Positions 1 through 64,000 of a DNA stretch of 64,000 bases are shown here, one piece after another. The stretch comes from Candidatus Poseidoniaceae archaeon (GTDB lineage Archaea; Thermoplasmatota; Poseidoniia; Poseidoniales; Poseidoniaceae): assembly GCA_965662895.1 (NCBI GenBank), contig CBFIJH010000007.1, forward strand, positions 32,001 through 96,000, given 5' to 3'. How positions within the stretch are numbered: the first letter of the stretch is position 1; the number at the start of each line of letters is the position of its first letter. The notes under the pieces were generated by a model. It saw only the letters and a list, made by a program, of their open reading frames with translations, did no database searches and was not told the DNA's origin. A program made the translations under genes and the position numbers.

Positions 1-1037
1 TTACGGAGCTGATGTTCGGACATCCAGCCGTTCTTGGAGCGGTTATCGAGAGCGACCGTCCGCTTGAGAGCGTTCAACTTTCACTGCGTCAACGAGGTTG
101 GATCGTCATTGCACCCCAAATTCAACAGCCTCTTTGGGTTCAATCCAATGATGCTTGCTTACAGGATTCGGGCGATAGCGTATACTGGTTCCGTTTGCAA
201 TTGGATGGTTCATTCGCATCGGAAGTTGGCTCCATTCAATTGAATGTCGTAACCGTTGATGGTTATCCGGCTTCGATGCAAATACCGATGTTGTTTCGGC
301 ATGCGCCCCCAGTCATCAATGGTACAGTGGCTCCGTCGGTAGAGGCTGGGAGCGACCTCACGCTCCAACTTGCAGTGACCGATCTCGACGGATTGGACGA
401 TGTATCTTGTTCAGTATCTGTTCTTGATGATTCAGAAGATACGATTTGGGAGAAAAATTTCCGCCCGCTTGATTCACAAGATGCGGATGGATTGAATCAG
501 CTCCGATGGCCCACGCCCCGAAATTTGAATGAATCCACTGACGCATTGCATGTATACACGCTCTGTGAGGATTCAGACGGAGAGGTTGGGGAGTGGTACT
601 CTCCCAGTAATATTACCGTTGAGCCATATGTTTGTCGATCGGGTTGCAATTTGACAAACGATGACAAGGTTACGACCTCTGCAGCAACTTCTCCACTCCA
701 GTGGGTTTTGCTTGGTCTTGGGTTACTTGCTGTTCTTTTGACAACAGCGTTCATGGTACGGCGATCTGGGGATGAGGAAAAATGGGCAACAGATGAATCG
801 ATTGAAGATTTTGATCACCTCACATCAGCATCAATCGCTGAAGCCGATGCTATGCTTGAGCGCATGGTGGAAGAGAGTCCACCACTCCCAGACGGTTGGA
901 CGGAAGACGCATTTGTAGCCTGGCTACGAGGGGAAAAACCCGATGATTGGACAGATGGGCAATGGGATGCAGTTCGCCAGGAACATGCCTCTCGGCTCGA
1001 GCAGTTGCAAACCGAGACCGATGACATATTATTCTGA
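1..1037 (+). CDS. Surface/extracellular protein with Ig-like domains, C-terminal TM helix and Pro/Trp cytoplasmic tail (probably 5'-truncated by window edge)
   Basis: Acidic beta-rich region (APPVI...VTDLDG), hydrophobic WVLLGLGLLAVLLTTAFMV followed by RR, tail PPLPDGWTE..KPDDWTDGQW. Confidence 0.7.
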   Translation, partial: TELMFGHPAVLGAVIESDRPLESVQLSLRQRGWIVIAPQIQQPLWVQSNDACLQDSGDSVYWFRLQLDGSFASEVGSIQLNVVTVDGYPASMQIPMLFRHAPPVINGTVAPSVEAGSDLTLQLAVTDLDGLDDVSCSVSVLDDSEDTIWEKNFRPLDSQDADGLNQLRWPTPRNLNESTDALHVYTLCEDSDGEVGEWYSPSNITVEPYVCRSGCNLTNDDKVTTSAATSPLQWVLLGLGLLAVLLTTAFMVRRSGDEEKWATDESIEDFDHLTSASIAEADAMLERMVEESPPLPDGWTEDAFVAWLRGEKPDDWTDGQWDAVRQEHASRLEQLQTETDDILF

Positions 1038-1061
1038 ATGCGCATGGAAGGAATGATACGC

Positions 1062-1295
1062 ATGGCAGTAGGATATGTGCTCTTGAATGTCGCACCCGGA
1101 GCAGAACACGATGTTTATGTCCAATTGCAAGAGATTGACAACGTTGTGGATGTGACAGTTCTCTTCGGCGATTACGATCTCATCGCCAAATTGGTTTCTC
1201 ATGATCTCGCTTCGATTGCTACCACAGTTGTCGAAACGATCCGACAGGTTCCTGGGGTTCTCAATTCTAAAACACTTGCAGGTGCAGAATTCTAG
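1062..1295 (+). CDS. Lrp/AsnC ligand-binding-domain-only protein
   Basis: MAVGYVLLNVAPG...VLFGDYDLIAKL...IRQVPGVLNSKTL typical of RAM domain; no HTH. Confidence 0.85.
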   Translation: MAVGYVLLNVAPGAEHDVYVQLQEIDNVVDVTVLFGDYDLIAKLVSHDLASIATTVVETIRQVPGVLNSKTLAGAEF

Positions 1296-1382
1296 GGTTT
1301 CAGTGCCCTTTTTTTGCTGATTTCCGCTCTCGGAATGGTGTACTGGGCGGCATATGTGGCGCAGTATTGCCTTTTTTCGGCG

Positions 1383-1423
1383 AAAACTATAATAACTATG
1401 GGTTGTGATTGAAATTTGGAGGT
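1383..1423 (+). promoter_or_regulatory. BRE/TATA-like element and Shine-Dalgarno of MC1 gene
   Basis: AAAACTATAATA at 1383-1394; GGAGGT at 1418-1423, 7 nt before ATG 1431. Confidence 0.55.
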
Positions 1424-1430
1424 AATCCAA

Positions 1431-1694
1431 ATGTCAGACAAGAAATATTTCGTTCTCATGGAGAACGGTAAAGACACGAGCCAAGTATTTGCGAGCAAGC
1501 AACCACGAGGAGCAGCCCTCAAAGCTGCAACCCGTGGACACACGAACATCCGCCTACGAGAGCGTGGCACCAAGCGTGTACACGTTTTCACAGGCTCAAT
1601 CAAGATGGTTGACAAGCCTGCTGGCGGCCCTGATTGGCTACCAGACAAGATCAAGAAGGCCAACGTCAAGAAGGTCGGAATTGAGCACCTCTGA
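1431..1694 (+). CDS. mc1: Non-histone chromosomal protein MC1
   Basis: VFASKQPRGAALKAATRG, IRLRERGTKRVHVFTG, PDWLPDKIKKANVKK are MC1-family signatures. Confidence 0.92.
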   Translation: MSDKKYFVLMENGKDTSQVFASKQPRGAALKAATRGHTNIRLRERGTKRVHVFTGSIKMVDKPAGGPDWLPDKIKKANVKKVGIEHL

Positions 1695-1756
1695 GGTTCT
1701 CAATCTCTCTTGATTTTTGACTCGTTCGACGAGTGTTGCCACAAAAGTGGCTCTCC

Positions 1757-1800
1757 GCCCCACTAGGGATTCAGGTCCTTCGTGGGGCTTTTTTCTTCTT
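1757..1800 (+). terminator. GC-rich hairpin plus T-tract downstream of mc1
   Basis: GCCCCAC(1757-63)/GTGGGGC(1782-88) stem followed by TTTTTTCTTCTT. Confidence 0.6.
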
Positions 1801-1857
1801 CCCTCTCACGTTGAATTGAACGAATCTCTCATAATGAGGATATCAATTCAACAGTTT

Positions 1858-2535
1858 CTAAAAATTGTATTTCACCTTATCATCGGTGATTTCAATGTGC
1901 TGTTTTTGGATGAGCCAGTGGACAACATCCCAGGTTTTGTGAACAAAACCGATTCCTGGTCTCCAGTGTTCGAGTTGATTTTGGAGGGTTGTTTGCTTAC
2001 GAGGTCGTTTCGCAGGAGCTGTCTTCTCAAGAATTTCAACAACTCGCGTACCCACCTGCTTGATTGAGGGCGGTTCTGATTTTTCTTGGACGTTTTCTTT
2101 TTTCTCATCGGGCGTATCCTTGGCTTTTTGCTCCGATTTTTTGTCATTCTTCACCGCAGGAGCGGTTTTCTTTTTCACCTTCGGAGGCTCTTTTCTCTCG
2201 ATTCGTCGTTTCCGAGTTTTGAAATGTTCAATGAGATCATCAAATCCTTTGTCTCTTGACCAAACAATGAATTTCACGGAATTGTCACGCCCGACATGAA
2301 CCATCCCCAAGTAGGCTGATATGTGGAAGTCAACGTTGTCTTTCGAAGTCTTTCCAACTCGAATAACTGTAATGTTGTAATCAACAATCAACCAGTCATT
2401 TGGAATCGTTTGTTGATTCCCCACGAACAGAAGCACTCGTTGGTGGTTCCCTCGTGCGATATCATCGATGGGAATGTGTTTGTGAACGTTCTCAAAGTCT
2501 ACAAAGTGAACGACTTTTTCCAGATCATCGCTCAT
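1858..2535 (-). CDS. PIN/NYN-like domain protein with Lys/Glu-rich linker and small C-terminal domain
   Basis: FVDFENV, KDNVDFHI, SRDKGFD acidic PIN-fold motifs. Confidence 0.75.
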   Translation of the reverse strand: MSDDLEKVVHFVDFENVHKHIPIDDIARGNHQRVLLFVGNQQTIPNDWLIVDYNITVIRVGKTSKDNVDFHISAYLGMVHVGRDNSVKFIVWSRDKGFDDLIEHFKTRKRRIERKEPPKVKKKTAPAVKNDKKSEQKAKDTPDEKKENVQEKSEPPSIKQVGTRVVEILEKTAPAKRPRKQTTLQNQLEHWRPGIGFVHKTWDVVHWLIQKQHIEITDDKVKYNF

Positions 2536-2622
2536 TTTTAGGCATCTCCATATCTTTGTTGGAAATCAAATTTCTGAAGTATCCTTTTCTTCACGTTCAA
2601 ACAGTCCGCCATCGCTTCTGAA

Positions 2623-3234
2623 TCACTCTGGTTGGTGATAACTCCAGACCTTGGTTGTGATAACTGCCATAATCACAATTTTGAATGCATCCCAAACCAG
2701 GAACGGCTCAACTCCCCATTCAAAGGCCTGACTCATGCTGACTCCATACGATTCTGCGAGCCAAAGTGTCCCGATTACATAGACTGGAATCATTGCAATG
2801 AACCAGCAAATGAGTTGAGCCTTGAAGTCCGCAATACCGGCAGTCCGAGACCGATCAAGGCCTTCTGCAACGAGTGCAGAAGCTACCGGGAATGCCATGA
2901 GATATCCTCCGCTGGCGATTAACGCCCCATCTGAAAACAAAGCATTGCCACCTTCCGCAAAAACAGGAGCGCCCAAAGCACCAGCAAAGAGATAGACGCA
3001 ACCAGAAACAAAAGCATCGTTCCTACGCAAATAGACTCCAGTTGCAAGAACAGCAAAGGTTTGGAAGGTGTATGGGACGGGTGTCCAAGGTACAACGAAG
3101 GCAATTTGTGCACACAAAGCGGTAAGTCCAGCGAAGAAGCCAATGGCAATCGACCGTTCAAGAAGCGTGGATTTTTCCGAGGAAAGCGTAAGGTGCCACG
3201 TGTGTGGTTTTGACCATGTCATTTGTTCAAACAT
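2623..3234 (-). CDS. bioY: Biotin transporter BioY (ECF S-component)
   Basis: TPVPYTFQTFAV, GAPVFAEG, SGGYL, PFLVWDAFK; multi-TM. Confidence 0.9.
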   Translation of the reverse strand: MFEQMTWSKPHTWHLTLSSEKSTLLERSIAIGFFAGLTALCAQIAFVVPWTPVPYTFQTFAVLATGVYLRRNDAFVSGCVYLFAGALGAPVFAEGGNALFSDGALIASGGYLMAFPVASALVAEGLDRSRTAGIADFKAQLICWFIAMIPVYVIGTLWLAESYGVSMSQAFEWGVEPFLVWDAFKIVIMAVITTKVWSYHQPE

Positions 3235-3332
3235 AATTTTCCCAGTGCAAAATAGCACTTAGATGTTCACATCCGGTTTACTGGACGATGACGACATGCA
3301 AATCAGCAGTTTCGAAACGCGTGTCGAGCAAA

Positions 3333-4100
3333 TCAATAACGTACTTTCTGGCGTGTAATCGTTCTCCAAATGCGTTGAAGTGGGTCGTAGTATCGATCGA
3401 CAACACGTTCTTTCAACTGGATGATCGCATCATCCGTGATTTGGATGCCTGCAGGACAAACTTCCGTACAGCATCGTGTGATGTTGCAATACTCAATACC
3501 GAATTCTTTCTTGATTTCTGGGATACGGTCTTCGGTGTCAAGGGGATGCATTTCGTACTGTGCAAGACGCACAAGGTTTCGCGGTCCTGCAAACCCATCA
3601 AACATCTCATGATCTCGCAGAACGTGGCATGTGTTGACGCAAAGGAAACATTCGATACACTCACGGAAGTGCTGCACTCGGTCAGCTTCCATTTGGTTGA
3701 ATTCCCAATCCATGGATTCTGGACCGTTGATTGGAGCAATTCGCTGAGCAACATCGTAGTTCCATGAAACATCCGTGACCAAGTCCTTGATGTGTGGGAA
3801 GGCTTTCATCGGTCGAATTTCAATGGGCTTACCTTCCGGCGTTTCTGCAACAACATCGCTCATTCGAGTCATGCACATCAAACGTGGGCGTCCGTTGATT
3901 TCTGCTGAACACGAACCGCACTTTCCAGCCTTGCAGTTCCAACGGACAGCCATGTCTGGCTCTTGTTCGTGTTGAATGCGGTGCATACAATCCAGAACGA
4001 CCATGCCTTCATCGAGTGTAATCTCATATTCTTCAAGATCGGTTTCTCCATCTTCTCCACGAGCGACTTTGAACGCTTGCTTTCTTCCTTTCAATGACAT
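3333..4100 (-). CDS. sdhB: Succinate dehydrogenase/fumarate reductase Fe-S subunit
   Basis: CKAGKCGSC...C, CIECFLCVNTC, CNITRCCTEVCP cluster motifs. Confidence 0.92.
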   Translation of the reverse strand: MSLKGRKQAFKVARGEDGETDLEEYEITLDEGMVVLDCMHRIQHEQEPDMAVRWNCKAGKCGSCSAEINGRPRLMCMTRMSDVVAETPEGKPIEIRPMKAFPHIKDLVTDVSWNYDVAQRIAPINGPESMDWEFNQMEADRVQHFRECIECFLCVNTCHVLRDHEMFDGFAGPRNLVRLAQYEMHPLDTEDRIPEIKKEFGIEYCNITRCCTEVCPAGIQITDDAIIQLKERVVDRYYDPLQRIWRTITRQKVRY

Positions 4101-5953
4101 TACTTGCCACCTCCTTGTTCCTTTGCACGCTCAGCAATCATGGCTTTGACTTCCTTGATTGCATCTTGGAGATCGTCTCGCATTTCTTCAACAGGTTCCT
4201 GTCGAATTTTGATTTCTCCATCTTCCATCCAAACGATGTTGAGGGTCTTGCCCCAGTATTCATCTTCAGGTGTTGGCATATCTTCACGAGTGTGACCACC
4301 GCGACTTTCTTCACGGGTAAGAGCGGCGAGTGCACAAGCACGGGAAACGTCAGCCATGTTGATCAAATCAAGTGCTTGGTGCCAACCCGAATTGTAACGT
4401 CGACTTGTACCTGGGAACGATTCCATTGCACGTTCTTTGAACGCTGTAAGGTCCTCCAGTGCTTCCTCTAGTTCGTTCTTGGTTCGGATGATACCAACCT
4501 TGTGTTGCATCATTTCACGCATTTCATCGTAGATGATTCCAGGGTTTTCGCCACCTTCTTGAGCAAGCGGTGCAAGCATGTCTTCGATCGCTTTCTTGAC
4601 TTGAGCATCATCGATGCCTGGCTGTGCAAGATCGGTTGCTCGCTTGGCAGCAAATTCACCAGCACGCTTTCCAAAGGTAATCAAATCAGAGAGTGAATTT
4701 CCTCCAAGTCGGTTCGCTCCATGCAATCCTGATGCAGCTTCACCGCATGCATAGAGACCAGGAACGGTTGTTTCTTGCGATTCAGCATCAACACGGATAC
4801 CACCCATGATGTAGTGAGCTGTTGGGCCAACTTCCATGGCATCTTTCGTGATGTCAACACCGGCCAATTCCATGAATTGGTGGTACATCGATGGGAGTTT
4901 CTTCTTGATGGCTTCCTCACCACGGTGCGAAATATCGAGGAAGGCCCCTCCGTGTGGTGAACCCCGTCCGGCTTCAACTTCAGCCTTGATGGCCTTCGCA
5001 ACAACGTCACGGGTCAAGAGTTCAGGGGGTCGTCGAACGGTGGCAAGTTTTCCACTCACGACTTCTTCGACCCATTGGTCGGCTTCTTCGATGGTTTCTG
5101 CATGGTCGCCTTGGAACATTTCAGGGACGTAGTTGAACATGAAGCGGTCTCCATCGCTGTTGGTCAGACGGCCGCCTTCGCCACGAACACCTTCTGTGAC
5201 GAGAATACCGCGAACGGATGGAGGCCAAACCATTCCAGTTGGATGGAATTGAACGAATTCCATATCTCGAAGTTCAGCACCTGCCCACAAAGCAAGAGCG
5301 TGACCATCACCTGTGTATTCCCATGAACCTGAACAGACGCTCCAACACCGAGTGCTACCGCCCGTTGCAAGAACAACCGATTTGGCAGAGAAGGCGTGGA
5401 AATCACCATCGACACGGGTGTAAGCAACACAGCCTGTGACTCGGTCGCCTTCCTTCAAGAGATGACGAACGGTGTATTCCATAAAGATGTCAATCCCTTC
5501 GTGAATGCCTCGCTCTTGGAGGGTACGGATGATTTCGAGACCAGTAGCGTCACCAACGTGTGCAAGACGTGGGAAGGTGTGGCCTCCGAAGTTGCGTTGG
5601 TTGATCAGGAGTTTGGGTGTTCGGTCGAAGACAGCACCCCATTGTTCGAGTTCTCGGACTCGATCTGGGGCTTCCTTGGCATGGAATTCAGCCATACGCC
5701 AATCAGCAAGCCACTTGCTTCCTTTCATAGTATCGTGGAAATGAACCTTCCAACTGTCACGAGGATCTGCGTTCTGCAGTGCTGCAGCACAACCACCTTC
5801 GGCCATGACCGTGTGTGCTTTTCCTAAGAGAGACTTGGTGATGATAGCGGTCTTGGCACCACTTCGGGCAGCTTCAATTGCTGCACGTAGTCCAGCTCCT
5901 CCAGCACCGATGACAACAACATCGTATTCGTGTTTGGTATAGGTTTCACTCAT
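4100..5953 (-). CDS. sdhA: Succinate dehydrogenase/fumarate reductase flavoprotein
   Basis: GAGGAG, KAHTVMAEGG (FAD-His), QFHPT, EGVRGEGG, LHGANRLGGNSL, ESRGGH. Confidence 0.93.
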   Translation of the reverse strand: MSETYTKHEYDVVVIGAGGAGLRAAIEAARSGAKTAIITKSLLGKAHTVMAEGGCAAALQNADPRDSWKVHFHDTMKGSKWLADWRMAEFHAKEAPDRVRELEQWGAVFDRTPKLLINQRNFGGHTFPRLAHVGDATGLEIIRTLQERGIHEGIDIFMEYTVRHLLKEGDRVTGCVAYTRVDGDFHAFSAKSVVLATGGSTRCWSVCSGSWEYTGDGHALALWAGAELRDMEFVQFHPTGMVWPPSVRGILVTEGVRGEGGRLTNSDGDRFMFNYVPEMFQGDHAETIEEADQWVEEVVSGKLATVRRPPELLTRDVVAKAIKAEVEAGRGSPHGGAFLDISHRGEEAIKKKLPSMYHQFMELAGVDITKDAMEVGPTAHYIMGGIRVDAESQETTVPGLYACGEAASGLHGANRLGGNSLSDLITFGKRAGEFAAKRATDLAQPGIDDAQVKKAIEDMLAPLAQEGGENPGIIYDEMREMMQHKVGIIRTKNELEEALEDLTAFKERAMESFPGTSRRYNSGWHQALDLINMADVSRACALAALTREESRGGHTREDMPTPEDEYWGKTLNIVWMEDGEIKIRQEPVEEMRDDLQDAIKEVKAMIAERAKEQGGGK

Positions 5954-5958
5954 CTTGT

Positions 5959-6768
5959 TCACCCCACCAAAACGAAGGCCATGTCACTGATGTGCCCTTC
6001 TGCGACGGCAATGGTCCAAAGGTCGCCAAGGAAGACGAAGCCGAGGCTTGTCCAGAACCAGAATCCGTGGGAACGATTGAACACACTGATTCGCTTGAAG
6101 AGACGACCACGGAAAGCAGAAATTCCGCTTACCCATCGGTCAAGACTACCACCAGCAAGGTGGCGAAGAGCGTGACATGAAGTCACGTACATGGTCAAGA
6201 GGAAAGCTTCCGTCGCCATAATGAAGGTTCCAAAGGAGAAGCCCCAACCGGTATCAAAGTGCAGGGTGTGGGTGACATCCCACCATTTGATGACGATGAT
6301 GATCATAGCAGCGTAGAGGAAGTATCGGTGAAGGTTGTTGAAGATGAACAAGCGCTTTTCGCCACCGTATCCAATCTTCTTGTTGATGTCTGGCTCATCG
6401 ACCCAGCAAGCTGTTGGTGATTGGAAGAATGTTCGATAATAGACGCGACGCATGTAGTAGCAGGTTCCACGGAAACCGAATGGAATCCAGAGAACAAGAA
6501 TTGCAGCATTGACCCAACTCGGATGGTCCCATTCATTGAGTCCGAACAAACTCCATTCGAGGATGTTTGGTGAGAAGATAGGAGAGACGACTGTTGAACC
6601 TTCGAGTTTGTAGTAGATGCTCTCAGGGAACAGAATTAATCGCCATGCAGTGTAAATGAGCGCAGCGGTAAGAGCCAGTCCCATCCAGAAGGGTTGTGCC
6701 CACCAATTGTCGATTCGATCGGTACGCCCAAGCCCGTTAATCACGGGGAGTTTGATGCCTTCTCCCAT
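5959..6768 (-). CDS. sdhC: Single membrane anchor of SDH (mycobacterial Sdh1/Rv0249c-like)
   Basis: First gene of operon; multi-TM; FRGTCYYMRRVYYR, NLHRY, SCHALRH motifs. Confidence 0.75.
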   Translation of the reverse strand: MGEGIKLPVINGLGRTDRIDNWWAQPFWMGLALTAALIYTAWRLILFPESIYYKLEGSTVVSPIFSPNILEWSLFGLNEWDHPSWVNAAILVLWIPFGFRGTCYYMRRVYYRTFFQSPTACWVDEPDINKKIGYGGEKRLFIFNNLHRYFLYAAMIIIVIKWWDVTHTLHFDTGWGFSFGTFIMATEAFLLTMYVTSCHALRHLAGGSLDRWVSGISAFRGRLFKRISVFNRSHGFWFWTSLGFVFLGDLWTIAVAEGHISDMAFVLVG

Positions 6769-6883
6769 AGGTTCACATCCGCCCCTCAAGGGGGCTTATA
6801 CTAACCCAACGACTAGGGGTCTTTGAGGTTGGCCCTTCGTCCCATTGCAGCGTTTGAAAGAAAAAGAAAGGCAATTTGAACGA

Positions 6884-8539
6884 TTAGACCAATTCGTCCC
6901 ATCGAACTTCTGCTTCAACCATCTCGATTTCATCAACATCCATCTGAGCAAGTTGCAATTTTCCAGAGAGTTCATCGTTGACAGCATGCCAGTAGGAATA
7001 GGCTTCAAGAACCCAAATTCCAGATTCTCGAGTTCCATTGCCGCTTCCTTTGACGCCACCGAACGGAAGATGCGCTTCTGCACCTGATGTGGAGTTGTTG
7101 ATTCCAGTCATTCCAGCCTTGATACCGGTCTTGAAGCGATATGCCTCGAGTCGATCGTTGGTGTAGATGGCCGAAGACAATCCGTACGGACTTGCGTTCG
7201 CTAGGTGAAGAGCATGGTCGAAATCATCCGCCTTGACCAAGGTAATGGCAGGCCCAAACAATTCCTCATGGAAGCAACGCATGTCTTCAGTAACGCCAGC
7301 GTAGACGTGTGGCCACATGAAGACGCCATCTTCTGGGGTTCCGAGGAAACCTGATGGCTTGTTATCGGACGTGATTCGACCTTCTCCGTAGAGTTTGGTT
7401 GCTCCGTCTTGTTCGCAGATCTGAATGACTTCAAGGAAATCCTTTGCGTACTTTTCAGAAAGCATCGACCCGTAAAGAACACCTTCATGCTCCAAGGAAT
7501 CTCCTATGCGTGTCGAATGGACCTTGTCCATCAATTTCGCAACGAACTCATCGTAGATGTCCTTGTGGATGATGAGGTTTCCAAGCGATGTGCAGCGTTG
7601 GCCTGCGGTTCCAAAACCTGCCCAATACGCTCCTTCAACGGCATTTTCAAGGTTCGCAGACGGCATGATGACCAGTGGATTTTTTCCACCGAGTTCGAGT
7701 GAACATGAGACGAGGTTTCGTCCACAGACTTCTCCAATCATCTTCCCAACAGCGGTTGAACCGGTAAATGAAATCTTGTTAACACGACCCTCGTCCACGG
7801 CATCAACAAGATACTGACCTGCCCCACTTCCCTTTCCATGGATGAGGTTGATGACGCCGTTCGGCAAACCGGATTGGTGCATGATTCGAGCGAGGGCAAA
7901 CGAAAGCAGAGGTGTGTCTTGAGGGGATTTCCAAACGCATGTGTTTCCACACATGATCGCTGGAATCATCTTCCAGAACGGTACGGCGGATGGGAAGTTG
8001 CAGGCGTTGATGATTCCACAAACACCAAGAGGGCGTCGGTAGGTGAACAGTTCCTTGTCTGGAAGTTCAGAGTTGACCGTTTGTCCGTACAAGCGTCGAC
8101 CTTCGGATTGGAAAAACAGGCAGGTGTCAATCGCTTCTTGGATTTCGCCTCCACATTCTTTCAACGTCTTCCCCATTTCTCGTGCTTGAAGTCGGACGAG
8201 ATCTTCCTTGCGTTCCATCAATAAACGACCCATGTTGCCTATGATCTGTCCACGGGTAGGTGCTGGTGTTGCTGACCATCCAGAGAAGGCAGCGTGAGCA
8301 GCATCCAAGGCAGCATCAACGTCGGCTTTGGTTGAGAGGGGAAAGACTCCTAGAACATCGTTCAGGATTGCTGGGTTCCGAGATTCAAAGGTCTCTCCGT
8401 TGCTTGATTCTTCGAGTTGACCATCAATGATGTTGTAACCTTTAACGCTTGGACGGTTTTTTGGGTTGTTGGCTTCGAGGAACGTCAGACCTGCTTCGAG
8501 AACGTGGACCATATTCTCGCGGAGTTCGCTTCCCTCCAT
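6884..8539 (-). CDS. Aldehyde dehydrogenase family protein
   Basis: FTGSTAVG, LELGGKNP, GQRCT catalytic Cys, EELFGP, PFGGVKGSG. Confidence 0.92.
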   Translation of the reverse strand: MEGSELRENMVHVLEAGLTFLEANNPKNRPSVKGYNIIDGQLEESSNGETFESRNPAILNDVLGVFPLSTKADVDAALDAAHAAFSGWSATPAPTRGQIIGNMGRLLMERKEDLVRLQAREMGKTLKECGGEIQEAIDTCLFFQSEGRRLYGQTVNSELPDKELFTYRRPLGVCGIINACNFPSAVPFWKMIPAIMCGNTCVWKSPQDTPLLSFALARIMHQSGLPNGVINLIHGKGSGAGQYLVDAVDEGRVNKISFTGSTAVGKMIGEVCGRNLVSCSLELGGKNPLVIMPSANLENAVEGAYWAGFGTAGQRCTSLGNLIIHKDIYDEFVAKLMDKVHSTRIGDSLEHEGVLYGSMLSEKYAKDFLEVIQICEQDGATKLYGEGRITSDNKPSGFLGTPEDGVFMWPHVYAGVTEDMRCFHEELFGPAITLVKADDFDHALHLANASPYGLSSAIYTNDRLEAYRFKTGIKAGMTGINNSTSGAEAHLPFGGVKGSGNGTRESGIWVLEAYSYWHAVNDELSGKLQLAQMDVDEIEMVEAEVRWDELV

Positions 8540-8620
8540 GAAGGCTACGATTCAATCCTCAGGCTTCACACCGGATTTTCATAACTCATGGTTTTAGTAC
8601 TCTCGGGACTTGGACTTGGT

Positions 8621-10846
8621 ATGTCCGGAGAAGATAACGAGGTATCGCTACGTGTTGCAAAAGCCATTCCTTCCGACGTCGGTCACGGCCGAGCTCGGAT
8701 TTCAGGCGACCACGGACTTGACCTCAAACCAGGCGACATTGTCGAAATCAAAGGCGAGAAGCGTTCAACAGCAGCAATCTATTGGCGCAGTCGACCAGAA
8801 GACGCCAAAATGGATATCGTCCGAATCGATGGTATTATTCGAAAAAATGCAGGCGTGAGCCTCGGCGATCGAGTCACCATCTCCAAATCGGAAGCAAAAG
8901 AGTGCAAGAAACTCACACTTTCCCCAGTGATGGCGAACAAGCAGAAGGTCAAATTTGGCCCCGGGATTGAGGGTTTCGCACGCCGTGGTCTCTCAAAACG
9001 TCCAGTCATGGCCGGTGATCGGATTTTCATTCCTGGGATGACACTCTTCGCTGAGGCTCTACCGTTTGCAGTGGTTCAAACCACACCAAAAGGCATCGTC
9101 AAAGTTACGAGCGATACGGACATTGTCATCAAAGACGAGGCCATCGATGACGAGGATGTTGGACAATCGGAAGGGATAACCTACGAAGACGTAGGTGGTA
9201 TCGGCCAACAACTCCAGAAAGTACGAGAGATGATTGAACTCCCACTTAAGCACCCAGAACTGTTCCGAAGACTGGGAATCGACCCACCGAAAGGTGTTCT
9301 TCTGCACGGGCCACCAGGCACCGGTAAGACCATGATTGCCAAAGCGGTTGCGACAGAAGTGAACGCTCACTTCAAATCCATTAATGGACCGGAAATCATA
9401 TCAAAATACTACGGTGAATCCGAGAAACAGTTGAGAGAAATTTTCGACGAAGCGAGTGAAAAAGCTCCTGCAATTATCTTCATTGATGAGATTGATTCAA
9501 TCTGTCCAAAACGCGAAGATGTCAGTGGCGAAGTGGAGCGACGTGTCGTTGCTCAGATGCTCACACTTCTTGACGGTATGCAGGGTAGAGACAACGTTGT
9601 TGTCATCGGTGCGACAAACCGACGTGACGCTCTTGACCCTGCACTGCGTCGAGGCGGTCGTTTCGATCGTGAAATCGAGATTGGTGTCCCTGACCGCGAC
9701 GGTCGAAAAGAAATCATGGAAGTTCACACCCGTCAAATGCCAATCGCTGACGACTTTGAAGTCAATTGGGTACTCGACAACACGTACGGGTTCGTAGGAG
9801 CTGATCTTGCTGCACTTGTACGAGAAGCTGCGATGAAGGCTTTGCGCAGGTACTTGCCTGAAATCGATCTTGATGAGGAGACCATTCCACCAGAAGTCCT
9901 CGAAAAGATGGAAGTACGAATGACCGACTTCAGAGATGCTATCAAGGACATCGAACCATCAGCTCTTCGTGAGATTTACGTTGAGGTTCCCGAAATTGCA
10001 TGGAATGAGGTTGGTGGACTTGACGAAGTTAAAGAGCGACTCAAGGAGTCCGTCGAATGGCCGCTCACCAAACCAGAAGTGTTTGAACATTTCAACATCA
10101 AACCTCCACGAGGAATTGTTTTGTTTGGCGCACCTGGTACTGGAAAAACGCTCCTTGCAAAAGCCATAGCGAATGAAGCTCAAGCCAACTTCATTTCCAT
10201 AAAAGGTCCTGAAATGATTTCCAAATGGGTTGGTGAATCCGAACGAGGTATTCGCGAAATCTTCAAGAAAGCGAAGCAGTCTTCACCTTCCATCATTTTC
10301 CTTGATGAATTTGAATCCATTGCGAGCATGCGAAATGCTTCGAACGGTGAAGGAAGCGATGTTGGCAACAGGGTTGTGAATCAACTGCTTGCGAGTATGG
10401 ATGGCGTCGAATCCCTCGACGGTGTCATTGTTGTCGCTGCGACCAATCGTCCGGAAATGATCGACCCCGCTCTGCTAAGAAGCGGACGATTTGAACGTGT
10501 TCTTCACGTTCCTCCGCCCGATGCACCTGCTCGCGAGGCTATTTTTGAGATTCATTCGAGTGGCATGCCGTTATCGAAGTTCTCCATCAAAGGTCTTCTT
10601 TCGAGTATGGAAGGTTTCACTGGAGCCGATATCGAGGCAGTTTGCAGGGAAGCTGCGCTCATTGCCATGCGCGAGGGCAAGAAGCGTGTCGCAAAGAAAC
10701 ACTTCGATGAGGCTGTAACACGTGTACGACCAACCGTTACGCCAGAGATGCTCGAATACTACCAGAAAATGGAGACACGGTTGACGTCTGGCTTGTCAAA
10801 CATCAAGCGCACGCGTGACTACAGTTACGGCATGGAAACAATGTGA
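8621..10846 (+). CDS. cdc48: CDC48/VAT family AAA+ ATPase
   Basis: N-domain plus two AAA modules ([13 protein letters not shown]; [13 protein letters not shown]). Confidence 0.95.
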
Positions 10847-10898
10847 GCACGGAAACGGTCAAGTTCTTCCTTTGCCTAGGATTTTCAAGGCGAGTCGA

Positions 10899-11141
10899 AT
10901 GACATCCAGTTTCGGTCAGGAAATGCTTGGACGAACAGTCCAAGACAAGAAAGGTAAGGAGCTTGGAAAACTTACCGATCTTGTTGTTGATGTTTCAAAC
11001 GGTGGAATTTCTGAACTTCTTGTCAAATGCTCAGAAAACATCGATACGAGTCGTCTTCCATTTCAGATGAAAGACGGTGCAGTTGCAATTCCTTCCAACG
11101 AGGTGGCCTCGTTTGGGCACGTGATTTCGCTCAAAATCTGA
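10899..11141 (+). CDS. PRC-barrel domain protein
   Basis: MLGRTVQDKKGKELGKLTDLVVDVSNGGISELLV...IP..V..FGHVI pattern. Confidence 0.8.
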   Translation: MTSSFGQEMLGRTVQDKKGKELGKLTDLVVDVSNGGISELLVKCSENIDTSRLPFQMKDGAVAIPSNEVASFGHVISLKI

Positions 11142-11227
11142 TGAGCATTTTCGCAACAGAGTTGGACAACCTTCTAAACCGATGTGAAACCGTGTGTGTA
11201 TGAACGGTGTACTAGGGAGGTGTGGAG

Positions 11228-12844
11228 ATGGCGGCCGAACGTAACAGAAATTTCAGGCGAATTGGGCTTCAACTCGCATTCTGGGCCGTTCTTGGAATCC
11301 TCCTCTTTACCATTCTTCAAAATTTCATCAACATTAGTCAAACCAATCAATTGTCAGCATACGATGACGATTGGAACGACATGTCTGCGTTTCGCGAAGA
11401 TATCAATGCCATGGGAGTTGAAACAAAATCTCTGGTAAGCAGCCCGCTTCTATTGGCCGACATTGAAGATCCACGAAATACCACGTTTGTCATCGCAGGT
11501 GTTGAACGAGATACGCTTTCACTTCCACAATTCGATGAAGATGGATTCATCACAATCGCCACTGAGGATGGTTATTCACCCTCAGAGGTTGATGCAATTG
11601 TTGAGTTTGTTGATAATGGTGGTACAGTCATTGTTCTGGAAGACTTTGGTTATGCTGGAAGCATCGGAGAAGCTTACGGTGTTCGCTATTCTGGATACCA
11701 GTTGTACGATACAAACTATGTCGCTGAATTGGATTATAACTACATCTGGATGTGTGTGCAGGCAAGTCCCTGCGGTATGAACGGAACGGTACTTGACCCC
11801 ACAACAATAGAAGAACACGAACGCTGGTCTTCTGAGGTTGGCGCTCATCCATGTTCCGAGCTTGACGGCCAATCCATGACCCTTGGGGAAGCAGGGGTCT
11901 GTTCGCACCACTGGGTTCGAAGCGCAGGTGAACTGGGACGTATTGAGTACAATGCAACCTACACAATGCTGCTCAACAACGTCACTGGTCTTGAAATCGT
12001 TCCTGGAGTCCGTGGCGCCCTCAATGATGTGAATATCCGTTCTGTAACAAGCAATCAGGCTACCGTTGACGTCAATGGCGATGGTGAACTTTGGGTGAGC
12101 AACGAACAAACAAGTGAAACACCTGATCTGTGGGGGCAATTCAACCTCTCGATTGAAGCGTGCGCCTCCACAAATTGCGATCCGGATGAAGGGGGACGCG
12201 TCTTCTTTGTCGCAGATGGTAGCGCACTGATAAACGCAATCTACGATTTTGAAGGATTCAATGCAGGAAAATACGGTGAAACAGGTAAACTCATTCCGGC
12301 AAACGACAACCGAAAGTGGGCCCTCGACGTTATCGCAGAATCCTTGATGAGCACGCTTGAAGGCGAAGAGGGCCAACCAGCAGAAAACGCCCTAGTGATA
12401 TTTGACGAAAGCCGCCACCCACAGAACGCCTTACTTGCAGATTCTTACAACACGGTTTACTTCCTCTTGGTCTATTTCACCGGTGAAGGGCTTGCAATGC
12501 TTGCACTGTTTGTTGTTCTCTTTATCACGTTTGAAGCAGTTCTTCTCAAAAAGCGAGACCCGGAGCCATGGCGTCATGTTTTCAGCATCATCTATTACGG
12601 ATTTGGGGATGCAAATCGTTACACCTATTATGCCAAAACGGAGAAAATACGGCAGGTATTTTTGTCAAAAGTTCGTAATCAAAACGGTTTGACCGTTGAA
12701 GAATTTCATGCCATGCCTGCCAAAGAACTCGTTGGCCTTATCCAAGATCCAGTGTTGGCGAAGTTTGCCATCGAACCTGGAAAATATTCGTTGGAACAAT
12801 CGGTTGCACTCGTGAAACGAATCAAAGCATGGGGGCGAAGGTGA
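11228..12844 (+). CDS. DUF4350-like membrane-anchored protein
   Basis: N-terminal TM, IVEFVDNGGTVIVLEDFG, GRVFFVADGSALIN, VIFDESRH, C-terminal TM. Confidence 0.7.
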   Translation: MAAERNRNFRRIGLQLAFWAVLGILLFTILQNFINISQTNQLSAYDDDWNDMSAFREDINAMGVETKSLVSSPLLLADIEDPRNTTFVIAGVERDTLSLPQFDEDGFITIATEDGYSPSEVDAIVEFVDNGGTVIVLEDFGYAGSIGEAYGVRYSGYQLYDTNYVAELDYNYIWMCVQASPCGMNGTVLDPTTIEEHERWSSEVGAHPCSELDGQSMTLGEAGVCSHHWVRSAGELGRIEYNATYTMLLNNVTGLEIVPGVRGALNDVNIRSVTSNQATVDVNGDGELWVSNEQTSETPDLWGQFNLSIEACASTNCDPDEGGRVFFVADGSALINAIYDFEGFNAGKYGETGKLIPANDNRKWALDVIAESLMSTLEGEEGQPAENALVIFDESRHPQNALLADSYNTVYFLLVYFTGEGLAMLALFVVLFITFEAVLLKKRDPEPWRHVFSIIYYGFGDANRYTYYAKTEKIRQVFLSKVRNQNGLTVEEFHAMPAKELVGLIQDPVLAKFAIEPGKYSLEQSVALVKRIKAWGRR

Positions 12845-12849
12845 GTCAC

Positions 12850-14103
12850 ATGTGGACGCGAAAAGCATCGTTTACTTTTACTGGTGGTATTGCACTCATT
12901 CTCATTGGGATGATGATTTCCAACAACCAAATGATGATTCTTGGTTTAACACTCATCACCTTCATTGTCGTAAATTCATGGGTTTCCGGCCATGGCGATA
13001 TCGAAGTACAACGCACACTTTCTGCAGATAACTTGTACAAAGGTGATGATTTGTACGTTGAGTTGCTTGTCACCAACCGATCGAATCGCCGAACCCAACT
13101 CTTGGATGTTTACGACAACATTCCTCACGAAATGAAGTTGCGTAGTGGATTGAATCAAATGCGGCTCAATTTGCGTCCCGGAGAGAGTGCTCGAATCCGA
13201 TACGTGTTGCGTTGTCCACTTCGTGGACATTACTCGATTGGTCCTGTTTCTCTTCGAGTTCGCAACACCTTCAATCTCGGAGTTGAGGACATGTACGTTG
13301 ACCATCATTCCGATATCGTCATCTTCCCTCAAATCAAAGAAGTCGAGGAAGCGTTCCTTCGCTCACGTACACCTAAAATGTACACTGGAGCAACAACGCT
13401 TCGAACACCAGGACAAGGGTCAGAATTTTATTCGCTGAGAGAATACGTACCTGGTGATCCGTTCAAAAACATCAACTGGAAGGCCTTTGCTCGAACTGGT
13501 GACTTAATGGTCAATGAAAAATGTCGAGATGCGGTAACTGATCTTTACATCCTTCTTGATTCCAGAGACGTTGCCCGCATCGGAACCGTTCTCAAGAATC
13601 CACTCGAGATGGGAACGGTAAGCGCTGCAAGTCTTGCAGCATTTTTCCTCAAGCGACGAGATAGCGTCGCTCTCGGAATCTATGGCGACGGTCTCGCTTA
13701 TTTGCCACCCGATACCGGTGACAAGCAGTATTTCAAAATCCTAAGTTCACTTGCTGGCGTAAAGCCAGAGGGAAGTATGCCACTGCAAGCCGTTACCAAT
13801 TCGCTCAGTGGACGTTTCAGCCGAGGTAGTCCGGTGTTTGTTATTTCATCCTGTGAAGGGGATGGAACGGTTCCTGCAGCAGTACGTGATCTTGTTGGTC
13901 GAGGTCATGAAGTAACTGTCCTATCGCCATCAAGCATTGATTTTGAACGACTTGTTTCTCGGATACCGCGTATGTCCTACGAAGTCCTGAAGTTGGAACG
14001 ACAAAACCGTTTGACGACGCTTGCAGGTTCTGGAGCGCAGGTCATTGATTGGATGCCAGATATGGATCTATCACAAGCGATTATGCAGGTAAGGGGGTAT
14101 TAG
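12850..14103 (+). CDS. DUF58 domain protein (VWA-like)
   Basis: 2 TM, Ig-like domain (RGHYSIGPV), GSEFYSLREYVPGDPFKNINWKAFAR signature. Confidence 0.9.
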   Translation: MWTRKASFTFTGGIALILIGMMISNNQMMILGLTLITFIVVNSWVSGHGDIEVQRTLSADNLYKGDDLYVELLVTNRSNRRTQLLDVYDNIPHEMKLRSGLNQMRLNLRPGESARIRYVLRCPLRGHYSIGPVSLRVRNTFNLGVEDMYVDHHSDIVIFPQIKEVEEAFLRSRTPKMYTGATTLRTPGQGSEFYSLREYVPGDPFKNINWKAFARTGDLMVNEKCRDAVTDLYILLDSRDVARIGTVLKNPLEMGTVSAASLAAFFLKRRDSVALGIYGDGLAYLPPDTGDKQYFKILSSLAGVKPEGSMPLQAVTNSLSGRFSRGSPVFVISSCEGDGTVPAAVRDLVGRGHEVTVLSPSSIDFERLVSRIPRMSYEVLKLERQNRLTTLAGSGAQVIDWMPDMDLSQAIMQVRGY

Positions 14104-15306
14104 ATGGCTGGTGAAGTTGATCCACAAAGCGATGTTTCCCTCATGGGAGGACGCACCCGAACTCTGCACCTCAAAACATTGCGCAAGCAATGGCAAATCA
14201 TCACGCTCCAAGTCGTCTCAACGATTGCACTGGTCTGGATGTATTTGGAAGTCGTCTCCACCTATGTTGTTGGAAGTATTGACCACACCATGTTGTTTGA
14301 ATCATTGGAAACAGCCGTCGGTGAGGTGCCAATTGGAGATTGGTTAATCGGTTCAGGCCGCACGGGACTCGCTCGATTCTATGTTCCTATCGTGTTGGGA
14401 CTTGGACTTGGTGGTTCAATGGCGCTTCTTGCTTTCCAATCACCACGCGTTCAACAACGAATCAAACTTGGATTTATCGTTACACTCATGCTTCTCCTGA
14501 TTGGACGACTCGTCCTTACGTGGATTCCTTCAATGCTCTTTTCATTGGACCTACGTGCACCGACAGAGAGCGAACTGAAGACTCTTGAATGGCCGCTTTT
14601 GATGATTCTTTCATTGATGATTTTGTTCATCTATCTGTTGCCCGTCATCATGGGAACCCGTGGAATTTGGGGCCTCTCACGCCGCTCCATCGGATGGGCG
14701 ATTGGATTCACCTTGCTCTTCTTGGGTATCCATGCTATCCTGACCTTCCCTCTCATCAAATCACAACTCGGAGATTGGGGCTCGAATTTGATATCGTTGG
14801 AATCACAAGTGAGTGATCCGACCGTCGGCCTTTTTGGATTCGACTTAGTGACTCCTGAACAATTTTCACTCATCTTGATTGCAGTGCTGATTATGGTGTT
14901 TCAAGAATCAGGATTCGGTGTCATCCGCTATCTCGAGTACGCGTATCGCCTTCCAGAGTCTTGCAAGAGAGATCCTGAATACGTACGACAAATGGACAAC
15001 GTCCTCAACGGTCATCTCCGTCACACAGCTGGTTTTCTAACCATCACAGGCATCGTGACGACGGTTGCACTCGGCTTCCATAGTGTCCTTCTCGAGGTGG
15101 TTCGAACCTCAACAGGCAGTCAATGGGCGGCGCAAGTATCCGAGTCGATTGAACTGTCGTTGACGTATGGGTTGGTCATTTCTGCACTTCTTTTCCTCAG
15201 TCTTATTGCTCTACTGAGGTTCTTTGTTCCTTGGCAGAGGGTATGGGGTCTTATCGAATCCTTTAGCAACAATGCACCCGAACCTGTGAAAGAAAAAGAA
15301 TTCTAA
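14104..15306 (+). CDS. Polytopic membrane protein, unknown function
   Basis: About 8 hydrophobic segments; abuts DUF58 stop. Confidence 0.75.
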   Translation: MAGEVDPQSDVSLMGGRTRTLHLKTLRKQWQIITLQVVSTIALVWMYLEVVSTYVVGSIDHTMLFESLETAVGEVPIGDWLIGSGRTGLARFYVPIVLGLGLGGSMALLAFQSPRVQQRIKLGFIVTLMLLLIGRLVLTWIPSMLFSLDLRAPTESELKTLEWPLLMILSLMILFIYLLPVIMGTRGIWGLSRRSIGWAIGFTLLFLGIHAILTFPLIKSQLGDWGSNLISLESQVSDPTVGLFGFDLVTPEQFSLILIAVLIMVFQESGFGVIRYLEYAYRLPESCKRDPEYVRQMDNVLNGHLRHTAGFLTITGIVTTVALGFHSVLLEVVRTSTGSQWAAQVSESIELSLTYGLVISALLFLSLIALLRFFVPWQRVWGLIESFSNNAPEPVKEKEF

Positions 15307-15543
15307 TCACGCTCGTGTTCGAATCGACTGAATCGTTCTTCCGAACAACTCGTTGAGAATCAACATACTCAATACGAGTCCAATTGACGAAAGCCATTGA
15401 TACAATGTTGAATCGATGTTTGACCAAGCATACTGATTGAGAAAAACAAATCCTATGATGGACAAAAGGAAGACCAACTTTTCAAGAAAAATTGGGTAAG
15501 AGGAACCTTTCGATTCATTGCGCATGAGAAGTGTTTCAACCAT
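15307..15543 (-). CDS. Small 2-TM membrane protein
   Basis: Two hydrophobic helices; GAGGTGG SD upstream; last gene of roadblock operon. Confidence 0.7.
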   Translation of the reverse strand: MVETLLMRNESKGSSYPIFLEKLVFLLSIIGFVFLNQYAWSNIDSTLYQWLSSIGLVLSMLILNELFGRTIQSIRTRA

Positions 15544-15552
15544 GCTTCCACC

Positions 15553-18500
15553 TCAGAAATCCAATTCAGAAAGTTGGTCATGCAAGGCTTCGAGTCGGGG
15601 GTCTGGTTTTGCTTCTTCTGCGTCAGGCACCCGTAATTGACGTTCCGCATCCAATCGAGCCAACTCGGCTTCAAGGTCGGCACGATCTTCTTGCATTGGC
15701 GTGGCTTCGACTTGTTCGCCTTCTGTTTCAAGAGGTTCTGAATCAGAGGGTGCTGGCATCGCTTCCCATTCCTCAGAAAGTTCTGAAACAGTTGGTTCTG
15801 AATCCAGCGACACGCTTTCCTCGACCACCAAGGTAGGTTGAATGGTTTCCATCATATCATCCATGACTGGGGTCCGTTGACCGACGGGTATTGAAGTGCG
15901 TTCAAACGGTAAGAAACCGTCTCGTTGGAAATCCCACATCGCTCCACGTGGTATTCCCCGAGTTAATCCAGAGGCATCGATTTGCGTCAACAGTTCTTCA
16001 AGAACCTGTGCTGTCTGTTCAAGCGCAATTGCTTCGCCAGCATCGCGTTGGTCAGCTTCGAGATAAATGTCATCGAGTGCAACACGTATGAGTCGTCGCG
16101 TTTCAACAGCAACACTTGGTAACGCTTCAGGTCGCATGCAATTCATTCGAAGCGCCTCGATTTCTTCAGGTGGAGCACCAAGGTCTCCAAGTTGATCAAG
16201 GACGTTTCGCATGCGTCGCAACATGGTAATTGAACGATCATAATCTTCCAGGATTCCCTCCAAATCGAGAATCAGGTGACCAACGGTCTCACCGAGTTGG
16301 TTTTCCAGTCGCTGTTGTACCGACCATCGTGCCAATCCTCGAACTGCGCCTGCAGTCTGTGGAACTTGGCGTTCGAGCAACGTCATCACCTCACTGCTGA
16401 GCAAATGACGAGGTGTAGCAGCAATATGGTCGACTGTGGACTGAACGACCTGTAGGGCTCGTTCAACAGCACGATCGAGAAGGACAACCGAATAACCAAG
16501 CGTACGTGCATGTTCAAGACGCTCAAGTACGGGTCCCAAACCTCGGAAGGTCGCATCATCATTGAGCAATGCTTGAGCAAGAGGCTCTTCTGACAATCTT
16601 GCACGCAGACGTTCCGCTTCGGCAATGTCTGAAACGGCTTCTTCATGCGCTTCAGTGAGAGCCTCAGCGCGAGCGATGAGCCCAGAAAGTTCAGTTTCTG
16701 CATTGCCTCGGCGAGCTCCAAGATTGCCAAGTTCGGTAAGCAACTCTTTCCGCTCACCCATTAACTCCCGCAGTTCAGCATGGAGTTGCATTCGCCGTGC
16801 CTCATCTTCTGCGAGACGTTGACGTTCTTCCTCAGCCCGTTGACGACTTGACAAGGTTTCTGCTTCAATTTGGTCCAACCGTGCCTGTGCAGTTCGGATC
16901 TTTTCTTCTGAAGCATTGCTCTTTGATTGGGCGCTTGCTTGTCGTTCCCTCAGGGTTGCAACTTGTTCCTCAAGTGTTCGCAATCGTCGTTCCTCAAGCT
17001 CGATTTGTTCTCGAATTGACGACAACTGTTGTGCGTTGGACTCTAAGTCTGCACGAGTTGTTGCTTCCTGATTTGACAGCGCTTCAAGTTCATCTCGAAG
17101 TGCAGCACTGCTTTGCGTATCTCCAAGCGCCTTTGCTAATTCTGTTGCACGCTCACTGAGTTGGTGCTCCAGTTCACTCACCCTACGTAGCAAACGATCA
17201 GCACGTGCTTCAGCTTGCTCCATCCGTGTTCTTGATTCAGAAACCGTCACTTGTACTCGGTTGAGTTCGTCGTTTTTCGACTGAATGGCAACGGTTTGGT
17301 CTCCAGAAGACTGTTTGACTTCCTCGAGCCGAACCATTGCTTCAGTTCGCTCTTTTTCAGCATCCTGAAGTTGAGTGGTTAAGCTCGCATTTGCGCGCAT
17401 TAATGAGTCAGCTCGACGCTCGGATTCCTCCAGCCTTCGTCGTAATCCTGAATCAACCGCTGCAAGCGGAGCAGAGTTTGGTAGCGGTTGAGATGTTTCT
17501 TGCCCACCGACATGAATGCGTAGTTTTGCTCGAACGGCTCGAACATCATCAAGACCAATTTCAAAACCATACATGCTCATCAATCGATGCATCATAGAAG
17601 TTCTGCGCTTTTCGGAACGAGTACGTACAGTGGACAGTTGTTCTACAAATTGTTTGAGTGTAAATTCGGAAACATCACCGGTTGAAGCGGAAATCATCGT
17701 CCCAGAGGCCAGTCGATGCAACTTCAACACACGCTTGCTTTCCGTCAATCCAAGCATTGCTTCCTCGAACGATTGTCCGTTCGCTGCCAGTGCTACTGGA
17801 AGACCGTTGTTCAATGCAAGTGAGACCGCCTTGTCGCTGACACCTGCTTTGAGATGACCAGTAACTCGATCTTCAAGTGCTGCAGAAAGCATAGACATGA
17901 CGGCATCTGAGCCGCCCTTTCCCTCTCGAAGAATGAAACCGTCAGGCAGTGATGCTTCACCCTCGGCATATGTTCCTATTTCTCCATCAAGTTTGGCGGC
18001 TACATCGGACAACAAGCGTGCATGATTCGCATCAAGCTCCGTCCATATCGCTAACACGATGGTGCTGCTTGAGGCGATAAGTAAAGACGCATCTCCCATA
18101 TTCAACGATGCGTAACCTTGACCATCTCCTCCGAGCGTCTCATGCTGTGCATTCATTGCATCCGAGAGCGAGGCAACAGTTGCAGCGAGGTCTTCAGCAG
18201 ATCCTGGTAACTCACCCATGCTATCGATGACAATTCCTTGATCAGCGGCGAGACCTCCACGTACGTGCTCGTAATCAGAGAGCGCTTGAAGAACTGCAGA
18301 TAAGTTTCGGGCGAAGAGGCGATCTGTCAATGCGCCTCCAGAACCGAGTCCCTGTGCATCTGCTTGGAACTCAAAGGCTTCTGGTAGAAGTTTTGCAAGC
18401 TCAGCCAAGCCATGCATTGAGCATGTTGAGGCAACCAAACGATGTTGGTTTTTCTCAGCCTCTTCAAGCGCTTCTCGAGCGTCAGCGCCGCCGAGTAGTT

Positions 18501-18684
18501 TGGTTGCGCTCGTCCCTTCACAAATCCAACCAACAATCCTTCCAGCACGAACCAATCGGTGTCCGAAGGGGGTTTTTCGTCGGCCAACCCATGTTGTGAT
18601 GTACCCATGTTCAAAAGGCTGGAGTCCTCCAGATGCAACATCCACTTCATCGTCGAATCGCTCAATATGTGGTAAATCAAACAT
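15553..18684 (-). CDS. Large protein with internal Roadblock/LC7-like domain and long coiled coil
   Basis: LSAVLQALSDYEHVRGGLAADQGIVID...AEDLAATVASL...LAIWTELDANHARL resembles roadblock; ~300-aa E/R/Q/L heptad region. Confidence 0.75.
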   Translation of the reverse strand: MFDLPHIERFDDEVDVASGGLQPFEHGYITTWVGRRKTPFGHRLVRAGRIVGWICEGTSATKLLGGADAREALEEAEKNQHRLVASTCSMHGLAELAKLLPEAFEFQADAQGLGSGGALTDRLFARNLSAVLQALSDYEHVRGGLAADQGIVIDSMGELPGSAEDLAATVASLSDAMNAQHETLGGDGQGYASLNMGDASLLIASSSTIVLAIWTELDANHARLLSDVAAKLDGEIGTYAEGEASLPDGFILREGKGGSDAVMSMLSAALEDRVTGHLKAGVSDKAVSLALNNGLPVALAANGQSFEEAMLGLTESKRVLKLHRLASGTMISASTGDVSEFTLKQFVEQLSTVRTRSEKRRTSMMHRLMSMYGFEIGLDDVRAVRAKLRIHVGGQETSQPLPNSAPLAAVDSGLRRRLEESERRADSLMRANASLTTQLQDAEKERTEAMVRLEEVKQSSGDQTVAIQSKNDELNRVQVTVSESRTRMEQAEARADRLLRRVSELEHQLSERATELAKALGDTQSSAALRDELEALSNQEATTRADLESNAQQLSSIREQIELEERRLRTLEEQVATLRERQASAQSKSNASEEKIRTAQARLDQIEAETLSSRQRAEEERQRLAEDEARRMQLHAELRELMGERKELLTELGNLGARRGNAETELSGLIARAEALTEAHEEAVSDIAEAERLRARLSEEPLAQALLNDDATFRGLGPVLERLEHARTLGYSVVLLDRAVERALQVVQSTVDHIAATPRHLLSSEVMTLLERQVPQTAGAVRGLARWSVQQRLENQLGETVGHLILDLEGILEDYDRSITMLRRMRNVLDQLGDLGAPPEEIEALRMNCMRPEALPSVAVETRRLIRVALDDIYLEADQRDAGEAIALEQTAQVLEELLTQIDASGLTRGIPRGAMWDFQRDGFLPFERTSIPVGQRTPVMDDMMETIQPTLVVEESVSLDSEPTVSELSEEWEAMPAPSDSEPLETEGEQVEATPMQEDRADLEAELARLDAERQLRVPDAEEAKPDPRLEALHDQLSELDF

Positions 18685-19025
18685 TATATCTCCTCATTTT
18701 GTTTTGAATTCCAATCGTTACGCAGCCGTTCAAGTTCGTAACGCCAGGTGCCCATTTTCCCATCTTTGCCAGAGAGGTGGACGAAAACATCGTAGTCAAA
18801 CCGATCAAAAAGGGTCAATCGTCGCCCTTCACTCCAAACTTCAAACAGCGTGCCGAGTTTGAGTTCTTCTGCAACTGCACAACATTCTGCCCATTCGCGT
18901 CGTTGTTCCCCAGCAGTCTCGGGCCATTTCTTCGTGGTCTGAACAACACCGCCAAACTGATCCATCACGCGGACGTGATTCACACCATTGAGTTCGCAAA
19001 GTTGAGAAAACAACGTCTCCAACAT
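18684..19025 (-). CDS. Small Roadblock/profilin-like protein
   Basis: MLETLFSQLCELNGVNHVRVMDQFGGVV...MGTWRYELERL helix-strand pattern; TAATG coupling to next gene. Confidence 0.6.
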   Translation of the reverse strand: MLETLFSQLCELNGVNHVRVMDQFGGVVQTTKKWPETAGEQRREWAECCAVAEELKLGTLFEVWSEGRRLTLFDRFDYDVFVHLSGKDGKMGTWRYELERLRNDWNSKQNEEI

Positions 19026-19099
19026 CTTAGCCCAAACCTCTTCACAGCAACGTACCATTCAAGAACTTTGCCGAAACTCTTCCCCCGTAGGGGGATTTG

Positions 19100-19272
19100 G
19101 TGATGAAAATCAAATTTCCAACTGCAAAATTTCAATCATTGCTGCGCGGAGGCGTTAGCACCGTAGATTTTCCGCGCATTACTGGCATCGAGAAAGCCCT
19201 TACGTAAATAAAAAATCCAATTAAAAAATTTAAAATCTAATTGCAATTTTGAAATACAATCAAAACCCAATC
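19100..19272. repeat. AT-rich intergenic region with degenerate AAAATCNAATT repeats
   Basis: AAAATCAAATT 19106, AAAATCCAATT 19212, AAAATCTAATT 19232, GAAATACAATC 19251, AAAACCCAATC 19262. Confidence 0.6.
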
Positions 19273-19307
19273 GGAGGCGTTTAATGGAGGTGTTGTAACC
19301 CTCGACC

Positions 19308-20303
19308 ATGGCCGAGCCTATCCAGAGTCCCTTCCAAGCACCTGCTTGCGATGTGTGCGGCAAGGATGCTGTCGTCGAACAGGCCTATTCTGGGCGTATT
19401 TTATGCGGGCATCACCTCGAAAAGTCCATTCGAAAGAAAGTTGGCAAAGAATTGCGTAAGCAACTTGTTCTGGACAAATCGCAACCGACGACGGTTTTTG
19501 TTGCGATTTCTGGTGGGAAAGATTCAGCAGTTCTTCTGACGCTTCTCGTTGATCTCATCGGGATGCGTCGAGATGTCCGTATTGTTGCTGGTTGCGTTGA
19601 TGAAGGAATCGATGGCTATCGCCCACCATCTCTCCAGTGTGCCATCGATCTTTGTGAAACTCTAGATGTTGAATTCATTTCCACCAGTTACGAAGATCTC
19701 GATTTTCACCAGATGGACGAAGTAGTCAAGCGATTACCAATGATTTCAGAGAAGAAAGATGGCGCATCGACGATGCCTTGCTCGTATTGTGGAGTTTTCC
19801 GTCGGCAAGGTATCAATGCGCTTGCTCAACAAGTCGGCGCTGATGTGGTTGCGCTCGGTCACAATTTGGATGATATGGCCCAAACAGTTCTCATGAATAT
19901 GACAAATGGAGATATTGAGCGAACGTTACGTCTAGCGCCACACACCGATGCTCCAGTCAACGGGCTGCCACCAAGGATTGTTCCTTTACGTTGGATTCCC
20001 GAGCAAGAGATTCACCTGCTTGCGATGCACAAACAACTCCCGCTTCATCATGAAGAGTGTCCTTACGCACAAGGAGCCCTACGATGGCGATACCGGGACA
20101 TTGTCGCACAACTTGAGCAGGATGTACCTGGGACGCGCCACAGTTTGGTCCGGATGTCGGACAACATCAAGACCGTTGCCCGTCAAGAGGTTCCACCCGT
20201 CCAAACGCATCCAACGAAATGCGAACGGTGTGGTTCACCAACATCAGGATCAACGTGCAAAGCTTGCGACATGCGAGATCTTCTCGATGTCGCCTCAGAG
20301 TAG
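19308..20303 (+). CDS. tRNA 2-thiolation protein, TtuA/Ncs6 family
   Basis: N-terminal CxxC...CxxH, SGGKDS PP-loop, CSYC, GHNLDD, CPY, C-terminal CxxC..CxxC. Confidence 0.9.
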   Translation: MAEPIQSPFQAPACDVCGKDAVVEQAYSGRILCGHHLEKSIRKKVGKELRKQLVLDKSQPTTVFVAISGGKDSAVLLTLLVDLIGMRRDVRIVAGCVDEGIDGYRPPSLQCAIDLCETLDVEFISTSYEDLDFHQMDEVVKRLPMISEKKDGASTMPCSYCGVFRRQGINALAQQVGADVVALGHNLDDMAQTVLMNMTNGDIERTLRLAPHTDAPVNGLPPRIVPLRWIPEQEIHLLAMHKQLPLHHEECPYAQGALRWRYRDIVAQLEQDVPGTRHSLVRMSDNIKTVARQEVPPVQTHPTKCERCGSPTSGSTCKACDMRDLLDVASE

Positions 20304-20771
20304 ATTGTGTATCAATTCGTCCAAATCTTGCGGACGTTGGCAATAATGGCATCGTAGGGTGAGAGGATCTGTTTTGGTAACTTTTAGGCGATGCGGCAAA
20401 GGTTCCCTGGAATTTTGTGTTATGCAGTTGGAGAATGTGCATCGAACAACGTTGCGAACCTCTTCACCCAAGTTCACCGTCAATTTCTCAGCTACGGTGT
20501 ATGCTCGAATAATGGCGATACTGGACTCTGGGGAGACCAATGCTAAGCGATCAAGTTCAGATTGGGTCAATTCCCGATCTTCGACCTTGATGATGTCCTT
20601 CGCTCCCATCTTTTTCGATGGGACGTTCATAACCAAAGAAACGGGGACCGATGTATCGCTTGTCAGATTCAGCAGTTCAAGCACTTTGAGAGCTTGCCCT
20701 GAAGGGATGTGGTCAATGACGGTTCCATTCTTGATTGCAGTTACTCGGCGCATGTTGTGTTCTTCCACCAT
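20295..20771 (-). CDS. pyrI: Aspartate carbamoyltransferase regulatory chain
   Basis: IKNGTVIDHI, KDIIKVE, CxxxxC...CHYC zinc site. Confidence 0.95.
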   Translation of the reverse strand: MVEEHNMRRVTAIKNGTVIDHIPSGQALKVLELLNLTSDTSVPVSLVMNVPSKKMGAKDIIKVEDRELTQSELDRLALVSPESSIAIIRAYTVAEKLTVNLGEEVRNVVRCTFSNCITQNSREPLPHRLKVTKTDPLTLRCHYCQRPQDLDELIHNLL

Positions 20772-21715
20772 CAGGCTTCACCTCCAGCGATTTCTGCAGG
20801 AACTTCGATATTGAGCAGTCTGCAGAGCAAAGCCATTCGGGCGACGACACCGTTGAATGCTTGCTCAAAATATCGTGCATGGCGGGTCTTGTCGACACTT
20901 GGATGAATCTCATCCACACGTGGTAGTGGATGGAGGATGACCATCCCAGACTTTGCGTTATCAAGGTCTCGTGCATGGAGTTTGTAAGCCCCAGCAACTT
21001 TAGCGTATTCATCCTCATCAGCAAATCGTTCCTTTTGAATACGCGTCATGTAGACGACATCGGCTTGGTTAATGTTGCCAAGAAGATCCTCCGTTTCTGT
21101 TACATCAGCGCCATGTTCTCGCAAATCTTCAACGATTTCAACAGGCATGCGAAGCAGATCAGGGGATGCGAAAATCAGCCGACAGCCAAATCGAACCAAT
21201 GCATGGGAAAGGCTGTGAACGGTCCGACCATAACGTAGATCGCCGGCGAGAATAACGGTTAGACCTTCGAGCGTACCATGCGATTGTTGAATCGTAAACA
21301 AATCAAGCATGGTTTGGGTTGGATGATGTCCGGCACCGTCTCCACCATTGAGAATAGGAACGCTTGCAGCATCTTGGGCATAGCGTGCAGCACCTTGTCG
21401 GGGATGACGCATTGCGATGATATCGGTGTACCCGTCAACCATCTGAATGGTATCGAACAATGTCTCTCCCTTGACGACAGAGGAGGTCTTCACATCACCA
21501 AGATTGACGACATCTCCGCCCAAGCGCTTCATTGCAGTTTCGAAGGACATTCGTGTCCGAGTGCTGGGTTCAAAGAAGAGGTTGCCAAGAATTTTCCCTT
21601 GCAAGAGCGGAAGATAGGTTTCGCCTCGAGCAACCGGTAGCAAGCGTTCAGCATCGGCAAGAATGCTGTGTATGTCTTCATTCGTTAAGTCGTCCATCGT
21701 GATGAGTCCTTTCAT
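20771..21715 (-). CDS. pyrB: Aspartate carbamoyltransferase catalytic chain
   Basis: FFEPSTRT, HPTQ, HPLPR. Confidence 0.96.
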   Translation of the reverse strand: MKGLITMDDLTNEDIHSILADAERLLPVARGETYLPLLQGKILGNLFFEPSTRTRMSFETAMKRLGGDVVNLGDVKTSSVVKGETLFDTIQMVDGYTDIIAMRHPRQGAARYAQDAASVPILNGGDGAGHHPTQTMLDLFTIQQSHGTLEGLTVILAGDLRYGRTVHSLSHALVRFGCRLIFASPDLLRMPVEIVEDLREHGADVTETEDLLGNINQADVVYMTRIQKERFADEDEYAKVAGAYKLHARDLDNAKSGMVILHPLPRVDEIHPSVDKTRHARYFEQAFNGVVARMALLCRLLNIEVPAEIAGGEA

Positions 21716-21823
21716 TGAATGTCCCCTTCTATGCCAACCATCCAAGCACACCCTTGAACATTGTTGCCAGCCACTATGCAAAGAGTCGGTGGTTTCATCA
21801 TCCAAGCCCTTTCTGGTTGATTC

Positions 21824-23587
21824 ATGCTCTGGGGCGATGTCGATGAGGCGATACAAGCCGAGCGTTTGGTTCGAATTCAGAGAATCGAGCGATTGAGTAC
21901 CATTTGCGCCTTATTTTGTCTCAGTGGAGCGGTTTGGCTGGCTTGGCCAGTACTCAAGGATGCATTTGTTGGTGATGCGAGCCTCCTTACTGGGCTTGGA
22001 ATGCCAGTCCTTGTTCTACTTTGGGGCATTGTCATACAGGACCTCATTCTCGATGATCCTCGAGCTCGCACACGAATCGGAGCGGCTTCAAGCATCATCT
22101 GGCCAGTATTTCTTGTGTTTGCCTTGCGGTCCTATTCAACAAATCCGACCGATCTTCTCGCAATGGTTCTCTTCGCAGCATTGGGTTTTGCAACGTACCA
22201 ATCGTCAGCAAACACGCTCCGCGGTGGAATCGATGTTATGCGGTTCCGAGCGATGATGACGGGTCTTGGTGCACTAACAGTGCTTGGTGTGCTTGTAGGC
22301 GACCGAGCAGGTCGAACGTGGATTGTTGAGCCTGAAGATTGGGCTCACCCTATCTTGTGCCTTGTGATACTTCTTCACGTGGGATATCTTTGGATTGCGG
22401 GCGATGATATGCGAGAAGAACGGAAAGCCTTCCGCCAAGAACTCGATATCATTGAGAATCGATTGCTCGTTTTGCGATCTGAAGGAGCCGCTGTTGATCA
22501 GGCCAGTAGCCTTGTCATGACGGCAAAGGAGGAAGGCCACATCGACCCGTCATTCGGTATGCGTCTCCTTCGTGAGGCAACCGAAGACATAGAGCGTTCG
22601 TTATCCCTTGCTACGGACGTCGATGTTGTGCGAGGTGAAGCCCTTCTCGTCATTCAGCACGCTGAAGAATTGGCACCTCTCGCCAAGCGTCCACGTAAGT
22701 CTTACGAAATGGGAGAACGAGAAGCTTCTCTAGGTTCTCTGCGGGAAGCGGAAGGACTCTTTCGTCAAGCGAAGCGAAGAGCGCAAGAAATCGTTACCTG
22801 GTGGGAGCAAGCAGAAGAAGCCATCCAAACAGCGGACGAACTACTCACCGGCAAATCCGGCGCAACCATCGACAATTTGCGTCAAATCATTCGCGACGCA
22901 CGAAAGCAACTTGACCGGGAGGCACCAAAGAAGGCATTCGAACTTGCATGTGTGATCCCGATTCAATTGCAAGCAGATGGTGATGCTCGTGAGCGTGCAG
23001 TTGAAGTTTTGAGCGATGCAGCAAAAGCACTCAAAGCAACAGATGGATTCGACACCAATGAACTTGAAAAGCGCCTTGAGCAGGCAGAATCAGCGCTCGA
23101 AGCGGGTGATACAGGTCAATCGATTGGCCTTGCAGAGGGGGTTCTTCGCGTGATTCAAATTGAACGCGAATCCATGGAGACGGTCCGTCGCGCACTCCGC
23201 CAACGCAAGAAGATCACAGAGCGATTTGAACATTTTACTGATGCCGAAGAATGGATGGCTCGATTTAAACAGGTTCAGAACGCAGCGGATGAGCGGGAAT
23301 GGAGTCATGCGGCAACGTTGCTTGAACGTTTAACCATCGACCTCGATGCACTCGGTAGCGAACAAGACGAAGCACAGGCATTGCTTGATTTCGTTCGCCA
23401 AGAATGGGCAGTCTTGCGAAACCAATGCAATGCTTCGAGCATACCGGTTTCGGATGAGGATATGAGACAAACTGAGGCGGCAGTTTCCCTCGCAGAAGAA
23501 TATCTCACGAAAGGCCAGGTTGAAGCATCCCTCAAGCAACTTGGTCAAGCCGATGCTTCGATGGAACGACTTCGAAGGCGAGTTTAA
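21824..23587 (+). CDS. Membrane protein (~6 TM) with long helical/coiled-coil C-terminal region
   Basis: Hydrophobic first ~190 aa, then A/E/R/L-rich helical repeats. Confidence 0.75.
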   Translation: MLWGDVDEAIQAERLVRIQRIERLSTICALFCLSGAVWLAWPVLKDAFVGDASLLTGLGMPVLVLLWGIVIQDLILDDPRARTRIGAASSIIWPVFLVFALRSYSTNPTDLLAMVLFAALGFATYQSSANTLRGGIDVMRFRAMMTGLGALTVLGVLVGDRAGRTWIVEPEDWAHPILCLVILLHVGYLWIAGDDMREERKAFRQELDIIENRLLVLRSEGAAVDQASSLVMTAKEEGHIDPSFGMRLLREATEDIERSLSLATDVDVVRGEALLVIQHAEELAPLAKRPRKSYEMGEREASLGSLREAEGLFRQAKRRAQEIVTWWEQAEEAIQTADELLTGKSGATIDNLRQIIRDARKQLDREAPKKAFELACVIPIQLQADGDARERAVEVLSDAAKALKATDGFDTNELEKRLEQAESALEAGDTGQSIGLAEGVLRVIQIERESMETVRRALRQRKKITERFEHFTDAEEWMARFKQVQNAADEREWSHAATLLERLTIDLDALGSEQDEAQALLDFVRQEWAVLRNQCNASSIPVSDEDMRQTEAAVSLAEEYLTKGQVEASLKQLGQADASMERLRRRV

Positions 23588-26146
23588 TCAAACCAAACCA
23601 CGTTGAGCAAGGTTGTCGATGTCCAATCCACTCGGTAATCCAAGGTCAACAGGCATACCTGCAATGGTTACAACAATTCCATAGAGGTGAAGATAAAGCC
23701 CATGCGGGGGTTGATTTTCTGCGTCAAATGGAATCTTTTTCCATACTTTTGACTTCATGTAATGATTTGCAACGGATTCCTCCTTTGAGTGAACAATCCA
23801 TACATTTGCTTGACTTGCATGCTTTTTCGCTGCTGTCGAACCGAGCCGAGGTGAAACGTGGACGGTGTGAAGGATCGGCCAATTACGCACCCAATCGCCT
23901 TCAGAATCGATGAGCATCGTCATCTTGGTTGGTTCGGTTGCCATAGAATCGAGCAGTCCGAGTTCATTCAGAATCCGAATCAATGACCGAACATGGGGGT
24001 GGCGAGGTTCCTTTGTTCGTAACTCTCGTCCGATTCGGACTGCAGTGTTCGGTCGATTGGCATCCAAGTGCAACAAGGCAGCAACAACTCGACCTTGCGC
24101 CCACGATGTTGACGGTAACTTTGAATCGTCTTCATGTTGTTTCATGAACGATTCAAGCATGGAAAGTGCCTCCTCACTGCGGCCCTCCAAACGCATGCGT
24201 GCACAATCTCCGAGGAGAATGAGTCGATCTGCGGGTTTGTTGCGATATTTTCGATTGCTTCGTGGATTTCCTTCAGAGGTACGCTTCAACAAATCGATGT
24301 TTCTACGCATTAAGGGATCAACGCCCAAGACCGGTTGCGAGGCATCTGGAACAACACGTTTCGGGTCAAGAACAGCAGCAAACCATTGCAAACGTGCTGC
24401 CTCAATATCGCTCTTGTTAAGGAGTGCAAGGCGAGGCGCTGCTTCGGGTAGGTCGCGTTGACACAAGCTTGCAGCAGCGAGAATCAATCGGGCAACTTGG
24501 GCATCTCTCCCTGCCTGCAAAGCCAACAAGGAGACAGCATTTTCTTCGGCCTCTTCCCAACGATTCATCCCTGCATAAAGTTGCATCTTTGCATTTGTTT
24601 GTCGAAGCAAATCGAGTCCTTGTGTTGAGGCCTCAGAGGGGTTCAAAATCTCATCGTAGAATTCAATCGCTTTTGTCCACCGATCCTTTGCGATAAGTTC
24701 CGTGAAAGGTCGTTGTTTGAGATAAATCATATCCTCCATTTGTGTAAGCATTTGTCGTTGTTCACTGATGCTTGCATCAAACGAGATGTCATCAAGTTTT
24801 GAACCAACTTGCAATGAAGTCAACCAAACGAGAAGGAAACAAACTTGACCACCAGATGCTAACATCCACGTTAGTTCCTCCATCGCATCCTTTTCGACAT
24901 AGGTACACAATGTTCCTTCCCAGTCACCGCAAGCAGCACCCTGGGGAAGGAAACTTGAATCCCAGAAGGTGATCATGGCAAGTGCCAAGAGAAGCATCGA
25001 CTGTCCAGCAAATCCAGTGAAGCAGAAGTTCAGAACTTTTGCTTGCTGACTTCGCTCTGCTCGCAGCAAACGGCTGTCTGCGAGCCGGATACCACCTCGG
25101 CCCGATACATCTTGAACATCAAGGAACAAGATACGAGCAACTTCGTAAACGAAAAGAAAACCAACCAAGGCGACGTTCAGCAACAAGAACAGGAGAATCG
25201 AGGTAACCAACGGTACGCGTAAGCCAGGGTCGGGAATATTGGAGAACAATTCGATGAGAAAGAACCCAAGGATACCACCTTCTTCCATGATGGTTGCTTG
25301 CTCTCGGTATTCAGGCAACGCAATGACTTGGTCAGAGTGCGTAAACAATTCTGGAGATACGATGATTGCAATGAGGGATAACAAGGTGTTGATCGCAACA
25401 ACGGGCATGGCTATGGTGTTGAGATGAACAATTCGAGCAATGACTTGCTGTCGGGCGTTTGGCGAATGATTGTGAAACGGTGATGGATTTCCTTTCGCAA
25501 TTTGAGAAGATGATTGACGCAGTGCCTGCCATGATGTTCCCATGACGCGGCCATATGCAACAATCGATGGGGAGAAGGCAACGAGAAGCGTGATGCTCAA
25601 TCGGTGCGTGAATGCAATATCCCACGTGCCGAGAATTGAATACAAAAATCCAACACCAATGAACCAACATAGAGTCAGTGCGATGTAGGCTGTGTTGCGA
25701 GCACTGCTCGAAACCTGCAGTTTTGCTTTCCCGTGACCAATCGGTTTGATGATTTGCGCACCAAGAGAGGAACCGGATGAAATCACTGCTGGAAGGATGA
25801 TGAGAATCAAAGCAAGTGAGATGTTTGGAGCATGAAACCCATCGCTCCATCCTTGTGCATAGATGATGTATTCAAAGAACAACAACAATGCGCCAGTAAG
25901 TGCAAAAAGATAGGTTGCAACACCAAACCGCATACCTCGACTACGAAGGAGATCACGTGCTTCACTGAAGGAATCTGTGACCGTGTGGACTTCGTATCGT
26001 TTCGGTCCGGTTTCAAACGCGACTTGCAGCCCACGCAATTGACGGGGAACAACGGTTCTCCAGAACAAGAGCGCAATCACGGCTGCAAGAAGAAGGGGAA
26101 CTGTGGCAATTGAGGCAAAGCCCTCAACAATCACTGGTCCACTCAT
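23588..26146 (-). CDS. Polytopic membrane protein with C-terminal TPR-like helical domain
   Basis: About 9 TM segments then repeats such as RWEEAEENA, RSEEALSML, RPNTAVRI. Confidence 0.7.
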   Translation of the reverse strand: MSGPVIVEGFASIATVPLLLAAVIALLFWRTVVPRQLRGLQVAFETGPKRYEVHTVTDSFSEARDLLRSRGMRFGVATYLFALTGALLLFFEYIIYAQGWSDGFHAPNISLALILIILPAVISSGSSLGAQIIKPIGHGKAKLQVSSSARNTAYIALTLCWFIGVGFLYSILGTWDIAFTHRLSITLLVAFSPSIVAYGRVMGTSWQALRQSSSQIAKGNPSPFHNHSPNARQQVIARIVHLNTIAMPVVAINTLLSLIAIIVSPELFTHSDQVIALPEYREQATIMEEGGILGFFLIELFSNIPDPGLRVPLVTSILLFLLLNVALVGFLFVYEVARILFLDVQDVSGRGGIRLADSRLLRAERSQQAKVLNFCFTGFAGQSMLLLALAMITFWDSSFLPQGAACGDWEGTLCTYVEKDAMEELTWMLASGGQVCFLLVWLTSLQVGSKLDDISFDASISEQRQMLTQMEDMIYLKQRPFTELIAKDRWTKAIEFYDEILNPSEASTQGLDLLRQTNAKMQLYAGMNRWEEAEENAVSLLALQAGRDAQVARLILAAASLCQRDLPEAAPRLALLNKSDIEAARLQWFAAVLDPKRVVPDASQPVLGVDPLMRRNIDLLKRTSEGNPRSNRKYRNKPADRLILLGDCARMRLEGRSEEALSMLESFMKQHEDDSKLPSTSWAQGRVVAALLHLDANRPNTAVRIGRELRTKEPRHPHVRSLIRILNELGLLDSMATEPTKMTMLIDSEGDWVRNWPILHTVHVSPRLGSTAAKKHASQANVWIVHSKEESVANHYMKSKVWKKIPFDAENQPPHGLYLHLYGIVVTIAGMPVDLGLPSGLDIDNLAQRGLV

Positions 26147-26202
26147 GCTTTTCCCACGTCTTGCTTCCTTTTATGCAGTGCGAAACAATGTCACTTTAGG
26201 AT

Positions 26203-28230
26203 TCACTTTTCGTTGCGAACAGGAACCAAACTTGGTTCTGCGATTTTATCATCGATTTCTTGTTTCAAATCCTTGATGAATGCATCAACAGGAATGTCTG
26301 CGATTTGATCGCCAGTACGGGAGCGCAAAGAGACACAATTGTTGTTCATTTCCCCATCACCGAGGATTATCAAGTAGGCAGGTCGCATTTTCCGATGGGT
26401 TCGAATCTTCTTTCCGATCGTGTCGTCTCCATCATCGATTTTTACACGAACACCGTGTTCTTGCAACTTCTCGGCGACCTGTGAAGCGTATTGCTTGTGC
26501 TTTTCCGATATGGTGAGAATGTGGACTTGTGTGGGCGACAACCACGTGGGGAATTTCCCAGCAAAGTGTTCGATGAGGACACCACAAAAACGTTCCATGG
26601 ACCCAAATGGAGCACGATGAATCATCACAGGACGATGATTCTCCCCATCGCTTCCTTTGTACCATAGATCGAACCGTTCGGGAAGATTGTAATCCACTTG
26701 TACCGTGCCTAGTTGCCACTCTCGCCCAATGACATCCTTGACAACAAAGTCAATTTTTGGACCGTAGAATGCGGCTTCTCCTTCTTCTTCGGACCAATTG
26801 ACGCCAAGTTTTGCAGCAGCTGATCGGCATGCTTCCTCTGCTCGATCCCATTGTTTGGATTCTCCGACGTATTTGTCGCTGTTTGGGTCACGCAAACCGA
26901 CGCGAACCCTGTAATCATGCATCCCAAGAACATCAAAAATTGTTTGAACCAATTCAATACAACCCATGACCTCATCAGCAATTTGGTCTTCAGTCACGAA
27001 CAGATGTGCATCGTCTTGCGTGAATCCACGGACACGAGTCATCCCTGAAATTTCACCGGATTGTTCCCATCGATAAACAGTTCCAAACTCAGCCAATCGG
27101 AGTGGAAGGTCACGATAAGAACGTGCTTGAGAGGCATAGATTTTGACGTGATGCGGGCAGTTCATTGGTTTGAGCATGTATCCGTCAATATCGCCTGAAT
27201 TCATCATGTTGGAAAGTTCGGAACATGAGCACCCTTCATCAGCGAGTTTCTTCATCAGTTCGCGCTCGACCAGGGGAGGATATTGACTGTCTTGGTAATA
27301 AGGGAAATGACCGGAGGTTCGGTACAGATCGAGTTTACCAATGTGTGGCGTAAACACCTGGTCGTAGCCTTGCCGCCGCAAATGGTGGGAGATGAAATCT
27401 TGGAGTTGTTGTCGGACAATGGCGCCTCGAGGCGTCCAAAGGATGAGGCCTTGTCCGACCTCTTCGTCAACGTGGAACAATTGCAAATCCTTGCCCAATT
27501 TTCGATGGTCTCGAAGCTTGGCTTGTTCCATTTGATGAAGGGTTGCCTTGAGTGCTTCCTTGGTCGGTTCAACGATTCCATAAATCCGAACCAATTGTTC
27601 TCTGGATTGATCGCCTCGCCAGTACGCTGAGGAGACTGATGTCAAACGACTGAACATCAATTTCGCTGTACTGGGTACGTGTGGGCCAAGGCACAGATCA
27701 TACCATTCACCTTGCTTGTAGATAGTTGAACCATGTCCATCTTCGAGCTTATCATCGATGATTTCAATCTTGTATGGGTTGGATGTAAAATGCTCACGAA
27801 GGTCGTGTTCATCCAACTCAACCCGTTCCACCTTGAGATTGCGGCGAGCAAGTTCATGCATTTTCTTCTCGATTGGTTTCAAATCGCTTTCACTAATGGG
27901 TTCCATTGCAAAATCGTAGTAGAAACCTCGGTCGATGGCAGGACCGATTGTTGGTTTTGCATCAGGATAGAGTTCCATCACCGCTTGGGCAAGAAGGTGC
28001 GCAGCACTGTGACGAAGAATGTGCATACCTTCATCGCTCGCTGCGAGAATCCCCTCAAGATTGCAATCTTGATCCAACGCAGCTGAGAGATCACGCTCGA
28101 CGTTATCGACTCGCGCAGCAAGACATCCGTGTTTCTTGCCAAGGGCATCAACAACGACTTCACCAGCAGTGATGCCAGCAGCATATTCGTTGACTGTACC
28201 ATCCGGCAACGTGACATTGACCATCGACAT
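26203..28230 (-). CDS. thrS: Threonyl-tRNA synthetase (bacterial type)
   Basis: TGS domain, RHSAAH, GFYYDF, DLCLGPH, RDHRKLG, KPMNCPHH, VRGFTQDDAH, GEAAFYGPK, IHRAPFGS. Confidence 0.97.
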   Translation of the reverse strand: MSMVNVTLPDGTVNEYAAGITAGEVVVDALGKKHGCLAARVDNVERDLSAALDQDCNLEGILAASDEGMHILRHSAAHLLAQAVMELYPDAKPTIGPAIDRGFYYDFAMEPISESDLKPIEKKMHELARRNLKVERVELDEHDLREHFTSNPYKIEIIDDKLEDGHGSTIYKQGEWYDLCLGPHVPSTAKLMFSRLTSVSSAYWRGDQSREQLVRIYGIVEPTKEALKATLHQMEQAKLRDHRKLGKDLQLFHVDEEVGQGLILWTPRGAIVRQQLQDFISHHLRRQGYDQVFTPHIGKLDLYRTSGHFPYYQDSQYPPLVERELMKKLADEGCSCSELSNMMNSGDIDGYMLKPMNCPHHVKIYASQARSYRDLPLRLAEFGTVYRWEQSGEISGMTRVRGFTQDDAHLFVTEDQIADEVMGCIELVQTIFDVLGMHDYRVRVGLRDPNSDKYVGESKQWDRAEEACRSAAAKLGVNWSEEEGEAAFYGPKIDFVVKDVIGREWQLGTVQVDYNLPERFDLWYKGSDGENHRPVMIHRAPFGSMERFCGVLIEHFAGKFPTWLSPTQVHILTISEKHKQYASQVAEKLQEHGVRVKIDDGDDTIGKKIRTHRKMRPAYLIILGDGEMNNNCVSLRSRTGDQIADIPVDAFIKDLKQEIDDKIAEPSLVPVRNEK

Positions 28231-28286
28231 AAGGACGCCTCTTGTCAACGCCTCGACGGCCTTATTCATCAATGCGACGCTTGAAA

Positions 28287-28583
28287 TTACCACTCAACGA
28301 TGATGTCGTCGTCCAAATCTTGACTAGGCTTTTCGAGAATAACCTGTTCTTTCACTTCCTTTGGATTCGGTTCTTTTTTGGGTGCAACAACGAAAGAATC
28401 AGCTGCTTCGATTGGGTTGAGTTTGAAACCAAACTGAGGTTTTGCGGGCTCTGCAGGTGGCGTTTCAAGTGGTTGCTTGGTCGCATTTTCTTCCTCTACA
28501 GTTTCACCCTTCCCCATATCTTTCAGGCTTTTTTGCATAATCTCCTCAAGCGTAATCTCATCCGATGTTGAACGTTTGGCCAT
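28287..28583 (-). CDS. Small acidic hypothetical protein
   Basis: 98-aa ORF filling the gap, E/K/P-rich, ends DDDIIVEW. Confidence 0.6.
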   Translation of the reverse strand: MAKRSTSDEITLEEIMQKSLKDMGKGETVEEENATKQPLETPPAEPAKPQFGFKLNPIEAADSFVVAPKKEPNPKEVKEQVILEKPSQDLDDDIIVEW

Positions 28584-28679
28584 GAATGGCGATAACAGGC
28601 GATAACATCAAAACATCGGTTTTTTGATTTCATACGGACAAGAGCAATGATTGAAAACAAACAGAAACGACGTTCCATC

Positions 28680-29816
28680 ATGCGAATCGGCATTGTGGTC
28701 AATCCAGACGCTGGACTTGGAGGTCGATTGGGTTTCAAAGGCAGTGATGGGCGAGCAAAAGAAGCCAGGGAAGCAGGAGCAGTTGACCGTTCTGGACCAC
28801 GTATGCAACAGTGCGTGACGAAATTCACTGAATTCCAACAATCAAGCCTGAATCGCATGGGTGTTTCGCCGACCTTTGTGGCTTGGACGGGGCGAATGGG
28901 TGGTGATTGGTTGGAAGGTATTGCCTACGAGTCCTTGCAACCCTCTCCAACGGAATCGACCGCGGAGGACACAGCGGCCCTTGTTCATGATTTACTCGCA
29001 GCCAATGTGGATGCAATTCTCTATGCTGGCGGAGATGGAACAACCCGTGATATCGTCAATGCCCTCAATGGTCATGAAACCCCATTAATCGGCGTACCTG
29101 CTGGTGTTAAGATGCATTCAGGCTGTTTTGCTACAACTCCGAATGCAGCTGCTGAGGTTTTGCTCGCCTTCCTTCAAGGTGATCTCATGGTTGCCATCAC
29201 GGAAGTCATGGACCTTGATGAAGAGACGTACCAGAAAGGGGAATGGAACGTGCGGATGTACGGTGAGGCATGGACACCATCAAGCCCTCGATTCATGCAA
29301 GGTGCAAAAGAACAAGTCGAACGAGCAAGTGAATCAGAAACGATTGAAGGACTAGCGAATCATATCGGAAATTTGATCGAAGCAGACCCTGAACTCATGA
29401 TCATTTGGGGTAGTGGTGGAACCCTACGCCGCATGGGAGAACACCTTGGTGTTGAATTGACGCTTCTCGGTATTGACATTCAGCACAGAGGTTCAATTCA
29501 TGCCGATTTGAACGAAACCTCACTGCTTGAACATCTTCGTGAGTATGATGGACCACGTTTGCTTCTTCTTTCTCCGATGGGCGGGCAAGGGTTCCTCATT
29601 GGACGCGGCAATCTCCAACTTTCACCTGATGTGTTGAGAGTGATTGGATTGGATTCAATCCTTGGCGTTGCAACCCCGTCGAAATTGCTCGGATTGTCGA
29701 GCGTGCGTATTGATACGGGCGATGTTTCACTTGATGAGGAATTCCAACAACGTCGTTTCGTGAAATTGCTTCAAGGGTACAGGACGACGAGAGTTATTCG
29801 CGTCCTTGAAGCCTAA
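28680..29816 (+). CDS. ATP-NAD kinase family protein (archaeal AcoX-like)
   Basis: [39 protein letters not shown]. Confidence 0.85.
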
Positions 29817-31441
29817 GGCAACGATTGTCCACTCGATGCGAGAAGGAGACCGAGGAATGGAGGGCTTGGTCTTCCTGGCCGAGATTTGAATTCAGGATGA
29901 TACTGAACACCAACGTAGTATGGATGTCCCTCGAGTTCGAAAATTTCGCATCGTTGTCCACTCTCATCTTTGCCAACAAATTTGAGTCCAGCAGCCTCGA
30001 TTTTCTCAACCAAATCGGGATTGATTTCGTAACGGTGTCGATGACGTTCATCGACCGAATCAAGACCTCCATACAGTCGTTTCATTGTACAATCGTCAAC
30101 TTGGAAGATGGTCGGACGTGATCCTAAACGCATTGTCCCTCCAAGATGCGTCTTGGAAATTTCTGGCATGAAGATAACTGCAGGATTTGCTGCATCGGCA
30201 TCAAACTCTGTGGAAGTTGCATCCTTGATGTTGAGAACGTTGCGACAGAATTCAATGGCTGCGACCTGCAATCCAAGACAAATACCAAGGTAAGGGACAT
30301 CGTTTTCACGAGCGTATTGAGCAGCCAGAACTTTTCCTTCAATACCACGGTCTCCAAATCCACCAGGAACCAATATCCCATTTGCATTGCGCAACAAATT
30401 CCATGCTTCAGCGTTCTTGGTATCTTCCAAATCGCTGGCTTCAATCCAATCGATGACCAATTTTCGGTCGACTGCAATTGCTGCGTGTTGGAGAGACTTG
30501 ATGACCGAAAGATACGCATCCGAAAGGTCGGTGTATTTTCCAACCATTGCAATGTGGACTTCTTCTGTTAATTGATCGAGGCGATGAGCCATAGCTCTCC
30601 ATTCCTTGAGCAGCCCTGTCTTGTCACAATCGATGTCGAGGATGTTGCAGAAACCTTGTTCTTCAAGCATCAATGGGACGTGATAGATGTTTGGAACATC
30701 ATGCGTAGAAAAGACAGCATCGGGGTGAACATGACAGAATGCAGAAAGTTTCTCACGAGTTTCATTGTTGAGAGGATTGCTTGATCGACAGACAAGGACA
30801 TCAGGCGTTATCCCTAAGCCCATCAATTCTTTTACGGTGTGTTGGGTGGGCTTTGTCTTTTGTTCACCAACAGGGCCCAAGACAGGAACAAGCGATACGT
30901 GGACAAATGTCACATTGTCTCGTCCGACTCGAAATTGGAATTGACGTAGTGCTTCAAGATAGGGTGCGCTTTCGATGTCTCCAACCGTTCCTCCGAGTTC
31001 GATGATGCAAACGTCTGGTGTTTCATCCGAACCGTCAGCAGGGCGCTGAGCAACATCCACAATCCAATCTTGGACTGCGTCTGTAATGTGCGGGATGACC
31101 TGAACCGTCTTGCCAAGATAATCGCCTCGTCGTTCAGCTTCAAGCACTTTGGAGTAGACTTTCCCAGTTGTCAGGTTGTTATCCCGAGCGAGATTGAGGT
31201 CGAGAAAACGTTCGTAATTTCCAAGGTCAAGGTCGACTTCTCCTCCATCATCGAGAACGAAGACTTCACCATGCTCGAACGGACTCATCGTACCGGCATC
31301 ACTGTTCAAGTACGGGTCAATTTTTATCGATGTGACTCGCAATCCAGCGCTTTTGAGGAGTACACCGATGCTGCTTGCAGTAACACCTTTGCCCAAGCCA
31401 CTGAGCACTCCTCCGCTGACAATTACGTACTTCAAACCCAT
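29813..31441 (-). CDS. pyrG: CTP synthase
   Basis: [35 protein letters not shown]. Confidence 0.97.
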
Positions 31442-31543
31442 CAACGGGATTCAAAGCGGTCGCGCATACCATATGAATATTGGCTAAGAAGACCAAGTTT
31501 GTTGCATCTCTAGTTTCAAGTATCGTCACAAGAAGGGCAGCCT

Positions 31544-32503
31544 ATGCCGGGATTGGATGGGGATAGGATTCTTGTCACCGGAGCATTGGGCCAAATTGGA
31601 ACTGAACTCGTCGAGGCTTTACGAGAAAAACACGGCGTTGATTCTGTCATTGCCTCAGATATTCGAAGTGATGCACACAATACTGAAAACGACAAAGGCC
31701 CGTATGTAACCCTCGACGTTTTGAATCAGGACGCAATCACCAAACTGTGCAAATCTGAATCTGTTGATACCGTCTACCACCTTGCTGCATTGTTGTCCGC
31801 AACCGGGGAGCAAAATCCTGAGTTGTGCCGCAAAGTGAACATTGACGGAACAGTATCCGTCCTCGAGTCTGCACGAGCATGCCAAATGCGCGTATTTACG
31901 CCTTCATCGATCGCAGTTTTCGGTCCGGATGCTCCAAAACATGCTCCCCAAGTTACAGAACTGAACCCGACAACGGTGTACGGAGAAACCAAGGTGAAAG
32001 GGGAACAGCTTGGTAGAGAATACTGGGACAAGCATGGTATCGACGTTCGTGGCATTCGTTATCCTGGTCTCATTTCATACAAAGCTCCAGCAGGCGGTGG
32101 TACGACGGATTACGCTGTGGAAATTTTCGAGGCTGCCTTGAAGGATGGTTCTTACAACTGTTTTGTCCGTCCAGATACGCGCCTGCCGATGCTCTACATG
32201 GATGATGCAATACAAGCCACATTGATGCTGATGGATGCAGATAGCGATGCACTTGGACCATCCAAAGCCGGCTACAACATCGATTGTTACTCCTTCACAG
32301 CCCAAGAACTTGCGAATGCAATCGCACGGGAAGTGGATGGATTTACCTGTGAATTCACTCCCGATGTGCGCCAGACATATGCGGATTCATGGCCCGATTC
32401 CATCGATGGATCTGTAGCAAAAGAAGAATGGAATTGGTCACCAAAGTTTGATCTTGACCAAATGGTCAAAGCGATGCTGAATGGTTTGTCAAATCAACAA
32501 TGA
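31544..32503 (+). CDS. tdh: L-threonine 3-dehydrogenase (SDR type)
   Basis: GALGQIG, HLAALLSATGE, PSSIAVFG, YGETK, GGGTTDYAV. Confidence 0.85.
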   Translation: MPGLDGDRILVTGALGQIGTELVEALREKHGVDSVIASDIRSDAHNTENDKGPYVTLDVLNQDAITKLCKSESVDTVYHLAALLSATGEQNPELCRKVNIDGTVSVLESARACQMRVFTPSSIAVFGPDAPKHAPQVTELNPTTVYGETKVKGEQLGREYWDKHGIDVRGIRYPGLISYKAPAGGGTTDYAVEIFEAALKDGSYNCFVRPDTRLPMLYMDDAIQATLMLMDADSDALGPSKAGYNIDCYSFTAQELANAIAREVDGFTCEFTPDVRQTYADSWPDSIDGSVAKEEWNWSPKFDLDQMVKAMLNGLSNQQ

Positions 32504-32527
32504 ATTCCCATTGCATCCATTGGAAGC

Positions 32528-34084
32528 TTACTGTGAAATCCACTTGTATGTTCTTGCACCTTCATTGGCGCCTTCCTCGCCAATTTCGACAAGAGCAAAT
32601 TCACCACGTGGAGAAACAACGCTGTCTTCTTGCAATCCTTTGTGGAGGTTTTCGTAGGTGAATTGGTCGATTGCAACGCGACCAGCAAGGCGTTCAAACA
32701 ACTGCCATCGTGCAACAACTTCCCGCCATTGAGGAGCAACCATTCCTTCGAAAACTTTCGCTTTCGCACCCGAACCGTACCCACATAGGCCAAACAATTC
32801 ACCTTCAAGTTTGGAGTTGTCTTCCAAATCGGATTCAAATGTGGACATGAGCGCTAAGAAGATGGAGCCTGTATATTGGTTTCCAATCAAACTTGAAGCA
32901 CGTTGTCCTTTCTCAATTTGTTCTTTGTGGAATTCAAGATATTCAGGCGTTTTCGAAATCGCTCGCCTGTAACCGTCCATTCCTTTTTCCCATGCAGCCA
33001 TTGCTTCGAGGTCATCGGTTTCGGGTTTTTGTGGAGGTTCGCCGATTTGTTTGATGACACCTTGCCACATTGGCGTATTCATCCGGTCATGGCGGAACAC
33101 GTCAGGAAACATTCGTTTTGCTTGGAAAGCATAAGGGAGATGCATTATGATTCGAGACCATTGTTCAGTAAATTGCGTGTCGAGTTCTGGATCCCATCGC
33201 TTTTGCTTGATGGCTCGCTGGCTGAAATTATGGAAGGCTTGACGAACCGCTTGCTGGTAACATCGGTTTGAGAATTGACCATCAAAAACAGGTTCATCAC
33301 GATGAACACTGACGGATTCTTCACCGTGTGCAAAAATACCGAGACGGCGAACCGTTGACTCTGGAAGGTGCTTGATCATTCGATCGACAATGCCTTTCTT
33401 GAGGGACTGTCCTGTTTCTTGGGCGAGGGTCATAACGTTGGAAATGACGGAACGGAGACTTACATTTCGTCGAGGTTTGAAGAAATCGTGAACCGGTGTC
33501 GTCGATACGCCCCAGCAATCAGGGATGACCAACAAACGAGGATTTTGTCGTATCAACAACGCTCCTCCGCCCGCTCCCTGGGTGTATTCTCCGCTTGATT
33601 CAAGGTCGTACTTGGCGTTATCCGAGAAGATGACAATCCCGATGCGGTCGTCCTTTTCGCTTGAACGAGCAGCCCAGTCAAGTGTAGTATGCAGTGCATC
33701 GACAGCACCGATGCATGCGAAAGTCATGTCGACAACATCACAATTCCGGAAACAATCCTCTCCAAAACGGTCTTGGTAGCGTTGCGTAAGCATATCAAGG
33801 ATGTATGTAGCAGTCGGCTTTGCGCCATCGAGAGCGGATTCGGTTCCAAGATACATGCGGCCAATGTCACGCGGATCGATACCATTTCGGTCGATAAGTC
33901 GCATGACTGCCATGGCACCCATCGTTGCAGTATCTTCGTGGGCATCGGGAATTGCCATTGCTTTCAAACCGAGGCCCTTGTTGAGTTTTCCATAGTCAGC
34001 GCCTCGCATTTCTGCAAAGTCTCGCATGTCCATGTAGAGTCGCGGGAAATGAATTGCTACATCGTCAATACCGACGTTAACCAT
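32528..34084 (-). CDS. mvaS: Hydroxymethylglutaryl-CoA synthase (bacterial type)
   Basis: GTES, FACIGA, DNAKY, EYTQGAG, HLPY, GNQYTGS, YGSG. Confidence 0.9.
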   Translation of the reverse strand: MVNVGIDDVAIHFPRLYMDMRDFAEMRGADYGKLNKGLGLKAMAIPDAHEDTATMGAMAVMRLIDRNGIDPRDIGRMYLGTESALDGAKPTATYILDMLTQRYQDRFGEDCFRNCDVVDMTFACIGAVDALHTTLDWAARSSEKDDRIGIVIFSDNAKYDLESSGEYTQGAGGGALLIRQNPRLLVIPDCWGVSTTPVHDFFKPRRNVSLRSVISNVMTLAQETGQSLKKGIVDRMIKHLPESTVRRLGIFAHGEESVSVHRDEPVFDGQFSNRCYQQAVRQAFHNFSQRAIKQKRWDPELDTQFTEQWSRIIMHLPYAFQAKRMFPDVFRHDRMNTPMWQGVIKQIGEPPQKPETDDLEAMAAWEKGMDGYRRAISKTPEYLEFHKEQIEKGQRASSLIGNQYTGSIFLALMSTFESDLEDNSKLEGELFGLCGYGSGAKAKVFEGMVAPQWREVVARWQLFERLAGRVAIDQFTYENLHKGLQEDSVVSPRGEFALVEIGEEGANEGARTYKWISQ

Positions 34085-34144
34085 GCTACCCCGGAAATTC
34101 TTGAATATATATAGGCTGGTTCAAAAAAGACGCACATTTTTCAA

Positions 34145-35755
34145 TTAGCGTCGATCAGGAGCAGTTCCATCGAGCGATGCTTGAACGTCGTCAGGTACGC
34201 TGATTTCCTGTTTGGCCCAAAGCACGTCATCAATCCTTAGTACAGCGATTGTCGCCTCACTCGCACTCGATAGCGCTTGGTCAACAACCCGAGCCGGCTC
34301 GACGATCTTTGAGGCGCGCATGTTCTCAGGCTGACGGGTCAAAACATTCAATCCGATTGAATCATCATCGCTTTGACTTTGCAATGAGACAAGTTGCAGG
34401 AGCGTGTCGATCGGATCCATACCAGCATTTTCAGCAAGAATACGCGGAATCGTCTCAAGCCCATCAGCAAAAGCCTCAATCGCCATTTGTTCCCTCCCAG
34501 GAACAGTTTCTGCATATCGTCGCAATCGACGTGCAAGAGCGATGTAGGTCGCACCTCCGCCTGGCGTAAGTTCTGGATTCTCTTTCAGTCGACAAGCAAC
34601 ACCCAAAGCATCAGCAAAGCAACGTTGAACCTCTCCAACCACTGTTTCGGTGCTCCCTGTTGCAACAAAGGTTGCACCACCTTCATCGGCTTCGAGAATC
34701 CAGTGGTCAACATCGCCCCAGCGTTCGCACCGACTGGAAATGAATACACCAATATCGGTTTTCTTCGCTTCATGGATGGATGGAATTAACTTGGCACCGC
34801 ATCCCCTCGCAAGAAGTTCAAGATCGCTCTTTGCGACGCGTCGGAACGCCTTGATACCAGCGTTGGCAAGATGCACATGCATGCTCTCATCAATACCTTC
34901 TCGGCAAGCAAGAAGGGTGACATCCAAATCAACAAGCATCTTGACTTGTTCAAGCAAACGCTGTTCTTCAGCATCACGGAAGGATTGCAGTACGCTCGCT
35001 GAAGTAACATTGAGTTGAACATCCGTGGACAATGAACGAAGTTCGAGTCCCCCATCGACCAAAAGAATCGATCCTGCTTTCAGCGATGCAGGCATCTCAA
35101 CATGTGCTCGTTTTTTTGGAAGTGCGAGACCGGTGATGAGTTTCGATTGTTCAAGCGAAGGGCCGCTGCGTGTGATGACTTTTACTCTGGTTGGATCGGC
35201 AACAATCTTCCCATTTGATTCCATAAGAATAGCTTCAGCAGCATCGACTGCACACGCAGAAATTGTTGACTGCATCTTTTGATGCAATTTCCCAGCAAGG
35301 GATGTCATTGCAGCATGTTGAATGTCTTCATTCGTGGCTTGATATGTCAAAGCGCTGAGGTGTTCCTTGCAGTACACTTCAGCCATCCGATATCCACGGG
35401 CAATGGTTGCTGGATGTACACCTTGTACGACGAGATGCCAGGCGTTTTGCAACCATTCAGCAGCGAGCAAGACCGTGGAAGTCGTTCCGTCGCGAACGGT
35501 TTGATCTTGCGTAGCACTGGCGGAGATTAACATGTGTGCGATTGGATGTTCAACCTTGGCTGATTCAAGGACAGTGATTCCATCGTTCGTAACCATGCTT
35601 CGCCCTTCATCATCGACCAACAATTTGTCGAGACCTTTTGGCCCTAGGGTAGAGCGAACTGCTCCAGCGAGTGCAACTGCAGCTTGTATGTTCTTGCGAA
35701 GAGCATCACGGCCCGTCGTACGGTCCGTCTCTTCAAGAATCGGAACATCGCTCAT
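34145..35755 (-). CDS. Divergent group II chaperonin (thermosome/TCP-1) subunit
   Basis: STLGPKGLDK, TNDGIT, RDGTTS, PGGGA, LAENAG, VLRIDD. Confidence 0.9.
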   Translation of the reverse strand: MSDVPILEETDRTTGRDALRKNIQAAVALAGAVRSTLGPKGLDKLLVDDEGRSMVTNDGITVLESAKVEHPIAHMLISASATQDQTVRDGTTSTVLLAAEWLQNAWHLVVQGVHPATIARGYRMAEVYCKEHLSALTYQATNEDIQHAAMTSLAGKLHQKMQSTISACAVDAAEAILMESNGKIVADPTRVKVITRSGPSLEQSKLITGLALPKKRAHVEMPASLKAGSILLVDGGLELRSLSTDVQLNVTSASVLQSFRDAEEQRLLEQVKMLVDLDVTLLACREGIDESMHVHLANAGIKAFRRVAKSDLELLARGCGAKLIPSIHEAKKTDIGVFISSRCERWGDVDHWILEADEGGATFVATGSTETVVGEVQRCFADALGVACRLKENPELTPGGGATYIALARRLRRYAETVPGREQMAIEAFADGLETIPRILAENAGMDPIDTLLQLVSLQSQSDDDSIGLNVLTRQPENMRASKIVEPARVVDQALSSASEATIAVLRIDDVLWAKQEISVPDDVQASLDGTAPDRR

Positions 35756-35793
35756 GGCCAAACCAACGGAGGCTTACACATAAGGACAATGTT

Positions 35794-37680
35794 TCAGTCT
35801 TCTTCGTCAACGACTTCGAAGTCTGCATCGACGACATCGTCGCTTTCAACGTTGATGTCTCCATCGCCTTCACCGTTCTCGGATTCTGCCATTTCAGCGG
35901 CCGCAGCTTCGTACAACTTTGAAGAAATTGCGTGCATTGATTCTTCAACTTCCTTGACCTTGGCTTGAATTGCAGCCTCATCCATGGCTTCGTCATCGAT
36001 TGGTTTTCCGTCATCATCTTGAACAAGTGCTTCGAGTTCTGAAAGCTTCTCACGTACGGGTTCAAGGTCGGAAGCATCGAGTTTGTCCTCGTTTTCATCG
36101 AGCGTTCGACGAGTCTGATAGACAATTTGATCGGCCATATTTCGCAACTCAATCTTGGCTTTTCGACGCTTATCTTCCTCTGCAAAGGATTCTGCTTCAG
36201 CAATCTTGGCTTGAATCTCTTCTTCGGAGAGGGAGGTTTGTGATTCAATCTTGATCGATTGTTCCTTTCCAGTACCCATGTCTTTGGCGCTCACGTTAAC
36301 GATTCCGTTTGCATCGATATCAAAGGTGACTTCGATTTGAGGGACGCCGCGCGGTGCGGGGGGGATATCCGTTAAGTGGAATTGGCCCAGCGTTACGTTG
36401 TCTTTAGCAAATTCGCGCTCACCCTGGAGGACGTGGATTTCAACAGCCGGCTGATTGTCGCTTGCGGTTGAATAAATCTCACTCCGACGTGCTGGAATGG
36501 TTGTGTTTCGCTCGATCATGGTCGTTGTGACGCCACCAAGCGTCTCAATACCCAAGGTGAGCGGTGTGACGTCAAGCAAGAGAATGTCAGAGACATCATC
36601 GTCTCCAGCAATGATCCCTGCTTGGAGAGCGGCACCCATGGCAACGGCTTCATCGGGGTTGATACCCTTGTAGGGGGCTTTTCCAGTTTCTTTCTCAATC
36701 GCTGATTGAACTGCCGGTACACGTGTGGAGCCACCGACGAGAATGACTTTGTCGACGTCACCTTTCTTGACGCCAGCATCTTTCATGGCTTGGCGAGTTG
36801 GTGCCATCGTATCCTCGATGTGCTTGGCGATGAGGTCTTCGAATCGAGCACGAGAGAGTGTAATGTCAAGGTGCTCAGGGTTTCCGTCTTTCATTGTAAT
36901 GAATGGAAGATTGATTTGGGAGGACTGTGTTCCTGAGAGTTCAATCTTCGCCTTTTCTGCGGCTTCTTTGAGTCGACTCATGGCCTGATTGTCCTTGGAC
37001 AAATCGATACCAGTTTCACGCTTGAATTCGCTCACGAGCCATTCAATGATGCGATCGTCGAAATCATCGCCACCAAGTTTGTTGTTACCGGCAGTCGCCT
37101 TAACTTCGATTTGTGGTTGTCCGTCAACATCGTAAATCTCAAGAATCGAAACGTCAAACGTTCCGCCACCGAGGTCGTAGACGAGGATGGTTTGGTCGTC
37201 GCCCTTGTCCGCCCCGTAAGCAAGCGCAGCAGCGGTTGGTTCGTTGATGATTCGAAGAACATCCATGCCAGCGATTCGTCCAGCATCCTTTGTTGCTTTC
37301 CGTTGTGCATCGGTAAAATAGGCAGGACATGTAATGACCGCTTGCTTTACTTCATGACCCAAGTAAGCCTCTGCATCCGCCTTCAACTTCTGCAGAATAA
37401 ACGCAGAGATTTCTTGTGGCGTGTACTCCGTTCCATCGATATCCGTTTTCCAATCAGTCCCCATGTGTCGCTTGACAGAAATCATGGTGCGGTCTGGGTT
37501 TGTGACGGCTTGTCGCTTTGCGGTGATTCCAATCAAACGCTCGCCATCTTTGTTGAAAGCGACAACAGAAGGTGTTGTTCGTGCGCCTTCAGCGTTGGCA
37601 ATAACAACGGGTTCGCCGTTCTCGATTGTCGCTACGCAGCTGTTGGTTGTTCCAAGGTCAATTCCGATTACTTTGCTCAT
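35794..37680 (-). CDS. dnaK: Chaperone DnaK (Hsp70)
   Basis: [35 protein letters not shown]; SD GGAG upstream. Confidence 0.98.
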
Positions 37681-37696
37681 TTTGTTCATCTCCTTT

Positions 37697-38395
37697 TCAT
37701 AGAATTGGGATTCCTCCATCGTCGTCGTCATCGTCGTCATCGTCCGCTAGGTCGATGGCGATGTCGCTACTTTGGGGAATGGAATCGTCACCATCTTCCG
37801 ATGGTGGTAGAGCTGCGAAGGCATCCTCTGGAGGAATCAAGCGCAGGGTGATGTCGAGAATACCGTTGTTCAGTGTGAAGTCAACAACGTCCTCGCAAGC
37901 ATGTGGAAGTTCGATTCGAGCAACAGGTGCGAGTTGGGTGGATCGGTGGACCTCAACAAGCGTTCCTCCATCGATAAGATTCAATTCGACTTGATCTTGT
38001 TCAAGTTCTTTCTTTGCAAAATCAACAGTGATGGTCATGTTCCATCCTTCAAGGTAAACATCGTCTGCCGGTAGCACCATGTCGTCTTGGTCATCACCGT
38101 CGGGTGTCTCGATTTCAACGGGAGAAGCATCAACACGAACATCAACGCCCATGTTCTTGAACAACTCATTGAAGTCCATACCGGGTTGGAAGAAGTTTTG
38201 CAGATTGCTCAAATCGAAGTTGAAGTTGACATCGCCTTTGGCCAATCGCTCTTCATCGATTCCCATCTTTTCGAATTGTGAGCGAAATTGCTGGAGAAGT
38301 GTGCGTAGTTGTTCTCTGGACATGTTCATGCCCATGTTGGAAAGGAGGCGCTCAAGTTGATCCAACATCTTCTCTTCCCAATCGTCACCTGCCAT
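37697..38395 (-). CDS. Small heat-shock (Hsp20/alpha-crystallin-like) protein
   Basis: Met/Phe-rich N-terminus, RIELP...[12 protein letters not shown]; acidic tail; upstream of dnaK. Confidence 0.7.
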
Positions 38396-38535
38396 CGACT
38401 TCACCACTACTTAACCTTGGGTTACATAGTTGGGATAGCAGGGTGATATATGAACCTGACCTTTGATACACAGCGTCCGGCAATGGCGGAAAACGGCGTT
38501 CAATGAAAGCATGAGAACGGCTTCAGAATGATGCC

Positions 38536-39135
38536 TTATCTCGATTCTTCTTCTGATTTTCTGGACGTAATAAAGGCATCAATTTTCTCGTACACCATTT
38601 GCTCATAGCCTGCAATTTTTTTGACAATCTCGTTCTCTGTTGGTCCCTTTTCCTTGAGTATTGGTACCATCGAGGACCAAACTCCCTCGCCTTTTATCCG
38701 AGAATAAATGGCAGCGGAAACGTGTGTTGCAATCATCACGTAACTCAATGTTGCACTGAATTCATGAACTGAAAGAGCTCCATCTTGCAAAGGCCCAGTT
38801 TTGATGTCTTGACTGTACAACGCAGCAATGATCAATCCGGACAGGGGTAGGAGAATCAACGCTGCGTACATGCCTCGATGCACGGATTTGGCGATGAAGG
38901 TGTGAATTCGATGCGGTGCTTCAGTCGCACCATGAAATGTGGTAAAACGTCGCATGTAGGTCAAGCGTAAGATGACAATCAACAAGAAAACTGAAGCAAA
39001 AATTGACTCGAAAATCAACAATGCTGAATCTTCCAATTGCTCGATGTCATCGACCTGTTTGAAAATGCCGTAAGCATAAAGCGGAATAAACGTCCAATGA
39101 ATCAGTTTAGCGAGGAGGGTATGTTGGGTCGCCAC
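38536..39135 (-). CDS. Cytochrome b561 / b-type cytochrome family membrane protein (GTG start inferred)
   Basis: LAKLIHW, VHRGMY, PLSG, VHE, THVSAA haem-ligand His pattern. Confidence 0.8.
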   Translation of the reverse strand: MATQHTLLAKLIHWTFIPLYAYGIFKQVDDIEQLEDSALLIFESIFASVFLLIVILRLTYMRRFTTFHGATEAPHRIHTFIAKSVHRGMYAALILLPLSGLIIAALYSQDIKTGPLQDGALSVHEFSATLSYVMIATHVSAAIYSRIKGEGVWSSMVPILKEKGPTENEIVKKIAGYEQMVYEKIDAFITSRKSEEESR

Positions 39136-39251
39136 TACTTTTGAAATCAAACCCTGTCGTTTATCAAAATATAGTACAGGAACAAATGAGAAAGTGTGTT
39201 CATAGAAGCGAGAGGTGCATGACCATATACTTCCATAGCAAGTCCAAAGGC

Positions 39252-39734
39252 ATGGAAGTACGACCGTTGACATTCGACGATGTTGATTCGATGTGGATCA
39301 TCAACGAGCAAGGATTGCCCGGTACTGGCCAAGTTTCGAAATCCGATCTTGGTGAGTTGCTCAACTCCTCCATCTTGTCAATCGGGGCGTTTGAAAAAGA
39401 AGACTTGACTGCATTCGTGATTTGCTTACCTCCTGGAACACGTTATGGCAGCCTCAATTATGCATGGTTTAACAAGCGATTTGATGCTTTTCTCTATGTT
39501 GATCGAATTGCCGTATCGCAAGAACTCCGAAGTCGTGGTATTGGAACAATGTTGTACGAACATGTCGTTTCTTACTCTATTAAGCACAACCTACCCGTCG
39601 CAGCAGAAGTCAATCTCAAGCCTCCAAACCCAGGCTCCATGAGATTCCATTCTCGATTTAATTTTGAACAAATTGGAACACTTCAGCATGAAGACAAAGC
39701 AGTCACAATGCTGATGCGGAAGGTTGGCGATTAA
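39252..39734 (+). CDS. GNAT family N-acetyltransferase
   Basis: YVDRIAV..RSRGIG motif A; N..S.RFH..F.F motif B. Confidence 0.88.
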   Translation: MEVRPLTFDDVDSMWIINEQGLPGTGQVSKSDLGELLNSSILSIGAFEKEDLTAFVICLPPGTRYGSLNYAWFNKRFDAFLYVDRIAVSQELRSRGIGTMLYEHVVSYSIKHNLPVAAEVNLKPPNPGSMRFHSRFNFEQIGTLQHEDKAVTMLMRKVGD

Positions 39735-39744
39735 TCGCTTCAAT

Positions 39745-40214
39745 CTATGCTTCAGTGGGCACATCAGATGACTCATTGTCCTGGAGCCACAGGTAGCCGC
39801 CAACGACCATTGGAGTTGCAAGAACGATGTGGACAAGCATAAAGACGAAATCAAAGCCATCCCCAAACAACGCTCCGCTGTATGAAAACAGAGTCCCGGT
39901 GATGGCGACGGTGAGACCCACGCCAATACCGAATTTTGCTAGAGCTTCCCCTTTCATCCAAAATGCACCGACAATGATGACAGGGATAATCATCATCATC
40001 ATAACCCAAGTGAAGTAAACGGACTCTTGATAGGTATTGACGGCGTCTGCATTTTCAGCCATCGTTGCATTGTAGTCTTCGGTAATGCTCTCTTTTGCGA
40101 GGTCATCATCCAATGCGATGGGTAGGGTGTCAACGAAGGTAATACTCAGGCCGTGGAAGAGAACGAAAAAGATCAACCATACTTTCGGATTCAGAACTTT
40201 TTTGCTGTGCTCAT
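39745..40214 (-). CDS. Membrane protein; true start probably ATG 40214 across a -1 frameshift (in-frame part 39745-40176)
   Basis: About 4 TM; ATG AGC ACA GCA AAA AAG then -1 frame VLNPKVWLIFF; TATAAT upstream. Confidence 0.6.
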
Positions 40215-40348
40215 GTGGCTGTCTCGCTTTTGCGAATTATAGTCTCTTTCACGATATTTCAATTTGAGTCACGAACGAGGACCATTGGAGTTAGACGGAA
40301 ACAGCACTTTATTGGCTTTATTGAAGGAGGGTGATTTGGAGGCAGAGA

Positions 40349-41314
40349 ATGGTTGATGCGCAGCGGAACACCACTGTCTCTGAACCTCAACCATTTGCCA
40401 TGTGGTACCATGCATTGTACACCAATGGGATTCATCCCAATGCCCGCTTTCCTCGCAATCGCTACGAATTGTTGCGTGAACGCCTTGAAACATCAGAGGC
40501 CATGAACAAGATGGTTTTCAACGTCCCACAGGCGATTTCCGAGGAACACCTTCTCCTCGCCCATGGACAAGATTACGTGCAGCGGTTTCTTGCAGGAAAA
40601 CTAACGGACAAAGAACAGAAACGCATTGGGTTGACGCCTTGGACGCCAGCGATGATTGAGCGAACCCTCGTTCTCACTGGAGGAGCGTTGGAAGCGACAG
40701 AATATGCACTCGAGCATCGAACGTTTTCAGGAAACATGGCGGGTGGAACCCACCATGCTCACCGAGATTTCGGTTCGGGCTATTGTGTCTTCAACGATCT
40801 TGCAATATGTGCAGTGCATGCAATCGAAAACCTTGGCGTTGAGCGTGTAGCAATTCTTGATTTGGATGTACATCAAGGCGACGGTACGGCCACCATCTTG
40901 GCGGATGAACCACGAGTCTGCACAATTTCAGTGCACTGCTCAACGAACTTTCCCTTTCGTAAATCCAAAAGTGACTACGATCTTCCAGTCGAGCCAGGTT
41001 CAGATGACGCTACATTCCTCGAAACGGTCGAGCGAGCATTGACGATTTGCAAGGATTTCAATCCAGAACTTCTTCTTTATCAAGCCGGAGTGGACGGTTT
41101 AGAACATGATGCTTTGGGGAAACTCAACGTTTCTCGTCAAGGAATGCGTCGAAGAAACCATCTCGTGTTTTCAGTTGCAAAGGAGCGAAATATTCCGTTG
41201 GTTCTCTTCATGGGCGGTGGATATTCAAAACCTATCGATGCTACACTCGACGCATTTTACGACCTCTTTCATGATGCTGCACTTTGGAGTTCGTCAGCGG
41301 ACAACCAACTCTAG
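40349..41314 (+). CDS. Histone deacetylase family (Zn-dependent) protein
   Basis: GGTHHA, GYC, DLDVHQGDGT, GVDGLEHD, GGGY. Confidence 0.92.
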   Translation: MVDAQRNTTVSEPQPFAMWYHALYTNGIHPNARFPRNRYELLRERLETSEAMNKMVFNVPQAISEEHLLLAHGQDYVQRFLAGKLTDKEQKRIGLTPWTPAMIERTLVLTGGALEATEYALEHRTFSGNMAGGTHHAHRDFGSGYCVFNDLAICAVHAIENLGVERVAILDLDVHQGDGTATILADEPRVCTISVHCSTNFPFRKSKSDYDLPVEPGSDDATFLETVERALTICKDFNPELLLYQAGVDGLEHDALGKLNVSRQGMRRRNHLVFSVAKERNIPLVLFMGGGYSKPIDATLDAFYDLFHDAALWSSSADNQL

Positions 41315-41367
41315 GAGTATCAATTGTTCAGAAAACCGTACCCTCAGTCAACTTCCACCTCAATTAT

Positions 41368-42531
41368 TCAATTCCAAACAAGGTTTGTTTCACGAAATTC
41401 ATCGATAAGAACTTGCCCTGAATCTGTATTCTGTACAATTCGGACATAAATATCGCAACCGGAGCTACAGTCGGTGTTCCATGCTTCAGCCCGGCCAAAT
41501 GAAATGGTTGCACCGGGCCGGATTTTTTCGCTCCCAAATCCGGGTATGTACGAGCAAACACCATCGTAGCCATCGTAGAAGCACTCAGTTTCTGTACCAT
41601 CATTGATTGTAATGAAAAACGCCAGATCGTTGATGCTTAACGAATCCCATTTACTGGTTTCAAGCGTTAACCCGAAGAGCGATTCATCGTGTTGGAACGA
41701 GAAACTGTATTCATTTTTGAATTCATTATCGCACCAATCCGGGATGTCGACAGCGTTGACCATGGAATACCATGTGTTATGCGCTTCTTCATTCCAATTT
41801 TCGCCAGTAAATTCAAACCGTTCTTTGCTGATCAATGCGACGCAGTCTTCACTGGTTGTATCCATCAAATCGTATTCGTAAACTTCTCCTTCACCATAAT
41901 CTTCCTCAAGAACAGATTCAATGACGGATACGAACATTACGCTTCCATCAATTTTTATTTTCATCTTTGCAACCATTTTTTCATCGTATGGGAATTCCTC
42001 AGAGGTAACTGTTCGCTCATATGTCGATGAAAGTTCATCTCCTGATTTCTCCCATGTAGCGTCGAACGGCCAGTTTTGGTAGGGGTTTTCCGCCGACCAA
42101 GATGAGGAAACCATCGTACCATTCTCGTTGAAACGCATGATTTGGCCATCATCGGTGACCCATTGCCCAACGAATTCAGCATCACCTTCACCGAAAACTC
42201 CGAGAGCATACATGATACCAACCGCGCCCGCAGTGACCAAAATTCCTACAACGGCAATGGCAATGATTTTCTTTTTCTCAAGCCCATTAGGCTCAATAAG
42301 CCCAGGTTGTGATAGCGGGCTGTTGAAAGACGGTGGAGGTAAATTGATGGTAGGAGTTTGAGGCAATACAGGTCGGGGAGGAACAGCGGGGATTTGTGGA
42401 AGGTTCTGTCCAGGAATCGATGCAGGTGGAGTTTGGTTGAAATCTGGATAATACTGTACAGTGTACTGTTTTGCCTGATCGATAGAATACCCTTGTTGAA
42501 TGAGAGATTCATAGTACGCTTGCGCTTCCAT
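41368..42531 (-). CDS. Single-pass membrane protein with Pro-rich cytoplasmic N-terminus and acidic ectodomain
   Basis: YYESLIQQGYSIDQAKQY, Pro-rich linker, KKK+TM, FVGQW lipocalin-like start. Confidence 0.7.
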   Translation of the reverse strand: MEAQAYYESLIQQGYSIDQAKQYTVQYYPDFNQTPPASIPGQNLPQIPAVPPRPVLPQTPTINLPPPSFNSPLSQPGLIEPNGLEKKKIIAIAVVGILVTAGAVGIMYALGVFGEGDAEFVGQWVTDDGQIMRFNENGTMVSSSWSAENPYQNWPFDATWEKSGDELSSTYERTVTSEEFPYDEKMVAKMKIKIDGSVMFVSVIESVLEEDYGEGEVYEYDLMDTTSEDCVALISKERFEFTGENWNEEAHNTWYSMVNAVDIPDWCDNEFKNEYSFSFQHDESLFGLTLETSKWDSLSINDLAFFITINDGTETECFYDGYDGVCSYIPGFGSEKIRPGATISFGRAEAWNTDCSSGCDIYVRIVQNTDSGQVLIDEFRETNLVWN

Positions 42532-42745
42532 AAGTTCCACTTGCTAACTCTCTATTTAGAATTGATTATCAGCGATCCTGAATACTGAGGTATAGGTTCT
42601 TTGAAGTTGAGAAAGAAGACAGGTCAATGAGAGCAACATCTGTCCATGGGTAGCGTACGAACCATCCTTGCAATTGGTTGAGAATTCAAATTGGGTGGAC
42701 CAAGTTTCAAGTGCTTGATTCAAAGTAATCGTATCAGTGAGAGAC

Positions 42746-43243
42746 ATGACATCGGGATTTGACGACATTGTTCAAGGAAACAGCGAATTTGTGGCGAGTT
42801 TCAGCCATGGTGATGTGCCCGGAAAACCCGCTCGTAACATGCTGTTGATCACGTGCATGGATTGTCGAATTGTACCTCATCAAGCCCTCGGTTTGACTTT
42901 TGGCGACATGAAAGTGATTCGAAATGGAGGTGGTCAAATCAATCCCGAAGTTGAGAAAGATGTCGTTGTTGCGAACAACATTCTCGAATGCGACCGGATT
43001 CTCATTATGCAGCATACTCGGTGTGGAATGGCAGCTGCTACGCTAGAGAAGGTTCGAGAAGTGGTCCATGCAAACACAGGAGCAGATGTTAGCGAATACT
43101 ATCCTGACGTCATTTCGAATCAACGAGCAAGAATTGTTGAAGATGTTCAGAAACTGAAGAACAATCCAATGCTCAAGTCAGATGTGATCATTGAGGGTGC
43201 TATGTACGACGTTGATACAGGCAAAATTGATTTTATTGCTTGA
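42746..43243 (+). CDS. Beta-class carbonic anhydrase
   Basis: TCMDCR, IRNGGG, HTRCG, YDVDTG. Confidence 0.92.
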   Translation: MTSGFDDIVQGNSEFVASFSHGDVPGKPARNMLLITCMDCRIVPHQALGLTFGDMKVIRNGGGQINPEVEKDVVVANNILECDRILIMQHTRCGMAAATLEKVREVVHANTGADVSEYYPDVISNQRARIVEDVQKLKNNPMLKSDVIIEGAMYDVDTGKIDFIA

Positions 43244-43244
43244 A

Positions 43245-43982
43245 TCATTGCGAATATCGAAGAGCGACAACATGCTCGACACGAATTTCGTCTTGTCCTT
43301 CATGGATTGTCATTTCAATCTCATGCATTTCAACGGGTGCAAAATGGAGCGTGTTCCATTCAACAGAACCCCCATTCTCGACAATTTCTCGATTGCCCAT
43401 GCATTGGCCATCGACGTTGATCACTGCCCATTCAACATCAACGTCTCTTCCGTTTAATTCCAAGATTGGGGACGGATTGCTGATGGTCGAATTGAGGGTA
43501 AAATACGATGGAGATGTACCATCATTGCCGGGTTTTGCATCAAAGAAGAGGGATTGTGGGCTACCAGTATCGTCTTCAGTCCATGATACGATTTGTTCGA
43601 CAATGAGAACGATCGTTTCAGTGGTGCGAGTTCCACTTGAATCGATTGCGAAAGCCGTCACCGTGTACATCCCATGATGTTCATAATCGAGAGCGATGAC
43701 CTGTTGCTCGTTGGCTTTCACGCTCATGGCTCGTCCATCATCTGTTTCAATGCCAAATGTTTGGATCGAAACATCGGATGTCGATTTTGAGAAATCGAGT
43801 TCAAACGTTGCAGTCGATGATGAAATTCGTTCACCTTGTTCGTAGATGGTTTCGATGACGAGGCGACGTTCATCGACATCAACATTGAGATTGGTTTGAA
43901 TCTCTTCATCTGCAACAAATCCAAGACATCCAGAAAGAAAGAGGAAGCAGACCAGTCCCAAGAGGAGAGCCGGCTTTCGCAT
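43245..43982 (-). CDS. Putative lipoprotein with PKD-like domain
   Basis: MRK + hydrophobic + LSGC lipobox; Y..HGMYTVT..D..G. Confidence 0.7.
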   Translation of the reverse strand: MRKPALLLGLVCFLFLSGCLGFVADEEIQTNLNVDVDERRLVIETIYEQGERISSSTATFELDFSKSTSDVSIQTFGIETDDGRAMSVKANEQQVIALDYEHHGMYTVTAFAIDSSGTRTTETIVLIVEQIVSWTEDDTGSPQSLFFDAKPGNDGTSPSYFTLNSTISNPSPILELNGRDVDVEWAVINVDGQCMGNREIVENGGSVEWNTLHFAPVEMHEIEMTIHEGQDEIRVEHVVALRYSQ

Positions 43983-43992
43983 GCCATCACAT

Positions 43993-45492
43993 TCAATTGT
44001 TCCAGTTGGTAATCAAATGGTACATGGTGCGGACATGGATTCCAGTGGCACCGTTTCCGACCATTGTGTTGGTCTTCGCACCCCAGTAAGTTCCTGCGAT
44101 GTCCATGTGCGCCCAGGTGATTTGGTCACCATCTTCATCGTAGTTTCGATTTGGAACGAATTGCTTGAGGAATGCTGCAGCGGTGTTTGCTCCGCCCCAT
44201 CGACCAGCACCGAGATTGCGTGTATCAGCAATCTTCGAATCGGTCATTTCCTTCTCGAAGGCAGGGAGAAGCGGCATTGGCCAGGCCAATTCGTCGACTG
44301 CATTTCCGGCTTCGTGAATCTTGGTGCGGAAGTCGTCATCGTTTGACCACAGACCCGTTGCCTCATGACCAAGTGCGACGACACAAGCACCAGTCAGTGT
44401 TGCAAAGTCGATAATGAACTCAGGGTCGAATTCACCGGCTTTCCAAAGTCCATCAGAAAGAACGAGTCGGCCCTCGGCGTCGGTGTTGAGAACTTCAATG
44501 GTTTTTCCAGACAGTGTTGTGATAACATCGCCTGGACGTTGTGCGTTTGCTGCAGGCATGTTCTCGGCCATGCAGGTGATTCCGACGACCTTTCCGTCGT
44601 ATCCAGTGGATGCGAGTGCTTGCATGGTTCCGAAAACTGTGGCAGATCCTCCCATGTCGTATTTCATTTCATCCATGTTTGCACCAGGCTTGAGCGATAT
44701 ACCGCCCGTATCGAAGGTGATACCCTTTCCAACGAGAAGTGGGCATCGACCAGGTTTCTCCTTGTTCATTTCGAAGATAACCATGCATGGTTTTCGAGAT
44801 GAACCCATTCCGACAGCAACAAGACCGCCCATGCCTGCCTTGATGGCGTGTTCGTAGTTGATGATGGTCACTTCGACATTGTCGTATTGCTTGGCCCATT
44901 CCCAAGCCATGTCTGAGAATGCTTCTGGATACATGTCGTTTGGAGGACAGTTGCCGAGATCTCGTGAGAGATGAACACCTGAGGCGACTCCAGAATGAAT
45001 TCGAACGAGTTCTTCGAGAGCTTCTTCTTGGCCTTCATCGCAGGTGATTCGAACGCTCCGTTCGGATTCCTTATCTTCTTCTTTCTGCATTTTATACTCG
45101 TCGTAGGAGTAGTCACGAAGCAACATACCTTCTGCAAAAGCACCCATGTATTCAACATCAGCGCCAGCAAAGCGAACGGTGAGATCTGTACCGTGAGTTT
45201 TCTTGCGAGCAGCTACAACTGCAGCACCTGCCTTGCGGTAAGCGTGGACATCAGCATCCTCTTCCTTTCCAAGACCAACGAGCATGGCTTTTCCACCTTC
45301 ACCCCCAAAGAGGGTGATTGTGGATTTTGCCTTACCTTTGAAATCTCCATCAGCAAGAACACGATTGATTTGACCCTTGAGGGCGACGTGTAGTCCTGTT
45401 GCGTGGGCATCGGGTACGATTTCAGTTCCTTCATAGAGCGGAAGAACAAGTGTTCCGTCAATGTTATGACTTGGGCTTACGTTAATTTGCAT
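43993..45492 (-). CDS. pepA: Leucyl aminopeptidase (M17)
   Basis: VGKGITFDTGG, MKYDMGG, NTDAEGRL, ATLTGA, HMDIAG. Confidence 0.95.
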   Translation of the reverse strand: MQINVSPSHNIDGTLVLPLYEGTEIVPDAHATGLHVALKGQINRVLADGDFKGKAKSTITLFGGEGGKAMLVGLGKEEDADVHAYRKAGAAVVAARKKTHGTDLTVRFAGADVEYMGAFAEGMLLRDYSYDEYKMQKEEDKESERSVRITCDEGQEEALEELVRIHSGVASGVHLSRDLGNCPPNDMYPEAFSDMAWEWAKQYDNVEVTIINYEHAIKAGMGGLVAVGMGSSRKPCMVIFEMNKEKPGRCPLLVGKGITFDTGGISLKPGANMDEMKYDMGGSATVFGTMQALASTGYDGKVVGITCMAENMPAANAQRPGDVITTLSGKTIEVLNTDAEGRLVLSDGLWKAGEFDPEFIIDFATLTGACVVALGHEATGLWSNDDDFRTKIHEAGNAVDELAWPMPLLPAFEKEMTDSKIADTRNLGAGRWGGANTAAAFLKQFVPNRNYDEDGDQITWAHMDIAGTYWGAKTNTMVGNGATGIHVRTMYHLITNWNN

Positions 45493-45555
45493 GGTTTCAC
45501 CGGTAGATGCCAATCCCTTGAGGCACTTGAAACCTTGCGAATGATTTTCAGCGAT

Positions 45556-46923
45556 TTATGCTAAATCTTCTTGTTCTTTTCGTAGAAGCGAAATGACCGC
45601 TAGTCCCGCAAGAATCGTGGTTGGACTGAACAACCCATAGCCGATGAGGAAATTTCCACCCTCCTCATCCTCGATCAAAACGGCGGTAAGGTTCAGGGGT
45701 TCAGTCACCCATTTTGAAGCATCGATGACGCGTTTTTGATAATACAATTGCCAAGAACCGTCTCCGTTGTAGGACAAGTTCGAAGCATCCAATGCTGCCA
45801 TCGTTGAATTGCTTGCATTCACTGAGAACAAGGATGAAGTCCACGTAACTTGGCCATCTGAATCAACGAATTGCAAACTTGCGTTCGTTGTCGAGGCATG
45901 TCCCAGATTATCCACGTCGATGGTCACAGTCTCGTCAGAAACTTGAATCGATTGTACATCGAGTCGAGCACGCCAGTACCAAACATTGGTAATCAGATAT
46001 CGCATAACATCCATTTCTTCAGCAAGCCGTTCGTTGAGTGCTTCAACAGAGCCGGGGACAAACTGTTCATCATCGGTTTCGAACGTGAATGTTGGGAATC
46101 CCATAACGCCGTATCCATAGTCTCGACTTGTCCCACAGTTTGGATAGAGTCCTTGATTGGCATTTTGAATTGGTATGTCCGAGATGTTTGCGTGAACTTC
46201 TTCTCGAATCCCGTGGAACAATTCCCAATCGGATGGCTGGCTTGCCCACTTACCCCACGGGTAGAGCATAATCCATACGCCCGTATGCATCGTTACGTAG
46301 AGATCCGCATCGGAGACATAGTCGTTCATGTATTGTGAATTCGCAGCAGTTTCAGATTCGCTGAAGGCAGAACTTCCTGGTTGCGTCGTGGGACATGTGT
46401 TCCAAAAATGGTCGTAATTTCGATTCAAATCGACTTGATTGATGTTCCAACGTGTGTCGATGTCGTTGCCATCGGGATTAAGCATAATCAGGATGTGAAG
46501 TTCAGTATTCTGGAGCACATCGATCACTTCTTGATTGCCTTCAGACCAACCTTCGATGTAGAATTGTGCCGATAACCATGCAAGCGCCGTACCCAAATAC
46601 TCGTTACCGTGATGTCCGCCGTCAATGTAGACGATTTCCTTCGCTTTTCCATCGGCTTTGGTCTCCATCGACCAATCTGAGATTTGAAGCACCCAGAGTG
46701 TTTTTCCAAGCTCAGAGTTTCCCGCATCGACCAGTTTGACAATGTCGGGATTGTTGTCAGCCCACCCGTTGACTTCCATTGTCAAAGCAGCCCACGTCAT
46801 GTGGACATGGTTATCGATTGGCTCTCCGGGCCACGCATCATCTTCAGCAGTTGAAGCAGCGCTTGCTACTGGGCCAAGACCAGTCAATAGGAGGCAGAGG
46901 ACGAGGCCGACTGCAGCACGCAT
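45556..46923 (-). CDS. Secreted, membrane-anchored M14 zinc carboxypeptidase
   Basis: Signal peptide, HGNE, NPDG, DLNRNY, MHTG, FTFE, C-terminal hydrophobic anchor. Confidence 0.9.
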   Translation of the reverse strand: MRAAVGLVLCLLLTGLGPVASAASTAEDDAWPGEPIDNHVHMTWAALTMEVNGWADNNPDIVKLVDAGNSELGKTLWVLQISDWSMETKADGKAKEIVYIDGGHHGNEYLGTALAWLSAQFYIEGWSEGNQEVIDVLQNTELHILIMLNPDGNDIDTRWNINQVDLNRNYDHFWNTCPTTQPGSSAFSESETAANSQYMNDYVSDADLYVTMHTGVWIMLYPWGKWASQPSDWELFHGIREEVHANISDIPIQNANQGLYPNCGTSRDYGYGVMGFPTFTFETDDEQFVPGSVEALNERLAEEMDVMRYLITNVWYWRARLDVQSIQVSDETVTIDVDNLGHASTTNASLQFVDSDGQVTWTSSLFSVNASNSTMAALDASNLSYNGDGSWQLYYQKRVIDASKWVTEPLNLTAVLIEDEEGGNFLIGYGLFSPTTILAGLAVISLLRKEQEDLA

Positions 46924-46968
46924 GGTCTGGCCTCTCGGCGGTGAGACAAAAACGCTTGCTAAAGCATA

Positions 46969-47388
46969 TCACCAATCGCTGGTGAACGCATTTGGATTCT
47001 GAACCTTTTCGGATTCTCGAGTCCAGATGGATTGTCCATCAGTCCCATAGATATCCGCGAAAGGGTCGATGTCCTCCGGCTTGCGCTGTCGCTGCATGTA
47101 GGATTCAACACGCTCCTTGAGGTCGGGCTTGAACTTCCAATAGTGGATGCGCCATTCGCGTCCATCCCAGAGTGTCGTTTCTTCAGATTCTGTTGTTAAC
47201 AGATCGTAATCTTGGAACATGTAGAACAAGTTACGGTCGGTCGGCTCGAGAGCATTGTCAATGATGCGGTTGTAAAATCCAAAGAAACCAAGTGCGTGTT
47301 CTGCCATACCTGCAGCGACCTCCGCATCCATTTCTGTGTCAATATGCTGTTGTATTGCTTGTGTTAACGATTGTAGTGTCATTCCCAT
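46969..47388 (-). CDS. DUF6015-like protein
   Basis: LGFFG..RIIDNALEPTDR..FY....LLTTE.EET.L.DGREWRIHYW pattern recalled from Thermoplasmatota. Confidence 0.7.
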   Translation of the reverse strand: MGMTLQSLTQAIQQHIDTEMDAEVAAGMAEHALGFFGFYNRIIDNALEPTDRNLFYMFQDYDLLTTESEETTLWDGREWRIHYWKFKPDLKERVESYMQRQRKPEDIDPFADIYGTDGQSIWTRESEKVQNPNAFTSDW

Positions 47389-47549
47389 CTTCCATCACTC
47401 CGCCCTCGGGTTTCTTCCGAGAACACTATTGTATATTGGTCGTTGATGTATATTAACACATCGGCTGTTTTTCTTGCAATCCACGGTTCATCACTGATAT
47501 TTGGCTAAATTTTGGCAACGCTTAGAAGCGGAAAGAGGACGCGGACACC

Positions 47550-48560
47550 ATGCAGGACGAGGTGATGCCGACCTTTCTTGGGCTCGACCAAGGCCAAGGC
47601 GATGTCGACATCGCAATTCTCTCCTTGGCGTACGAATTGACAACATCCTACGGCCAAGGGACTGCTATGGGGCCTCAGGCCTGCCTTGAAGCCTCAGCGC
47701 AAGTGGAACTCTACGATGCAGATCTGGGCGAAGATCTTCCTGCTGGGCTTTCAATTCACACCATTCAGCCTTGGAATGGCGAAGGACCAACACTGCTTCA
47801 GCAGTTGGATTCTATGGTCGATTACCTCACACCGTGGTTCAAGGGGGATTGCTTCCCGCTTTGCTTGGGTGGAGAGCACGGCATTTTGCCACCGATCATG
47901 GAAGCCGTACGGCGCCATCCTCTTGTGAACAACGATCTTTCCAACCTGACCGTTGTCCAAATCGATGCACACGGTGATCTTCGTGAACATTTGGACGGTG
48001 AGAAGTATTCTCACGCTTGCGCTGCCGCCCGTGCTCTTGATGCAGGAATTGGGTCGCTGCTTCAGGTTGGCATCCGTGCTTACAGCAAAAAAGAACACGA
48101 ACGGATGCTTACAGACGAACGAATTACCACATTCTTCGCTAAGGACACACAATCACCGTGCCATGGATTACATCACTGGAATCAATGGCTTGAAACGCTT
48201 TCTTCAATCGAAGGGCCTGTTCATCTCACCATCGACATCGATGGTCTTGATGGAGCATTGGTTCCAGCAACAGGAACTCCAGTTCCTGGTGGGCTGACAT
48301 TCTGGCAGGTGCACGAAACCATTCAAGCCTTGTTCAACGCACCTAATGCTGTCGTGGTCAGTGCGGATGTGAACGAAATTGGTGTTCAAGAAGATTCACC
48401 CCTCACTCAATTCACAGCAGCGATGCTGGCAACAAATGTCGTCGCAGCACATGCTTCTGCACGTCGTAGGGGTGCATGGAATCCTATGGCACCAACGTCT
48501 GGACCGCAGCGTTCGGTTCATGATTCCAGTGGATTCTTCCAATCGAATGGAGGTCCGTGA
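47550..48560 (+). CDS. speB: Agmatinase (ureohydrolase)
   Basis: GGEH, DAHGD, VGIR, DIDGLD, ATGTPVPGG. Confidence 0.9.
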   Translation: MQDEVMPTFLGLDQGQGDVDIAILSLAYELTTSYGQGTAMGPQACLEASAQVELYDADLGEDLPAGLSIHTIQPWNGEGPTLLQQLDSMVDYLTPWFKGDCFPLCLGGEHGILPPIMEAVRRHPLVNNDLSNLTVVQIDAHGDLREHLDGEKYSHACAAARALDAGIGSLLQVGIRAYSKKEHERMLTDERITTFFAKDTQSPCHGLHHWNQWLETLSSIEGPVHLTIDIDGLDGALVPATGTPVPGGLTFWQVHETIQALFNAPNAVVVSADVNEIGVQEDSPLTQFTAAMLATNVVAAHASARRRGAWNPMAPTSGPQRSVHDSSGFFQSNGGP

Positions 48561-48947
48561 ATGAGCTTAAATGCACGTGGAAAACACATCTTCGTCGATT
48601 ATTCGGAATTCTTTCCATCCTCCTCATTCGATGGAAAAAAGATGCTTGAACTGATGAAACAAGCCGTTGCAAAAAGTGGGGCAAGAGAAGTCCATGCTCA
48701 CGTTGAAATCTTCGACGGTTCCGTTTCCCCGCCAGGTTTTGCGGCCGTTGTTTTGCTTGACGAGAGCCACCTTAGCGCTCACTGTTATTCGGATCAAGGT
48801 CTGCTTGCCATTGACGCCTTTACGTGCGGCGGCACCGACCCGGCCTCCATCGTTGAAGATTTGAAGCAAACGTTGTACGATTTGTCTCCATCAACGGTTA
48901 TGATTCAAGAGAATAGTGTTGATCGATTCCTGCTTACGGAGGTATGA
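48561..48947 (+). CDS. Pyruvoyl-dependent AdoMet decarboxylase-family proenzyme (substrate uncertain)
   Basis: GKH, LDESHLSAH self-cleavage motif, IDAFTCG. Confidence 0.85.
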   Translation: MSLNARGKHIFVDYSEFFPSSSFDGKKMLELMKQAVAKSGAREVHAHVEIFDGSVSPPGFAAVVLLDESHLSAHCYSDQGLLAIDAFTCGGTDPASIVEDLKQTLYDLSPSTVMIQENSVDRFLLTEV

Positions 48948-49906
48948 ACGTGAGTATACGAAGCACGATTGAATCCTACTTCCATCATTTCAATGCTGGT
49001 GAATTGGGCAAGATGTCCGCTTCGCTCTTGAAGCACATCGATTCCGGAGGCAAGGTCTTCATCACCCTCGCTGGTGCCATGAGCACCGCAGGAATTGGAC
49101 AGTTGCTTGCACCCATGATTCGAAAAGGTCACGTTGCAGCAATCAGTTGCACCGGAGCAAATCTCGAGGAAGATGTGTTTCGAATGATGGCACTGCCCCA
49201 TTACGAGTCCATCGAGAACTGGAGAACCCTCTCGTTGGAAGACGAGAAAGAACTTGTCAACAAAAAAATGAATCGTGTAACGGATGTTTGCATCCCTGAG
49301 GAGCAAGCGATACGTGATTTGGAATCGCATCTCATGCAAGTTTGGAAAAAGGCATTGGATGAAAAAAAACGGCAACTTCCACATCACTACTTCTTTGATG
49401 TGCTACGCTCGGAGTCCTTTCTGAATTCGTGCGAGGGCGATGTCTCTGCTTCATGGGTCCATGCAGCTTGTGAAGCGAACATACCGGTCTATGTCCCAGG
49501 ATGGGAAGATTCGACCATGGGCAACATCTTCGCTGCCCGTTCCATTGAAGAAGCGATTGATTCCGATTGCATTCTATCAGGAATTGAGTACATGAAACAC
49601 CTTGCATCATGGTACGAAGCGCAAACAATACCGCTGGCATTTTTACAAATTGGTGGTGGAATTGCTGGAGATTTTCCCATTTGCGTTGTTCCAATGCTCA
49701 ATCAAGATCTTGAGCGAGACGTTCCACTCTGGTCATGGTTTGGACAAATTTCCGAGTCGCGTCCTTCGTATGGAGGATATTCAGGAGCACCACCAAGTGA
49801 AAAAATTACGTGGGGGAAAATCGATGCATCGACGCCAATGTTCGTGGTCGAAAGCGATGCTACGATTGTGGCCCCGCTTTTGTTTGCGTACATTTTGAAC
49901 CTCTGA
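48944..49906 (+). CDS. Deoxyhypusine synthase-like protein (bacterial SpeY/homospermidine synthase type)
   Basis: HFNA, LAGAMSTA, TGANLEED, PGWEDST, IGGGIAGDFPICVVP, YSGAPPSEKITWGK, ESDATIVAP. Confidence 0.85.
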   Translation: MNVSIRSTIESYFHHFNAGELGKMSASLLKHIDSGGKVFITLAGAMSTAGIGQLLAPMIRKGHVAAISCTGANLEEDVFRMMALPHYESIENWRTLSLEDEKELVNKKMNRVTDVCIPEEQAIRDLESHLMQVWKKALDEKKRQLPHHYFFDVLRSESFLNSCEGDVSASWVHAACEANIPVYVPGWEDSTMGNIFAARSIEEAIDSDCILSGIEYMKHLASWYEAQTIPLAFLQIGGGIAGDFPICVVPMLNQDLERDVPLWSWFGQISESRPSYGGYSGAPPSEKITWGKIDASTPMFVVESDATIVAPLLFAYILNL

Positions 49907-49960
49907 TTGTTCAAACAACGCCCCCAAACCCTTAGAGATGAGCGGTGGCAAGAACACTAC

Positions 49961-52900
49961 ATGAGACGTCAACATGGCATCGTTCTTGTTTTGTTGTTGT
50001 TGTTGACTCCCCTCTCGTCTCTCGTCTCTGCAGAGGACGCCCCCACAGTTTCCATCACCACCGATTGGAACGGTTCTTCTGCTTTGAACAATGAGCATGC
50101 CTATGTTCTAACCTTCGGAGATTCATCGTCCCATGACTACGACATTTTCATCGAACACCTTCAGGGTTCAATCGATTTGAATCCATCGATTCAGACAACT
50201 TTCCTTGACAATACGCCGACGCTTACTGCACGTGTTGTTCTTGATACAACAATCGCTTGGAACGACTCCATTTCCATTCAAGTCACCATCAACGGTCATG
50301 ATGGTGTCCCGCTGTCATCACCGGTCGTCGTGGAACGAACGTTTACTGTTGGTTCGTGGAATCAACCGATGGCAGATCATGAAGTAACGACAACAACCGA
50401 ATGGTCGCTCGAGCAAGATTACCAAACGAGTGAAGGAAACCAATCCTTCGTTTTGCTGTTTGAAGGCAATGGATGGCAACAACGGATTGGTGAAGTTCTG
50501 AATTCGTACGAGTTGGGCAATGGAACCTTGTTGACATCCGAGGTAACAAACAATACCACGACGCAACTCAGCCTTGATTTTGACGCATTTTGGAAGAATG
50601 AAACCGTAACCTCTGGCGTCTTAACCTCGCAAGTTCTCCAAGCCCAAGGAAGTGGCGATATTGTCTTGCAACTTCAGGAAGACGGTTTGGTAACCACCAT
50701 CAATGCAACCGTTGTTGATGCATTATTGAATCGATCGAACATTGACAACGTTGTCTCAGAACGGATTCGCTTGGAAGCGTTTGGAGCCCTACTCGTCAAT
50801 GGCGAGGAAGATGGTGGACAATTCGATGTTGATGGAGACATTAGTCTGTTGCTTCTTGAAACGGTGGATGTTGATGGGGTTCGTGTTCTTGAACACACTC
50901 AAATCGAGGCGACCGCAGACATGATTCTCTCGGATGATGGGTCGCAGTTTAATCTCCAACTTGATCAATTTGAAACATTGGAGCGGTGGGAAAACGGTGA
51001 GCGAACCGACCATCTCGAACTTGTTCGTGGCGATGGAACGTTTGGATTTGAAGACGAAGAAGAGAATTCGACAATGGTTGTGAACGGAACTGTGTACAAC
51101 TTCCACAATCGCATCGAGGATGGAATCACCTTGATCGATGATGTTCATGTTGATGGAACACTCTCGGGTGATGTTCAGGGGACATTTGGCGTCGTACAAA
51201 CCATTGAACAAACAGGGACACAACTCAATCACACACTCGTTGAACACGACGTCAATGTTCTTCACAGTGAGACTTGGTTTAACGTCACAGGGCTTGGAGG
51301 TAGCAATTTCTTTGGTGGCAGCGGTGTTGGTTCTTACTACAATGACTCCTACATCTATCAAGCCACAAATGCCGATTGGGAGAATCGGACCGTTCGGCTT
51401 GTTTGGACGGAGACTGGACCGGACGCATCGAGCGGCGATGAACGGCCTGAGCGCAGTCCAATCGAACAAGAACCAACGCCACCAGAGGTTGAAGAAGCTC
51501 TTGGCAACATTTCCGTCGGACGTGAGGCAGGATTTGCACCCGTCCCCATGGAGACGGGCGATGTTGTCCGCCTTTTGGCTCAAGACGGAATCGTCTTGAC
51601 CGTCACTGCTGGGCCGGAAGCAATCGAGCCACGAGATGCCAAAAACCTCAGTGTTATTCAGTGGACGGGTGTCTACAGCGATGGAGTATCGGGAACTGCC
51701 TTCGGCTCCATCGTTCATCAAGGCCCGTTAACAGGGCTGCTTGCAAACACAGTTCGCTCTTTTGAAATCGAGTTTGGAGATGATGGGGAAACGGCTTTGC
51801 TTAACGAATCGCAAGCGGTTGATGCCATTCTTTCACCAAGCATCGTCTCCGCTGATGACAATACGGCACCGAAGGTTCTCGACCTCTCATTGATGGAAGG
51901 ATTGGTTTTTGGTGAGGGTGGCTCTTCGGCACACCTTGTTGCAACCATTGACGATCCTGATTGGAACATTGTCAGCGTTGTTGTTGACCTTGCATCGGTC
52001 GGACTTGGAACCGTTTTCATGAACGACCGTGGCCTCAATGGAGACCAAACCATTGGCGATAATGAATGGACAACCATGGTTTCCGTCCAAGGAACGGAAA
52101 TTGGTGCGTTACCCATCAGCGTTGAAGTCATTGACGAGTGGGGTGAGAGCGACGTTTTGTCAACGAACCTCACGGTTGAGAATCAAGCACCACGAATTTT
52201 GAGCGCATCGATTGCGCCAGAGAACGTTGTCCGAGGAGATACGACCACGGTCTCGCTCGACGTCGTTGATGATCATGGTGTCGATTCCGTCATTGTTGAC
52301 CTTCGCGAATATGGCGGAAACGAAACGGCATGTTTCAAAGCAGAGCTTTGGACGTGTGAACTCACAATTCCTGATGGAATGACACCCGGTATTCGTCTGC
52401 TTAAAGTGCGCCTAACCGATGTATTTTCGGCGAGTATTCTCGTTACGAAGACCCAATCATCCGGCCATCATTTCCAACCGAGTTCAACCGATGTTGATCT
52501 CGCAGTCACGATCAAGAACACGCCTCCGAAAATCTCTCTCGCGACATCGGAACCCTTGCAACGTGAAACCACAAATACTGAGCAAGCGATTGAAATCTTG
52601 GTGGAAGATCCTGATGGCATTCTCCTTGTACGTGCAGACCTTGGCGTCCTCAAACCACTTGGTCAAAACAACCGATGGGTAACCTTGTACGATAACGGCC
52701 AAGGACTGGATCGAGTTGCAAACGATGGCATTTACACGGCAACCGCTTCAGTCCGTACTTCGACTCCGCTCAGTGCGCACCAGATTTATGTCCAAGCATC
52801 GGATTCGTTTGGTGATGCAACACCACCAATTTCGTTCGTTGTTTCTGTTGGTGAGCCCGATGAGGAATCGATTGGAGAGGAAGCTGAATTCTCGGTAACA

Positions 52901-53008
52901 ATCATTGCTGCTGTCGTAGGCATTGTCGCTCTGTTGGCCGGTTTGTTTGTGTTCTTCAGGCAACGTCAACCGCCAGAACAAAAGCAAGACCGCTTCGGAT
53001 TTCAGTAA
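49961..53008 (+). CDS. Large acidic cell-surface protein with Ig-like/choice-of-anchor-X-like repeats and C-terminal TM
   Basis: Signal peptide; MNDRGLNGDQTIGDNEWT and LYDNGQGLDRVANDGIYT; TM followed by RQR. Confidence 0.8.
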   Translation: MRRQHGIVLVLLLLLTPLSSLVSAEDAPTVSITTDWNGSSALNNEHAYVLTFGDSSSHDYDIFIEHLQGSIDLNPSIQTTFLDNTPTLTARVVLDTTIAWNDSISIQVTINGHDGVPLSSPVVVERTFTVGSWNQPMADHEVTTTTEWSLEQDYQTSEGNQSFVLLFEGNGWQQRIGEVLNSYELGNGTLLTSEVTNNTTTQLSLDFDAFWKNETVTSGVLTSQVLQAQGSGDIVLQLQEDGLVTTINATVVDALLNRSNIDNVVSERIRLEAFGALLVNGEEDGGQFDVDGDISLLLLETVDVDGVRVLEHTQIEATADMILSDDGSQFNLQLDQFETLERWENGERTDHLELVRGDGTFGFEDEEENSTMVVNGTVYNFHNRIEDGITLIDDVHVDGTLSGDVQGTFGVVQTIEQTGTQLNHTLVEHDVNVLHSETWFNVTGLGGSNFFGGSGVGSYYNDSYIYQATNADWENRTVRLVWTETGPDASSGDERPERSPIEQEPTPPEVEEALGNISVGREAGFAPVPMETGDVVRLLAQDGIVLTVTAGPEAIEPRDAKNLSVIQWTGVYSDGVSGTAFGSIVHQGPLTGLLANTVRSFEIEFGDDGETALLNESQAVDAILSPSIVSADDNTAPKVLDLSLMEGLVFGEGGSSAHLVATIDDPDWNIVSVVVDLASVGLGTVFMNDRGLNGDQTIGDNEWTTMVSVQGTEIGALPISVEVIDEWGESDVLSTNLTVENQAPRILSASIAPENVVRGDTTTVSLDVVDDHGVDSVIVDLREYGGNETACFKAELWTCELTIPDGMTPGIRLLKVRLTDVFSASILVTKTQSSGHHFQPSSTDVDLAVTIKNTPPKISLATSEPLQRETTNTEQAIEILVEDPDGILLVRADLGVLKPLGQNNRWVTLYDNGQGLDRVANDGIYTATASVRTSTPLSAHQIYVQASDSFGDATPPISFVVSVGEPDEESIGEEAEFSVTIIAAVVGIVALLAGLFVFFRQRQPPEQKQDRFGFQ

Positions 53009-53031
53009 GCATACAATTGCGCCGACAATCG

Positions 53032-53037
53032 TTTATA
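53032..53037 (+). promoter_or_regulatory. TATA box of tRNA-Gly
   Basis: TTTATA about 30 nt upstream of mature tRNA 5' end. Confidence 0.6.
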
Positions 53038-53065
53038 CCCCTGCTCAGTGGGTTGGTTGCTACCT

Positions 53066-53140
53066 GCGAGCGTAGTGTAGTGGTTATCACCGGGCGTTGC
53101 CAACGCCTGAACCCGGGTTCGAGTCCCGGCGCTCGCACCA
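53066..53140 (+). tRNA. tRNA-Gly(GCC), encoded CCA, no intron
   Basis: Acceptor GCGAGCG/CGCTCGC, anticodon arm GGGCG-TTGCCAA-CGCCT, T arm CCGGG-TTCGAGT-CCCGG, ACCA end. Confidence 0.97.
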
Positions 53141-53187
53141 AAATCAATTGAAAGAGCCTTTACATACTGCTTGTTCAATGGCATACT

Positions 53188-53505
53188 ATGACTGAAGCAC
53201 GGGTTGTTTACGTCGGCAGAAAACCTTCCTTTGCGTACGTTAAAGCGGTTCTCATGGCGATGAGAGAGGGCGAACGCCTTGTACGACTCCAGGCACGAGG
53301 TCAAGCCATCAGTCGAGCTGTGGATGTTGCAGAGATTTGTCGCCGTCGTCATGGAATCATCGCTTCGATGTTGCCAGAAACAGTTACGATTGTTGACATG
53401 AAGACAGATTCAATCGAACTTCAAGATGATGATGGTCGCACCAAAACCGTGAGCAGTATGTACATCGAACTGCTTGGTGAGGGCGAGATGACCGAAGAAG
53501 AGTAA
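53188..53505 (+). CDS. Alba-family DNA/RNA-binding protein
   Basis: YVGRKP..YV, LQARGQAISRAVDVAE, VSSMYIEL. Confidence 0.88.
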   Translation: MTEARVVYVGRKPSFAYVKAVLMAMREGERLVRLQARGQAISRAVDVAEICRRRHGIIASMLPETVTIVDMKTDSIELQDDDGRTKTVSSMYIELLGEGEMTEEE

Positions 53506-53862
53506 TCACAACTCAGACAAGCGTCGCTCAATTTCCGCAGCCGTAGCCTCAAAAACGGGAAGCGATTGACCAACCGGGTCATCAAGTCCCCAGTCCTCAT
53601 CGATTCTCATCGTTGGGCAAGAGACACCACAACCCATGGAGATGACCATATCATAATCACTTGCATTGAACAAATCGACCGATTTTGGCTCCAGTCCTTC
53701 GGTCGAGATTCCCTTTGACTCGAGGACTTTGAGGGCATTTGCTGAAACTTGGCTTGCAGGATGGGTTCCCGCACTTGCTGCTTCGTGGCCCAGATGTCGA
53801 GCAATTCCTTCTGCCATTTGAGAACGACAAGAATTCCCGACACAAACAAACAACAAACGCAT
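53506..53862 (-). CDS. arsC: Arsenate reductase ArsC / LMW-PTP family
   Basis: CVGNSCRSQMAE P-loop, MGCGVSCP redox cysteines, WGLDDP. Confidence 0.85.
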   Translation of the reverse strand: MRLLFVCVGNSCRSQMAEGIARHLGHEAASAGTHPASQVSANALKVLESKGISTEGLEPKSVDLFNASDYDMVISMGCGVSCPTMRIDEDWGLDDPVGQSLPVFEATAAEIERRLSEL

Positions 53863-53927
53863 ACTTGCACCTAAGTGATGTACCTTATCAACATTGACTC
53901 TTTAGAACAATGAGAGAGGTTTCTGCG

Positions 53928-54266
53928 ATGCGGCCGGTGATTGTTTTCTCGAGCACGTATGCTCTTCTCTTTTTTCTCCACATCGTATTTGCAGCCAACG
54001 ACTTTGATCTGCTCTTTCGAATCGTTGCGCTCGTCCTGGTTGCCATGACGTTTTTTTGTGGTCCGTTGCTTTGGTTCATTGGAAACGGAAACGAGTCAAC
54101 GTTTGCATCCATCATCAAAACAGGTTTTTTCATCAGCATCCCGCTTGCGGTTGGAATCGCATATGCTTTTACTGATATGGAATTAAAGTTCGTTGGGACC
54201 TCAATTGCTTTGCTGCTCACAACGCTTACCCACCGTGGCTGGTTTCTTTTGATGAAGGCAAAATAA
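53928..54266 (+). CDS. Small 4-TM membrane protein
   Basis: Hydrophobic ORF filling the gap. Confidence 0.6.
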
Positions 54267-54300
54267 ACGCATTGAAGTAGGCAGAACTTGTGGAACATCC

Positions 54301-55317
54301 ATGTCCGATTCCCCGGTTTCGATTCACAACCCAGGAAACGATGCTCCAGAAAAAGCACCAGAGGCGCCTGACCCTGCAGCACAAAAGCAAATGGAACAAG
54401 CCTACGCTCAGATGAAGCGAAAAATGGCAATGGCAGAAATTGGAAAGAAAATCAAACACAAAATCATGGTTCTTTCCGGAAAAGGTGGTGTCGGCAAGTC
54501 TACCGTCTCAACAGGTCTCGCCCTCGCTCTTGCCCAGCAAGGTCACAAGGTTGGAATTTTGGACATTGATATTACAGGACCGAACGTACCGAAGATGATG
54601 GGGCTCGATGGTCGTAAACTCCATGTTGAGGCAGGAAGAATCCATCCTGCACAAGGGCATCTCGGCGTCAAAGTCATTTCGATGGCGTTTCTTCTCGAAG
54701 ACGAGGATACCCCTGTTGTATGGCGTGGCCCGATCAAACTCGGAGCAATCCAGCAGTTCATCGGCGATGTTGAATGGGGGAATTTGGATTACCTCATCAT
54801 CGATTTCCCTCCCGGAACTTCAGACGAGCCGCTGACCGTGGCTCAATCCTTGCCGGACATTGACGGAATGGTCATCGTTACCACGCCACAAGATGTAGCG
54901 TTGCTCGATAGTCGTAAATCGATTTCATTTGCTTCGTCCTTGAAGGTTCCAGTCCTCGGTGTTGTTGAAAACATGAGTGGATACACCATCCAAGGAAAAG
55001 GAGATCCTGGTTCAGAGATTGAAATCGCTGCACCTGCAGGCCGAACGGTTCGAGCGACGTGCGATGACGAGGGTCGATTCAGCGTCACACTTGACATCTT
55101 CAAGGAAGGTGGAGGTCGCTCGACTGCAGAAGAATTTGGTGTACCATTCCTTGGTGCTCTTCCGTTCGACCCAGGATTTGTTCGAGGTGGAGACGATGGT
55201 GTTCACCGAATTGTCAGCGAGCCTGAAGGGGCGTCAGCCTCTGCATTCTCTCATGTCGTTGCTTCCATACAATCGCAACTTGACGGAGCGACTTCGTCCA
55301 ACTTAGAGATCATTTGA
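54301..55317 (+). CDS. Mrp/NBP35 (ApbC) family ATPase lacking the CPxC motif
   Basis: [38 protein letters not shown]. Confidence 0.92.
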
Positions 55318-55325
55318 GTGATTTT

Positions 55326-55679
55326 ATGACCGATACACCGCTGGAACTTCGCCGCCTCGAACGTCGAGATACCGACATGGAACTCACCTATGAGGACGGA
55401 ACAACGTTGACCGTCACCTATGATGATCTTCGTCACGCTTGCCCTTGTGCCAAGTGTGCGCCGTTGCGCAATGAAGATGAGACAAGCATGCAACTTCGTC
55501 GCACAGTTGAAGCATTGCCAAAGCAGAAACCACTCGTTCGTACTGTCGGCAATTACGCACTCTCATTTGAATGGGAATCTGGGTGCTCGAGTGGAATTTA
55601 TCGATTTGAACGGATTTGGGACTTGGCCCACCGTCGCGACCCTGATCGAGGCCGCCCCTATGTTCACGGAGCTTGGTGA
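55326..55679 (+). CDS. DUF971 (GBBH-like N-terminal) protein
   Basis: LRHACPCAKC, VGNYAL.F.W..G.SSGIY. Confidence 0.85.
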   Translation: MTDTPLELRRLERRDTDMELTYEDGTTLTVTYDDLRHACPCAKCAPLRNEDETSMQLRRTVEALPKQKPLVRTVGNYALSFEWESGCSSGIYRFERIWDLAHRRDPDRGRPYVHGAW

Positions 55680-55755
55680 AACAACCGCATCAGGCTGAAA
55701 TAAGGTGCAGGTTTCTTGAGTAAAAACGCTCACCGTTGGTTCAGGAGGCTTCTTG

Positions 55756-57852
55756 ATGGATGGTGTCTATCTCACCTGGCTCATCTCAGCTCTTGCTGTA
55801 GGTGTCTTCTTGATGCCCGTCTTCAAGCCTCCGTGGGCTCGCTTGACTTTGAGTGGCTTTGTTGATTTCATTCGTCGTTATTGGTTGCATCTGCTCATTG
55901 CTTTGTCCATTTACAATGCGAAAGATTTCCTCGACCAAGTTGACAGAATCCTCATGGCTCGTACAGGCATCGATATGACGCCTTACATCTATGCCATCGA
56001 GGGTGACCTGGTTGTATGGTTCCAAGACGTGTTTCGAGCTACTTGGCTTGACGTCTTTATGACCCATTTCTACATTGCAGGATTCATGTTCATCACCTAT
56101 TCATCCATCTTCTATGTGACATACTTCGATGATCGCTGGATGGCAGATCGTATTGCTCTATCCATCGCTTGGGTGTACCTCTTAGCGATTCCATTTTATC
56201 TCTTTTTCAATGTTCGAGTAACAGGTTTTTACATCGAAGATATGGATGCAATCGCCTACACATTGAATCCTGAGATTGAAGATTGGTTCCGTCGCATTGA
56301 TGCTTTTACAAACTGCATGCCATCGCTGCATATCGCTGTTCCATTTGCGATTTGGCTTACATTTCGCAAACACGATCATGATGGGCGATGGCGCCGTTTC
56401 CAAAACATGACCTTGGGCTACATCATTCTCACTGCATTCGCAATCATCTATCTCGGAATCCACTGGTTTGTTGACATCATCGGAGGCATGATGGTTGCCG
56501 CATTAAGCGTACGACTGAGCGATGCCACCAACGAATCCGTTTGGAAGGTCTTCGATGAGCGAACCATCAACAGCCGTCTTGCAACGCTTTTGACCAAACC
56601 TCGGCATTCTGCGTCTATTATGTTGAACCGAATCAAAGCCTATTCCGCGCGTTTGATGAAACCAACAAGCAGAGAAACGGGTACATTCATCATCGTGATA
56701 CTGATTTTGACGGGGGCTGTGATCACCTGGGATTTAACGCATAATGAACTTCCAGCAGAAGGTGTTCAATCCGCACAAGGCGCCGTTGCATCGGAAGGAT
56801 GGATGGCAACAATGGACAATCAATCAGATGAAGCCATCGTATTGATTCATGACGTATCTGAGCCAACTTTGCTTCCAAATACAGTCGCACAGCCAACGAT
56901 GGAGTTCGATTCGCCTCTCGCATTGTATGAAAACTTCCTCGTAGTTGCCAATGGAACCGAATTACGCGTTATCGATGTAGAACAACCAGAAGAAGTCCTT
57001 TTCAGAAAAGAAGTCCTTGCCATCCAATCCTTGCAAATGACTGCTTTGCAAGGAGAGATCGTTGTTCTTTACGTCGCCAATGACGCCCTGCATGGATTGG
57101 ATTTGGATGGGGAGGCGGTGCTTCTTCCAACACTTCCAAGCGGTGAAACAATCGAGTTAATGTCCGTCTCTGGGATTGAGATTCTTATGGTTTCGAAAGA
57201 ACAACCATCAACCCTTCATATCGGAACAATTGGAGCATCAGGTACGCAAAACATCCCTGTGAATGCATCAACGACGGATGAACAAAATCTGGTTCTCGAA
57301 GAGCGTGGACAAGTTGTTGATGAGGCCAATGCAAGTATTGTCCAAGTGGCCTTTGATTCACAGCACATCGCCATTCGAGTGAACGTATCAGCCCTTGATC
57401 GAATGGTCCTTTTTGACCGACTGACAGGAGACCAATGGTTTGGATTTGATCCGATTTTCCCTGTTGGAAATGTCTCGCTTGGTTACGAGTACGTCGTTTG
57501 GGAAGCAAAAGACCACTTCAATCCGTTGAGTTTTACCGACAAATATGGTGATTGGGAGCTGCATCAATTGCATCTCCCGACAAACTATTCCGAGCAATTA
57601 ACATCCGACGGCATCGATCAGTTGAACCCAATTGCTTTGCAAGAAGGCATTGCCTACATCGAAGTCGATGATGATGGAGAGATGACGATGAACGTATTGA
57701 ATCGAGGAACTGAACTTGCAACCTATTCCAGTCTCATCCTCCAGTGGTCGGTGATCATCCTGATTGGCCTTACCTTCGTTTACATCTTGCAACGACAAGA
57801 CGAAGACCGCTTCGTTGGGGTCAACCATGATAGCGTACTCGAGTCCGAATAA
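55756..57852 (+). CDS. PAP2/Aur1-like phosphotransferase fused to an extracellular beta-rich domain
   Basis: CMPSLH and YLGIHWFVD catalytic motifs; extra TM, ~330-aa acidic domain, final TM. Confidence 0.8.
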   Translation: MDGVYLTWLISALAVGVFLMPVFKPPWARLTLSGFVDFIRRYWLHLLIALSIYNAKDFLDQVDRILMARTGIDMTPYIYAIEGDLVVWFQDVFRATWLDVFMTHFYIAGFMFITYSSIFYVTYFDDRWMADRIALSIAWVYLLAIPFYLFFNVRVTGFYIEDMDAIAYTLNPEIEDWFRRIDAFTNCMPSLHIAVPFAIWLTFRKHDHDGRWRRFQNMTLGYIILTAFAIIYLGIHWFVDIIGGMMVAALSVRLSDATNESVWKVFDERTINSRLATLLTKPRHSASIMLNRIKAYSARLMKPTSRETGTFIIVILILTGAVITWDLTHNELPAEGVQSAQGAVASEGWMATMDNQSDEAIVLIHDVSEPTLLPNTVAQPTMEFDSPLALYENFLVVANGTELRVIDVEQPEEVLFRKEVLAIQSLQMTALQGEIVVLYVANDALHGLDLDGEAVLLPTLPSGETIELMSVSGIEILMVSKEQPSTLHIGTIGASGTQNIPVNASTTDEQNLVLEERGQVVDEANASIVQVAFDSQHIAIRVNVSALDRMVLFDRLTGDQWFGFDPIFPVGNVSLGYEYVVWEAKDHFNPLSFTDKYGDWELHQLHLPTNYSEQLTSDGIDQLNPIALQEGIAYIEVDDDGEMTMNVLNRGTELATYSSLILQWSVIILIGLTFVYILQRQDEDRFVGVNHDSVLESE

Positions 57853-58504
57853 CTTCGAATCGTTCGAGAACGTCTTCCATTGCAACAGGGTCACCGCCCG
57901 ACGTGGTCGGCGCAGGTCCCAGTTCCTTTTCGCATTGTGAATATCCTTCGAGAATCGCTTCCATGGCACCTTCTCGATGTGGGTGAGAAGCACCAAGAAT
58001 TTCGAATAAAACGTGAAGGTCAATCCCGTACAGTTCTGTTTCAAATTCAATCTTGGCCAGTCCAAAATCAATCAGGACAGCCTCTCCATCCGGCGTCATC
58101 ATGATGTTGTTGGTGGATAAATCGCCATGAACGACCGCTTGCCGATGCAGCATTCGAATACTTCGGCCAGCACAGCGAAGATGCTGCAAAACGGTTTCGT
58201 CATCGATTGAAGGGTCGTTCAACAACTCGATGAGTGGCAGACCTGGAACGTTGCTCATGACCAATTCCTGCTCATAGAGATCGCAATCGTAAAGCACGGG
58301 AATGTTGAGTCCGCATTTGTACAAACGGGCCATGAGTCGTGCTTCTGCAATCATTCGTCGCCTGCCCAGCCGGTCGTCCAAGTCAGGATGGCGCCATGAG
58401 CGCAGTCGACGCTGTTTACGAACAGCAGGAAGCCCCATCCATGAGCCACGCCACACCTCGGCCTCTGCGCCCAAGTGCAATCGCTCTTCAGCCGTGAATG
58501 CCAT
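57821..58504 (-). CDS. bud32: KEOPS kinase Bud32 (stand-alone)
   Basis: GAEAEV, WRHPDLD, HGDLSTNN, IDFGL, DLHVL, R.R.RY C-terminus. Confidence 0.92.
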   Translation of the reverse strand: MAFTAEERLHLGAEAEVWRGSWMGLPAVRKQRRLRSWRHPDLDDRLGRRRMIAEARLMARLYKCGLNIPVLYDCDLYEQELVMSNVPGLPLIELLNDPSIDDETVLQHLRCAGRSIRMLHRQAVVHGDLSTNNIMMTPDGEAVLIDFGLAKIEFETELYGIDLHVLFEILGASHPHREGAMEAILEGYSQCEKELGPAPTTSGGDPVAMEDVLERFEVIRTRVRYHG

Positions 58505-58589
58505 CAAACATCTCGAGTTGCCTCCTTTTGATAAGTTCAGCGATATCAATGGGTTGAAATTGGAAGGCGACTTGGAGAGAATGATACGC

Positions 58590-59744
58590 ATGTCCATTTC
58601 GCTTGCTATGTGCGCAGTTGACTTTTCCTCGACCTCAATGTCGCCAGAAGATGTCGCGATTGCAGAGCGCATCGCTGAACTGAAACACGAACTTGGTGAT
58701 GATTTACTTATCCTTGGTCATCACTACCAGAGAGACAGCATCGTGATGCATGCTGATTTCCTTGGTGATTCCTTCATGCTGAGTCAAAAAGCTGCCGAAT
58801 CGGATGCAAAATACATCGTCTTTTGCGGCGTTCATTTCATGGCAGAATCGGCCGACATTCTGACGTCGGACGAGCAAATTGTCATGTTACCAAATTTGCG
58901 AGCAGGATGTTCAATGGCCGATATGGCAACGCTTGTTGATGTTGAGGCGGCTTGGAAGGACATGCTCGCAGCGACCAATCTTCACGACCCGATCAACAAA
59001 AACAATCCAGCTGACCTTGCAGAGGAAGGCGAGGCCTATCTTGTCCCAGTCACGTACATGAACAGCAGTGCAGATCTGAAGGATTTTGTTGGTCGTCATG
59101 GTGGAATTGTTTGCACTTCATCCAACGCTGAAGGTGTTCTTCAATGGGCGTTTGATCGAGCAGGGCCGAACGGTGCAGTGCTGTTCTTCCCCGATCAGCA
59201 CCTTGGACGAAACACAGGCCTTCGGATGGGTATAACGGAGCAACAGATGCCGACATGGACCCCGGGTATCGGTGCAAGTTCCGATTTATCCGAGGCCCGA
59301 ATTATTCTCTGGCATGGCTTCTGTTCCGTCCACAAGCGATTCAAACCAAGTCAAATCGCTGATTTCCGAGAGCGATATCCTGAGGGGGTTGTTGTGGTTC
59401 ATCCCGAGTGTCCCAAGGAGACCGTGGAGGTGGCCGATGCAAACGGTTCAACGCAATACATCATCAATTACGTGAACGATTTGCCCGATGGCGCAACCGT
59501 CGCCATTGGCACAGAAATCAACATGGTCGCTCGTCTCGCTGACGACCATCCAGACAAACACATCGAATGCCTCGACCCTGAAATTTGTCCTTGTTCGACC
59601 ATGTACATGATTCATCCAGCGTACCTCATGGATCTGTTGGAAAAACTTGTTGAAGGTCAGGTTCACAACCAAATCACGGTTTCAAAAGACGTACAAGAAG
59701 GATCTCTTCTCGCTCTTGAGCGCATGCTCAGCATCCGTGTGTAA
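58590..59744 (+). CDS. nadA: Quinolinate synthase (start uncertain, 58581-58608)
   Basis: GHHYQ, GDSF, CGVHFMAE, GCSMAD, YMNS, CTSSNA, PDQHLG, CSVH, HPEC, CSTM. Confidence 0.94.
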   Translation: MSISLAMCAVDFSSTSMSPEDVAIAERIAELKHELGDDLLILGHHYQRDSIVMHADFLGDSFMLSQKAAESDAKYIVFCGVHFMAESADILTSDEQIVMLPNLRAGCSMADMATLVDVEAAWKDMLAATNLHDPINKNNPADLAEEGEAYLVPVTYMNSSADLKDFVGRHGGIVCTSSNAEGVLQWAFDRAGPNGAVLFFPDQHLGRNTGLRMGITEQQMPTWTPGIGASSDLSEARIILWHGFCSVHKRFKPSQIADFRERYPEGVVVVHPECPKETVEVADANGSTQYIINYVNDLPDGATVAIGTEINMVARLADDHPDKHIECLDPEICPCSTMYMIHPAYLMDLLEKLVEGQVHNQITVSKDVQEGSLLALERMLSIRV

Positions 59745-60164
59745 TTATTCGACCAGTCGTCGTAATTCTTCCACACTTCGTACTTCAGCAAGATAGATTT
59801 GTTCGATTGCATCGTACAACTCGGTATCTCCTGCATCCTCAATCAATTCCATCAAATCGCCGTAGACTTCGGCTGCCTTTGTTTCGGTTTTGAGTGATTC
59901 AGAGAGCATATCCAGATAAGACGAAACGTGCTCAATGGGTGTTTGATTTCGTTCCGTTACTGCAACACCACCGAGCTTTACAATCGCCGAGCGGACGATG
60001 TTCGAATGAACCATCGATTCGTTTGCCTCAGAAGTAAAGTGGGGCTCAAGTTGCAATCTATGGATTCCTCGGATGTATGCTGCATAGTGTGCATACATGT
60101 TGATGGCTCGCAATTCCCATCCGAGCGCTTCGTTGAGTTTTGCAATCAAATGGTCGGTTGTCAT
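59745..60164 (-). CDS. Ferritin-like (bacterioferritin-type) protein
   Basis: LNEAL.WEL.A..Y, E..H, IVKLGG, E.KA..Y four-helix pattern. Confidence 0.8.
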   Translation of the reverse strand: MTTDHLIAKLNEALGWELRAINMYAHYAAYIRGIHRLQLEPHFTSEANESMVHSNIVRSAIVKLGGVAVTERNQTPIEHVSSYLDMLSESLKTETKAAEVYGDLMELIEDAGDTELYDAIEQIYLAEVRSVEELRRLVE

Positions 60165-60197
60165 CGTGTAGATGCTTGTGATGCTTCCACTTAAACC

Positions 60198-60575
60198 TCA
60201 GGTTGAGGCAACAAATGTTTCAGAAAATTTCCAACCAAGGAATGCAACCATTGGACAAAGAAGCATTGTCATGCCAACATATCCTGCAGCAAGACCGGTT
60301 TGCTGATCTTCAATGAGTCGGATTGTTTCAACCGAGAAAGCCGACATGGTTGTCAATCCACCGAGCAACCCGGTTCCAAGAAGGAGTGCCAAATCTTTGG
60401 AAATTAATTGTTCAGCAAGACCAATTGCAAGTGCGCCCATCAGGAAGGAGCCAACGATGTTGACGCAGAGTGTTGCCCAAGGAAAACCGTCGTTGGAAAC
60501 CCACTCCGAGGTCAAGTACCGTAGGGTTGCACCCAATCCACCGCCCAATGCGACCATCAAAACCTGTTGCAGCAT
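60198..60575 (-). CDS. crcB: Fluoride channel CrcB/Fluc
   Basis: GGGLGATLRY, FPWATL.VN..GS, G.LGGLTTMSAF..E. Confidence 0.92.
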   Translation of the reverse strand: MLQQVLMVALGGGLGATLRYLTSEWVSNDGFPWATLCVNIVGSFLMGALAIGLAEQLISKDLALLLGTGLLGGLTTMSAFSVETIRLIEDQQTGLAAGYVGMTMLLCPMVAFLGWKFSETFVAST

Positions 60576-60659
60576 GCCACCGGCTTGGTAATGAAGACCT
60601 TGAAGTTCGTGATTGATTGAAACCGAAAAGCCATCAATGGGGCGCGTTAAGAACAAGCC

Positions 60660-61280
60660 ATGCGCATCGTTTGGTTCATGACGGGAAATCCAGGGAAAGT
60701 CCGAGAAGCGAAGCATGCTCTTGAACCGCTGGGTTATGATGTGAAGCAATTACGGGTTGAGGGGGTTGAACTCATTGAACCTCAATGCGATGATTTGGAA
60801 ATCGTCGCACGCTCAAAACTTGAACAGGCGAAACGCTTCCTACCCGATCCACATGATGCCCTTCTGGTTGAGGATGCAGGATTGTTCGTTGACGAACTCA
60901 GCGGCTTTCCCGGCGTTTACTCTGCGTATGCATTGGAGACGATTGGATGTGAAGGTGTCCTCAACCTGATTGATGGAAAACCATCGCGAGGTGCACAGTT
61001 TGAGGCTGTCGCAGCGCTCGTTCTCGGAGATATGACGCATGTTTCTCGAGGCGTTTGCAGAGGTTCAATCGCCTCACTTATGAGCGGAAACAAAGGTTTT
61101 GGATTCGATCCAATCTTTGTTCCAGATGACATCATTCAAGACGATGCAATCACGACAACCAACGGCTTGACCTTTGCGGATGTCGACCTTTCAATAAAGG
61201 AGCAATTCAGTCATCGGCGAAAAGCGTTGAATGGTCTTGTCGAGTTGCTCTCAACATCCGAGACGGCATCATCGTCATAA
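60660..61280 (+). CDS. rdgB: RdgB/HAM1 non-canonical purine NTP pyrophosphatase
   Basis: TGNPGK, EDAGL, FPGVYS, GFGFDPIF, SHR. Confidence 0.93.
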   Translation: MRIVWFMTGNPGKVREAKHALEPLGYDVKQLRVEGVELIEPQCDDLEIVARSKLEQAKRFLPDPHDALLVEDAGLFVDELSGFPGVYSAYALETIGCEGVLNLIDGKPSRGAQFEAVAALVLGDMTHVSRGVCRGSIASLMSGNKGFGFDPIFVPDDIIQDDAITTTNGLTFADVDLSIKEQFSHRRKALNGLVELLSTSETASSS

Positions 61281-61309
61281 GCAGGGAGTTCTTGGGTGGA
61301 GCGATAGGC

Positions 61310-62218
61310 ATGGGATTCCTACGTAACACAATCGCATTGGCGTTTGTTGCGACCTTGCTGTTCTATTTTTTCACGCTCGGACAATTGGAAGAAAACCAAC
61401 AGTGGATTGTTATTGGTACGATGGTTGTTCTCGGTCTCGTTTTCATCCTTTCAGGATCGCCGTCGTTTGAACTTCCACAACAACCTGTATCAGAATCGTT
61501 ACCGATACAGCAAGAAAGCGCTGTCGAAGGCCAAGCCGACGTCGTTTCAACGGAAGCGACAACACCCGAACCTAAGGCAACAAAGACCATGACGCTGAAG
61601 GAGCGTAAAGCAGCGAAGATTCTCGCTGCAAAGGAAGCGCAACGTGCTGCAATGGCTGCAGCAAACGGTGATGAGGACGAATCCATGGAGGTGTTGCCCA
61701 TCGTTGAAGTTGAAACCGTCCACGTCGCTGACGAATACGTTGTTGAAGTCAGTCCCGAATCTGTAGAGGAAGCGGACATCCAGATGACGGTCCAAGAGCG
61801 TGCATCAAAGCACAACGAAATACGCGCCCGAATTGAAGCACGTCGCCGCTCACAAATGGCAGACATTCGCGCTTCAACCTCTCGCATGTGGGAAGAAAAC
61901 GTTGTTCGAGAGGACCTCGTATCCGTGTTGCAAAACGAAGGGCATGGCCTAACGGTCCTTGATGAACCTCTCAACCCAGATCCAGGCCACATCTACGGTG
62001 CTACATTTATCCGAATCGACGATCAACGAATTCTAAAGTATCGCTCGCAACTTGATTCTGGGTTTGAAGCCGTCATTTCGACCAAACCAGAACTTGAGCC
62101 CTTACCAACTGATCTTCCTCCTTTGATTGGTCCGGATGGAAATCCACTTCCGCTTCCAGACCTTCCAAGTCCTTCCGGTGCGCTTGCAGCACTGAAAATG
62201 GAAATGGACGAAGACTGA
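61310..62218 (+). CDS. 2-TM protein with long acidic cytoplasmic region and Pro-rich tail
   Basis: Two N-terminal TM; C-terminal LPPLIGPDGNPLPLPDLP. Confidence 0.7.
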   Translation: MGFLRNTIALAFVATLLFYFFTLGQLEENQQWIVIGTMVVLGLVFILSGSPSFELPQQPVSESLPIQQESAVEGQADVVSTEATTPEPKATKTMTLKERKAAKILAAKEAQRAAMAAANGDEDESMEVLPIVEVETVHVADEYVVEVSPESVEEADIQMTVQERASKHNEIRARIEARRRSQMADIRASTSRMWEENVVREDLVSVLQNEGHGLTVLDEPLNPDPGHIYGATFIRIDDQRILKYRSQLDSGFEAVISTKPELEPLPTDLPPLIGPDGNPLPLPDLPSPSGALAALKMEMDED

Positions 62219-62227
62219 GGCTTGTTG

Positions 62228-62932
62228 ATGGAAGCAGTCGCTCGTTCAACGTCGAAACAACGGGCCTTCATCGGACTTCTTCTCGTTGCTCTTGCACCAA
62301 CCGTTTCCGTTCTGACAAGTTTTGCACTCAAAACTGGAATTGTGGGCGGTTTTGTCTTTGTCTTCACGAAACTGTGGATGTTTGGACTACCAGCGTATTG
62401 GTATCTCAAAGTGGAAGGTGGTGAACGCTCCTACTCCATGCCAAAGAATGGAGGCTGGATGGCTGCGACACTCCTCGGTCTTGGAACCATTGTCGTGATT
62501 GGAATCGCCTATTTTGTTCTCGGTGATCGGGTCCTTCGAAGCGAAGATTTGTATGCCATTCTTGACCCATATGGTCTTACAGTGCCTTGGAAGCTTGCTC
62601 TAGGAATTGCATTTTGGATTTTTATCAATTCTGTTTTGGAAGAATACGTGTTTCGTTGGTTCATCACTTCAAAACTTGAACAGCTTGTTGGTGGAACCTG
62701 GCTTCCTATTCTCCTTTCTGCAGGCATCTTCACGCTCCATCACACGATTGCTCTGTCGTTTTTTATCGATCCATTAGGAAACGCTCTAGCATCGTTGGGC
62801 GTGTTTATCGGCGGTGTCATCTTCTCATGGCTCTATGTCCAATATCGGAGCATTTGGGTGGCTTGGGTTGCCCATGCTCTTGCAGATGTGGCAGTTTTCG
62901 CCGTTGCCTGGCATTTGATTGTTGGATTCTAA
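62228..62932 (+). CDS. CPBP/Abi (CAAX protease II) intramembrane metalloprotease
   Basis: EEYVFR, FTLHH, HALAD motifs. Confidence 0.88.
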   Translation: MEAVARSTSKQRAFIGLLLVALAPTVSVLTSFALKTGIVGGFVFVFTKLWMFGLPAYWYLKVEGGERSYSMPKNGGWMAATLLGLGTIVVIGIAYFVLGDRVLRSEDLYAILDPYGLTVPWKLALGIAFWIFINSVLEEYVFRWFITSKLEQLVGGTWLPILLSAGIFTLHHTIALSFFIDPLGNALASLGVFIGGVIFSWLYVQYRSIWVAWVAHALADVAVFAVAWHLIVGF

Positions 62933-63775
62933 TCACTTGTGCTTCCAATGAGCTTTTTCACGGTTGAGAAATGCTTTGACACCGATTTCCTTGTCTTCAG
63001 TATCGAACAATCCTGCGAAGGCTTTGGCCTCTGTTGCGACACCATCCGTAAGTCCTTCATCGAGTGCAGAGCGAAGCGTCTGTTTTGCAACACGGAGTGT
63101 GCTGCTTGATTTGGTGGCGACAAGGGAGGCCATCTCCAATGCCTTTTGTTTCAATTCATCAGCCTCAACAACATGGTTGACAAGACCAATACGATGTGCT
63201 TCTCCCGCATCGATCATCTCACCAGTGTACACCAATTCGAGGGCTTTTCCATAACCGAGCAAGGAAACGAGCCGTTGGGTACCACCGTATCCTGGTATGA
63301 GTCCGAGGTTAATTTCAGGTGTTCCAAACTTCGATCGAGTACTCGCGATACGAATGTCACATGAGCAGGCAACTTCGAGACCGCCACCGAGAGAGAACCC
63401 ATCGACCATAGCAATGGTTGGTTTGCTTAAGTTCCACAATGCTTCAATCGCATTGTTCGTGAATTTCACGGTAATTTCTTCGCTTCCAGCTCCAAGAAAT
63501 TCGGTAATGTCTGCGCCTGCAACGAACGCGTTGGGTTTTGCTCGCTTCCCTTCTTCAGGCTCGAGCGGTTGTGCGCCGGTCACAACGATGCACCGGACCA
63601 ATGCTTCGGATTCAGCCCATGCAACCATTTCCTTCATCGCTGAAGTCACATCAGCATTGAGTGCATTCAACTTATTTGGCCGATTGATTGTTACCAAAGC
63701 AACAACTGTTCCGTCGTCGCATGCTTCAACAGGAATCGTTTCAATGGTCAGGACATCGTGATGAGGGGGCGTCAT
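62933..63775 (-). CDS. Enoyl-CoA hydratase/crotonase
   Basis: NRPNKLNAL, AGADI, GGGLE, PEINLG.IPGYGGTQRL. Confidence 0.92.
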   Translation of the reverse strand: MTPPHHDVLTIETIPVEACDDGTVVALVTINRPNKLNALNADVTSAMKEMVAWAESEALVRCIVVTGAQPLEPEEGKRAKPNAFVAGADITEFLGAGSEEITVKFTNNAIEALWNLSKPTIAMVDGFSLGGGLEVACSCDIRIASTRSKFGTPEINLGLIPGYGGTQRLVSLLGYGKALELVYTGEMIDAGEAHRIGLVNHVVEADELKQKALEMASLVATKSSSTLRVAKQTLRSALDEGLTDGVATEAKAFAGLFDTEDKEIGVKAFLNREKAHWKHK

Positions 63776-63869
63776 GGATTTGGCACGCAAAGGGAGTTCA
63801 AGAGTCCACCGATGCATCGCTTAGGTGGTTCAAGCAAGCAATGAAAACCCCAAGATGGTTGGTCATCAT

Positions 63870-64000
63870 ATGGGCGAAAACGCACAACCCCTCGTACGCG
63901 CAGTGGACATGGGCAAGCGTTACGGAGAATTCGTAGCACTTCATCCTCTCAATGTTGAAGTTCATTCTGGAGAATTTTTCGGCGTTTTTGGACCGAACGG
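63870..64000 (+). CDS. ABC transporter ATP-binding protein (3'-truncated; not in ORF track)
   Basis: Hand translation MGENAQPLVRAVDMGKRYGEFVALHPLNVEVHSGEFFGVFGPNG ends in the Walker A start. Confidence 0.85.
   Translation, partial: MGENAQPLVRAVDMGKRYGEFVALHPLNVEVHSGEFFGVFGPN

Follow-up and report, generated by a model that had tools for sequence, protein, structure and literature searches.

What can a Roadblock domain, a regulator of small GTPases elsewhere, be doing in an organism whose genome shows no such GTPase? The question is posed by three adjoining genes in the window (the whole 64,000-nucleotide stretch of DNA analysed here), the source organism of which belongs to the archaeal order Poseidoniales (Marine Group II). 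The order ranks with the most abundant archaea of surface ocean waters; we know of no cultured member, and its cell biology is therefore almost a blank. A first-pass annotation of the window had proposed three co-oriented genes, and all three open reading frames (ORFs) were recovered on the minus strand (Table 1). Translation of the small gene from its first in-frame ATG would give 124 aa (18684-19058); in the congeners L017 and L018 a stop codon lies between the first and second ATG, which excludes the first and makes 19025 the conserved start, so that the proposed length of 113 aa held. The TAATG coupling of the first two genes was likewise found, the TAA of the one and the ATG of the other sharing base 18684, and a GGAGGTGA-like Shine-Dalgarno motif stood 5-8 nt upstream of the large-gene ATG at all 25 loci compared. 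The 2-TM gene starts within about 10-25 nt of the large-gene stop in most of 25 junctions compared (9 nt in the window), and a GGTG motif lies between the two in most of these junctions. A scan of the locus with sigma-70 promoter and terminator models, which are ill-suited to archaea, returned nothing above shuffles.

Table 1. Genes of the locus and segments of the large protein, with positions in the window.
Feature	Position	Strand	Remarks
Small Roadblock/LC7-type gene	18684..19025	-	113 aa; TAA shares one base with next ATG
Large gene	15553..18684	-	1043 aa: three-domain head, neck, coiled-coil rod, C-terminal bundle, acidic tail
Domain 1	18361..18684	-	aa 1-108; mostly beta plus two helices; AF2 model pLDDT 81-92
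Internal Roadblock domain	17971..18333	-	aa 118-238 of large protein
Domain 3	17659..17958	-	aa 243-342; beta-alpha-beta-beta-beta-alpha-beta (model); possibly PATAN-like
Basic neck helix	17458..17658	-	aa 343-409; 19% K+R; long helix 358-385 in model
Coiled-coil rod	16585..17457	-	aa 410-700; heptad runs about 410-509 and about 526-679
C-terminal all-helical domain	15880..16584	-	aa 701-935; most conserved part
Acidic tail	15556..15879	-	proline-rich linker aa 936-998, then two conserved peptides
2-TM gene	15307..15543	-	78 aa; probably co-transcribed, judged by spacing

Homologues of the large protein were detected in 158 of 251 Poseidoniales genomes, the only order in which the family was seen, and the pair formed by the small and large genes was present in 125/127 Poseidoniaceae genomes searched; the large gene is single copy in most genomes. 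A small ORF lies directly upstream of the large gene in 37 of 38 loci from 18 genera, and a 2-TM ORF downstream in 36 of the 38, so the ORFs are not chance occurrences; the synteny check suggested for the trio thus returned co-occurrence wherever the large gene exists. No paper describing the family was found in full-text literature searches. A stretch of 500 residues in the large protein is free of indels across the order, and the pair is under strong constraint. The module is also dispensable, as a whole clade lives without the pair: in 5/5 loci from pair-lacking genera the two genes are gone as a unit, while the flanking genes (CDC48, PRC, DUF4350, DUF58, TM protein and TtuA) are intact. 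The pair-lacking genera sampled (g5, g7, g10 and g25) form one clade of small-genome genera in a 5-marker tree, and the smallest genomes, of 1.2-1.7 Mb, belong to such genera.

Membership of both proteins in the Roadblock/LC7 family is assigned by profile and predicted fold. A profile built from 25 orthologues of the small protein, which had been called roadblock-like, matched solved Roadblock proteins (7f8m, E 1.1e-10; 7yh1, E 3.5e-8) and also MglC (7ct3, E 3.4e-5). The roadblock-like domain expected inside the 1043-aa protein is present, with CvnB (3leq) as its best PDB sequence match; by sequence and structure the best matches of both units were Asgard Roadblock proteins (7f8m from Thorarchaeota; 7yh1, 9jue and 9jq8 from Prometheoarchaeum). 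The annotation had made its reading depend on a roadblock fold in the predicted structure, and the alpha-beta-beta-alpha-beta-beta-beta(-alpha) arrangement of the Roadblock/LC7 (PF03259) fold was found over about 100-120 residues. With the Robl_LC7 Pfam model neither window protein was matched at E ≤ 0.1, and hence neither at the gathering score; 5 of 25 orthologous heads were matched (best E 1.8e-4), and a scan of the window's own genome gave nothing over cut-off, its weak match being an arginase. Compared directly by hhalign, the small protein and the internal domain gave E 6e-4 and a probability of 29%, and complex prediction for head plus small protein gave a median score of 0.28 against a mark of 0.32.

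The two segments that flank the internal domain had been described as similar to one another and as resembling DUF2226 or PATAN domains. Of the first statement, a common beta-beta-beta-alpha-beta-alpha run stood in the secondary structure of the AF2 model; likeness in sequence is unsupported, since profile-profile comparison (hhalign) of domains 1 and 3 gave a probability of 0.3%. The resemblance in the second statement shows only in sub-threshold language-model neighbours. None of 25 family members was matched by PF14332 (PatA_N) or PF09987 (DUF2226) at E up to 10, no PDB sequence match was obtained for either domain, and the structure search was made with the whole head, so that the Roadblock domain fills its match list. 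Language-model neighbours in the Atlas, for which a mark of 0.9 was used, were unnamed archaeal clusters (0.90-0.91), DUF2226 (0.86) and PatA_N (0.85) for domain 1, and PatA_N clusters (0.86 and 0.85) and DUF2226 (0.81) at the top for domain 3; PATAN and DUF2226 are thus the nearest named neighbours of both domains, at cosines (0.81-0.86) below the mark. In the organism's own genome PatA_N matched a different gene (E 0.16) and the weak DUF2226 match was threonyl-tRNA synthetase; across 151 Thermoplasmatota genomes neither model had a match over cut-off.

Behind the head, the neck carries the invariant residues R354 and T355 (RTRSE motif) and F374 (GFExG motif) in the alignments. The coiled coil that follows had been put at about 300 aa: the coil stood, and its length was corrected to 279 residues, counted from E422 to P701, with zero indels in 25/25 sequences sharing 32-78% identity with the window's protein. 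Head and linker lengths vary among the same 25 while that of the coil stays fixed. The hydrophobic period of the rod is 3.50 (power 52x the median), it contains no proline and 3% glycine, its two heptad runs meet in a short island of conserved residues that includes G521 (497-525), and it would measure about 40 nm if straight. The helical domain and acidic tail reported beyond it are both there. Column identity in the C-terminal domain is 71%, which suggests a putative conserved binding surface. The tail (27-33% D+E; linker length 24-77 in 25 sequences) contains the peptides (D/E)ERxxLEAELARLDA and ALxxLExxLSDLD plus a hydrophobic end residue (W in 1/25). An ESCRT/MIT partner for these C-terminal peptides was considered and dropped, since a genome scan allowing E values up to 1 gave neither a MIT nor a Snf7 match. 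No Pfam family was matched in scans of the small and the large protein; NCBIfam and PADLOC gave sub-threshold matches to the coil only (aa 411-705), far below their cut-offs, the SMC-arm model TIGR02168, for example, scoring 47 bits where its cut-off is 567. Membership in a defence system was rejected, as defence models matched only coiled-coil noise. In keeping with the annotation, the window protein has no Walker A motif, and none is conserved among the 25 homologues, 3 of which carry a chance pattern.

The statement that no GTPase gene lies in the window was borne out and can be extended: Ras, Arf and Roc models gave no match over cut-off in the window or in the rest of the genome, which is 92% complete. 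Among 151 Poseidoniales genomes, 150 had no Ras-model match or a marginal one (<26 bits where listed), and most of the marginal matches were to ORFs about 370-440 or 670 aa long. The weak Ras and Roc matches in the own genome were to an adenylate-kinase-like protein, and Ras also picked up a GPN-loop GTPase. No small GTPase adjoins the pair in any of 38 loci, so that the Ras-superfamily GTPase of an MglA/MglB-type switch, usually encoded adjacently, was found neither beside the pair nor elsewhere in this genome. GPN-loop (L022) and DRG-like GTPases exist in Poseidoniales, and given these an NTPase partner of an unrecognised kind may be involved.

We put at about even the chances that the pair is a two-gene, non-enzymatic, Poseidoniales-specific scaffold or rod module that works independently of a GTPase. 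The large protein would be a rod with a three-domain head, a heptad coil of fixed length, a helical bundle and a flexible acidic tail, possibly dimeric, and translational coupling would let the small Roadblock protein be produced in step with it. The small protein may pair with the internal Roadblock domain or dock on the head; pairing would create a two-Roadblock platform by analogy with MglB/MglC and Ragulator. Such a platform would not act on a Ras-like GTPase, since the organism has none, and therefore the head and the C-terminal bundle and tail peptides would bind other partners. These they might hold at a set spacing; alternatively, the rods might pack side by side in register. The 2-TM protein would be a possible, not obligate, membrane receptor. 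A coil of fixed length may suit a spacer, but equally a filament that assembles itself or an arm folded back antiparallel. No fold is assigned to domains 1 and 3 or to the C-terminal domain, and an activity not yet recognised is therefore possible.

The candidate scaffold differs from each known system that it recalls. MglB and MglC, of the MglA polarity module of Myxococcus and Thermus (PDB 6hjm, 6h5b, 3t1r, 7ct3), serve alongside a GTPase, whereas here there is no MglA or other Ras-like GTPase, one Roadblock domain is embedded in a 1043-aa rod protein, and the system is archaeal and confined to one order. The Asgard Roadblock proteins are stand-alone and about 120 aa long, and nothing similar to the head-rod-bundle architecture was found among them in the searches made. 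Ragulator/LAMTOR heterodimers (PDB 5x6u, 6b9x, 2zl1) serve Rag GTPases and have no coiled-coil rod; any likeness in membrane anchoring would be one of analogy. To PATAN and DUF2226 proteins, which are encoded beside MglB/MglA genes, the likeness of domains 1 and 3 is putative, no HMM match having been obtained. The actinobacterial conservon (CvnA-D) also encodes a small Roadblock protein (CvnB), together with one protein in the membrane and another whose function is unknown, but according to PMC4316618 it includes a GTPase (CvnD) and a histidine kinase, neither of which occurs here. SMC and Rad50 arms share the long heptad coil and the sub-threshold matches; unlike SMC/Rad50/JetC-type proteins, the large protein has no Walker A/B ATPase head at the ends of its coil, and it has no sequence relation beyond coiled-coil composition to SMC/Rad50 or to intermediate-filament (IF)-like coiled-coil proteins, with the filament formers among which it shares an invariant rod length.

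It is unlikely that the pair regulates or positions type IV pilus-like machines, its Roadblock and PATAN-like head binding a pilus assembly ATPase, as PATAN regulators bind PilB in cyanobacteria, and its rod placing or spacing the machines. The pair and two non-archaellar T2SSE/T2SSF loci have a common distribution and were lost together; one locus comprises two T2SSF genes and T2SSE, the other a PilB3-like ATPase (L069, 6018-7544), two T2SSF genes and a DUF7262 protein. Orthologues (71-77% identity) of a 414-aa Tad-like ATPase (L068, 7825-9069) occurred in 19/20 pair-bearing f2/f3 genomes and in 0/31 genomes of pair-lacking genera. For both domain 1 and domain 3 the Atlas neighbours include PatA_N clusters; genes for MglB homologues are reported to lie close to those for PATAN proteins (PMC4316618), and PATAN regulators are reported to interact with the pilus motor (bioRxiv 10.1101/2021.06.11.447907). 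However, the pair-lacking genera g5, g7, g10 and g25 are one clade whose lineage shed about 0.4 Mb, so that the co-loss can be a single evolutionary event and is therefore only a lead; neither pilus locus adjoins the pair (the nearer lies about 49 kb off on the same contig), and the PATAN likeness is below every threshold. The archaellum is unlinked to the pair: when large protein and archaellin were counted by genus in the same 251 genomes, the pair occurred without archaellin in g3 (2/2 vs 0/2), g4 (3/3 vs 0/3) and g22 (9/9 vs 0/9), and archaellin without the large protein in g10 (20/21 vs 0/21) and g25 (9/9 vs 0/9). We attach a low probability to the conjecture that the pair serves polarity or positioning in these archaea without a GTPase switch, a two-Roadblock platform and PATAN-like domains being carried on the rod of invariant length, docking on the assembly ATPases of the two pilus-like machines and setting their site or spacing; if true, this would parallel, with no GTPase involved, the way MglA/MglB/PATAN control bacterial pili.

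An unvarying length of the rod is a hallmark of intermediate-filament proteins, and an IF-like element is a second, rather unlikely reading, in which the fixed-length rods line up side by side in register and assemble into filaments or a lattice beneath the membrane, the Roadblock head and the tail being decoration sites and the role being in cell shape or size. The conserved length of the central rod (279 residues in 25/25), strict at low sequence identity, the long, continuous heptad runs with their single conserved break, the conserved head and tail domains either side of the rod and the small genomes of the pair-lacking genera are consistent with it. Against it, no known filament former is related to the protein in sequence, and bacterial IF-like proteins do not typically have a large globular head or a bundle of 235 residues.

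The annotation had envisaged a membrane-tethered module of the three genes; in its strict form this reading has the 2-TM protein as the anchor of the rod and none of the three proteins working without the others. Part of this stands: the 78-aa protein has the two hydrophobic stretches ascribed to it and belongs to a conserved order-wide family, and where the large gene exists its gene follows closely, downstream in 36/38 loci and with a GGTG of its own at most of the 25 junctions. The membrane anchor and the three-gene unit are weakened, since the 2-TM gene is kept in the same place and orientation in 5/5 loci without the pair and in 78/90 genomes of pair-lacking genera, which makes the protein independent of the pair and the pair, not the trio, the functional unit; in L016, one family-f2 genome, an extra gene separates the 2-TM gene from the large gene. 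An obligate three-part system is thus very unlikely. Highly improbable is a role as GAP, GEF or adaptor for a non-Ras NTPase (a GPN-loop GTPase, a DRG/Obg-type GTPase or a ParA/MinD-type ATPase), in which Roadblock domains would keep their ancestral function as an 'NTPase regulator': Roadblock proteins are generally predicted to be NTPase regulators (Koonin and Aravind 2000, as cited in PMC4316618), the genome encodes the GPN-loop GTPase and Poseidoniales ORFs of about 374 aa give marginal Ras-model matches, but no such gene adjoins the pair in any of the 38 loci, and those NTPases are housekeeping proteins that would be expected in the pair-lacking clade too.

Were the partners of the pair found, they would reveal the job of a Roadblock platform where no GTPase is present, and would open a first way into how these cells are organised internally or control their pili. 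The streamlined clade that lives without the pair is a natural comparison.

All three genes of the first-pass annotation were found, arranged in tandem on the minus strand, with products of 113, 1043 and 78 aa and, as described there, with the first two coupled; the ATG of the large gene and the TAA of the small Roadblock gene have one base in common. Two congeners have a stop codon between the first and second ATGs of the small gene, so the second, which gives 113 aa, was taken as the conserved start. In the 25 junctions inspected, the ATG of the large gene is preceded, at a distance of 5-8 nt, by a GGAGGTGA-like ribosome-binding motif. A GGTG motif follows the stop codon of the large gene and precedes the gene for the 78-aa protein with two transmembrane segments (2-TM), which begins 9 nt downstream in the window. 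Flanking genes were housekeeping or unrelated: CDC48, a PRC-barrel protein, a DUF4350-like protein, DUF58 and a 400-aa membrane protein on one side, convergent with the trio, and TtuA (divergent), PyrI and PyrB on the other. The CDC48 and PRC-barrel gene pair is retained in syntenic loci of distant genera (PRC protein detected in 4/5), and the block from the DUF4350-like to the 400-aa membrane protein is conserved order-wide at this site, even where the small and large genes (hereafter the pair) are lost. The 587-aa protein listed in the table was also present in three of five pair-lacking loci checked.

Coordinates of the trio, of domains 1 and 3 and of other features in the window and in the genomes compared (G000, the window's own genome; L, locus; C, contig)
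Feature	Position	Strand	Remarks
Small Roadblock ORF	18684-19058 (first ATG)	-	conserved start at second ATG, 19025; 113 aa
Large gene	15553-18684	-	1043 aa
2-TM gene	15307-15543	-	78 aa
Domain 1, large protein	aa 1-108		AlphaFold2 model
Domain 3, large protein	aa 243-342		AlphaFold2 model
CDC48-type double AAA ATPase, then overlapping PRC-barrel protein	8588-11141	+	752 aa; 108 aa (PF05239, E 5.5e-8)
DUF4350-like protein, DUF58, multi-pass membrane protein	11222-15306	+	last: 400 aa, without family
Two large proteins without Pfam family	21824-26146		587 aa, N-terminal membrane segments and long helical repeats; 852 aa, multi-pass membrane, TPR-like end
1033-aa ORF	49907-53008	+	no Pfam family at E up to 0.01
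T2SSE match 1			575 aa, beside archaellins (G000)
T2SSE match 2, Tad-like non-archaellar type IV pilus-like locus	L068 3199-9069 (G000:C8)		414-aa ATPase, two T2SSF, three unknown proteins
T2SSE match 3, PilB3-like non-archaellar type IV pilus-like locus	L069 3650-11025 (G000:C7)		508 aa, PilB3-like; two T2SSF genes, DUF7262 protein; 3.6 kb past window end
T2SSE match 4			weak (G000)
Proline-rich repeat protein	L022 1796-3130 (G000:C13)		long; PPMPEAPPAP-like units
Ras-family match	L064 (G160:C7:14637-15146)		113.9 bits
Second Ras-like copy	G160:C15:807-1445		with stops
461-aa gene	L016 7120-8505 (G027)		family f2
Small Roadblock gene, disrupted in appearance	L036 about 1365-1490 (G221)		short N-terminal remnant alone in frame

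A Pfam scan of the three trio proteins with E up to 0.1 reached no family, chance-level rows aside, and as single sequences both the small and the large protein fell short of the Pfam Roadblock model (Robl_LC7). A profile of 25 small-protein orthologues (15-52% identical to the window copy) matched solved Roadblock proteins (7f8m, E 1.1e-10; 7yh1, 3.5e-8; MglC 7ct3, 3.4e-5), which bears out the earlier roadblock-like assignment. The head of the large protein (aa 1-400) was modelled with AlphaFold2 from a 25-row alignment as three domains (pLDDT 82.7, pTM 0.65), the internal Roadblock domain lying between domains 1 and 3. These two domains gave no PDB sequence match and no Pfam match across 25 members, and comparison of their profiles with each other showed no likeness (probability 0.3%), so that the similarity previously proposed for them was not borne out in sequence; their nearest named neighbours in a protein-language-model Atlas were PatA_N (PATAN) and DUF2226 clusters (0.81-0.86), rated as a lead only. 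PMC4316618, which also describes the conservon, treats MglB as a Roadblock protein and reports PATAN proteins encoded near MglB homologues. When a head profile was searched against 1.84 billion representative proteins, 82 matches were obtained at E ≤ 0.001, among them 10 of 1020-1089 aa, numerous fragments of this family and eight stand-alone proteins of 116-147 aa that matched the Roadblock part only (Robl_LC7 found in three of the four scanned), and no other architecture bearing this head. A word-seeded search with the C-domain (conserved helical bundle, aa 701-935) among longer proteins returned the same family and its fragments only, among the 120 matches listed, and its profile matched nothing in 230 Thermoplasmatota genomes outside the order, eight of them of the same class.

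All genomes compared were metagenome-assembled drafts, in which 'not found' does not equal 'absent'. The large protein was detected in 31 of 41 relatives searched and, by profile search of Poseidoniales genomes at least 80% complete, in 158/251 (families f1, 125/127; f2, 2/2; f3, 30/121). It was found in none of the genomes of seven f3 genera (g5, 0/12; g6, 0/7; g7, 0/16; g8, 0/11; g10, 0/21; g24, 0/14; g25, 0/9), all of about 1.1-1.7 Mb. Genus tallies of the large protein against archaellin ruled out an obligate link of the pair to the archaellum. Strong matches to the pilus-type assembly ATPase T2SSE track the pair by genus more closely than the archaellum does: every pair-bearing genus was positive, with two or three in most genomes, while g10 and g25 had a single one and g5-g8 and g24 none; the window's genome has four matches in all. 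An orthologue of the 414-aa ATPase, at 71-77% identity, was present in 19/20 pair-bearing f2/f3 genomes (18 whole, one split over two contigs; none in G212) and in 0/31 genomes of pair-lacking genera, which yielded at most a paralogue of archaellum size (33-34% identity); fragments of the orthologue occur in the 240-contig draft G157, where the pair was not detected. A second T2SSE paralogue, whose length of about 460-540 aa puts it in or close to the PilB3-like class, was listed for 18 of these 20 genomes and for 0/31 of the others. PATAN proteins are reported to interact with PilB (bioRxiv 10.1101/2021.06.11.447907). Regulation of the two pilus-like machines by the pair was weighed and considered unlikely. 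A tree was built from five proteins encoded in the flanks (12 taxa, 1950 columns; g6, g8 and g24 left out). The pair-lacking taxa in it (g5, g7 twice, g10 and g25) cluster together, and the split between them and all pair-bearing taxa has support 1.0, so that the entire co-distribution can be explained by one loss in a streamlining lineage. Co-loss of the pair with the two pilus-like loci is to be taken as a lead and does not count as evidence of function.

Behind the head lies a basic neck, in whose conserved RTRSE motif R354 and T355 are invariant, followed by the coil (aa 410-700), whose conserved hydrophobic period of 3.50 agrees with the coiled coil proposed at first; as also proposed, no conserved Walker A was found in the 25-sequence comparison, and the protein belongs with neither SMC nor Rad50. 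The heptads run unbroken over about 410-509 and again over about 526-679, and between these runs the register shifts at a conserved island near G521. The spacing E422-P701 is exactly 279 residues in 25/25 sequences (three families; 32-78% identical to the window protein) and P701-Q920 is 219 ± 1, while lengths elsewhere vary by up to 7 residues in head segments and by >50 in the tail linker. An intermediate-filament-like assembly of such rods was judged quite unlikely. The acidic tail noted earlier consists of an acidic proline-rich linker of variable length and two conserved peptides; 24/25 sequences end in L, F, M or I preceded by an acidic residue, and one ends in W.

Synteny was examined in 38 loci with the large gene (18 genera, ten loci from the window's own genus), with HMMs for which a subset of these sequences had been used. 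The small ORF adjoins the large gene upstream in 37/38, the exception being L036 with a remnant only, which may reflect a frameshift or an assembly error of the draft genome (G221). The 2-TM ORF lies downstream in 36/38 (L015 stops at a contig edge; none was detected in L032); in the f2 genome G027 a 461-aa gene separates it from the large gene. This association is what a strictly three-part membrane-tethered system would predict. In five genomes of pair-lacking genera the CDC48-to-membrane-protein block (PRC not detected in L061) and TtuA(-PyrI-PyrB) are intact and the pair is cleanly gone, and the remaining 350-450 bp retain an 81-83-aa 2-TM homologue in unchanged orientation. The 2-TM family was found in 231/251 genomes and all 25 genera, including 78/90 genomes of the seven pair-lacking genera. 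Since the 2-TM gene persists in place and order-wide where the pair is missing, the evolutionary unit is the pair, not the trio, and presumably so is the functional unit, which makes the three-part system very unlikely; the 2-TM protein has its own separate role, whether or not it additionally serves to receive the rod.

No match over the cut-offs was obtained with Ras, Arf and Roc models in the window's genome (92% complete), so that the reported lack of a GTPase gene in the window holds genome-wide for these models. Weak matches there were an adenylate-kinase-like protein, a GPN-loop GTPase and larger GTPases, and regulation of a non-Ras NTPase by the pair was considered highly improbable. 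The long proline-rich repeat protein is encoded next to the gene for the GPN-loop GTPase, and the strand opposite the repeats carries a glycine-rich ORF. Among 151 Poseidoniales genomes, 150 gave no or marginal Ras matches, mostly ORFs of about 370-440 or 670 aa; G160 alone has a true Ras-like gene, the sole strong match, which may be contamination or transfer.

The reading to which about an even chance is given is that the pair is a non-enzymatic scaffold. The small protein and the internal domain would form a two-Roadblock platform, as suggested by their coupling, their joint loss and the usual behaviour of the fold; it would sit atop a coiled-coil rod of strictly constrained length, at whose far end the conserved bundle and the acidic peptides of the tail are putative binding sites, and would operate without a Ras-like GTPase. 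This scaffold and the alternatives are overlapping readings, among which the data do not discriminate. The pair shares its fold with MglB/MglC and Ragulator-type Roadblock pairs and would work as they do; unlike in the MglA/MglB switch, the defining GTPase is missing from its genome. The nearest database proteins come from Poseidoniaceae or Poseidoniales metagenome-assembled genomes, two under the JGI name Roadblock/LC7/MglB family, and no description of the family was found in the literature on Roadblock/LC7 in Poseidoniales, Marine Group II or Haloferax outside subscription journals and supplements. The pair is regarded as a new family and architecture built on a known domain, Roadblock.
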